From: Lama glama
Taxonomy: Eukaryota
Direction: 5' to 3'
Length of the DNA: 64,000 nucleotides
NCBI GenBank assembly: GCA_028534125.1
Contig: CM052816.1
Span: 17,114,001-17,178,000 of the forward strand
Shown here one piece after another: positions 1 to 64,000 of the stretch. The notes below the pieces were generated by a model that saw nothing but the letters and a program-made list of their open reading frames with translations, was not told the origin of the DNA and searched no databases. Positions within the stretch are counted from its first letter, which is position 1; each line of letters starts with the position of its first letter. The translations under genes and the position numbers were made by a program.

Positions 1-99
1 CAGTCATTGGTGAAAATCATTACCTTGAATGTATTACTAATGGTTGTCATTAAATTATTAGCCTACTAACTAGTTTCCCAATTTTCTTCCACTCTGTTG

Positions 100-835
100 C
101 CCTACAGTGTATTCTCTGCATGGTTACCAGAATTATCTTTTTTAAAAAAACTGTGTTACTATCTTGTTCATAGCCCTTTAGTGGGCTTCCCTTACCCACT
201 TAGAGTAAAGTCCAAACTCCTTACCCTGGCTTTCAAGGCCTTTTATATTCTGTCCTTTGCCCATTTTATCCCTTTCCTCTCTCATTTTCTCTTCCTTAAA
301 CATGTCACTGTTTAGGGCCCTTGCCCTGGCTATTGCCTCAGTTGGTGGGGAATGCTCTTCCCCTAAATCTTCTTTGCTAGATTAGCTCCTTTTTATTCCA
401 TGTTCAACTAGGATGTCACCATCTTAGAAAGGCCTTCTTGGTCAATTCCATCCAAAGTAGTTGCTTTTCCACAAAGCACACTCCTTTAACATTGTGGCAT
501 CATTCTATTTTCTCTTCTGTAAAGAAGATATAAAGATAAAAGTGCTATGGGAGGAGGGTATAGCTCAAGTGGTAGAATGCATGCTTAGCATGCACAAGGT
601 CCTGAGTTCAATCCCCAGTACCTCCTCCAAAACTAAATAAATAACTAAATCTAATTACCTCCCCCCCAAAAATAAAAAAAAAAATAGGTAAAAAGTGCTA
701 TAAAGCATTTAGCACTCTTCGAAATTATTTTGTTTCTGAATCTGATTGCTTAGTTTTTGTTTTTTACTTCCTGAATATATGCTCTGTGAAAACAGGGACC
801 ATGTCTGTTTACTACTGTATGCTTATCAGAGCACC
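100..835 (+). mobile_element. L2 LINE 3' fragment (interrupted by the 549 SINE)
   Basis: L2-typical phrases: aaagtccaaactccttacc...caaggcc, gtcaccatcttagaaaggcctt, cagggaccatgtctgttt. Confidence 0.6.
549..690 (+). mobile_element. tRNA-derived SINE (vic-1-like)
   Basis: A-box TAGCTCAAGTGG, B-box GAGTTCAATCC, A-rich tail, and an 11-bp TSD AAAAGTGCTAT (538-548 / 691-701). Confidence 0.9.
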
Positions 836-1047
836 TTACTTCAGTAAGTTTTCTGTGAATATTGGTTGAAAGAAAAACAGTATAGTTCTCTTGCTGTATA
901 TAAATATTTCATGTGACCTTGAAGTATCTGACCCTTGTATATTGTTGATACATACTTTACTTTTGCACATCTCGCATCTCTTTTGACCTAGTTGTATTTT
1001 AACTAAAATCAGTATTACTGATCTGTCTTCTTGGTTCTGAAATGTAG

Positions 1048-7254
<6,207 letters not shown>

Positions 7255-9530
7255 AATATGCTCCTAGAAAACATCGTAAAACCAATTGTATTCCCTGAAG
7301 CTATCATCGTGTGTTCTTGCCTGGTACTTCAGTTCATTTTGTCAGACACTCAGAAAGTCTCATTTTGTACTTGGTTGTGGTACCACTAGAGAAGTGATGG
7401 GAGGGTAAGTAGACCCTTTCTAGGGAGTGCGATGTTTCATATTAACCACAGACTGTCTCTATCTAAACATCCACTTTTCTTCATTGTTTTGTACTACAGA
7501 TACATCTGGTTAGTGAAAGACTAATATTTTATCTTTTCAATTTCAAGAACTTTGGATATACAAGCTTTTTGTTATTACCAACTTTATTGTTTTGTTTTTC
7601 ATTACTCAAGAAAATTGAGAGGAAAATCTTCACATTGAATTCTTCGGTTGCCTTTTTCTTGCAGAATGACTGGAAATTTGAAAGAAAAGCCTATAAATGT
7701 GCACATATGCAACTATGTTCTGTGTTTTCCTAGAAAACCAAAATCAACTGAAATTTCAAGTCCTACTGTGGAACATGTTTCTGTTTAATTCCCAAAGTGA
7801 CACTTTCTCACAGGTAGTATGTTAGCAAAATTGCGCAAAGTATTGGTCACATAGCTCCTGGATGAAGATAACAGTGGGTAGACCAAAAAGTGACCTTGCT
7901 TATTAGTGTAGTGAAAACGCATACCACACACAGAACTGAATCATATCACATGCTGCCTTTGGGACTTAAGTTACTGTTTATTTCCTCAGTTATATTTTAT
8001 CAGCTGGTGATGATGTGATTTGTCTGGATTAGAGCCTGTGTCCATCCCCACCCCACTCCGCCCCAACCACCTCCAGATAATGTGATAAAATAGCCATGTC
8101 AGTATGTGGGAACTCTGATGGTGCTCAGATTTGTGTGTTCAATCACATGGGCTTAAATTGGCAAAAGAATCATTATGCTTGAAGTAAATCTATTTTTAAC
8201 AAGGGCTATACCACTGCATTTTTAAATGTACCTTCAGGGGGTTGCATCATTATTTTTCCTTTTTAATTTTTAAAGAAAGCAAAATCCATAAGGAAAACAT
8301 CCTCTAAAGGGACCACCTTTTGCTCTGTCACATGCTGTTTAAAGCAGCTGGCTACAAGATGTAAAGTGGTATGCCCCTTGTCATATACTCTAAGCATATC
8401 TTTTTTTCTTTGGTTTTGCATGGCTTTTCTTCAGGTTCCTTCCTGGTATAATTCTGCTAATTATTTTCATAGAATGGTGACTTTATTTGTGCTAACAATA
8501 TAATAGTCATTAACAGCATAATCTAGTCAGGCTTAATCTAAGTGTAATTATTTTCCTGGTGCTTTTTTGGATTGATGAGTGTTTCACTTTGTGCCCACGT
8601 TTTGCATGCAGTGATTCATGCATGGTTTTCTTAACTAGCTAATGTTTGTAATTTGTCCCATACAAAAATGGACTTTTGCAACATCTTTTAATAAGGTGAG
8701 GGAAGCATGGACCTCAGACTTCTGGCACTATTACATAGTAAGCACATGAAGTAGCTTGATAATAGGTAGCATTTCTAGTACTTCACATTTTACCTATGTG
8801 TGCAATGCCTTTTTTTGGGGGGGGTGGGCGGAGGGAGTATTCCTTGGTAGTGAACGTGCAGTTGGGAAATAAAGCACTAAATCCAGCCCGTTTCGTGTGG
8901 TTTCCTTTTGATATAGCTAGGTTATTCATAATGTATACCTAAAAAAGTGAAATTGAAAACACCAAAAGATGTTACCACTTTGATTTGAATTCATCATGCA
9001 GTGTACATTTAGTTAATTTCTTTCAGTCTCCAGACAGGAGTATATCCAAACATCTGATTTAATGTACACTGTATATTGTTTTATATGAATGTTTTATTTT
9101 ATATACCACATGCAGAAGTGTCCATATGCACTATTTAAATGTTTTAAATAATATATTCCTTCTTTATAATGCTAAATCTATATGAGTACCGTATTTTTAT
9201 AAGTCAGTGGCCTGACTGGTTTCATTTTAGAATTAACAGCTGCTTCATGATGTTGGTTATTCGCTGTTAATGTTTGGCTGCAAGTAGAATAGATAAAAGT
9301 GGCATGGCAGCACTTATGCTATGTGACAGTATTCTGTGTCATAGTTCAGCAGTTAAGTGGTAGAATTAGACAGTTTGTGATAGTTTTACTTTGGTACAAA
9401 TAAAAGCTGTATATCTATATACAAATTAATATATAGATATATATATATGACCACCAGTATAATTGCATTGCGGTGTCTGCACTTCATTGTATAGACTTTT
9501 GTAATAAAAGAACTTTAATGTTCTAAGTCA
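7255..9530 (+). other. FAM13B: FAM13B 3' UTR
   Basis: Repeat-free AU-rich stretch after the stop codon, ending at AATAAA signals. The exact 3' end is inferred. Confidence 0.75.
9399..9508 (+). terminator. Tandem polyadenylation signals of FAM13B
   Basis: AATAAA at 9399-9404 and 9503-9508. The second is followed by a GU/U-rich tract at about 9538-9560. Confidence 0.65.
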
Positions 9531-10730
9531 TTGTAAATGTTTTTTTGTCTGTTTGTTTTTTATTAGATGTTAAAAAGGAAAAAAACAAGACCTCAAGTGT
9601 TCCCTTGCCTTAATGTTCTTAAGCTTTGTTTGGATTACCCCAACCAGGGACCATGTTGGGGGACAACAGGGTTACAAAACCACTTGGCTGGCTACAGCTC
9701 TAGGAAGAAAGACAAGGAAAGGCCATGTTGTTGATTCTCTGTGGAAATCTAGGGAGAAGATTCAGAGGGACTAGAAGCATTTCTTGTTGCACTGATTTAT
9801 CCTATTAAGAAAACTTGACATACAGTCTCTAAGAGAATAGTTTGGCTTGAGGAAGGTGAGTATATTTAAAAATTCCTTTATTCATGTTTTATGGTCCAAT
9901 GTGGAAGTTAAGTGCTGTGGTCAAATGGTGTTGCTTGGGCTGGGAGAACATATGGCTCCTCTGTGAGGGTTCATGTAACGTAAAAAATTTAGAAGAGTTT
10001 ATTTCCAGTTTCCAAAATGCCAGCCATCCACAACGTTCCAACCATCCAAACAGGGCTTTTGCAGCACTCTAATTTGCACTAATTTGTGACTTACAAGGTA
10101 CTCCTACCTTGCTCTTTTATTTTATTTTTTAGAGTATATTTTACTTTTAAAGTAGTTGAGGGAGCACTTTTGGGAAACTTTAAATGTGTTACTTTAGAAA
10201 CTGTCTAGATGAATTTCCAGTTTGTAGATACTAGTGAAATTTCTGTAGGTGGTTGCAAAGTTTGTCCTTTTATACTTTGCCTTTTTCCAGGAAATTTCCA
10301 ATTGAGCAAAATAGAGGTGTGATTATTTCACTTGGGGTCTTATTTAATGGTTTTCTAGGATCCTGAGTATTTACTAATTTAACTTTGGCCAAGTTAGAAC
10401 ATGGTACACGACGAGAACACTAGCAGTTCTTATACTTCGTGTAACACTGAGAAAAGTGTCTTTACCTACTTACTAAACTATTAAATAGAGACCTGCCCGA
10501 AGAACTAAAAGCAGTATTATTTTATCCTTTCCATTCACATTCCTAGAATTTAATAATAAATCTCATTATAAAATTCTTTGTTTGTACCAGTGTGTTTATA
10601 TTCAGGAGGCATGTTGTAATATGCATGGATTGTATGTTGAGTCCCATTCCTGGAAATTATTTGGTCATTGTCCTTGACCCTGATGATAGCTTGATAATAG
10701 GTGGTTTTGTGCTTTTAAAGTATACCTGAA

Positions 10731-10820
10731 GGGGGTGAGTATAGCTCAGTGGTGGAGCACATGCTTAGCATACATGAGGTCCTGGGTTCAGTTCCCAGTT
10801 TCTCCATTTAAAAAAAAATG
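10731..10820 (+). mobile_element. tRNA-derived SINE, short form
   Basis: A and B boxes, poly(A) directly after the tRNA part, TSD TAAAGT(A/G)TACCTGAA (10716-10730 / 10821-10835). Confidence 0.88.
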
Positions 10821-10925
10821 TAAAGTGTACCTGAAATGGGGACAAGTTAAGGAAATAATTCGGTACAGGTATAAATCATTAGAGATGCTCAGTGACTGCA
10901 TCATAGAGTCTCACCTCCACTTGGT

Positions 10926-13900
10926 TCAGTATTGTAGAGCTGAAACCTTTCTCATCACTCGGTTTAGTTTTAAACTGACGTAGTGTAATTCCTTCTCCAG
11001 CTCCACAGCATATAAAAAGAGGCTAGAGGATAATTAGAAGGAAATAGACAGTGAGTCATTAACAATTTTGTACATAGAGACAGCAGGTTATTACTACCTA
11101 TTGTGAAATGCTTTGAGTGGGAAGATAGTATTTTAAACTCCAAAGACATGCCAGTATGGCCAGTTATGGATCTAATATTCTAAAGCTGTGTGGAGCACAG
11201 TACCTGCTGTGCATATCAAGTATAAATGTCAATTCCTTTTTAGAGATGTAAGGACGAAAGCAATTGGTCTCACTCTGACCTTAATTTAAACAAATGGAGT
11301 CTTGTGTTTTCTGTGTAATTTTAAAGCTGGGTAAAAAGTTGAAAAAAGTGGCATCTTAACACAATAAGATTCTGGTTTCAGGAAAATGGTGGGGTGTCCC
11401 CAATCTCCATATCATGAATTCCATAGTGCCCTGGTTAGAACAAATGCTTACTCTCGAAATTCTTGTTGAGTGACTGGCTGGTAGTCGTCTTGAATTTCTG
11501 TAGAGTAATATTTTTTCTCAAGCCTCTCTTTCCATTTTTTCATCTGCTCTGCACTTTGAATCTCCTGTCAAGTTAGAGGAAAAGCATAATAAGCTGCAAC
11601 CTTTAAATTTTTCTCTGTTTCAGGTCTATGGCACACAAGCATCACAGGGTTGAGAATTTTAAACTGTTCTTTACTCTCCAGGGCTGTGATTTTGAGCCCT
11701 GCTGGCTTTTTGCTCTGCCTGGTTTTTGGACCTATGCATCAGCAGTCACTTATGAGGACCTGGTGTTAAAACGGTTTAGCAGAGTTAGGGGATTTTTAAG
11801 TTATAAACATCAGCTTATTCTCATTTCACTGCCTCTTCCCCTCTGCATCTCCAGCTGAGTTTCTTTTTCCTGTCTTTCTCCATTCTTCACTTGGCGAAAG
11901 CCGAGGTGTTCTTTTCTGTACTTCTGTTCTTCAATGAAGCAAGTGTACTTCAAAGTACTTCTGGGGGTATTATTTACCCTCCCAGTTGCTTCTCAGCCAG
12001 ACTCCTGCACTAACAATAACCCATCTCCTTTTCATAATAATTACTGCATCAATCTATGTACTTAAATCTGTCCACATCCCCCAAAATAAATTCCTCATAC
12101 CAGAGAATTCTTGCTGCATCCTTCCCTGATCCTAAAGAGTCCTTAGCTTTAGAAAAAAATGCCATGTATGTTGTGGAAAATAGGGATAGCCCTAGGAAAA
12201 GAGGAAAAGCAGACAGTGTACCCAGATATGATTCAAAGAATTTTCAGTAAATGAGTATGGTACTGCCCTGCTTCAGCAGTAACACTAGGTAGCAAAGTGG
12301 ATCTCTGTGTAAGGGTTCTCATTACCTTCCTCAGAGAGAATGGTGGTGCCTAAGTTCAAATGTTGTTTATGTGATAAATGATTGCTGTTCTGGTCAGAGA
12401 AACTGTGCCATATCAGACGGTGTTTGTCTTTAAATCAACATATTTAAACTAACATATCCAAAGTAGGAAAGGATGGTTTTCAATCTTTCTAGTTTTATTT
12501 TGCCCACATGACAGCACCCATGTTTTGGCATATTTACTCATAAGCAGTTAAAGCTGTGGGCCCCACAACCGTTTCTAAATGACCAGGTCTATTATAATAT
12601 GGATGCCTTAATAATATGGGTTGAATAGACTATGCCTGGTAAACTTTATTCACCCTTCAAAAAACCCATCTCAACCATCACTTTTTCTTTCTTGACATTC
12701 ATAGGATAGTGATACCTTTTTCCTCATAGGTAGAGTAGCAGCTCTTTACTTTTTCTGTCTTCCAATACCTATGTAACCAGTTCTTCGTAATAATTTTTCT
12801 TTGTTTGAAATACATAATGTGGTTTACATTTTCCTGACTAGGCTCTGACTGACACATGTAGCTAGTATGTCATTTGGTCAAGTGTGTTTTTGTTTTTAAG
12901 GAATGTTTTAAATTTTTCCTTATCTCAGTTTTAAACATTAAACATCTTTAATTCCTGGGCACTTTCTGTTTTGTTGCTACTATAAATAGATCCTTCTATT
13001 AGAATTTTTAATGACCTACTTGGTGTTCGCATATATGACATGACTGTTTATATAAATTATTTTTCCTACTATTTTACTTAATCTCTTTCTTTTTGTCATA
13101 ATTTTTCAGTTCATTGTATACCTTAAAAACTTCAGAGAAAGGCTGCTTTCTAGAAAGTGTGTTTCTAAAAGCATAGACCCTGCGAAGCTGATGCCACATG
13201 ACATTGGTTCTCTGACCTCGAAGGTGCCTCTTCCCGTTGTGACTCTAATGGAGGGACTTCTGCCCTGAGCCACCAGCAGTGGGGTGGCTGGGAGAGGCAT
13301 CCCAGGGCCACCACTACAGGATCTAAGATCTGTAATCTCCGGAGACACCTATGGGGCCCTCTGCTGGGCTGCACGTGCTGCGTTTTTGTCTGCATGATTT
13401 GGGATCATTGTACTTGTGCCTTCTCTTCCCTATCACCACTATACGGGATTATCCACGTTTCCACTAACCCCCTCTTTGACGTTCTCTCATTTATCCTGGA
13501 CCTTCTGGAGCCCTGTAAAGTATATGTAGCCCCCCCACCACCACTTTGTGTCCAGTTGCCTCCACCATGTGAGGCCTACTCCCCACATGCTCTTTCCCAG
13601 GCTCTGGCTCTGCTTCCCTCCCCTTGCCCAGTGGTGCAGTCTTGGTAACTGGTGACAGAATTCTTCATTATAGTCTTCCAAAAGAATCGTATCTCAAAGA
13701 GAGGTAATTTTTATCTCTTCCTTTTCAATTCTTGTACTTCTGATTTATTTCTCTTACTTAATTGTTTTGGCCAGTCCCTCTAAATACATCCTTGTCTTGT
13801 CCTTGACATGTCCAATGTTTCCCTATTAGGTTAGGTGCTAGCTTTGCGTTGAGATAGCCTTGTTTTTATCATATCAAGGAAGTGTCCATTGATTCCTGTT

Positions 13901-16900
13901 CTGCTTTGTTTTTCCCCTGAAGATTAGATGTTGAATCTTACCAAATATCCAACATCTATGGAAAATAATTATGTAATTTTCCTTTTTGGATCTATAAATA
14001 GAATAAATTATGTTAATTAGTTGATTACATAATTTTGAATCATCTTTCCATTCTTAGGATAAACTCTGAATCATGATGTATTTCTTGGATTCTGGTTGCT
14101 AATATTTTATTTAGGATTTTTGCTTCAAGATTTATAAATGATATTTTCTTTTTCTATTTGTTTTTTGGGGGAGTACAGTTTTTGCCTGGTTTTAGTATCA
14201 CTGTATAGTTGCTTTATAAAAATAATTTGGAAGTTTTCTGTTTTCTCTTTTCTCTGAAACCGCTCAAATAGCTTAAAATTATTTATTCCTTAAAAACCTG
14301 GTAAAATTCTCTTGTGAAACAATCTGGGTTTGATTTATTTTGGAGGTAGCTCTTTGATGACTATTTCTTCTGTAGAATGGATTTGTTTAAGCTTTTTAAA
14401 ATCTCTTCTGCATTCAGTTTTGATAAATTTTATTATCTTAGAAAAATTATCCATTGCATTCAGGTTTTCAAATGTTATTTGCGTAGAGTTATACACAAAA
14501 GTCTCTTAGTGATTTTTTTTAGGTGTACAAGATAATGATTCATTGTATATATATATATATTGTGAAATGATCACCACAATAAGTCTAGTTAACATCCATC
14601 ACTACAGTTATAGATCTTTTTTCTTTTGATGAGAACTTTTTAAGATTTACTCTCAGCGACTTTCACATACACAATTAGGTATTATTAACTATAGTCACCA
14701 TGATGTAGATAATATCCCCACAACTTACTTATATCCCCACAACAACTTAACAGATGTTTGTCCCTTTTGACCACCATCCCCCATTTCATTCACTCCTGCC
14801 TCTGGCATCCACCAATCTGTTCTCTGTATCTTTTTGTTTGTTTGTTTAGATTTCACATATAAATGAGATCATAGAGTATTTGTCTTGCTCTATCTGAATT
14901 ACTTCACTTAACATAATGCTCTCAAGGTCTATCCCATATTGTTGCAAATGGCAGGATTCCCTTCTCTTTTATGACTTAATAATATTTCATTGTATATAGA
15001 GACCTCATTTTCTTTATCCATTCATCCATCAGTGGACACTTATGTTATTTCCATGTCTTGGTGTTTCTAAATAATGTTGCAGTGAACATGGGGCACAGAT
15101 ATCTTTTCAAGTTAGTGTTTTTGTTTCCTTCAGATAAATACCCAGGAATGGAATTGCTGGTAATCTTATGGTAATTCTATTTTTAATTTTTTGAGGAACT
15201 TCCGTACCGTTTTCCATAGTGGCTGCACCAATTTACATTACCACCAACAGTGCACAAGAATTTCCTTTTCTCCACATCCTTGCTAAGACTTATTATTATT
15301 TCTTGTCTTTTTGATGATACCCATTTTAACAGATTTAAAGTGATAGTCCTTTGTGGTTTTGATTTGCATTTCCCTGATGATTAGTGATGTTGAGAACCTT
15401 TTCATGTACCTACTGGCTATTTGTGTGTCTTCTTTCGAAAAATGTCTGTTCAGATCCTCTGCCCATTTTTCAGTTGGATTGTTTGTTGTCTATTGAGTTG
15501 TATAAGTTCTTTATATATTTTTCATTTATTTATTAAACCCTTATAAGATACGTGATTTGCAAATATTTTCTCCCATTCCTTAGGTCGCCTTTTCATTTGT
15601 TGATGGTTTCCTGTGCTGTGCAGAATCTTTTCAGTTTGATGTAGTGCAACTTGTTTATTTTTGCTTTTGTTGCCTTTGTTTTTCGTGTTAAATCCAAAAA
15701 ATTATCGTCAAGGCTGATGTCAAAGAGGTTACCGCCTATTTTTTTTTAAAAGGGTCCTGTGGTTTTAGGTCTTACATTCAGGTCCATTTTGAGCTCATTT
15801 TTGTATATGGTTAAGATAATGGTCCAGTTTAATTCTTTTGCATGTGGCTGTCAAGTTTTCCCAGGACCGTTTATTTATTAGACTGCCCTTTACCCATTGT
15901 CTTCTTGGTTCTTTTGTCATAAACTAATTGACCACATATGTGTGGGTATATTTCTGGGCTCTCTATTCTGTTCTGTTGCTTTATGTCTATTTTTATGCCA
16001 GTATTATTTTATTACTTTAGCTTTGTAATAAGTTTGAAATCAGGGAGCATGATGCTTCCAGCTTTGTTGTTCTTTCTCAAGATTGCTTTGGCTGTTCTGG
16101 GTCTTTGTGGTTTCGTGCACATTTTAGAATTATTTGTTCTAAGTTTTGAAAAATGCCATTGAAGTTTTGATAGAGATTGCATTGACTCTGTAGATTGCTT
16201 TGGGTAGTATGGATATTTTAACTATTAATTCTTCTAATCCTTGAGTGCAGAATATCTTTCCATTTGTTTCCGTCTTCAGTTTCTTTCAGTGATTTTTAAC
16301 AATTTCTTCTGTTACTTGATTATTTCCCTTATTGTAATTTCTTTTATGTTTTTGCTTTCTCTGTTCGTTGGCTAGTGGTTTCTTTTCACTAGTCTCTTCA
16401 AAAGACCAGCCTTTTTATTTACTTATACTACTTTTTATAACTCATTAATTCTACTTTTATCTTTTTTCTTTCTGTTTATTGTTCTTTTCTAACTTTTTGA
16501 GTCACATGCTAAAATTAATTTCAGTGTTTTGATTTTTATTGATAAATTTAAGTTTATTAATTTTCCTCTGGGTATTCTTTGACTATTTCATAGATTCTTC
16601 TATACTATGTTTTCATTATTTTCTTTTCTAGGAATTCTGCTGTTTCATTTTGTATTTCCTCTTTAAGAATTATATAATGTTAATTTTTTCTTGTTTAAAG
16701 AATCTTTTCATTTTCAATTTATTTTAAAACTTCAGTACGTCGTTTTTATAGAATTTTTTCTGTATTAACTACTTCTTGGAATTTATTGAGGTTTTCTTTG
16801 TGGCCCAGTATATCTATTTTCATGAATGGGTTTTTGAAAAACAGGTGTATCTCCTGAGAGTACAGCATTTAAGACATAACTGTAAGAAGACTTCATTCAT

Positions 16901-19900
16901 GTTTTGTATTTTTTTTAATCCTTTTCCTTTTCTTGATCTGTTGTTGTCTATTTTTAGTGTATTCCTGCCTGTTTCTCCTCTTATAAGTCTAGTAGTCTTT
17001 ACTTTATGGAAATAGATGCTATAGCACTTGGTACATAGATAATCCTAACTATTAAAGTTGATCTTAGCCTTAATAAAGAACCCTCATCTCATTTAGAGCT
17101 TTTTGTCTAGAATTCTACCTTGACTAATATTGTGTCCCCTTTTGCTTGCCTTTATACCTTTGCTCATGCTTTTAAGTTTTAGGTATATATTTTAGCACAG
17201 AATTGAGTGTTGCTTTGTGATTCAGTCTGATTTTTTTTTTCTTTTTAAGTAAATTAAGCTTGTTTTTACTGATATGTCAGATATATCTGGTCATAGTTAC
17301 CTCATATTGTTTTAAGGTATATTTTAAGTCTTTTACCATGTGGTATATTTTCTGTTTTCTTTTTTGTTTTGGTACTTCTTTCCTTTAGGAATGTATATTT
17401 TTTGTTTTGGTGATTTGTCTTTGTGCATATATCTTATTATACATCCTGGGTCTTCTTTCTTGCTTTGGTCCCTTCAACAAGGAACCAAACAAGTTCAACA
17501 AAAAAATTAACTTTCAATTTCTTCCTCCTCATCTTCTTCCCTTCTACTCCTCAAGTATATTTAATCATAATAGCATATTTTGTTGTATCTGAGAGATGGA
17601 GTCTATTGTAAGACCATTATACCATTATTTTATGTACCACTTATGGAAAAAGTGCTGCCAATTAAAATACAGCACACTGTCAACTGTAAGGGACATCTTG
17701 ATTTCAGAGATGTTAAAATGTGAAAAAAGGTTTCAAAATTGATAAAACAGTATTTTTCTTATTATCTACTACTGTGCTCTTAAGTGTGCTAAAGTGTAAT
17801 CTTTTTGATTATTAACTCAATGATAATTCTTCAACTTTTTAGCTATTACATATTAAATAATCAGGTGGTGGTGGTGTTGTTTGTTTTTTTGTACTTTATA
17901 CCTTCTCTCACCATTCTTCCTTTTCTGAAATTTCCAAAATTATTTCTTGTTTGGCTGAAGATGATTCTCATATAGAATCCTCAGGAATACAACAGTATTC
18001 CCGGAGTTCTTACGTGTTCGAAGATGTTTGAGCCGTTACATTTGAAGCACAGCTTTGTGGGATATAAAAAGTCTTGGCTTACATTTTCTTTCCTTTCATA
18101 TATTGTAAATGTTCTTCTCTTGATTTATAGTGTTGAATATTGTTATGCTAATAAGCCTATTTTCTTTTCCTTGTAAGTAAATTCAAATTTTGCTTAGATA
18201 AGTCTCAGGTTCATTGTAGGTAGTTTTCCCCAGGTACACAGTATATCTTTCAGTTTACATTGTCTTATTTCAGAGATGGCTTATTGAATTATAGTTTTAT
18301 TTTTTAAAAGAATCTCAAACTTAAAGAAAAGTTAGAGGAATGATACAAATACTCTTTTCCCCTGAAATATTTGAAGTTGCCAGCACAAATACCTTATGGT
18401 CCCTGAATACTTCAGTGTATATTTCCTGCATTCAAGGACATTTTCCTTTATAGTCACAGTGCAATCATTAGACTCAGAAAATTGATATTGATAGATTATT
18501 ACCATCTGAATCCTCAGTCCCTCATTCAAGTTTACACATTGTCCCAATGATGCCCTTTAGAATAAAAGGATCCAGTTCATGATTATACATTGTATGTACA
18601 TATCTTTTAGTCTCATTCAGTCTGGTGTAGTTCCTCAGCTTTACCTTGACTTTTATGACCTTGACACTTTAGAATAATAAAGGCCAATTATCTTGTAGAA
18701 TGTACCTGAGTTTCTTTTTGTGTGATGTTTCATGCTACACATTTTTAATGGGATGTTACACAAGGGATACTGTGTCCTTTTAGCATCCTCTTAGGTGGCA
18801 TATGATTTCAACTTGTTCCAGTACAAGTTGATTAAGATGGTATCTTCTAGACTTCTCCACCCTGATTTTATTCCTTTTCTTTTTGTAATTAATATGTATT
18901 TTGTGGAGAGGTATGGAAATGTCCTAGTCTTCCTCAGACTTTTATTCATGTATATGTTTAGATCAGTATAGAATCCTATTTTACTCAATGGGTTTAAATT
19001 AATATTCATTATAGTGCATAAGTATCCCCAGACTTGGCCAGTGGGAGCCCCCTTAAGCTGTCTTTTGTCTTTTTTTTTTTTTTTTTTTTTTACTTTTTGT
19101 TCTTTTAACAGATCTCCATCATTCTTCAAGCACCTGTACTTTCTAGTTCTGGAATGAACTATTTCCAAGGAGTCCTGGTTCCTTTAGAGGAAAATGGTAT
19201 TTGGAAACCAAGATCTGGAGACTAGTTGTGTCATTGCTACTAGGATGTCATTGCTTCTAGCCTTCTCAGTGGACAGAAGTAGAAGATACATTCACACACA
19301 CACACATATACACATCTACAATTCTAATCTGACATCACAAGATTCATTTCAACCTTCAACCTTTCCATTTTTGTAACTCCCTTATCTGATAATGAGAAAC
19401 CTCACTCCAGTATATGTTCTTGCTTATTCCAATCTCCCAACCCTGTTGTCCTCTTTCTCAGTTTATTGAGGAGTGTGGACAACGAGAAGTAGAGCAATGT
19501 TCTGTTTTTTTCACTTGGGTGGTAGTGGTATGTGGAGGTTTGCTTTATTATTATTTCTTAAATACATATATGTTTAGTCATTTGTTGAATATATGTTATA
19601 ATTTTGAAATATAAAAAATCATTAAAGTGATTTATCACATTAATGATTAGAAGAGAACAATTATATCATCATCTCAATAGAGTATACTCACTAAACCTTG
19701 AGTAATAATCACACAGTGAGAGTATAGCTGTAGGTCCAGGGTATCTGGCTGAGAGTACCAGTAAAAGAAAAGAAGCAGCTGGAATGCAAACAATTTGTTC
19801 TAATCAAGAAAAGATCTAGATTCTAGCAGAACTTTAGAGGTGGCAACTATACTTGAAAAAAGCAAATCATTCAGTTCTTAACCCGAACTTTTTTGTAAGC

Positions 19901-22900
19901 ATGTGTCTAATAAAGCTATCACTTTGAGAAAAGTAAAATCTTACTTTTTCGTCGAAGCCTTCTCTTCTAGCTTGTTCAGCCAAATCTTTTCTTTTCATAC
20001 TGAGAATACAAAATAAAAATTAGAGGCATATGATAGTAAAAAGGGAATGATAGCATAAAATACAACTAGATCTGTATTAAGGATTTGAATTGCATTTCTG
20101 TTCTTTCTGGTAACCCTAATTATTTGGAAAGTGTCGTCATCAATAAATACTCTGGAGTATCATATCTCTAGCTATAAAGAATGTTATATTATGTCCCACT
20201 GCCAGAGGTCTGGGTTTGGGAAGGATTTTGACACCAAAATGACTCAGTTTCAAATGTAAGTGTATTCTTAAATATTTTGTGTAAAAACAATGCATTTAAT
20301 GTAGACTAAAATCATTTCCTGCCTTTTTAGAGCGACTTTGCTGTCATGTCCAGCTTTCTGTTACAGCTTTTTCTGAGTGGCATGGCATGCCTTGTATTAA
20401 TTTTAAATTAGCTTAGAGTTTCTTGACACTCAGAAATTAGGAGGTACTACTGGGTGTTTTCACAGTGTGTTTAGATTCAGCACATTGAATGGTGGTTGTT
20501 TAGCAATGAAAACTTTATTCTATAGTAAATCTCTATTAAGAGCTTTAAAATGGTAAGTTAAAAATTTAAGGAAAGTCATCTCACCTTTTCTTGTCTTCAG
20601 CCTTTTGAGATTTCTTTAGTTTGAGTTTTTCGAGAGCATTTTTGTAACGCTAGACATAATTTAAAATAGTTTAAAAGTTCATAAAAACTATATTCTGTAT
20701 TATCAATTTTTAATCAAAATAAATAGGAAATACTTGATTCCAGGGACTGCTGACCTAAAGAAATGTGGAGGCAAATGCTATGATTATCCTCTCACCTTGT
20801 TGCTACTTATGGTTTCTGCCTGCTTGTGGAAAAGCAGAAAGGATTCTCTAGTGGGCATCACACTTCAACTTGAAAAAAAAGTATCTTTAAAAAATATTAA
20901 CATTTATTACGTTAAGGATGTTAACACTTTGATGCATATAACCAACATCATAATCAAGAGATAAAAGATGAAAACCCACAGTTAAACTCATCGGGGAACA
21001 TATTAATAGTTTTCTTTTTTTTCTTGGACAGAGTTCTTAAGCCCCATTAACCCCACAGCTGTTAGGACCTTTTTTGTGTGAACGGGCTATGGTTAGAGCC
21101 ACAGTTATGCAGAGATGGGCAAGATGGTACACCCATGACTCTGCTACAACTCAAAAGTGAGGTAAGTGTGAGAGGACAGAGAAGACTCTACCCTGTCAGG
21201 GAGAATAGAATGTCAGTGAGTGAGCAGAGGGAATATTCCTGGAGGGCCAGGGAACGACATGAGCAGAGGCCCAGAGGAGAGAGTGAGAGCAAGCATGGTA
21301 AACAGCACTGTACTCAAAACATTAGCTGGGAAGTGCAGTGCTGTAAACAGAGGCATAGAAGGTAGAAATTGTACAGTTAAACAGTAATGAATAAACATAG
21401 GTCAGGGCTTTGAAACTTGAGAAGGCTCTTGAATGCCTGAGTAAAGAATTAGGCCTTATTGACAAGCACAAGGAAGATTTGAAGAATTTTTAACAGGGAA
21501 GTGATGTGATCATAACTGGGCTGGCACAGAAAAGAGGCTAGAACACTTAAGTATTGAGGGCCCTGCTGTAGTGGTGGCAGTTAGAATTCAAAGTGTCCTT
21601 AAGTTCCACAAATATGAGCAAAATCTACAGAGATGAACTTGACACAGAAGCCTTGGCAACAGACCATATAAGGGACAAAGGAATAAAAAGTTCAAGGTTT
21701 TCGAGCCCAGGGTTACTGAGAAAAGTGTTGCCATTAACAGAAAGTGAGGAAGATAAAGCACATGGAGTTCTGAGTTCAGATTGTTTATAGAAATACTAGC
21801 ATCTAAATTGAAAACTTTTGGAGGGAAGAAAGTTTTATAATATCCAGTGGTGCTTTGCCTTTAGTAGATAGCTCAAAAACATTTTTTAATGTCATTTTCT
21901 ATCTATTTTTTATTGAAGTATAATCAGTTTACAGTGTGTCAATTTCTGGTGCATAGCATAATGTTTCAGTCATATATATAGAGATACATATATATATATT
22001 CACTTTCATATTCTTTTTTCACTATACATTACTACAGGGTACTGAATATAGTTCCCTGTGCTATACATAAGAAATTTGTTTTTTATCAATAACTTTTGAC
22101 ATATTAAACTCTGAAATAATTTTGGCCACATTTTTAAAGCCAGAGAGCATTTTTTCCTAGTAGTGAAATAATGTAAATATGAGTAATACTGGACCAAAAC
22201 AAACAAAAAAACCCCAAATCACCTCCTTACAAAAGCCCCAAACCTGCTATCACTTGGAATTTAAGTGTTATTCAAACTACAAGAGTATAAACCATCTAAG
22301 GTTGGTCTTAGAATTCTGATTAGGAGAAGAGTTTGACATACCTCTTTAATCATTTTGCCAACTTCAAAATCTGGGCTTCTGCCTATTGAATAGTCAGCTT
22401 TTACTTCAGAATAGGTATCATTAATTATTGCCAAGAACATGTTCTGGGGAGAAATATTCAAATAAATAATTATTAAAATAAAAATTTAGTTTAAATGTTA
22501 ATGACTTTGACAAGTGCTGGGATTTGTAAAATTATATTTAAATTTTAAAAGTATCTCATATGCTCAATTATAGAGATAATGGCTGTGCAGACTATATATA
22601 ATATAGTAGAATGAGAAATGTGTAGTGTGTAAATATGGGCAAGTAGGTGTATGGTAAATGAGAAAAGCAGAATGTAAAATAGTGTATATGAACTGGCTAC
22701 TCATACATATTATACATTATTAATATTATATATCAGAAGAAAACAGAATAATGTAATTATATGTTCATAAGGGGTTTTTTTTCCCTTTAAAATTCTATAA
22801 AGCTGTTTAAATGCACAATTTTTCTAGGGCTCTTACAACTGCTAATGTCCAGATAACACAAACAGAATTGTGGAGAGGGTATTCTTACCCCCAGCCCACC

Positions 22901-25900
22901 TCTCCACCTTCTGCTGTGGCCCAGCTCTGTCACTGTGAGGACTCTTGCCCACCACCAGGGGATAACTGCTGTGCATGACAAAAAAATGTTCATGGAGGAC
23001 AGTAGCAGAGCATTGAGTAGGAAGGCAAGGTTCCTTGATTAGGAAGGCCAAATAGACTTGTCCTGAATATATGTGAGAGACCCATCCTGGGGGACTCCGA
23101 AAAATTGCAAAGGTGTGAGCTTTCAGCTATAAGGGCCAAAAGCCATTGCAAAATGGGCAGAATATTAATGGCCTAATTCATACCCACTGGTATGAAATGT
23201 CCCAGACTGGAGAGACCTGGGACATTCAAATTATATGTGTGAAAGATTTAGCACATTCTTGGCACACAGTAAACACCCAGATAGTAACAATTGTGATCAC
23301 GTTCTCTATAGGATAACTTGGAAACATTTAGACCCTGGGCTAGAGAACCTGAATTACTAGAAATCCATACCAATCTTAATAAGTGTAAAGTGTTCTCATA
23401 GCTAAGCAGTGTAACTTTTCTGAATTAGTAATTATATTTTTCTGAAAAATATGAACAAAAAGGGGAATATATATATATTGTCATTCTTACCAGCAGGACA
23501 AAGAACACGAAAAAGATGAAAGTGATGAAGTAAATGGGTCCCAAGATAAAATTGGCTTGCTGAATACCAGCAAAATTAAAATCTCCAAGAACAATTCGAA
23601 ATTGTGCAAATCTTTTATGGGAATGAAGAAAAACATTAGAAAACATTATAAACCTTCTTACATACATGACAACTGATGTAGGTTACCACTTTGTCTAGGA
23701 AAGTATCTAGCTGCATATGGCATGTTATGTGGGTTTAGTTTTGTTAGCACAGAGTTCTATAAAACTGGATGTAGAAAATTCCCCTAAAGGTAAGACTTGA
23801 GGTACTTAAGTAGCTGAACAGATAGCTTGAGAAATGATGGGCTTCAGTTTATTTAACCAATGTGAACCCAGACTTGAACCTTAAGATACATGCTTACCAG
23901 CTGATCTTGACAGTAGCCTTCTTAGTCATCCCTGTGCCCTTCTAAAACTTAGAATACTTTGATCTTGTCCAGTGAGTGATTTTCAACTTGTATTTAGAGT
24001 CAAGAGTTATACAATTTCAATTATATGCTTAAATTTTGCTCATCTACTGAAATAAGGAAGCCAACAATCTTGTCACTTGCTATGTCTCAGACAAGTGCTG
24101 GTAATGATCCTCAAATAGGATTCTGAGGTTTATTTTATTTTCAGTAAGTGTAAAAGCTTGGCTTTGATGTGAAATTGTATCTAAAATATTATAAATCTTC
24201 ATTTTATTAATTTTAAAGATGGAAAATTAAAAAATAAAGGCTTTAAACAAGCATAGTAGTAGAAGAGGTAGAATTAGGATTTCTTAGCGTAAAGTCTTTT
24301 ATTTTCTCATCATTAGTTTGCAGTGGCATTGCCAGTCATACCAGGGATTTTTCTTTAAAGGGGAAACCTGGGAAGGAATTTGTTTTAATAGTATGTAGAT
24401 ACTTTACGTGATTAGTTAGTCAGTCAAAGGGGAGAATGTCTCTTCTTCCTTGTTGCTTTTGCCCATCACACAAAGGGAGCATAGGACTATGTACAGTAAA
24501 GGAAAAATGTATTCTAAGAAATCTATTTGGAGTCTTAGGACTCAGAGTTACCTGAAATTTCATCTCCAGTGCCTGAGACCTGACTAAATCATACTTAAAA
24601 TATTTATCCAGCCTTTAATACTGGTTTGTAATGCTCTTCTACATGAAATAGAAAGAGAAATGCTGAATTGGAAGGAGACTATAAAGTTTCTCAACAAATC
24701 AAATTTCATTTTCCTCTCTGGCACATAAGAATAAGAAGTTCTGTTTTAGTGTTTTTAACTTAATCTTTTATCCTTGAGTTGCGTTTATGTAAGAAAAGAT
24801 AAATTAAAGGTGACATTTCTCCTCTCCAGAAATTATCTCATTAACTAAAGCTTCCATTCAGTCCTTTTCTATGAGGAAAGTGTCCACGTATCTCTGCTCT
24901 GTAAATAACGTGAATAACAAAAACCAAAGCAATTTACTGAATGGTTATAATCATATGGGAACTGGAAACAGCAAATACAATGTAATTGTCACTTTTCTCC
25001 TCTTAATTGGTGCTTGGTTTATTATTTTTTTTTTCTTTTCTCCAAGCTAAAAGGAGTACCATGACTTTTCAGCATACAGAGTTATACTGAATGAAAACAC
25101 TGTTTTGTAAATTCTTGATACCCCTGCTTTCTAGAGTTCTCTCTTCTTGAATTAAAATAGCTTACAGACTGTTTCATAATGTACCATTTATGGGTAATAC
25201 GACTTCACAGTCTCTCACTTGAAGGCGTGACTGAGTGGTATTTCTAAGCATTCTCCAAATACTGCCTCTATTCCACTCTGTCTTCTTCTGTAATTCAGGT
25301 TAAACATATATTAGGCCTTCTCTTCCTACCTTTTATGTCCTTCTTCCAACATTTTGTCTGTCTATGTTGTTTTTAATTTTTTTTCCTGACCCTTTTCACT
25401 TTACTTATTCTGTGTCTTAAACCTGTCAAATGTGTTTTTAATCTCAGTTGCTATAATTTTCATTTCTAGACTTAATTTGATACTTCTTCAAATATGTCAC
25501 TTTTTATACAATGCCCTTGGCCCAGTGCCCTTCCCTCCCCCTTCATTTCTCTCTTTTTCCCCTTTTGGGAGCCAGACATTAAAGATAAGGACATTCAAAA
25601 AATAACTGCATATATAGAGGAAATTAGAAAGTCAGCATGCATGCCCCCAAAAAGGCGCAGGTTCAGAAAAAACCTGATTAGAACTTAAGTTTACATCTGA
25701 GGCTGATCCTCAGCATGGAGACAGTCAGTAACAATAAAAAACAAAAACCACCAAACCCTGCGGAAGGGAAGGAATCTGATTTCCAAAATTTTCACATTGT
25801 TACCCTTAAACGTCCAGTTTTCAACAACAACAAAAAATGACAAAACATACAAAGAAACAAGGAAGTATGACCTTTTCAAAAGAAAAAATAAACCAACAGA

Positions 25901-28900
25901 AACCACCCCTAAGAAAGACCAGAAGGCAGACCTACTAGACAAAGACTTCAAAGCAACAATTTTAAAGATGCTCAGAGCTAAAAGAAGACATGGAGAAAGT
26001 CAAACTATGAACAAAAAATTGTAAATATCAGTAAAAAGATAGAAAACTTAAACAAACAAACCAAAATTCTAGTACAATAATTGAAACGAAAATTTGCTAG
26101 AGAGATTCAAAGGCAGATTTGAACAGGCAGAAGAAAAAAGTAGTGAACTTGAAGATAGGAAAATTGAAATTGAGTCTGAGAAACAGAAAGAAAAAAGATA
26201 AAAGTGAACAGAGCCTAAGAGACACCATCAAAGGGACTATCATATGCATAGGCACATGAAAAGATGCACAATATTGCTAACAGGGAAATGCAAATCAAAA
26301 CCACAATGTAATGCCACCTCACACCCACACCCATTAGGATAGCTACTAAAAAAAAAAGCCCAGAAAACAAGTTTTGACAAGGATGTGGAGAAACTGAAAC
26401 CCTTAGGCACTGTTAGTGGGAATGTAAAATTGGGTAGCCACTCCTGAAAACAGTATGGCAGTTCCTCAGAAAATTCAAAATAGAATTACCATATGATCCA
26501 GCAATTCCACATCTGGATATACACCCCAAAGAGTTAAAAGTAGGGTCTCAAAGAGATAGTTATACACCCATGTTCTTATAGCATTCATAATAGCTAGAAC
26601 ATGAAAGCAACCCAAGTGTCATGGACAGACTAATGGACAAACAAAATGTGATATACACATGCAATGGAATATTATTCAGCCTCAAGAAGGAAGGAAATTC
26701 TGACACACACTACAACGTTACTGAATCTTGAAGACATTAGGCTAAGTGGAATAAATCACTCACAAAAGGACAAATACTAGGTACCTAGAATAATCAAAAT
26801 AGTATAGACAAAAAGAATGCTGTTTGCCAGGGGCTAGGTTAAGGAGGAAAATGGAAAGCTCTTGTTTAATGGGTATAGAGTTTTAGTTTCACAAGATAAA
26901 AAGATTGCTGGAGATAAATGATGGTGATGATTAAACAATATGAATGTACTTCACTGTACACTTAGAAAAGGTTAAGATGGTAAATTTTATTTTGTAAAAA
27001 AATTTGTATATTTAACACAATAAAACAATATATATATATATCAACTTAAAAAATAAAGACTTCAGGGTATAAGTAGCTTTGGATGCTGAGTTTACTTTTC
27101 TGGGTTCTTGCTTTCTGATTTTGACCCAGCTATTACTCACTTTTTTGTTAGTTCTTTAATGTTATCTATATTTCTTCCAGCTTTTAAAATTGTCCTGAAG
27201 AGGTTGATTTCAATAACCTAGCACATCATTACTAAAACCTGTTTAATTTGTGCCTAATACTTTCTTCCCTTCCACTATCCATGTAAGACAAATTTCCAAG
27301 GTTCTGTAAATTACAACATTTATATTTAATGTCCAGTACTACTTAGTTTTATTATTAAGTAACACTTGAATTAAGATCCTAGGAAAGGACCAAGAAGTTG
27401 TTAGAACTGCAAACATTATTCACTCAGGATAAACTAATTAGACTTCTTAAATCATAGATGATTTGAAGTTGGAAAGGACCATGGGGAGTGATTTAGTCCA
27501 GCCCCTTCATTTACAGATAAAGAAATTAAGGTCTAGAAAAGTTAAATAGCTAATGCAGAATTGGAAAATAAAATTATATCCTCTGGGTTCTAGTCCGTTC
27601 TTTGTACTACTGATTTAGTAAAGGGTTGTTTCAGAAAAAGTGTTAGTAAATTTCATACAGTTGGTACTTCAGTTATTTACATGTGGATGATGAAAAGAGG
27701 GTGACCTAAAGAATTTCTTTAGAGCAGAATTTTCCCAAATTAAATAAAAGAGATATGGACAAGTAAGTTTAGGGAATTCTTAAAGAAAGTTACTGTAGGT
27801 TTTCTCAGAGCCATATGTTACCATGCACTGCAAATTTCCAAAAGAGTGATGCAAAATTTCCCAAACTTACTTAAGTATAAAGCCATTTTTCCCCAAACAA
27901 TCTTGGTCTAGATTCCACAGAACACATTTTGAGAACTGATATTTTACATCATCATAATCTTTTATACAGACAGAACTACTCAAAAAGAAAGAAAATTATT
28001 AAAATTACTCACTTTTAAAAGCCTGAAGGGGGAGGGTAATGGCTCAGTGGATGAGGTCCTGCATTCAATCCCCACTACTTCCATTAAAAATAAATAAATG
28101 AATTAAACCTAATTAGCTCCCCTCCAAAAATTTTTTTAAAATTAAAAAAAACCCTGAATGCTTTTCTAGGGATTCTTCCTACTCCATTCTATAAGTTTAT
28201 CTGCTGATTGCTTTATGTATATAAAGCTATTTTAAAAACTCAGCTTTGCCAGATCAGCAAAAGACATCAGGTCAATATCAATAAAAGGATTCTAAAGATA
28301 GAGCCCTCTAAAGAAAACACCTAAGATTCTTTTGCCACAGAGACATGGAATCAATGTCTTTTGCCTTAGGTAAAAATTTCACTTCTAGTGGAAAGTGAAA
28401 AATTATTTTTCTAACTTGACCTAGTAACACTTGAAAAATCGATAGCAGAATCCATTTGGATCTTTCAGTGCCTAACTGTACTTTGAGTGTGACAGATATT
28501 TAGCCATCAGTGAAAATACCAAACCATGTTTAAATTTATTAAAAGTTTATGTCACTACTTATCATAGGCCTTTCCATAATTTTTTTGTTATAAACTGGAA
28601 AATATATAATTACCTTTGTACTAAGAGCTTACATGGAATTTTGAAAAGTAGAGAAGTCGTCAACCTGTGATCCAAAAAGAAGAAATCCTAACTGGGCATA
28701 AGCAAAGAATATTATAAAAAACATGATGGCAAATCCTACTATGTCTTTGATACAGCGGGACAAGGTTGTTGACAGCTGAGACATTGTCTTATTAAAGCTT
28801 ATGAATTTGAATATCTGAAAAAGAACAAAGTTGAAATAGGAGAATATTACAGATTATAATTACTTAAAGTAAGTTAATTCATTTCAGAAGAAATCTGCTT

Positions 28901-31900
28901 CAAATTAAAAGAGATGCTTAATGATTCATAGGGGTGTTTAAGGCTTTGCCAGCAATCATTACAAAGTCAAACTACTTTTAAAATTACTGTATGGTTGAGA
29001 ATATCCTTTTGTTTTTTCATGACTTTGTAGTTTAAGTTCCCATTTTATTATCTAATACAATAAAAGATATCTAATCTATTACATCTGATAAAATATAAAT
29101 ACCTTTATCCATGCAAAGAAGATGGTTATAGCAATTACATTATTGTAATAAATATACCAGTATGCAAGAAAATAGAAGTCTGAATATTTTTCAGTATTTT
29201 TTAACAGTTGTCCAAGTAAGAGAAAAATTTGTATATTATAGTATAAGTTGAAGAAAACGGCCACAAAACACAACTAAATGGGAAAATAAAAAGGATTAAA
29301 TTAGAGACTTATTTCAATATCTAAATCTCCTGCAGCCTATGAAGAAACACATGAAAAAGTTCATCTAATGTTCAACAAAAAGGGAAGGAGAGAGAAGAGA
29401 TAGGCTTTTACATAAACGGAAGTAAGCCCAAATAATAGACGTTTAAGGTAGTATGTTCATCATAAAAGTAGCAAAATACTGATTTTGTAGCCATCCTAAT
29501 CTATCTGCCTGTTGGCTTCTTTTAGTCATAAAACACAAATACATCAAATGGTTATGTAATTCTGACTAGGCTGTAAGAGTTTCTGCTCCATTAAACTACA
29601 TGATAATTAAGAGTTTAATAGTTTTCACCATGTAACACTATAAGAAAAATTTGTTTACAGTTTCCCCCAAATAAACCCTTTTAGAGCTCTTTAACAGCTC
29701 TTCTACGATTTTAGAACCAGATTATCTTAGGTATCAGAGCTTATAACTGTCATGAAAATATTCTTTTGATTTCCCTCCCCTAATAAAGTACTCAAACATT
29801 TAATGCTATGCCCAATGTTAAGCATTACTGGGGATACCAGAGAGGTAGATGACACACTTTCTGACTCTGAGAAACTTTCAATTTGGTTTTGAGAAGCAAA
29901 TATGTATGTGTGTATATATATATATAGGATTTGCTATAACTGAGGGCCAGTAAGACTGAAAGATCACATTGTACAAACCAGAATGTTTATTGGTTTTTCC
30001 TAAAATCAAGCTTTTAGGATTTTTTCCCACCCTGCCCACACCTCTATGTTTATTTCAGTATTTTCCAGTGATCAGAACTGGCAGTCTTTGGAGTTTCTTT
30101 TAGGGACTATTTCCCCAATTCTGGTGGCATCCTTTGTGCCCACAAGCTACCCTCTGGCTGCTCAAACCTTTTCTGCCTTCAGTATTCTGCCTAGGCTTGT
30201 CTTTTGCCTGTTCTTTCAAAATTCAGTGTAAAGAGGAAAGCAGATTTAGGCAACTTAGAAGAGTACATTTTACAGGAACTTGCCCAAGAAGTTCTGTGAT
30301 TTTCAACATGAGGCCCTTGAAGAATATATTTTTTCTGAGTGGGGATAGGGAGACCTACTGTGCCTATTAAATCATAATACCTGTGGAATCACTTACTCCC
30401 CTAGGTTGATGCTAGTTCTCCCAAGGACTAAATCAGAAGAAAAAAAAAATACTGACTTCTCCCTTTTATAGGCATACCATTGGTATGTACTATGTCAGTT
30501 CATTTTATGATTTTTTTGAAGTACCGTCAGTTACAGTGTTTCAATTTCTGGTATACAGCACAACATTTTATGATTGATACTTGAAGCTTTTAAAACAAGT
30601 CCCAGATGAATAAAAAGTTCTGCTTTTTACACCTCCCAAATTGGTGCGTTCAGATGCAGTTCCCTTCAACCATGTATGTGACTATATACTCACCACCAAA
30701 AGTAGTAATTCTAGCCAGTTCCAAATACTTTTGAAATAGGCAGATTTAAATTCTTTTATTTTTTGGAGTTCTTGTATTGTGAAGACAAAAAGAAAAATAC
30801 AAAATGCGATTTCACAGGCAGCAATAAAATAATCATAGTAGCTAACATATCTGAGGAGCTTCACAGAGTAAAACTGCCATGAAGTAATTATTCCTCCAGT
30901 TGCAGGGAATTCTGCCACCAATCTGTAAAAGGTTGTGAAAGTAACTGCATTTCAAGTATTTATATTTCAGTACCTAACTCCACTTAAATTTCTGATCAGT
31001 GATGATCTGTATTTTAATCAGTTATTTTGTATAAAATATGTTTTCTCAGTGTCATGGTCTCAAAAAGTTTCTAGAGGATTTACTTATATTTTAATGCTCC
31101 ACTTTTTTTTTTTTTGGTAGTCTGAGTAGTGGTCAAAGACCAAGGTAAATGAGATGATGTGACTAGCTAGAAATTCATTCTATTCTGTGTTTAGATTGCT
31201 CATTCATAACTGAGATACTAAGTTATCTCCGTAGGAGAATGAGATGATGTTCAAGAACATGCTATACTATTAGTTACTGTTATTAGTCAGGACTCCATCC
31301 CCACAAATACAGAATTCTTGAATATTTCAGAGGAGGGAAATATACTCTACCCCTTTAGCTTTTAAGATACTTCTTGCTTCTAAATGTCAAGATCACATAT
31401 TTTACTAAAGTGAATGTTTTCTGGTTACTGTAGGCACGGGATGTTGGACACAAAGATCTATATGCAAATAGAAGTATAAAAATTAATTCTAACACTACAT
31501 ACAAAAAGATTTTGAGGTAGTTCACTGTATTTCTGTTATTCTCTACAAATTGGCAGAAATTTAAGTAACCAGCACCTCTATCACAATATCATGATGTAAT
31601 TATTCCTACCTAAAGATATTAGCAAATCTTACTGGTCCTGGAATAAGGTGCTGCCAAAAAAGACAGAAACAAGAATGAAACCATTGGTTAATAAGTAGAA
31701 AGCGGAACTATTCTTTTCCACCTTGCATATAGTAGGTGCACAATGTTGGATAAGTGAGTGAAGTGAAAGAAACTCAGTATTTTGATCTGAAGTGTAGAAT
31801 AATATGAAAGGAAAAAAGATGAGCATTCAGTTCAGTTTCCCAGATATGTGATGTGTACAAAAGGAAAGTAAGTGGATAAGGTCTTAGCGTAAGCAATAGG

Positions 31901-34900
31901 CTCCCATACAACTACTGATTAGATATACTACCAGTTAAAAGTTTCAAAATCTGCTGAAGTTTCTAAAAAATAACATTTTAAAAGATAATATAAAATAAGC
32001 ATAAAACCTAGAGACAGGAAATAAGGATTTAATCTAGTATTACAAGGAGTTCTTCATGTGACTTTAAGCCTATTACCTCAATGTTTTACTCTTATTTAAG
32101 ACATAGAAATGATTTGTATTCTTCACTTTATCCCTATCAGGACTATAGGAAAGGGTGGGTAATGTTGGTAAGAAGCTGATTCCCTGAAAGAAAAGAAAAT
32201 ACTATAAAATAAAATGTATAATAATGTCAATTGGATGCTTAAGGTAGTTCATTTTTTTCCCCATTTTTATAAATTTTAAAGGCCGTGGTTATGTTTCACC
32301 ATCACTGTTGCACAAGGGTAAAATTCTCTAATCAGAGTTAACACCAATTCCATATTCCACTGAGAGTAAAAATGTAAGACTCATGAAAGAAAAGTGGCTC
32401 ATTGAGACTTAGTGGATACCACTGTTTACCTGTCTCAAGGTCATTATTCCATTCCTCCTTTCTAACAGAATTCTAATTGTATCAGGCATCCACTCATTCC
32501 CAAATCACTTAGAGGAAGCCAATTCAATACCCAGGCAGATTCAATCATATTAATCCTATTTCCTTTGCCAGTGGATTCTAGAACCCAGGCCTAAGCCAAA
32601 TAGCATGGTCCAGGTTAGGCAGATGACCTAAGGTAATCAGACTACTGGAAAGAATTTTTTCTCTTTGGTTGGTTCTCCTTCCTTCTCCTCATGAGAGGAT
32701 GTCTCTTATCCTTCTCTTAGGTCCAACAGGTTAGCTCAGGCATGTCCTTCTCATGCAATAGCAGAGGTGAAAGAGAACAAGTTTTTTTTTTTTAATTTAT
32801 TTTTTAGGGGGGAGGTAATTAAGTTTGTATATTTAGTTTTAGAGGGGTACTGGGGATTGACCCCAGGACCTTGTATATGCTAAGCATGGGCTCTAGTACT
32901 TATACCCTCCCCACTAAGAGAGCAAGTTTTAATATACAAACCCATTTCAAACTGCTGCTTGTATCATAACTGCTGACATTCCACTGACCAAAGAAAGTCA
33001 CATGGTTGAGCTCAGTACCAAGGTCTGGGGCAGTGCACCCTGCCCTGGGTGACAGGACACTGCAAGTTTACATGGCAAAGATGTGAAGAATTGGGGCCAT
33101 TTTTGCAAATCTCTGCAGGCTCTCATTTCTAGGATGCTGACTGCTGTTACATATTGTTTGAAGTTTAAACTAGTCTACTCTTCAGACAAAAATTAGTAAC
33201 TTAATAAAGAAGCTCATTCTGAAAGGAAATCAACAGGTTTGAATGATCTAATTTAAAGGAAGAAATCATTATATAAAAAACATAAAATAAAGGAAGAAAT
33301 CATTAGGACTAAATGTTAGATCTGTCCAACTGCAGAATGATGAGAAATAAAACTATATATTCTTAAGTAATATAAAACTAACATACTATATGTAATTCTC
33401 CATGTTTTGGAATATATCCTGAAATAGTGAAACAATGAATGTGATGTTCCTTTTCCTTTTTTTTTCATTATTGGCAGAACTACATTATGTTTATTTTGGA
33501 GCTTATGATTTTAATTGCAGTACCAATATGCACAAACTGGAAACCCTAGTGAGGGCTCTCGGTGCCTTTTAAATTCTGTATACTAATAAGAGGTGGTTTT
33601 GAGTCACTCACCTGATGATGCAAAACAGATTTACATTAGCATTGTATAATGAAAAATCAATAAAAATAACTCTAGTTCCTCTTGTTATCCAGCTGTTCAT
33701 TCGAAGGTTAATGAACTTGTTTAGAGTTTCAGATTTTGATTTTGATAAAGTGAAAATATATCCCCCATTTCGGTAAACACCAACAAATCCCCAGTGCCAA
33801 GGGGAGTTTTTACTAGGAGCAGAGTACTTCCATCTGTAGATATAAAAAGAATAATGGAGAGATGAGAAAGCCTGACTGAGATGTATTCTAAGAATTTAAA
33901 CTAAACTTTGGTTCAAAAGTAGTAGTTACAAAAAAAAAGTAGTACTAAGTTAATAAGTATTATAGTAATTATGAAGCAAGATAGTAAATTAAGGATTTAA
34001 CTTAAAAAGATTAAAAGTTAAAAGGATTAAAATTTAATATGTTTTCATTTTTTAGTGCTTACTGGGGGCACACATTGGACTAAATGCTAAGAAAAAATGT
34101 TTTTAAATCCATCTGTTGCCTCAGGGAACTTGAACTCTAGAAAGTGATGACTGATTATTTTTTCTTTAATATGTTATCCGTTGTCTTATGAGCTCTTTAG
34201 ACTTTGAGTAGGATGAGACTACCAAGGGTTTTAATTCAGAAACATGTCTCAGCATGGGAAAAAAAGATGATTCATAGTCTGTCTTCTAAAGGTCATATAC
34301 CAATTATAAATGCCCAATAAATACTTTGTTACAGTGTCTATCTTGTTATATAGGTATCTTATTTTAATGAAAGTACATGAAGTAAAATCTATATAACTAA
34401 ATTTTGTTTCCATTCTATTTTAACTTAGCTATGGGATATCAAAAAATAAAGCCTTGTTTCTTCATTTCAGTCTCTATTCAGGCTCCCCAAAAGAGATCTG
34501 AGCAATTATCCAAAGATGGTCTGCTTAAACTCGTATTTCTATTAACAATACTATGTTTTCAGCAGGGAAGAAAAAAGTGACAACACTAAGAAAAAAATAC
34601 TCATATTTAATGAAAATTCCATAGTTGTGTTTCTGAGTGTTTTCCACATGATTGTTCAACTGAAACAAGAACATCTGTTACACCAACCCTCTCCTACTTC
34701 CAACTTTTAATATTGTTTTTAATTAATGAACGTTGTATTTTAGAAATACAAACAAGCACAAATTGATTCTTATTCTGGTTGTTAGGAAATGACATGTATT
34801 ATAATTCCAAATCCATAATGTTAATTTTGTTATTTAAATTATTTCTAACGTTTATGAAAATTTGGAATATTAAAATACCTAAGAGAGTAGTCTTGAGATC

Positions 34901-37900
34901 AAATTAAAACGTGTAATTAAATAGTTGACTTATCTTGTAATTGTCATTGAAAAGGAAATAGTGTATAGTACTATAACAGTTAAGAGAATGTGTCACCATA
35001 CTTATGAATTTATTAGATTTGTAAGAATTAAACAAGCACTTTGTTTCCCTCAAAAATACCCAAAACTTATACAAAGAAAAAATTAATCAACAAAACCCAC
35101 AAGGCAATGATTAATCCTATGGGGACAGGGGAAGTTGTTCAAGAAAGGAAATGTAATCATTATTTATATTTATATATAAACATTGACTAACGATTAACAA
35201 AAATTATAGTATAACTATAGGCTAAGAGGAACAGGAAGTGTGTATGTGGAGGGAGTGGTGTAAGAGGGACACTACAGATACCTTCCATGACAGAAACGAT
35301 AGTTATGTAAAACTATAAAATCAAGTAATGGCAGTATAAGCATGTTATTTAGAAATAGGAAGTATATATAAGAAGAAACAACTAAAAGAGCTAAAAGTGG
35401 TTGCTTCTGGAGTGGGAATTATGGTTTGGAAAGGGTGGACCTTTGTTAATATTTTCATCACTTTGATAAATATCAAATTTAAAAAAAGATATTCTTTGCC
35501 TTTATGATTTTTGTAGGACCTTAAAAGCAACGATACAAGCAACTTCTGTGTTAAGGGGTGGTAGTGTCAGTGGCTCTGGGCTTCTACATTTTCAATATAA
35601 AGTGTAGACATGGGTCTACACTAGCATTAGCCTCAGCCACTTTGGAGAACAATGGCCATAACATCTTTGGCAGCATCATCAGATGCAGTGTCTGCAGAAC
35701 ACAACCGCCCCTTTTCAATACTGGCAACAATAGAAGATACCACTGAAATAAGCCAGAGTGAGAAAGTGGCAGAGTAAACTGAAGACACTCCCTAGGGATT
35801 CCAAGCAGCATTTGGGATGTGTCTGAAGGCATCTTGCCAGAGCCAGAAAAGCTGACTGAGAAATACATGCTTTGCCCTGTGTCCAATATGACTTGGTACT
35901 TCATCTCAGTCGGGAAAAAAAACACAACACTTTACATTCTTTGGTAAGCAAAAAAAGAACAGATTTACTCTTTTCTAAACACTGCATCTCTGGTCTTCCT
36001 TTGACCCTATTATGGAAACAGTCTCCTTACCTGCCAGACCTCTATTGGTATTATTTGGAAAATAAATATATTTTCACAATTCTTTGGAGATACAATGGTA
36101 AGCTGCTAGAAAAATTTAGGTGTAATTTTATACTACTTACTCAGTATCAAGTTTAAGGCCAAAATCAGTCAGATCTTCATTTTCAGAAGTGTATTTGTTG
36201 TAACATTCATTCATCAAGGACTGAACGGATGAATAGACCTTGCATGTGTTGTTACGGACTTTCAGCTGACGGACTCTGGGGACTCCTAAAAGTATGTTCT
36301 CATAGTAGATACGACTGGTGTTCTTTAAATCATACAAATTCTCATTATTGTACCAGGAGTCCCAGTATAGGCCTTCCAAAAAGGGTCCTTCCATAAACTT
36401 CATACAGAAAGATAAATGTTACGAGAAAAATATTTTCATGTCTACTGTACAACAGAATCTACATTCATAGTATTATTCATAAGAGTATAAAAATCAGTGA
36501 TTTTGAGGATGAGTATGAAAATAAATTATTAACCAAGCAACCATTAATAGTGGTAATGATGATGATGGTAATGAAGATGGGCAACATTCCTAAGTGTTTA
36601 CTATGTACTGCTCTAAGCAAGTACATAGTATTACAAGTATTACCTCATTTAGTCCTATAACCCTTCTTTTCCAAGGGGTATATTGAAAATTATTCTCCAA
36701 TACATGAGTATCAGGACTGGTCATAGCCACCAGTCCTGACTTTACCTCAAAGTGTCTGTCTCCTGCCTCCCCCTCGCCCCCAGCTCTGGCACTGCTGACT
36801 GCTTCTCCTGGCTCTGCCTTTATCTGCTGCTTCTAAGAAATTCCAAGCCTAGGTTCACTTTTTTTTCTTTCCTGCCTTTGTCTTGTCATTGGACATATAC
36901 TTACCTCAAGACGGCACGAAATAGGTGAGCTCCACATCTTGTCTCACGGGAAATTTCCTATCATTCTTTCATATTTCACCTGGCCTGAACCAATAATAAC
37001 CTCTAATCATTTGCCTCATCTCACACTTCTTTCACTCTCAGGAAATGACATTATCCCCTTAGTAAGTTTCAAGTTCCCAGCATGGCATTCATAATTAGAC
37101 CTCTGTCCAATTCATGGTTTGGCCTTTTCCACCTCATCGTCTATATGCCTTTAATGCCATATATAGCTCCATATGATGAGTTACTTATATTACACACTGT
37201 TTATTCTTCCTAGAGTGACCTGTTATTCATCCTTTATAACTTCAACTGAATTGTGATCGCCTCTGGAAAACCTTCCTTACCTCTTCCTCGTATGTCCCTA
37301 TGTTTGTGACTGGGATCCCTGAAACGTCAGTTACCTTAACTGTGCTCTCCTCATAATGTGAAGATCTTGCTAAATTAAGTGTAATAGAAAAAATAAGTCT
37401 GTTCCAATGCTAAAGGAATGATTCTCTTATGCAATTAAAAACACTATAAAATTATATTTTGTATATGTACTCTTTATTATATACTGTACATTACTGTAAC
37501 ACACACACACACACACACAGAGTACAGGGCCATATACCAAAACCACATATTTCAGTTTATGAGCAATTCAATGAATTTTTAAGAGTAATTTTCACTATAT
37601 ACAATTTTAGACAGACTTTGGATCCTAACCCCCACATAAGTCTCTTATTTCTCAAATCCAACGATGTTAAAAAAAAAAAAGGTAAGTATCACTTTTTTAA
37701 GGTTATAAGAACTTTACCACACTGAGAATACCGGTTCTCAATAAACACTGGTTGGTTGATTCTAACAGTTTAAAAAAATGACATTTATTTTTACTCATTC
37801 CTTCAATAAATATGAATCATATGCCCACACTATATGCCAAGGACTTGTTCATACAATACCTAAAACTACTTCAACAATAGTCACATGACACCTTACCTTC

Positions 37901-40422
37901 CAAAAGTCAGTTATGCTGTGAATAGACTTAAAGTTGGTTCTTTCTTCACCAGGCACAGAAGTGTCCAAAAATAGAGATGACATAACTTTGTTTAAGTAAT
38001 ACATATGTGGGTTTACCATCCCAAAAGCCACTAAAGAAAAGAATTTTTTGTTTAAAACCTCAGTTTATCAGGATTAAAAATGTACTTCTAATTTGTTCCC
38101 CATTTTGTTCTGAAAATTCAACTTTATTTTTCTAATTATAAAAGTAGTAATAAAAAACTAAAATAGAAATACACAAAACAGGAAGAAGTTTCCTGTAATC
38201 CCACTGTTAAGAGTTAGGTTTGGCATATATTCTTCAGAGTTTTCTAAATGCATACACATTTATAAAGAAAATAACTTTATTTTTACAAAAATGAGGTCAC
38301 TTTATACATATGACTCTGCAAACTGGCTTTTCTCCAATATTGAGAGTAGGTAATTTAATGAGTAGTTAAGGTTATGAACTTTAAATTCAAACAAATAATG
38401 GTTTGAGTCCCATCATAGGGATATCTCCTACCTCACAGTTTTGTTATGAGGAGTGAGTGAGATAATTCATGTGGAACATTTAAAACTTATGGTTTAGCAC
38501 ATGATAAATTAAAAAGAATATTAATATTCTTTCTTACTCTCTCTGGGTATGGGTGGATGGGTTTTAGAGCAGGGTGTAGATTAAATGTGTATTTTTCTTT
38601 GGCTAGAAGCCCTTTATTTTTATAAATAATACATCTTCACTATCACTCCATGACACATGAGCCTATGCCACTTGTTAATATTGAATATTATTTTACTGTA
38701 TGTACCAAAATATTAAACAAACCCTCGGATATTTAAGTTTTCAATTCTTCCAAATTATATAAAGGTGTTTTTAAAAAAAAGTCCGTGAATAATGAGATTA
38801 TGAATGATTTTAAAATATTTTTTCATTCCCCTATGTTCTGTAATAAGCATTTAAAAACCAACCTAAGATATCTTAATTAATAAGATTGTCTGTAGCTGTC
38901 TTTTTAATCAAGATCTGACTCAAGCTCATCCCTGTAATACTAATTAGTTAACAGATACGTAACTGCCACTATGTTTGCTGTACCAACGGAAGTCTGGCCA
39001 CCGAGCTTACATCTAATGTATGTTGGGTGCAGTAAAGACAAAATGCTCTTTAGTAACCGATTAAGTCAATGCCCACAGATAGGAGGAATGCAAGCTGAGA
39101 TATTTTCTGGTCTTCCCTAAAGATCTGCATTGATTCATACCTTCTGTTACTCAGTACTAACATATTTTACTATTAACTCTGCAACAGGCCAGGGAAAAGA
39201 ATAAAGCAGACACCAAGATTAACTTCTTTAGCCTCATTTGTAGTTTGACCTATGAAACTAAAGTTAAGCTAATGTACCTGTATGGCTGTAAAAGAAATCA
39301 AGAATTGGCAACTCAAGGGAATAATTATATTCAAGACAGAACTGCCAATGTTGACAATGAAAGCTTTTTATTACATCTGTGACCTAAAGTTTTGCCCCTT
39401 AAGAAATGGAAATAGTGTTAGTCTAAATGAATTTAAGATAATGTCTAAAATGTGTCACTTTTTGAGAGGTTTCAGAAGTCTGAAAGCCTATGGTTTTATA
39501 AAGTCTCTCTGTTTTACTTTTCATCTCCACTTAACTTCTTAGTTGAAACAGCGTCTTCATCTACATGTGTACTTACATATACATAAGTTTATTAAGAAAA
39601 TAAAGTAGAGTAACAACTCCTGAAGTGTAGTACTAACTTCTTCCTTTCTGTAATGCAGCTGTTTCGGAGTTCCTATGAGATATAAAACAAAATTTTTCCT
39701 TACTTTATTCTTAATTCATAATGTATATAAATAACGATGGAGAAACACCGGCGCTTTTTAGCTGTTTACACTGTGTGAAGGAAAGTTCCAATGGCTTCTG
39801 GTTACTGTTTAACTCTCAGTTTTATGGGGGAGGAATAATTACTAACATATCCCATGGTGACAGTTGGCAATCATTTTATGGCTGTATACTAATGAATTTT
39901 AGAACACGGTTATTTCCTCACCAGTCTTGCTTTAAATTTAAAGAGAAAAATACAAAGCAAACAACCCCCCCACCCCCCGTCTCCATCTATGCCTAAACGT
40001 TTTCTCCTTGCGGCAACACTGCTTCTCGGGATGGCTGGCTCCTGCGGGATGGGGGAAAAAGAAGTCGGCCTGGGGTTCTGCCAAGGCCATGACTCCCTAC
40101 ATCAACAAAGGCCTTCCAAGGCCAGCCTAGCGAAAGTCATTGTACAGCAAGTGACAGCACCCAGCTCCAGCTTCGGGCAAGGGGCGAGATGTCCCCTCAG
40201 GGCTTCAGTTTTCCTGTCTGTGAAATGGGACCACCTTCCCTCGCCGCTTCTCAAGGGGAAGCTGTCAGAGGTAACTGTACTGGAAGTCATCTCTCTCATA
40301 TGGATACAAATGGGACTACAGAACTCCCTGCAAGGTATTTGGTATTGTCAGACCGGCCAAGCCCCGCCCACTCCCTAGGGACACCCCTCACCGCCTCTGT
40401 GCCACCTGGACGCCTCAGCCAT
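10926..40422 (-). CDS. PKD2L2: Polycystin-2-like 2 (TRPP channel), complete, 14 coding exons, 624 aa
   Basis: Exons in transcript order: 40422-40392 ([10 protein letters not shown]), 39672-39577, 38030-37897, 36397-36141, 33833-33612, 30922-30694, 29273-29103, 28814-28633, 23611-23491, 22443-22342, 20649-20585, 19999-19945, 11564-11452, 11022-10926 (TGA). They sum to 1875 nt, all GT-AG with matching phases. TRPP motifs present: [53 protein letters not shown]. Confidence 0.96.
13690..18300 (-). mobile_element. Old degraded L1 (L1M) with nested insertions
   Basis: T-rich antisense L1 ORF2 phrases across the interval. The sequence resumes seamlessly after the nested element at 16298. Confidence 0.7.
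14518..16287 (-). mobile_element. Younger 5'-truncated L1 (about 1.8 kb) nested in the older L1
   Basis: Well-preserved 3' UTR and ORF2 end (ttccatagtggctgcaccaatttaca, ttgcatttccctgatgattagtgatgttgag). TSD AGTGATTTTT at 14508-14517 / 16288-16297. Confidence 0.85.
18300..19420 (-). mobile_element. L1MC-like 3' UTR fragment
   Basis: Phrases ccctgaatacttcagtgtatatttcct...aaggacatt, ccagacttggccagtgggagcccc and ggtatttggaaaccaagatct. Confidence 0.65.
21190..21810 (-). mobile_element. L2 LINE fragment
   Basis: Purine-rich antisense L2 phrases (tttaacagggaagtgatgtgatc, gtgttgccattaacaga). Confidence 0.5.
21905..22090 (-). mobile_element. Lineage-type L1 3' terminal fragment
   Basis: ttttttattgaagtata...tttacagtgtgtcaatttctggtg...gaatatagttccctgtgctataca. 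Shorter related tails occur at about 30511-30570 and 43078-43118. Confidence 0.7.
25570..27060 (+). mobile_element. L1 fragments (5'/ORF1 remnant followed by an ORF2 end and 3' UTR)
   Basis: ORF1-like [15 protein letters not shown] and gcagatttgaacaggcagaagaa, then gaaatgcaaatcaaaaccacaatg, atatgatccagcaattccac and an A-rich end. Confidence 0.8.
28028..28150 (+). mobile_element. tRNA-derived SINE with internal deletion
   Basis: GGGGGAGGGTAATGGCTCAGTGG...GGTCCTGCATTCAATCCCC with the AAACCTAATTA-CCCC tail shared with the 549 copy, flanked by CCTGAA repeats. Confidence 0.85.
32395..33120. mobile_element. MaLR (MLT1-like) LTR fragments
   Basis: Phrases ctgacattccactgaccaaagaaagtcacatgg and ttggggccatttttgcaa. 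Subfamily not determined. Confidence 0.5.
32783..32915 (-). mobile_element. tRNA-derived SINE inserted in a MaLR-like LTR
   Basis: Reverse copy with TSD AAGAGA(A/G)CAAGTTTT. Confidence 0.85.
37500..37519. repeat. (CA)n microsatellite
   Basis: About 10 CA units read directly. Confidence 0.8.
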
Positions 40423-40660
40423 GGCGGACTCGGACCACAACGCCAGTTCCACCGCCTCGGGCCGGCAGCGGCTGCGCGATAGTCTCGCGGAGCGCGCCGT
40501 AGCTCATGCGCCTGCGCGAGACCTCCAGCTTCACGAGGGGCGCGCGCGGCTCTAGAAGATACCAGCGCGCGTGCGCACCGAGGGCGCGCTGGAGGGGGCA
40601 CCGCCTGAGGGCTGACGAGGAGTTGCGGCGCTTGTCTCCTGCGGAGGACCGACTAGGGCA
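40340..40660 (-). promoter_or_regulatory. CpG island / PKD2L2 promoter and exon 1
   Basis: The only CpG-dense, GC-rich stretch in the window, and it spans the PKD2L2 ATG (GCCATGG Kozak context). NRF1-like elements (TGCGCCTGCGC at about 40507, GCGCGTGCGCA at about 40568) lie just upstream. Confidence 0.8.
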
Positions 40661-41803
40661 AACCTGTTTTGAGTCTGGGGTTAGTCATAAAAATCGTCGA
40701 AATTAATTATAATGGGCCACTCTTTCTTGACTAGTCTTAACATTGATTGGCTTTTTTAGTCTTCATACCGCCCCTTTCTGAAGGTAGGTGTTTTGTCATC
40801 TTAGGTCTGAAGAAACACGCGCTGAGAGGGTAAATGAGTGAAGTCCATGGCCCGTGGGGCAGGGTCTGCTGGAAGGGTGGGGACTCACATCTGGCCCAGA
40901 AGCTTTGCAAAGATGAGAAGGTTTGTAAACCAGCTATAGGAAAGGCCAGACAAATTAGGCTATAAATTAAGGCATCCACAAGCTCTCCAGGTTGTGGGAC
41001 AGGAGGGAGTCTCAAGTTAGTAAAAAGAAAAATAAAAAGGAATTCAGTGGAAGGCCCCAGGGCAGCCAGCAAAGAACCTCAAGCTGTTTTGGAAATAAAA
41101 GAAATGAAGTCACTTTTTTTATTTCTCTGAAAGAAATGTAGAGTGATGTTGATAAATGCTGTTTTATGTCATAAAAAGCAAAACTAGGTCACATGGCAGC
41201 GAGAGTCAAAGACTACCAATGATAAAAGGAACAGGAGAGGTCTAGCAGAAGAGAGACGTGAGAAAAAGAAAGGGCTACTGGCCTAGCTTCAGAATAGTTT
41301 AATACAAAGATTTGCCCTTTCCTGTATTTGGACTCTCAGAGGCCAGCAAAATTATGCTTTCTAAAGTAATAGGTTATCTGAACTAGAAATGTAGGAGGAA
41401 AAAAACCCCAAAATATAGGTATTCAAATTTACATTAAATATAAGAATTAAGCAGATGACCGCAGACTATTCTTAATCCGTTGAACTCAGTAGACTCAAAG
41501 ATCTTGAAGAATTAGAAGCCTATTTGGTTAAAACGAAATCACAATTTCAGGAGAGATTCCATCATTGTGGTTGTCTTTGAAGTGCAAACCGTGGAAAGTC
41601 TAGTACAGTTTCAGGAGGAATTAATTGAGCTGTAAGTGAACTTTACCAAGACAAGCTGTTCTACAGTATAATATTGTTGTTCTTTTGAAGCTCGTTATGC
41701 ATAGGTTTTGTGGAGTGTCATTTAATATATACAAACCAGAAGTTTTATCTTAAAGATCTAGACTTTCGTGAAGAGAAGACAGTCTGTTTCAAATGTTTGA
41801 AAT

Positions 41804-41809
41804 TTTATT
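41804..41809 (-). terminator. MYOT polyadenylation signal
   Basis: TTTATT on + (AATAAA on -), about 430 nt downstream of the MYOT stop codon. Confidence 0.6.
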
Positions 41810-42235
41810 CTCTTTTGACATAAAACTAAGGAACACTCAGATAATCTATACCATGTTAGTATTCCTATCAGAGAAAACAGGTAAAACAGTGTTTAGAAAG
41901 CAGTACCAGTAAATCTCATTAAGCATTAGATGTATTTTAAAAGTTGATGTTAATTTATAACCTGTAATTGTTAAATGTGTATGACTTCAATGTTAAAATC
42001 CCACATTTTAAGATAGTCTTCTACAGTTACAAACCCAGATTTTCTGTAGACTTTGAAAACCAGAGAAGTAAATAGAATGTGCAAGAGTCAAAGGGTAAAT
42101 ATTATATATATATATTAGTTATATTACCTAATTAAAGCCATAGTCTGTTAATACAGCTATGGATTTATTTCAGAAATTTAATTGAATAGATTACTAATAG
42201 TGTAGTTGTTGTGTTTTACAATGTTGGTGAAGTTA

Positions 42236-45200
42236 TTAAAGTTCTTCACTTTCATAGAGTCCAGATTGAGCTGCCAGACGCTGAAACTCTCCCTCAGGGT
42301 TAAATGCTTGTTTCACATTCAGACCTCTCCCATTAAGTGCTAAATATTTGCTGAAAGTTGGTCGGACACGTAACTGCTTAGGAGCTGGAAGAGTTTGGTT
42401 TGGACGGGCTGAAATAGATCAAATAAAAATTAATTTAGAAAATCTGTTCTAAACAAATGAGTTGCACTAGGTAGTGGTTATCAGATAGGAGAAGGAAGAA
42501 AAACTGATTATGTATGCGGAGAATCCCTCAGATTTTATACTATGCTGAGATTTGTGTTTCTTATTAAGTTCTGGTTAAGTTCTCTGTACACTTGATATAA
42601 CACTTTTAACAGTGTGACATACCTGTAACATCTAATCTCGTGTTACATGTGGTCACTCCAGCTTCATTAACTGCAGACACAGTATACCACCCAGCATCTT
42701 TCTTGTTTACATCTTTTATCAGTAAAGTAACTCTTCCAGAGTTATCATGATATAAACTGAAAAAAAGCAAAAAGTCAAAGTATAGGAATTACCTGTGAGA
42801 ATTTATTTATGATGCCTCTGACCTTCAGAGTCAGACTAATAAGAGGAAAAAAAAAGCATTTGGAATTTCTGAAGCTGTATCTGTTAAGTGACAAATAGCT
42901 CTTGATTTTCTTGAATTAAAAATCCACCCCCAGTCTTACTTATATCATCTGTTTCCTTGAGCCATCTTCTTTTATTGTTAGTAAAAAGTTAAATCCTAGC
43001 CTACTTGGGCCCTTAAATTTCTGATTAGTGGGATCTGGCTTAATGAGGTTTGTTATATTTCTATATATATGAATTTAAAGTGAAATATAGTTGATTTACA
43101 ATATTGTGTTAGTTTCATCTACATGTTTTTAAAATTAGACAAATTGAGGTCACAAATGCATGCCCTTTTTAATATATTTCAAAGTATAACTGGATTCACC
43201 CAAGTAAATTATAGTTAAGTCTAGAAATACTTATCCTACCTTATTCGATCAGTGTTGAAGTGTACCATTTCATTATTTCTTTTCCAGAAAAGCTTTGGTG
43301 GAGGTATAGCAGAGATTTGGCATTCTAGCTTCACTGAGTCTCCCTCAAAAACTTTTTTACTCTGTGGTTTGTAGATGAACATTGGTGCTCTCCTGTGTTC
43401 TTTTGCTACATATTAATAAAAAATTCACATATTTGAAATACAAAAATATTAAGTCAAACCAAGGTATTATGAAATTTGTATGTTGAGATAAAAGTTTTAA
43501 AAAGTAGTAACAAATAGTATTGGAAGCTTTATATTTCAGCTTTACTTAAAATAACATATAATACTCTTGTGTATTGTATACTTTCTAGAGTTCTAAAACA
43601 GTAATGTAATGATACACTGAATTTATAACCATGTTTCATTCAAAGAATTTAAATCATATTCTCATTATCTCAGCTATAGGGAGGGAGCATGAGTGGTGGA
43701 AAGAGTACCAACAGTTTGGGTTCAAATTCTCTGTTTACCCTACCAGCTGTGACAAATAGGGAAAAATTTTGTTTAGTTTTTCTGAGGCTCAAGTTTTATC
43801 TCTTGTAAAATGATACCCAAGTAATGGTGACTGCTGTGCTCACCACAGCACAAAATTATTGTGAGGATCAGTTGTGATAATGAATGAAGAAGCACTTTGT
43901 AAACTATAAAATAATATACAAATGTCAGTAATTATTGTGTCTTTTCTTCAAATAGCTGAGCAAAAAGAAGAACTGATACTATAATACTATAACCTTAGCT
44001 TTTCTAAGGAGATTATAAGGAAATTGGATGGATGCCTGCAAAGGTCAATTTCAGCTCTAACATTATAGTATTTCTGAAGCTATTGGCACGAAAAGGATTT
44101 GCCCTAAACTTAATCACTTGAATTGTGTGTGTGTTTTTTAAAATTCCCAGATCACTAGTTTTTCCCTTAAACTGAGATCCCTTATTATACCATAGAATAA
44201 TCTTAATGATTTTTCATTGATCTGGGTAGAATACAAACTTAGGATTGTCCATCCTTTAACAGTGAATTATGGCAAAATATCTCTTATGTAATATCATGGT
44301 TTAAGTCACTACAAATGTGATATATTTAAAGCACTTAAATTGTAATATTTTAATACAGGACATCAGTTTTATGAGAACTGCCTTAGTAAAGACAAACTTG
44401 AGACATGAGTTTTGCCATACTTGTTTTCTAAAGCGAGTAGGCACGTTTTGTTGTCGTGATTATAGATTAGTTTCCTACTAAAGAGAACATAGCCTAAGGC
44501 TAAAATTTGGCATTTATTCTTCAGTTTTGAACTATGCATGATTATAACAATTCTGTAAAAATGTGAGTCACATTGATTATTTTAGGGTATAGACCAGAGA
44601 AATGTTTAGACTAACATTTTTCATTTTAGGGCCCTTTAATCACATCTACAAATATCATATATGTAGAAATATATCTAGAATATACTACCTTCTTTGGTCA
44701 GTCTGAAATTGTACCTTTATTTTTCTTCCAGAAAAGCTTTGGTGGTAGATCTGTTATTCTGGTTTCACTGAGTTTCCCTCAAGAACACCGACCCCTACAC
44801 ACCATGGCTTTTACTTAAAATTGGTGTTCTAATGGGTTGTATAGTATAGACATTCACCTTAAATATAAAATCCTTTGGACTTTTCTTTTTTAACACTTTT
44901 TTTTTAATTCTACAGGATTTTAAGGTGCTCTCTCATATCTCTTTGAAAGCTTACCCAGGACGTCCAGCTGCACAGTAAAGGTGGCTTCTCCTGCTCTATT
45001 CTTGGCAACACATGCATAAGCCCCTGCATCTGAAGTTCTGACCACTTCAAAGATGAGTGAATGAAAACCCTTCTCAGACACTATCATTTTGTGAAAATCA
45101 TCTGATTGAACTGGTCTTCCATTGAGATACCATGACACATCAGGAGCTGGGAGTCCACTCACCTAAAAATGAAAACCCAAGGAGATGATAGAATTTTAAA

Positions 45201-48200
45201 TTACAGATTACTGGAACCCATTTGTCCATTTATGAATTTTAACAATTCAGTATCTGAGTGAAAATGCAAAGCAAGAACTTAAAAGGTATTTTCTTTCAAT
45301 AATTTTTAACAAAATAGTAGAAATTAAAACTTAGAATTAATATAATATTTTCAGACTACCTCAAACCATGTCTACCTCTTTGGTATACAACCTCAGATCT
45401 CTTAATTACCATATTAAAGACATTAATTAATGTTATATTGGGCTCCACAAGGAATATGGAAGTCATATGGCTTTTCTGGCTAATGATAACTGCAAATGAA
45501 GTCCCAGAGGCACATGTATATGAGGCTTGCTGATTTAAAGAATAACCTTTCCAAAACAGAGTGTTCTTGAGCTGTAGTTTTGGTGTATAAATGGTAGTTC
45601 AAGTGTTTTTGTATATGTCTTAACAATGAAATCCGTACACTGACTTTCATTCATAAGGAATCTGGAAAAACATTTTATAAGAAAAATTTCTCCAAAATGA
45701 GGATAATAAAAATGTAGGTGTTTATAAAAAGTTATTTTAGCCTGAAGAATTCTTCTAGGCCGAGAGGAGGGTCACTTAAATTTCTTAAAGGATAAGGATT
45801 AAAGAAACATTCTACCTTATAAATCCTGATATGATAGCTTTACTTATATAGAGTATTTATTAGGTGGTAGGCACTGTTGTGAGTACTGTGTACCTGCTAA
45901 CTCAGTTAATCCTCACACAGCTTTATGAAGTAGGTCCATTTGTCATTCCCATTTTACAGGTGAGACAGAAGCATAGAGATGTTAAATGACTTGTCTAAGG
46001 TTACAAAGCTGGAAAGGGGCAAAGCCAGGATTCTAACCCAGATAAACTTAGCTCCAGAGTTTTCTGTTCTTATCCATAATGTTTGTCAAGCTGTGTAGCA
46101 AGCTATAAAGAGGAGGAGGAGTTTTTTTTCAAAACTTAGTATCTCGCTGTTAATTTTTCTCCAGTATTTTTGAACTTTTTTCTTACTTTGAAGTCCATTC
46201 TGCAGAATCTTCCTTCTTCAATTGACATGTTCTCTGGCACTTGGATGAAACGAGGCGGGTAAAATTTCTCCTGGATTGCATCTTGATCGTTCACGTCTCC
46301 CCTTGAAGATGATCTACTTCTACAAAAATATTTTAATAGTGACTATGCAGGAGAGTTGTCATTGCTCTTCCTTTCACACAAATACAGTTTAGCCATCAAA
46401 CTTGAAACCTCAGCATCTATACTATTTGATCTGATAGTGTCATAACAATGGCATGAGGCTGCAGAGCTATATTTAGCTGTGGCATATTTGAGGATTATTA
46501 GAAATAGTAGCAATTTAGAAACATCTGGTACAAATTATACATCCTTGTTTCTTTTGTACAGTGCCATGAATTGATAAAGAAACTGATCTCTTAAAATGCA
46601 GAGTAGTACCCCGTGGACAGTTCTTGTCACATGCAAAGATTGTATAATTAGAATTGAGTTTCCACTGTCATGAGAAAGTTGTTCAACATGGAAACATGGT
46701 CCTGGCTTATTTGACCAAAACATTTAAAAAAATTTTCTCTGAGATAGTTCTGATAATTAACAGATAAATATTTTGATCATCAACTTGGACATTAGAAAAT
46801 TTACATTGTTTTTTATAAAAGGTATGTAGGAAGGTTGACGGTTCTATAAATACAATGTTTTTTAAGCTGAAAACATTTTAGGTAGCGAAATATATATTTC
46901 TTTAAAATTAAAAAAAGAATTTTACCTTACTTGTGATGTAGGAACTTGGAGTCGAGCATGTTCTGAATGATGCTGCTTGAAATTAAAACAAAGTGATAAA
47001 ATAAACATGCTGTTGTTAGCTTGAAATGGAGCAGAATTAAGTAGTTGTAGTTGAAAGGAACGTTTTCTCTGTTGGCTGTATTTGTACTGTCATGGTTAGT
47101 TCTGCTTAGTTAGCTGTTAAGCATTTAAAATATAGTGCTCTAACCTTCTAGTACTCTAGCAAGAAATCACCAGAATTGAGACTTTTCAGCAGATATGATT
47201 TATGAAAAGTAGCTTGACTTTGAATTGACAGTGCCTCATTTTTTAGATGACTATTTTATGACAAAAGATGGTGAGTCCCTTGGTGTATTTGAAATGGGAG
47301 CACATAGTACAGATTGTCCTTTGGTAAAACAGGAATAGTCATGAAGTCACTTGTGTTGGCAGTAGATACAGGGTATTATGCCTACTGCTCAAAAGTGGCA
47401 CCAACAGCAGTAAACACATATTAGACTGGAAAATACTTTTCATTTTAGCTCATGGCAGTAAATCCAGTGGACACTGTGGAAGCTATGTGTAGAGCTATGA
47501 AAAGCCTTTGAAAAACTATTAATTACTTCCTGCTTAATAAGTGTATATTTAATTTAAGCAACTGTCTTTTAGGATTTATATCTGAGCACCAGAAAATTAT
47601 TTCTATTTGAGAATAAAATCAGGAATTGATGAATATTATTATAGAATTAATTATTTAGTTCCTATTTTGCATATTTCATTGTGCTTGGCATAGTGAGAGA
47701 TAGAAGTGGAAAATATAGTCCCTACCCAGATGTCTGAAAAATGGCTGTATAGCAACACAGCATATCAGTACAAATAATTTATTTTGGGATTAATATGTTT
47801 AATGTATTTTGTAATTTTAAAACAAAATTCTTACAACTATAACAATTTTTGGCTAGCCTTAAGTTTCTTTAAGCAAAATGTCAAAACAATTCAGTGATCA
47901 AACAAATCAGTGAGTTTTTTGGTAAAGAATAAGAATAATCCACTTAAACTCAAAATATCTATATTAAGTTTTTGATTTTTGTCCTATAGTAATTTGAGTA
48001 TGTATGTATTCATATTCATAGATGTGATATGTCAGTTACATGTAGTTTGATGACATTTTGTATTTAAGTAGAATGTTTGAAGTGTACCCAAAAAATGTAA
48101 GACTTTTCTGATTTCATAATATGTTTTGCTACTCTACCTTTTCTTGGTATCGTCACCTTTGTTTTAAAGTTCTTAAAGAGTAAATGAGAAAAACAATACG

Positions 48201-51200
48201 TCTTTGCCCTTGAAATCATACACTTTGAATTTATAAGATAAACCATCATCAACATAATATTACTTTGGATTATTTCTACTAACAGGGCTAGGTTTGTGTC
48301 TTACTCTTGCTGTAATCTCCTGTACCAACTCCAGAACCCAGCACACAGTAGGTGCTTCATATAAATAAGTTGAATAAATGAATGTATGAACTGTTTAGTA
48401 GCCAAAAGAGATTTAAATTCTGTTTTCAGATTCTAGTTACTTGTTCTACTAGCAAGTCTGCTCCATTTTTTTTAGGTCTACTCAGATTTAACAGAAGCAA
48501 AATCTTTTTTTTCAGCTTCCTATACTTTAAGGGATTGGAATTCTTGAATGCTCATCCCTTTGGTTCTCTTTGGTTCCCAGTTTCTTGTGGACTTTTTGAA
48601 GGAATGAGAGGTAACTACAGAAGGAAGGCGGAAGGCGCAAGACCAGTTCAGTCTGCCTCTCCAGCCGTACATTTTTCTTCGAAGTTAAGTTGTTAAAATG
48701 CAGTTGGTCAGGAACAAGCCTGTGGGATATTCACTTTATGTCCTCCATACAGTTAGTTAATTCCTTCTTGGAAAGGATGCTTTTGTTAATCCTAGAGCCA
48801 TTACTCATAAGTTTTTTGTTGTTTGTTTTGTTTAAGTTTTAATAAGAAACATTTTAAAATACAGGAATATGACAGAAGGAACTGGATGTTTTTATTAGTA
48901 CACGAGAATATTTTAAAACGTTGCAATGATTAACAGCTTATGAGAAAAGGTTATAATTACTTTGGTTTAGAGTTTTAACTTCTTTCCTGTTAAAAATTTA
49001 CAACTCATTAATTCTCTGTCTGTGCAGACATTGTAGAAAAAGTCTGAGGTCTAACTGACCCCTAAATGTTCAGTTGAAGAGTGACACCGTTAGCCTTCTG
49101 CTGTTTTGTCTTTGTAACATTTCATACGCAGATACTAGAACCACCAGAAAATGGGATAACATTAAAAATTTTATGTATGTATTCAGCCTATTATGGCCTC
49201 TTTGTTTTATATCTAATGGAGCATGGAATTGATTGACTTTTGCTTCAAATGCTATTTATAAGATTTGGGAAAGCAGGAATTTAAAAATCACACAAAAGAA
49301 AAGTGCTCCAGTTAGATAATTTACCTGTGGTGAATCTTGTGCCTCACTGTCATTTTGAGCTTGAAACACAGCAGCTGCATTCTGTGGTCCTAGTAATCTG
49401 CGAGCCATCTTCTCCTCATATGTTAGCCGCTTTAATGAAATAAGTCATAAAGGAGACAGTAGTGAGATTTAATAAAAGTTATTTGTATAGCTTTACCCTA
49501 AAACCACCAAGAATTATACCAAAGAAGTATACTTCTGTCTATTGAATGATACTGTGTTTTAAAAAAATCATTTTATTTCATTCAAAACATTTCCTTTCAT
49601 TCTAGTACCACTTCCCTCACCTGTAATATTTGTTGTTTTCTTTTGTCTCCTAGGAAAGGCAAGCATAATCACCTGCAAACAAAGCTCTTCCAAATAAAGG
49701 GAAATTCTTTTACTTCCTCCTTGTTTTGCATGTTCCTGTTGGCTCTGTCTTTGAATATAGTACTGTATGTCCTCACATTCAGAAATAACTTTTATTAAAT
49801 GAACACAATATTTAATTTACTAACTTCTGAGTAAAAGCAGTGCAACTGGTATGTTAAAGGTATTTGGATTAAAGGCATATAGTACTGTTTCAAAGATCAG
49901 TGGCTAATATAATGTGCATACTAAGAATTATAGCTATCTTTCTGTTTATAATGTACACCAAAGTACCTGAAGAAGTCAGGTTGACAGCATTTAGTTAGTT
50001 GATCATCATACATAGTTTATGGGAGGGTAAAGCTTAAAGGAAAATTTTACTTAAATCATTCATACTGATTTTTTTTCATTTGCTTCAGTCTTTTACTAAT
50101 GAAAACCAAGAGGGGATTTCATGCAGAGAAATATGGAATAGGGTCCACATATTCCTTCCTTTTAGATGATTGTATCCCTTTTTGATTGTATGGACATAGA
50201 TCTGTGAGACAGAAATAACTTTCTTATTGAAATTAGATTTTATACTTTTATTGGCTTTTTGTACAAAATAAACATCTTGCTCACTTGGTTTCCATTATGA
50301 AGAAGGCTGTCCTTGCATTTTAGCTTTCTCTCCAAATCTTGAATCAGAGCTTCTTTTGATCCTTGTATTTCATGGTCAGGAGTCCTTGGTGTGGGCTTAG
50401 CATTTGCACTTTGGGATGGCTTAGCAGTTACAGGTTGGCCAACTGAGGGTTGTTGATAGCTTTAAAAAGAAAAAAAGATTTAAAAAAAAGATCTTTAAAG
50501 TAAGATGTGTGTCTAAAATAGAATTTGCCACATTTTTTCAGTCACCTTTAGGTAGGTTGACTTTACCACTTAGAACTGCTGGTGTTATTAAAACACCAGT
50601 TGCCCTAATAACAGTCAAGAAAGATTTTATAAGAATGGTTACCAGCTGGGTTTTTTGTTTGTTTGTTTGTTTTTGTCTTGGCAAATGAAAATTAAGTGGC
50701 AGGAGAAGCAATTTAGACATAAGGAGGATGTTGAAGATTGTCCCTAAAGAAGTGGGAGTAAGTCTAGTTACTAGCAGCTTGACAGCTGTCCCAGGCTTCC
50801 AGTTGAATTTCATAAGTTTGATTTATGGGTGGATAGTAAGCAGTGGTGTTCTGGAACCGACTCATATGGGTTCAAGAGAGCTGATTTTTAGCATCTCCTC
50901 CCAGCTCCCTTTGATCTCATGTTGATAGTTTGAAATTGGTGGTGATGGGAGTATCTACAGGGAAACTGATAAACACCACACACAATCATGGCTCCTTTCT
51001 CCAGAGCTAATTGTTAAACAATTACCAGCATAACCACTGGTATTTAGTGGTTTGAGTGGAGTCTATAGTTTGCATAGTCTCTCATTTTCCTCCTAATTTC
51101 CAATTCCTGTCAGTTTCATATTTAGATAATCCAAGTGTGGCACTGTATAACAACTACTGCAGTAATGACGGTGTCTTCAACATTGCTAAAGTGATTTTTA

Positions 51201-54200
51201 GAGAAAGAAAGGGATGATTAGAGGACGAAAGGAATATAAACATAGAAATAAGGGAGTTTGGGGAAAAAAGGAAATACGAATGAATGGCAGTTGAAGAGTT
51301 CAGTTTAAATCCATATTTCAGATTCTGATCCTAAATTTTCTTCCAAGAGGTACTTGCTCACTTCCAGCGTTTCCCTACTGATTCTGATAGAGGGCAGGGG
51401 TGGTATTTAGGGAGTCCTGTGTATTTCTAGATCTGTTAAGTGGCTCACACTTTTCAGTGCTTTATTCAGATTTTGCCTAGTTTATTTCCTTAGGTCTCTA
51501 CAAGTGCTAGCTTTTATCTGTTTAGTATGGGAAAACTGGCCACTGCCCTCAATGACTATTTTGCCATTACCATAATAAATGTTCTCCAGTTTTCCAGGTG
51601 AGGCAGCCTTGGTCTGTTCTTTGATGTTTTCCTGTTCAAGAATTCTCAAGGATTGTTAAAAGAACTTGTAAACTAAGTGGCTCTGAGTGGAGCTAGAGTT
51701 TTAATTTTTGCAGGCTTTGGGGGACTTAGTAATCTCTAGATTGTAAATATACTGAAGAAAAAATGATGTTTTACTACTCAGTGTTGTATTATTTATATCT
51801 GCTAACACAAAGCCTATGTATAGGGGATACTATAAGTTGAAGGAATGCATATGTTTTATTGTATTCAAGATGCTCTATATTGAAAGTTGATTGTATACAT
51901 TTTCCCTCTTAACATTTCAGTTTTTCAAGATTGTCTATATCAGTCCTTAACTGAAGTCTGGTTTGTTCAATTAAGTAAATAGCCAAACCAAATGAGGTGT
52001 TTTAAATAAATAAAGAGGTGTTTTGTTTTAAGATTGAATTCCTAGGTCAGAGAGGTAAAATTCCTGTGGTTTTTCTGTTTCTTTAACTGTATGAAGTTAT
52101 ACTAGTTTTTTTTTTTTTGAGCTAGCCTACCATTTTTTTAAAAGTCATACATGTTTGGTAAAGTGAATTAGTATTAAATAATTCTGTTGTCAGACTGTCA
52201 TAATATAATATATATGAGGAATCCTGAAGACCTGTCAAAACCAAGCTTGAGAACCATTGATACATGTATAACCTCAGTCACTTTATTAACTGAATACCCC
52301 CATTATTACCAGGTGTAAATGTTAGGACTTGATATCTGTTCATAATTAGAAACTAAAATTATACTTGCACACTGCTTTATAGGGTTTTTTCTTTCTGTCA
52401 TTAATCACCCAAATCCTTACTTTGTTACAGATCAGAAAACTGAGTCACCAAGCAGGTTAGGTAAACTTGCTGAATGTCACAAAGCAAGCTTTTTGAAAGG
52501 AACAATTAGAATTAAGGAGTTCCCCTAAATTTGTAGTCTGTGGTTTTATCAACTGAATAAAACATTTGCTTAAGGGTTTTCTACTGATGAAAAGCTAAAT
52601 AAAGCTTTCAAACTTCTCTAGGTCAAAATCCAAGGGATTATTTTAGAAGACAGGGCAAACTTAAGCCCATCATAACAATGAGGGAGTTGTGCACAAATGT
52701 TCAAAGGGCCATAGCTTTCCATCCTGTGCAGCTGGGCACTGAATGGATATCAAGTGGCTGTGGGAAGATTAAAAGAGTTATCTATGGTTGCTGAAAATGG
52801 AACATCTAAAGCTGGATCTTTGATCTCTGGTTTTGTGGTCCTCCAATGCTATATTTCTTAACCTCTCCATTTTTGCCTTTCTTCCTCTAAGTTCTGTGCA
52901 AAAAGCTGGGTACATGGTTGAGGCTCACTAATATTTATTTGATGGCTTTCTTTTCTGGGCAGGAATTTGAAATAGGATTAAAAGACTTTACTAGGGAAAA
53001 ATATTATAGTCCAAAAAGATTATTTTAGATTTGAAGATGCACATACAGGAAACTTAGAAGTAACTGAAAGCTAGATGGAAAAAGATGGTCTGGGTTTTAC
53101 CAAGAAAAATTTACAATATGTGATAATGGGTACAGTGGGGATTTGGGAGGGAAGAGAAAGAGAGGGCTCTTAATTCTTGAAGACATCTTTTTAAAACATT
53201 AGGCCAAACCTATGAGAATTGAGTTTTTGTATATCAAAAATCATTTACTATCAGCCCTTTCAAATGGTTCAACCTAGTATCTGTCAGCTTCTAACAAATG
53301 ATTTTGGCTTTCCTGGTTTTTATTTTTTAAAATATATTGAAAAACTTTCTTTGCAAGTTGAATTACTGTAGTTTATTTAACTAGGTTTCCAGAGTTGGCA
53401 CCAACAATACTCTAGAAAAATTAGCCTCTAGAGAAATTAGCAAGAATTTCAGCAAATCTGTTGATAAGCCTTCAACCAACAGAACATATTCCATCAGACA
53501 GTTTTTCAGATGCCTCTGATTTAATTCTCTGATGTTCTAGCCAGCTAAGGAATAGGAAAACTGATAGCCCAAAGTTTGCATAAGCAACAGGTATTCAGTT
53601 CATGTTTTAAAAAAAGCACAACCACTATGTCCTTCATATCAGGTTCTCCTAGGACAGTTTTAGGGCTGTGGAAATAGTACATGCTTGCATAAGGCTGCAG
53701 GTATTCTTCCTTTTATGTAGATCAGTCCAACCAGTTTGAACAAAGTGTGATTTTAATTACCAAAGGAAACCTTAAGGTCATGGGCCTTTATTCAAGACTT
53801 TCTCCTTCAGACCATAGGGAAAATTCATACATGTTAGTGTCTGAATCCCATATTTTCTTCTTAGCCAAGTGGATATTCAGGATCAGAGGGGAGAATGGAT
53901 AGGAAGAAAGACTAAGACTGAGAAGAAACTTAATAGCCTCTGCTTATGTGAGAGGAAATCCTATCTGAAGAAGAGCAGACAGGTGTTCATCTTAGCTAAG
54001 CCCAGAAACAGCAATGTACAGCATGAAGAACTTAACTTAGAGCTAGGGAAATAGTTCATTTATTGAGTGTGTTAGAAATCCTTTTTTTTTTTAAAGATGG
54101 AATATAATAGGTAAGTAATTGTATGGGGTAATAGGTAATTTGGGTTCAACTCAGCCTGGACATTGGAGAAAGGGTCAAATGACTTCTTATTGCCAGGACC

Positions 54201-54726
54201 TTGGTTAAGGTGTTCTAGGAGAAATGGAATGAGACCTGGAGGTCACATTGCCTTTTTCAATTGTGAAGAATGAAGTACATAACCCGTCCCCCCACCCCAT
54301 ACAAGCTCACTATATATAGTTATATTCTTACTTATATATACATATGTACATATTTTAAAAGCTTACTTACTTGGAGTCCACCGTGGAGGAGATTTTACTG
54401 CTGCTGTAATCAGGCTGTGATGGTAATATGGAGCTGAGAAAGCTGGCTGGGGACTGGTTGTAAGTGGCTGTAACCCTTTGGCCTGGGATGGAGCCAGCAA
54501 GCTGCTGGGGAGAAGCAGGGAAAGCAGAGGAGGACATAGTGATGTGAGAGCTCATTGTTGAGGAGGCAGAAAATCTTTGCTCTGTGCACTGGCGGGGCTG
54601 GATGACAATGGAAGACTGTTTGGTCTGGCTAGAGTAGCTGGAGGTTTCCGGTCCTGGAGGCTGCAGTCTGGAGCCACATGGATTTTGGGGTTGGATGAAG
54701 TGTTTTGGACGTTCGTAGTTAAACAT
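42236..54726 (-). CDS. MYOT: Myotilin, canonical short isoform, 9 coding exons, 499 aa
   Basis: Exons: 54726-54371 (MFNYERPKHFIQ...), 50459-50285, 49429-49325, 46975-46926, 46319-46187, 45162-44955, 43405-43240, 42756-42623, 42408-42236 (…GLYESEEL*). They sum to 1500 nt, all GT-AG and in phase. Ser-rich N-terminus, two C-terminal I-set Ig domains and the ESEEL tail are present. Confidence 0.97.
43680..43935 (+). mobile_element. MIR SINE
   Basis: tttgggttcaaattct...ccagctgtgac...tctgaggctcaagtttt...ttgtgaggat...agcacttt. Confidence 0.65.
44685..44832 (-). pseudogene. Decayed intronic duplicate of MYOT exon 8
   Basis: Collinear similarity to 43236-43392, including an identical 20-mer TTCCAGAAAAGCTTTGGTGG (44726-44745 vs 43282-43301), TTCACTGAGT and the donor-side CTACCTT. 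Indels break the frame. Confidence 0.75.
45830..46075 (-). mobile_element. MIR SINE
   Basis: MIR core cccattttacaggtgaga...agagatgttaaatgacttgtctaaggttaca...ccaggattctaaccca. Similar MIR fragments lie at about 2650-2800, 3650-3830 and 63760-63920. Confidence 0.7.
50841..51039. mobile_element. hAT-like non-autonomous DNA transposon (MITE)
   Basis: Imperfect terminal inverted repeats CAGTGGTGTTCTGG ... CCAGCATAACCACTG. Family assignment is tentative. Confidence 0.55.
53199..53277. mobile_element. MADE2-like mini mariner element
   Basis: About 80 bp with imperfect TIRs TAGGCCAAACC...GGTTCAACCTA flanked by TA. Confidence 0.55.
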
Positions 54727-54928
54727 GCTTAGCTGGTTTATGGAAGTTGCAGGCAACTTATTATTTGCTCCTGGAGGGGTAGGGTCCTGAATCTGGGGCT
54801 GCAAGCCTGGAATTACAGAAGGTTGCAGTGAATCAGAAGCAACCTTGGTCTGTCCCTCCTTGTTGAGATCCTGGGAATATTGTGCTCCTGGCTTTGATGG
54901 AGTGGACTTCTCTTGAAGAATATTGTTC
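54727..54928 (-). CDS. MYOT: In-frame open 5' part of MYOT exon 2 (UTR in the short isoform, coding in the predicted long isoform)
   Basis: No stop from the acceptor (ttttctccttttgaag|G at 54928) to the canonical ATG. Translation: NNILQEKSTPSKPGAQYSQDLNKEGQTKVASDSLQPSVIPGLQPQIQDPTPPGANNKLPATSINQLS-M. An in-frame TGA lies just inside the intron. Confidence 0.72.
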
Positions 54929-57310
54929 CTTCAAAAGGAGAAAATGATTCAGTTACAATATCTTTGTAAAAAACAGTGCTGTTTATTTAATACCTTTAGG
55001 AGTTTATGTGCTTTTTTTTTTTTTTTTTGAGCTGATGTGCTTTGAAGGTCACCTCAAGGTGGAACTTCCCTGGCTTCTAGACTTCCCATTCCTTTTTCTG
55101 TTGCCTTTGCACAATGACTTTTCCCTTGAGAATAAGAAAAAAGGATTCATTAGTGTGTGTTTGCCTCTGGGTGATTCTTAAAGCATGCCAGGGGCTTCAA
55201 GATACAGGAACACAAATTCGAGTTTGCCAAGTGGTTATTTATGACAAGAAAATCTGTGATGTTGCTCAGTGTGATAATTTTATGGTTTCATGTTTAGCTT
55301 TTGCCCAGAGGCTACAGTTTCATTAACTACAGAGACTTCATGATTTAAAATTATTAGCAGTTAAATATATAATATGTCAGCTTCCATCCAGTAGAGATTC
55401 TTCCCCTTGCTCATCAGAATCAATGAACAGCTGTTCTGATACACCAATTAATTCTTGCCCTGGTGATCTGTGATGAATGACACAGTGAATTAAGGGGAGC
55501 AATATGCCTCTTTTGTAAAGAACATTACATTAATATCCATATTTGCTCCTTCACCCTTTTACAATTTCACAAGTTTGAGTAAACATCTATACTTCACTGT
55601 TGTCATGTGATATTCTCTTAGTTTGACTTATTATTTTTGCCTGTTTAATATGTATTTTAGATTAATTCTGAAATTGTTTTGGTTCCTATATTTTCTTTTG
55701 AAACAGCAAGCAGGATGTACAGAAGGAAGTAAGGCAGCTATGATAAGTTAGCCTGTACTTTACCAAGAAAAGATGAGTGTCATTTCCTTCCTTAGTTCTG
55801 CATCGATGCTCCTGACTTCCTACAGTTGATCCCCATTTGTCCTTAGATGAATCATTTGCCACTAAAATCAACCTTGAAGGAATATATTTGCCTCTGATTT
55901 CTTCCATTAGTATGGTAAATCTGAGCAGGACTAGATGTAGACATTACATACTAAGACTAGCCCCATAAATTACTGTAATGTTGATTCTGTCTTTATTTAA
56001 AATATCAGGTAATTTAGTACAAAATACATGTAGTTTGTTTCATACAGTATAAACTAACACTGAGATGATGATAAAATCAAACTTTTAAGTAACAAAATTA
56101 CTCAAATTTTGTCATCAGTGAAGCAAAATTTTATAATTAATTTCCTATCTTGAGGAAAGTATCATTTTTAATAAAGAATTTCCAAACCAAACAACTTCAT
56201 CCTAAGGTTGTGCATGTAGTTTAGAGTTAAATTAAAATTAGCAGTTTTAGGAAAGAACAAAAATACAACTAAATAGCCAAAGAGAAAGTTCTATTGAAAA
56301 AGGCACTTAAAAAGTCATACATTCCTTATTTTCGAGTTTATGAACACAAGCACATTCAACTAGAGTGCATTTTAGTAATTAACTATATTAGGCCTTAAAT
56401 TATTGGAGAAAAACATCCAGAAGGAGGCTTTAATTAGATATTCTTAAGAAAAAAAAGACTCTATTTCAAGGCAAGTAGTTTTTTAGTTATGGGTTTATTT
56501 ATTCCATTGCAGAATTGAATCCAGAGTTTGGTTTTAAGTTACTTTTTGGGCAGGCAGATTATTCAGATTCATTTCAAACAGTAAGGAATAAACTGTTTAA
56601 CAAATACCCGGTAGGTGTTTTTCAAAAAGTTCCCTATTTTTCTTTATGTGTATTTTTAGAACGTCAGCTACCTTGTACATTTTGGTATCAGCTTGTGTAG
56701 TTAGCAATTACTATTAATTTAAAAATTAATTAAAAATATTTTCTTTAAAAAGTTTCATTTTATTCATATCACAACAAAATTTTATACGGATGTTTATACA
56801 GGTAGCTCTGAAAGGCTTTTCTTCATGTTTGTAATTACTGTTCAATAATCAAGTCTATAATCAATTCTATTATATGACAGTATTGTTTTATTCCAAATAA
56901 TGTTAAATAAAATTCAAAGAGTTTACTAATAAAATACTGTTAAGTCTTCTATTTAGAAAACGCTTAACCTTTTTCTCCTATCTCTTAATATAGCTCAGGC
57001 TTGTATTAAAAAACAGGGTATTTTGAAGCTGTAGGACATCACCACAATTACAGTCAGACCAAGTGTCCCTTTTCAAAGAAAAATGATTTTAAAATAATGA
57101 CATAGTGATCTTTCCTTCTACCCTTTCTATAATTCCTTCGAGTTTCAGTGGAATAATTGGTCACATTCTCTTCAAATCTTTGTATAATACCATTATGATG
57201 TGGTTTTCAAACTTTTTATCTGAAGATCCCCTTTTACATATTCCTCTGATTTGGACAAAAAAGCCAAAAACAAAACCCTAAACTGTAGCAGGAATAAATA
57301 AGGGACTTAC

Positions 57311-57460
57311 CCGAGTTCCAGAGGGTGCCAGTTGGGTTTAACCTACTACTAAAGGGAAGGAAGAGGCATCCTCTTCCCTCACAGGCTAGTCTAGTAGCTC
57401 TGTGCTTAGTATTATAGCACCACTGACTTTTATCAGCTGCCAAACAGTGACATCTGATGT
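57311..57460 (-). promoter_or_regulatory. MYOT: Probable non-coding exon 1 and proximal promoter of short MYOT
   Basis: Strong donor CTCGG|gtaagt at 57311/57310. On - there is a TATA-like CTATAAT at about 57411-57417, a GATAA at about 57430 and E-boxes CAGCTG (57434-57439) and CATCTG (57451-57456), as typical of muscle promoters. The TSS is not determined. Confidence 0.6.
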
Positions 57461-60400
57461 GCTTGCCTGTCCATCTACCTATGCTGGCATGTCAAAGTAA
57501 GAGTCCATGATCTAAACAATATCTCAGATGTCTTAGTGATATTTAAGGAGTGGGATTACTTGAGCTTCTCTTACAGGGCTCTTTATTTTAGATGCGAATT
57601 TTGATTATGAGTTTAGCAAGCTCATGTAGGGAGAAGGGCAGTGAATTGGGAAATGGGAAGAAGTGTAAAGAAAACTCAGTTTCTTTTTTGTGGTGGGGAT
57701 TTTGAATTTTCCCTGTTGAAGAAAGGACTAAAAGGGAACTAGTGTTCTAAGACTGACATTCTACCCAGTAAGACCTCCAGAAACAAACCCAGTGATGGAT
57801 GGGCTCCAGATTGATTTGTATTGGATAGTTCATCTGAAGGCCGTGTTTTTTTCTCTTGCCAAATAGGAGTCGAGGTAGAGTGGGGTTCATGCAGTTTGTT
57901 GCAAGAGAAAGAGTGTGTCTGGGCAAAGGCAGGAGAGCAGGGTGAAGGAGTCATGTCACTGGGAAGGTGGGGTAGTGGAAAAAAATGATTTGGTTTCTTT
58001 AGCAAGTTCTCTGAATGAGATTTGCCTCCTTGACCTTATACTTTTATTCTAAAAGAGCTTTGAAACACTTAAGAAACTACTAAACAAACAGTCTATACAA
58101 TTAGGGCTCTGTACTGGTAAACTTCTTTATCTCCTTTGCTCCTAACAGTTACATAGTTTTGTTTCTCTTTTCATTCAGGAGACCTTGGTATTTAGGTTTC
58201 CATTTTTACGTAGGGAAGCAAATAATTACAGAGGAAGAAACATTCAGATCAACAAGAGATGGTGGAAAGGGGTAGGTAACTTGAGAATCAGTCCCATTGA
58301 GTGGAATTCTCCCTATTTAATGGCTTCAGCTTTGATATGCTTTTGTTGTTTAAAGCATAACTATTTATTCCCCTCCCTCCTGGGTACCCCAGTCCTGGTG
58401 TAATTACTGTGTACATTAGGGTCCAACAAATCAGTGTTTGAGCACATATGAGCCATTTAAAATTCTTCACAGCTGACCATTCTTCCTTTGGCATTCAGAG
58501 AAGGTTTGATAACTGCCACCTGGGCATGCAGCCATTCCTTAGCAGAAAAGACATACTTGGCTTGATGAGTAGGTGTTTGTCTACAAAGTCTTATTTCAGG
58601 AATCTGCTAAAATGTTTCTCCACATCTGCTTACTGTTATTTCACATTCCATTAATAGGGACAAAGCCTTTCAATCCAAATTAGAGAGACTTAAAATGTAA
58701 ATGCAAGTGACAATAACAATAGCAAGAATAACCGGCACATATAGCATTTACTATGAGTCAGGCCCTATTCTAGGCACTTTAAATGTCGTATATGTGACTG
58801 TTATTTGGTTCTTCCCAAGAACAGGGTTTGAGATATACCTTACCAGCCAAGTAGGGAAGATGCCTAGGACAAATTTAAATTCCCAATTTTGCATTGGGCA
58901 GATTCTAAATGTTCTATAGTTGAGGAAAAACTTTAGTTTTATTTAGTCTTTATCCTTTAAGCTTAGCCTCTTCTTTCCCACGGGCCTTTGTAAGCTACAA
59001 TGTCCATCACAGAGTGGTAGCTGCATGGTACGTCTAGGCTAAGGTTCTTGCTACAATTAGGGGATCAAGGGATGGTTCAGTAGGAAAGGTAAGTAAGTAA
59101 GATCTTTTTTTATGACATCATTCTCAGAAGTTAAGGATATATATATTCAGTAATCTACTATGAATCTTTTTTATACCTTTTATTGTTTGGTTTGCTTTTT
59201 TGAAATGATATTTTGTGTTTCTTCACAAATATGGCTGTTTGAATGGCTTAGTTGCTTATTTGAGAAGAATCATCCTAAAACTGAAAGAATTATTAGGATA
59301 TGTGAACCCTATTCCAGCCCGCTCCCAAAGGCAACTTTTTCCATTTCTTTCTCTAAATTATGAGTACAGGCCTCTGGTAAATCATTCTAATGCCTAACGA
59401 AATGTAGGTAACTTCCTACTATCTCAGATGTTTCCTACTGAAACATTTCCTGCTGCATATCCAGGGAATTCCTTCTTGTCCCATCATCAGTAGAAGGGTA
59501 GCTATTTTAACTGTCACTCACTAGTCCCTTCTTCATACATAGTCCTTGTATTTTAAAATGTGAAGTGTATAGCAGTTGTGAAAGTGGTACTGTGAGCATC
59601 TTCTAAAGTCAGAGGCCAGATATGTCTGTTGACGGTAATTTCTGCCGTATTGACTGAGAAGGAAACTATTATATTGAGTATGAAAGGACTAAACAGAGAA
59701 GAATGTTTTATTTTTCAGGTTATGCTTGGTTCACTACGATTACTGAAGTTCTGCATAGACATATAGCAAAAGGGAATCCCACTGTAGCACTCATAGTTTG
59801 AAATATCCATTCTTGCACTTGACTCAATCATATTCTTCTCAAGCAAGAAATAATAATGGACACTCCACTGGGTTTGGAGTCAAACAGTAAAAATGATAAC
59901 ATTAATTTGGTTAATGTTCTACAACTTTCTAGACACATTAACCTTTTTATTATCTATTTTGGAGACCTAAGTGTGAGTGCCCACTCTACCACATATTTGC
60001 TGTGTAACCTTAGACAAGTTGCTTAAACTCTCTGAACTGTAATAATTAACTGAAAAATAACTTTAATAATTAATAAAAAATAAAAAAAACTGTTTTACTA
60101 ACCTAAATCAGGTTGCTGAGAGACTCAAATGAAACAGGAAATCATATAATGGACTACTATGTGGCATAATATATCTCTTCAACTAGGTTAAATTTTTTTC
60201 TGAGGGAGAGACTCTTTATTACTTATCTTGCCTAGGACAGTGTAGCTCATAGTAGACATTCAGTTAAAAACTTCTTAAACTTTCATGGAACTTTTACTGG
60301 ATAATTTCCCCCACAAATGATTTTGTTAATGAAAATGAAGGTAATTGCATAGAAAAGATACTATATTGTAAATTTAGGGTCTTTTTAAGTCCTCAATGCT

Positions 60401-61746
60401 CACTGCTAAACATAGGTACTCATGGAGGAAAATTTTGGATATGAGTGTTGGCTATTTTCCCAAGGCAAGTGTAGTGCAGAAATTGACAAAACTCATAGAA
60501 TGTTCTTAATAAATGTCTGTTGAATAAATTGCAGTCTTACTTATTTTCCCACACACCCATTCTTCCTTGACCCCACAAGGAGTCTTTATTTGTAGGGGTA
60601 GTTACTTCTTAGGCAACTAGAGATCCCATAAGCTAAAGGGGTTCCAGGGGACCAACTGAGAAATCACTGTCATGGGATGTTATTGGAGATACACTGATCC
60701 TGATAAAAAAGCAATGCAGTGAAGTAATAGCTACTATTTTTGAATTCCTGCTGTGTACTTCACATACATTGTTCTAGGTCTGTTAGTCTCCCAAGTCCAA
60801 ACTTTCCCTTTCTGCCTTCATTGCAAGAAACATTGAAGAAGTACCTATCCCAAGGTCGTGGAAGCATGAGGAACCAGCCCTCAATAATATGAGCCAGTCA
60901 TCTACAGTTTTTGTCATTTGTAGCATAAGGAACATCAGATAGATGACCTTTGATTCTGTCCATCTCTAACTTGATGTATTTCTCTCACTTAATAAACCCA
61001 AATAGTATTCACAAAATCTAAAAAGAGATTCTTGTATCTTCTTATTTTGTTACTACAGAGGCTACATTTAGTTGTCCTAGGTAAGTGGTCAAGAAGACCG
61101 GTTAAGTTTTATTAAAGGTATTGAGCCTAAAGGTAACTTTAGGCTGGTGAAATATTTAGTGGATTGTGTTAGATAAAAGAAAAAATTTAAATGACTTTTT
61201 AAGTATCAACTTTTAGGTTTTAAAAAAAAATCAGTATTTTCGTTTGTGGTTTGTGTTTGGGGAGTAGGGATGGTGGTGGATGGTGTTTTAAACATAGCCT
61301 GATTGGCAGAGTCACTCTACTGTATTATCTTTCCATTTATACGTTTGTTCTCTAAATGCAAGGACAATTCTGTCTATATTCTAAGACTGACTAAGAAAAA
61401 AACCTCTATCACAAAATGTTTTATATATTTATATTGAGGTAACACACTGAATTCTATTTTGGGAAAAGATTCCACTTCTTCAAAATCTTTTGCCATTTCA
61501 TCATTGCTGATTTTTGTTTTCAGTAAGTCTCTGTATCAAACCCTTAAATGTGGATCTAAGCACATGACTTACTATTTCGGCCCTGGTAAAATGCATGATG
61601 GAATGTAATAGAGAAATGACAGAAATAAAGTGCTTCTTCTCAGAATGCGAGCTCTCTGAGGCAGGAGCTTTGTCCTGTTCACTGTTCTATCTATAGAACC
61701 AAGAGCAATTGTTGAATGAGCGAATGTTAGGTCTGTCTACCCTTAC

Positions 61747-61990
61747 CATTGTGGTGGTAGCTCACAGGAATTTTCATTGATGGTGCAAAAATCTTCCTTT
61801 GGAACGTTGATCTCATGTTCAGTGTGACTGGCTGTTTCAGGAAGAGTTGGCATAAGGTTTATTGAGGTATTGTCTGGAGTTTTGTCCTTTGTGTAGCTGT
61901 CACTGCTCCAGGGAAAGGAGGCCAGTTTTGGGGAAAATTTCCTCCTGTGTAACTTTGGAGAACTCTCTGATTTCTCCACTTCTTTTCCTT
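61747..61990 (-). CDS. MYOT: Predicted upstream MYOT linker exon (244 nt, phase 1 to 2)
   Basis: Acceptor attttccag|AA and donor CAATG|gtaagg. Open frame (E)GKEVEKSESSPKLHRRK...NENSCELPPQ(W). The terminal TG joins the first G of exon 2 to give Trp in frame. Confidence 0.72.
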
Positions 61991-62088
61991 CTGGAAAATA
62001 TAATTAGTCACCAGGTCAGATAGAACTAGAGAATATTCTTCTTGGCTCAGAGGTGAATTTGAGCAGGGCGATCCTGAGGAATAATTAC

Positions 62089-62208
62089 CTGGGGAAACAG
62101 AGAGTCTTGCTGTGGAGACTGCAGTCCCAGCCTCATTTTCTGCAATACACTTAAATTCCCCAGAGTCTTCAGGAAATGCTTCTGTGATAATCAAGGTACA
62201 GACTTCCT
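62089..62208 (-). CDS. MYOT: Predicted upstream MYOT exon encoding the C-terminal half of an I-set Ig domain
   Basis: Acceptor tcccctttccag|AG and donor CCAG|gtaatt, 120 nt, phase 1-1. Encodes (E)EVCTLIITEAFPEDSGEFKCIAENEAGTAVSTARLSVSP, with the I-set L-x-I...D-x-G-x-(Y/F)-x-C-x-A-x-N-x-x-G pattern. Closely resembles the recalled palladin/myopalladin Ig2 (EEICTLVIAE...EDxGxFTCxAxNxYG). Confidence 0.85.
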
Positions 62209-63020
62209 CTGGAAAGGGGAGAGATTCAACTTGACCAGAGTACTTGAATGCCCCATATTAACAAACAAACAGTGTGGGAGGATGTCAGGGAGAGTAGGCA
62301 CTAGGAATAAATAGGGTATTCCTGAGATTTAAAAAAAAAAATCCATCTGATTAGATTTTTGTCATTGAGTGGGCTCATGAAGATAAATCTTAAAAATACA
62401 ACCTAAAACAATCCCAGCATGGTGCCTATCACCTGCTTCTTAGGCACATCTGTCTTCTCTACTTGGCTATGAGTTTCTTGAAAGCAGGGATTATACTTTA
62501 TTCCTCGGCTTGCATATTTCTGTAAGCTTGAGGGGTTAGCACAAAGGACCATAGAAAGATTTTTCTGAACTGACCTAAAAATTATCATTGCCATGGTAAT
62601 TAGACCTAATGTTAGTACAATGATGGCCACTGTGTGATGGGCAGAACACCTACATTCAGTGTGGATGTTTGATGTCAGGACACTTCCTTACTGCCTCTGT
62701 GTATAGCTCACAAGGCACCAATAATACACCAAGTGGAATTAGAGGAAGAACGCATGCCCTGAGGGCAGAGGCTTCTCAGGGCCAAGAATGGAATGTGGCC
62801 GTACCCTGTCTATAGTAAATACATGTTGAATGAATGAATGAATGAACAAATACACTGATAAATTCCAATTATCTTGCTGCTTCTGTTGTGTCAGTTAAAG
62901 AGTTGGCATAAGGTAGCCTCAAAACTCCTCCTGAAGGCAAAAGTAATGTAGGAGACAAAGTCTTCTAATGCTATATTTGATTTAATTATTATTATCAAGA
63001 TGCTGAAAAATTGTGCTTAC

Positions 63021-63044
63021 CAGGAATGGGTGATAAACAAGCTT
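63021..63044 (-). CDS. MYOT: Predicted 24-nt microexon within the upstream Ig domain
   Basis: Long polypyrimidine tract ending ttttatctttcag, then AAGCTTGTTTATCACCCATTCCTG, then gtaagc. Phase 1-1, encodes xACLSPIP and joins in frame to EEVCTL. Confidence 0.68.
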
Positions 63045-64000
63045 CTGAAAGATAAAAGAAGAGAATAGAGAGAGAATTTAAATGATGACAATTTAGTTGG
63101 GAGAAGCGACCATGTATATATGAGAAATAACTTGAAGCAAATACAATGTTGACTGTAATTTTGAGTCAGATGATAAATTCTGTAGAAACTCAGAAAAGGT
63201 GCATAATAGAATGAACGCTTGGCAGGGTGCTAGAAAAACTGTGTTTCAGTTCTGTTCTACCATTAAATTGCTCTGTGATTTTGTAAAAATTACTTCTCTG
63301 GGCCTTAGTTCTTCATGTCTAACACGAAGGTAAGACTATATAACATCTCTTCTCTGAGTGAGAACTGTTGCTGAAACACTAATCCTAAGGAGGTCTCTTT
63401 CTCCTGAGAAAATCCTTCTCTTTTAATCTAATTAAAATTGAATATTACATTATAAAAATACTATAGAATTGCTGTAAAAAAATACACAAAAGGTTAATAG
63501 TCTTCTCTGGGTGGTGAGAATATTAGTAATTTTATATTTATTCTTTTTTATAATATATTTTTCTAGATTTATTATAATAAATTTATATTCCTTTAGTTTC
63601 AGAAAATACAAGTAATGTAATTTTGAAAGCAAATTCATATTGTGTAATAGATATTTCTTCCTAAATGTGATGATGTGGAAATGTTCAGTTGTTTTGAATT
63701 AATATTTAAGTGGATATATTTTCTTTGCTTGGTGTAAGAACTATCTTGGTCTTGAACCTAGGCTGCAGTGTTTATTAGCTTTGTGACCTTTGGCAAGGTG
63801 AAATTTCTAATTTCAGTTTGCTTGCTTATAAAATGGAATTGATAACACATACCTCAAAATATTGATGTGAGGATGAAAAATTGTTTATATTTAAACTCAG
63901 TGTTTAGCATGAGGTAGGTCATCATACTTGTTACCCTTTTCCAAATTAATTATTTGGTAGGAAGCTGATACAACAAAGTATTTAGAAAGTTATGCATCAG

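Follow-up and report, generated by a model that had tools for sequence, protein, structure and literature searches.

Myotilin is a protein of the Z-disc, and mutations in it cause myofibrillar myopathy. The classical form, of approximately 498 aa, consists of a Ser-rich N-terminus and two Ig domains. Two publications present myotilin as the smallest protein of the family, with a free N-terminus and two Ig domains (PMC5479843; PMC8062120). No description of a three-Ig myotilin was found in the searchable myotilin literature. For the related gene Palld, one study reports separate promoters for the 90-, 140-, and 200-kDa forms (PMC7333403). Palladin of the "140-kDa" type, which is made from an internal PALLD promoter, starts at Ig2 and has four Ig domains. 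Another relative, MYPN, encodes a five-Ig protein of the Z-disc.

The stretch of llama DNA analysed here (64,000 nucleotides; hereafter, the window) contains the 5′ half of MYOT of a placental mammal, including a part of an old upstream coding module. Classical myotilin is encoded by the same gene from exon 2 onward, and the long form predicted from the upstream module would have 307 more residues and a third Ig domain in front. The parts of this long form follow the same order as those of the Ig2-starting palladin, namely a K-, T-, and S-rich segment before the Ig domain, Ig2 with an enlarged D–E loop, a disordered linker, the motif FNY.RPK.FI, a region rich in Ser and Pro, and the last pair of Ig domains. 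The two differ in that palladin of the "140-kDa" type has four I-set domains and long myotilin, which lacks Ig3, has three; moreover, the nested promoters are reported for Palld and predicted for the llama locus. Compared with long myotilin, MYPN additionally has Ig1, Ig3, and a long N-terminal region.

Results

Exons of the Upstream Module in the Window

The first-pass annotation of the window proposed that four minus-strand segments with AG/GT borders are chained in one frame into the canonical start codon of myotilin. Both the coordinates and the frame were reproduced in our analysis, and the translation of the joined segments returned the quoted peptides. The joined segments form a single open frame that runs without a stop into the ATG at 54726–54724, and the other two frames contain many stops. 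Since the same exons recur in dozens of vertebrates, such a chain of four segments is far beyond chance.

The most upstream segment in the window is a mini-exon of 24 nt (63021..63044, minus strand, AG/GT borders), referred to here as exon A. In the structure model, its residues form the last part of strand D together with the enlarged D–E loop of the upstream Ig domain. The length of the mini-exon is a multiple of 3, so the frame survives its skipping, and it is indeed skipped in some public models, e.g., those of sheep (P0001) and ground squirrel (P0100). In alignment A1, which ranges from teleosts to mammals, the residues of the mini-exon are conserved. Exon B (62089..62208, minus strand, 120 nt, AG/GT) covers strands E–G, which make up the C-terminal half of the upstream Ig domain (Pfam I-set), and shares 32–38 of 39–40 aligned residues with the long models of other mammals. 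Exon C (61747..61990, minus strand, 244 nt, AG/GT) is open in the same frame and encodes an 81-codon post-Ig linker, which is predicted to be disordered (modelled for the buffalo orthologue, its pLDDT is below 50). In the linker, 36–65 of 75–81 residues are identical to those of other mammals.

The donor of exon C is a good GTAAG site in phase 2, and this phase is compatible with both exon 2 and exon 3. Together with read-through, this gives three options for continuing from exon C. When the donor is left unspliced, the frame reads TGG TAA, and the TAA stop at 61743..61745 (minus strand) would yield a stand-alone product of approximately 240 aa.

The 5′ part of exon 2 (54727..54928, minus strand, AG/GT) is a leader of 67 codons that continues the open frame of exon C as far as the canonical ATG. 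In the leader, this frame opens precisely at the acceptor, the intron having a TGA immediately 5′ of it, and the remaining two frames of the leader carry 3 and 4 stops. A rough estimate of the chance of one stop-free frame of 67 codons is ~4%. The canonical start and the Ser-rich coding part of exon 2 follow at 54371..54726 (minus strand). Exon 2 ends at 54371, and its total length of 558 nt is divisible by 3. Exon 3 and all later exons of myotilin, including those for the two C-terminal Ig domains, were located at 42239..50459 (minus strand) by tblastn with the long myotilin of armadillo (P0005); exon 3 starts at 50459, following its acceptor.

Exons beyond the Window End

The coding unit had been expected to begin beyond position 64000. 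This was indeed the case, as four further coding exons were found 325–3303 bases past the window end, all of them intact, including the missing first half of the Ig domain. They are an exon with the upstream ATG, an exon of 118 nt, an exon of 63 nt that itself begins with ATG, and the exon of the first Ig half. The upstream module thus consists of seven coding exons, four past the window end and three inside it (the mini-exon, the second Ig half, and the linker).

The upstream ATG exon, exon 2, and the six exons between them keep all their splice sites (AG/GT). Joined, these eight exons are open in a single frame of 425 codons, counted from the upstream ATG until exon 2 ends. The extension before the canonical Met comprises 307 codons with its own ATG, one complete I-set Ig domain, and no stop or frameshift. 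An in-frame stop is located 17 codons 5′ of the upstream ATG. The encoded module is composed of approximately 55 disordered residues, the complete I-set Ig domain, and the disordered linker. The opening exon of the sheep hybrid model P0001 was also considered as coding and was ruled out, as it contains two in-frame stops in this genome. The conserved upstream ATG exon agrees instead with the models of pig, cat, and armadillo.

Fold and Conservation of the Upstream Ig Domain

The two halves of the upstream Ig domain were compared with the Pfam I-set profile (PF07679; gathering score, 23.7 bits). Exon B matched profile positions 56–90 of 90 (33.7 bits, E 3.7e-8) and the first Ig half exon past the window end matched positions 7–50 of 90 (30.8 bits). 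The buffalo orthologue P0071 covered all positions from 1 to 90 of 90 (66.5 bits, E 2.2e-18). An AF2 model obtained with alignment A1 predicted a beta-sandwich of nine strands with pLDDT 92–97 over residues 58–158, the subject of this model being the buffalo orthologue P0071 and not the joined llama sequence. The llama module exons are 73–89% identical to P0071, exon by exon.

Across 18 stand-alone orthologues, which range from teleosts to mammals, the core of the Ig domain shows little or no variation. The Ig halves are 72–98% identical to those of other mammals, in contrast to 44–81% for the linker. The exon 2 leader shows only 45–88% identity between mammals. It is coding in long models from 11 other mammals, where all gaps are in frame, but these models are in frame by construction, so the open leader in them is no independent evidence. 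The models of Old World monkeys are divergent: they are 61–68% identical to marmot, lack the residues of the mini-exon, and have DSE in place of the conserved DSG motif. This divergence suggests that the constraint is relaxed in some lineages.

Relationship to Ig2 of Palladin and Myopalladin

According to the first-pass annotation, the module is an ancestral N-terminal one of the kind represented by Ig1 and Ig2 of palladin and myopalladin. The ancestral coding module was borne out; BLASTP, profile, and tree analyses assigned it specifically to Ig2 and not to Ig1. In BLASTP, the module was 44–46% identical to Ig2 of palladin and myopalladin over 163–175 collinear residues, including the pre-Ig segment and the insertion in the D–E loop. 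In contrast, its identity to Ig1 was only 32–35%, with a gap at the D–E insertion. In all 8 palladin and myopalladin proteins examined, Ig2 scored 124–199 bits in the profile search versus 6–64 bits for the other Ig domains. In the FastTree phylogeny, the upstream Ig domains of myotilin (8) and the Ig2 domains (8) were monophyletic (SH-like support, 0.87) and Ig1 formed a separate clade (support, 1.0). This tree comprised 61 of 61 domain hits and 101 columns, its alignment having been made against a profile derived from the myotilin module.

Ig2 of both palladin and myopalladin carries an insertion of 7–8 residues between strands D and E, which corresponds to the mini-exon in myotilin. In the alignments examined, this insertion is absent from Ig1 and from the titin Ig domains. 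The pre-Ig segment is also collinear, since the alignments begin with residue 1 of the module, opposite residues 392, 372, and 9 of the three paralogues. The Ig2 module of MYPN is 46% identical to the buffalo orthologue over 169 residues, with the loop insertion included. By sequence homology, these comparisons are decisive for placing the upstream module as the counterpart of palladin and myopalladin Ig2 together with the stretch before it, and not of Ig1. In the PDB, no Ig2 of palladin or myopalladin was found; the best matches were titin Ig domains, and the palladin entries 2DM2 and 2LQR scored only about 29–33 bits.

Two paralogous loci of the llama genome have the matching Ig domain split at the same residues into separate exons. 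Solved structures did not serve to name these loci, and the names come from a representative search and a cluster look-up; because scores add over many Ig domains, giant titin-like proteins are at the top of the representative search, and the rows with five matched stretches were used. In the llama contig C105730, an intron splits the paralogous Ig domain at the same place as in the myotilin module, and ~21 kb downstream of this domain, the same strand carries a tandem Ig pair that is related to the one of myotilin. Judging by its likeness to the coelacanth sequence only, this contig probably carries MYPN.

The motif FNY.RPK.FI, proposed to be internal in palladin and myopalladin in an FNYARPKQF-like form, was found after Ig2 and before the last pair of Ig domains in 7 of the 8 proteins; the knifefish myopalladin P0347 gave no match. 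The motif is also present in all five long myotilins that include the exon 2 region, and in the llama it lies ~150 residues after the upstream module. No counterpart of Ig3 was found: the long myotilin models have three I-set domains, and no myotilin domain falls into the Ig3 or Ig1 clades. The predicted long myotilin is thus laid out as the four-Ig palladin form starting at Ig2, minus Ig3. A four-Ig palladin isoform of the coelacanth (1012 aa), which probably represents the "140-kDa" palladin, begins at the same point as the upstream ATG of the llama.

Public Gene Models of the Module

It had been left open in the first-pass annotation whether automated gene models include the module; they do, in many species. 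The module is vertebrate-wide, from sharks to mammals, and ancient; it is known to annotation pipelines and is uncharacterised in print. The models predicted as "palladin-like", "myopalladin-like", or "myotilin isoform X" (NCBI, UniProt, Ensembl) are its orthologues; they share its exon borders and likewise end after exon C. These models are automatic and unreviewed, and they disagree on whether there is one gene or two. No experimental characterisation of the "palladin-like" or "myotilin isoform X" predictions was found. The gene symbol "palladin-like 1" of the rat occurs in one paper.

Under the name "myotilin isoform X", the module is part of proteins of 764–826 aa. The long mammalian models (764–807 aa) come from the cattle hybrid, buffalo, bighorn sheep, reindeer, naked mole-rat, guinea pig, degu, kangaroo rat, tenrec, armadillo, and cat. 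Gar, lungfish, axolotl, and one teleost model combine the module, the internal FNYERP(K/R)HF, and the two C-terminal Ig domains in one protein. In lizards, there are two size classes of about 616–658 and 805–822 aa. Under the second name, the module is a separate "palladin-like" gene of ~240 aa that stops just after exon C. Such a gene is annotated by NCBI beside a normal myotilin of 497–499 aa in pig, marmot, ground squirrels, oryx, buffalo, and cats, and the "palladin-like" models of 239–241 aa end at the same residue pair as exon C. Because NCBI annotates a separate gene there, the junction between the linker and exon 2 may be rare or absent in mammals with split models.

Among the matches listed (the best 120 of 159 in one list), there were no hominoid, mouse, or rat models of the module. 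A loss of the module in mouse, rat, and apes is not claimed here, as this absence rests on the 120 of 159 matches listed and the symbol "palladin-like 1" exists for the rat.

Discussion

The exons, frames, splice signals, homology, and conservation described above lead us to favour, as probable, a MYOT gene with nested promoters, an ancestral Ig2-type module, and three alternative upstream outputs. MYOT would then be organized similarly to palladin. Transcripts beginning with the module would start from an upstream promoter. Splicing of the linker exon to exon 2 would give a three-Ig myotilin of ~805 aa, in which the usual start Met and FNYERPKHF become internal. With exon 2 skipped, the linker exon would be joined in frame to exon 3. 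Alternatively, the transcript would end after the linker exon and encode a single-Ig protein of ~240 aa. An internal promoter would produce the classical two-Ig myotilin of ~498 aa. The long myotilin isoform put forward in the first-pass annotation therefore stands as regards its in-frame exons and the existence of long models; it is, however, only one of at least three predicted outputs, and many models represent a separate protein of ~240 aa.

The use of these transcripts in the llama, their tissues, and any function of the extra Ig domain are putative, as are the new Z-disc interactions suggested in the first-pass annotation. In four RNA-Seq runs of one study, 0.63–0.66 of the sampled words of 61700–62260 were present, and the two exons make up 0.65 of this stretch; as the runs were unaligned, this is a weak indication. 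In runs that are probably DNA, the fraction was 1.00.

The strongest competitor of the nested-promoter reading is a separate gene only, in which the upstream exons of mammals would form an independent small "palladin-like" gene encoding a single-Ig protein of ~240 aa that ends at the TAA after exon C or at another small 3′ exon. The long models would then be artefacts of read-through or homology-based annotation. The many models of 239–241 aa that end as exon C does, in the same species with a myotilin model of normal length, agree with this, as does the read-through stop TGG TAA in the llama window. The models of zebra, dog, and pangolin have other short 3′ ends. A Logan contig of 1255 bases encodes a product of 262 aa, in a cluster that includes macaque models of the same length; since the contig is so short and the exons are spread over kilobases, it is probably a spliced transcript. 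AATAAA signals are also found downstream, the first at 61113, but they are hardly informative, as the AT-rich intron contains 11 AATAAA/ATTAAA matches in 3.7 kb. Moreover, in gar, lungfish, axolotl, and the teleost model, the module lies within one myotilin protein, so a separation would be derived. The exon C donor with its suitable phase and the exon 2 leader that is open exactly from the acceptor also speak against a separate gene, which we regard as rather doubtful but worth serious consideration.

Less probable still is that the module is joined to myotilin mainly by splicing of the linker exon to exon 3, which would produce a three-Ig protein of ~620 aa without the Ser-rich region bearing FNYERPKHF. 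Exactly this join is seen in pig models of Ensembl and UniProt (620–621 aa), the models of shark, tuatara, bustard, and gharial (569–612 aa) also lack the motif, and in the llama the join is in frame (TG + C at 50459), with exon 2 being 558 nt long. However, exon 2 is included in the models of other mammals, and lizards have both size classes. That the exons are leftovers of an ancestral domain, unused and unselected in the llama lineage, is highly improbable. The versions of Old World monkeys look degraded, and the lack of hominoid, mouse, and rat rows among the matches listed (the best 120 of 159 in one list) agrees weakly with decay. Nevertheless, the llama keeps the splice sites of all eight exons and 307 codons free of stops and frameshifts, the Ig halves are more similar among mammals than the linker is, and the Ig core residues are invariant from fish to mammals.

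Beyond the nested-promoter organization, we tentatively propose a broader reading, to which we give somewhat less than an even chance. Myotilin may have been ancestrally, and may still be in most vertebrates, a three-Ig protein equivalent to the Ig2-starting palladin minus Ig3, with the two-Ig form of 498 aa being only the product of the internal promoter. The long form or the single-Ig product would be functional in muscle or in the reproductive tract. It was perhaps overlooked because the module may be degraded or absent in primates, and perhaps rodents, which are behind nearly all work on myotilin.

The claim made here is modest, as the sequences are already public as predictions and the expression of the long isoform and any function of it are putative. 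For annotation, it means that the loci named "palladin-like" beside MYOT are no copies of palladin; they represent either the 5′ module of myotilin or a part that has split off from it. The question of the role of the single-Ig product of ~240 aa is also raised. Production of the long form would place the FNYERPKHF motif and the Ser-rich region inside the protein and would add a third, titin-like Ig domain. Myotilin would then no longer be the odd short member of its family, as its gene would be of the palladin type with nested starts. The reading of animal models would also be affected, as species with the module and those without it may differ.

Exon Structure of the Myotilin Locus and Its Upstream Module

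The minus strand of the window is the site of the myotilin gene (MYOT). Mapping of the armadillo long myotilin model (P0005) placed exon 2 and all later myotilin exons at 54927 down to 42239, with the canonical ATG at 54726–54724 (minus strand) in exon 2. The first-pass annotation had noted four minus-strand segments forming an open extension ahead of this ATG, and this observation was right. Mini-exon A (63044–63021, 24 nt), exon B (62208–62089, 120 nt), linker exon C (61990–61747, 244 nt), and the complete exon 2 (54928–54371, 558 nt) are all bordered by AG and GT and join into a single open frame; stops are abundant in the remaining two frames. Exon B encodes the C-terminal half of an I-set Ig domain, and the open frame of exon 2, with its leader at 54928–54727, begins exactly at the acceptor. 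Read-through of the exon C donor in the window yields TGG TAA, and a join of exon C to exon 3 is also in frame. On the minus strand, a run of 17 A at about 55010–55030 precedes the exon 2 acceptor by about 90 bases and probably reflects simple slippage.

In its own assembly, the window belongs to contig C1, and the next 3.3 kb were examined. As the first-pass annotation had proposed, the extension starts past position 64000: this region carries four more exons on the same strand, namely a 142-nt exon encoding the first half of the Ig domain (I-set profile positions 7–50), a 63-nt exon starting with ATG, a 118-nt exon, and a short upstream exon that ends with ATG plus five bases at a GTAAGT donor. 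All of them have AG/GT borders, and an in-frame stop lies 17 codons ahead of the upstream ATG. The full exon chain comprises 425 open codons through the end of exon 2, of which 307 precede the canonical Met; the upstream exons are intact rather than broken or absent. The predicted sizes are about 805 residues for the long protein and 240 for a product ending after exon C. Farther out, about 14 kb beyond the window, a minus-strand segment (L010:4135–4284) resembles residues 1–47 of P0001, the sheep hybrid model, and contains two in-frame stops in Lama glama; either the segment is a leader exon without coding capacity, or the start of P0001 was mispredicted.

Public Gene Models and Literature

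The module is already in sequence databases as predictions. A search with the exon-2 leader showed that it is carried by six proteins, including the armadillo and cat "myotilin isoform X" models. The Ig region of the armadillo model, used as a query, matched 64 proteins of 421–1343 residues from mammals, birds, tuatara, lizards, gharial, turtles, sharks, rays, gar, bowfin, lungfish, and teleosts. In many mammals, cluster look-ups and a query of the shorter size class revealed a separate model of 239–241 aa, named "palladin-like" or "myopalladin-like", which ends at the last exon C residues; this end corresponds to read-through of the exon C donor. In pig Ensembl/UniProt models of 620–621 aa, exon C is joined to exon 3. 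Across these three model shapes, the pipelines concur that the exons are coding but differ on their joining partner. The Lama glama locus may yield a three-Ig myotilin, a form lacking exon 2, a stand-alone single-Ig protein, or more than one of these. The bird, tuatara, gharial, and catshark myotilin models P0016, P0018, P0021, and P0045 (569–612 aa) have the upstream Ig and lack the FNYERPKHF/Ser-rich region, the counterpart of mammalian exon 2, so a three-Ig form without exon 2 is predicted widely outside mammals.

No description of a long or three-Ig myotilin was found in the freely accessible literature searched, and the module appears to be undescribed in print. The terms "palladin-like" or "myopalladin-like" were found in six papers, apparently always as gene-list entries, and PMC5479843 and PMC8062120 present myotilin as a two-Ig protein.

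Expression

In four RNA-Seq runs of one study, 0.63–0.66 of the sampled words of the stretch 61700–62260 were present, and exons B and C make up 0.65 of this stretch; these word counts from unaligned reads fit the presence of exons only. All sampled words of the same stretch were present in runs that look like genomic DNA. A Logan contig of 1255 bases encodes a 262-aa product whose cluster includes macaque models of equal length; judging by its length, the contig is presumably a spliced transcript. A rat muscle RNA-seq study lists "PALLDL1, palladin-like 1" among the regulated genes (PMC6610545), an entry that may correspond to the module.

Predicted Structure and Conservation

The AlphaFold2 model of the buffalo orthologue (P0071), obtained with the alignment of 18 stand-alone orthologues (A1), predicts one nine-strand Ig domain at residues 58–158 with a pLDDT of 92–97; in the flanks, the pLDDT is below 50. 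In this model, strand D ends within the mini-exon residues, which also make up the loop leading into strand E.

When Lama glama was compared with 11 mammalian long models, the identical residues numbered 34–46 of 47 aligned in the first half of the Ig domain, 32–38 of 39–40 in the second half, 36–65 of 75–81 in linker exon C, 27–60 of 60–68 in the exon-2 leader, and 95–111 of 117–118 in the canonical part of exon 2. By these values, the leader behaves like the disordered linker; its gaps are all in-frame, but the long models are necessarily in frame because of how they are built. The models from Old World monkeys show clearly greater divergence. In P0136, P0135, and their cluster members, the mini-exon residues are missing, the conserved DSG is changed to DSE, and the N-terminus is different, a hint that constraint has been relaxed in catarrhine primates.

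Neighbouring and Related Loci

Exons at 22342–38031 (minus strand) match the PKD-channel part of the turtle 'Myotilin' model P0043. Hence, the immediate downstream neighbour of MYOT, on the same strand, is a polycystin-like gene, and P0043 fuses two genes. A further locus of contig C1, about 23 Mb away (L001, C1:40539112–40540350, plus strand), is intronless, shows 50% identity to residues 367–796 of the armadillo myotilin model, and contains 23 in-frame stops; an old MYOT processed pseudogene is the most likely interpretation.

Homology to the Palladin and Myopalladin Ig2 Module

The profile built from A1 was searched against 1.84 billion representative proteins. Besides giant titin-like proteins, it matched five-Ig proteins of 1347–1621 residues, named palladin or myopalladin, from caecilian, pike, coelacanth, arapaima, knifefish, lamprey, and hagfish, the best stretch aligning profile positions 1 to about 170 with target residues about 372–662. 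In pairwise alignments, the module and Ig2 share 44–46% identity over 163–175 collinear residues, which take in the pre-Ig segment and a 7–8-residue insertion between strands D and E, the very residues encoded by the 24-nt mini-exon. In contrast, identity to Ig1 is only 32–35% and a gap is needed at the D–E insertion. The per-domain profile scores singled out Ig2 in all eight proteins.

When all 61 domain hits were placed in a tree, the upstream Ig of myotilin and Ig2 formed one group (support 0.87), the classical Ig domains of myotilin grouped with Ig4 and Ig5, and no myotilin member fell in the Ig1 or Ig3 clades. The support is moderate because the 101 columns underlying the tree follow a profile derived from the myotilin module. 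The matching Ig is split at the same place in two paralogous loci of the Lama glama genome. A myopalladin-like paralogue on contig C105730 gives mirror-image matches on both strands, at about 134–162 kb and 622–650 kb, equidistant from the two contig ends; this pair looks like an inverted duplicate from assembly.

The internal FNYARPKQF-like motif previously attributed to PALLD and MYPN was found in 7 of the 8 palladin and myopalladin proteins examined, and it is also internal in gar, lungfish, axolotl, teleost, and armadillo long myotilins. The earlier reading of a retained ancestral Ig module was largely right and can now be specified: the module belongs to the myotilin locus as a genuine, ancient component and corresponds to the Ig2 module of palladin and myopalladin.
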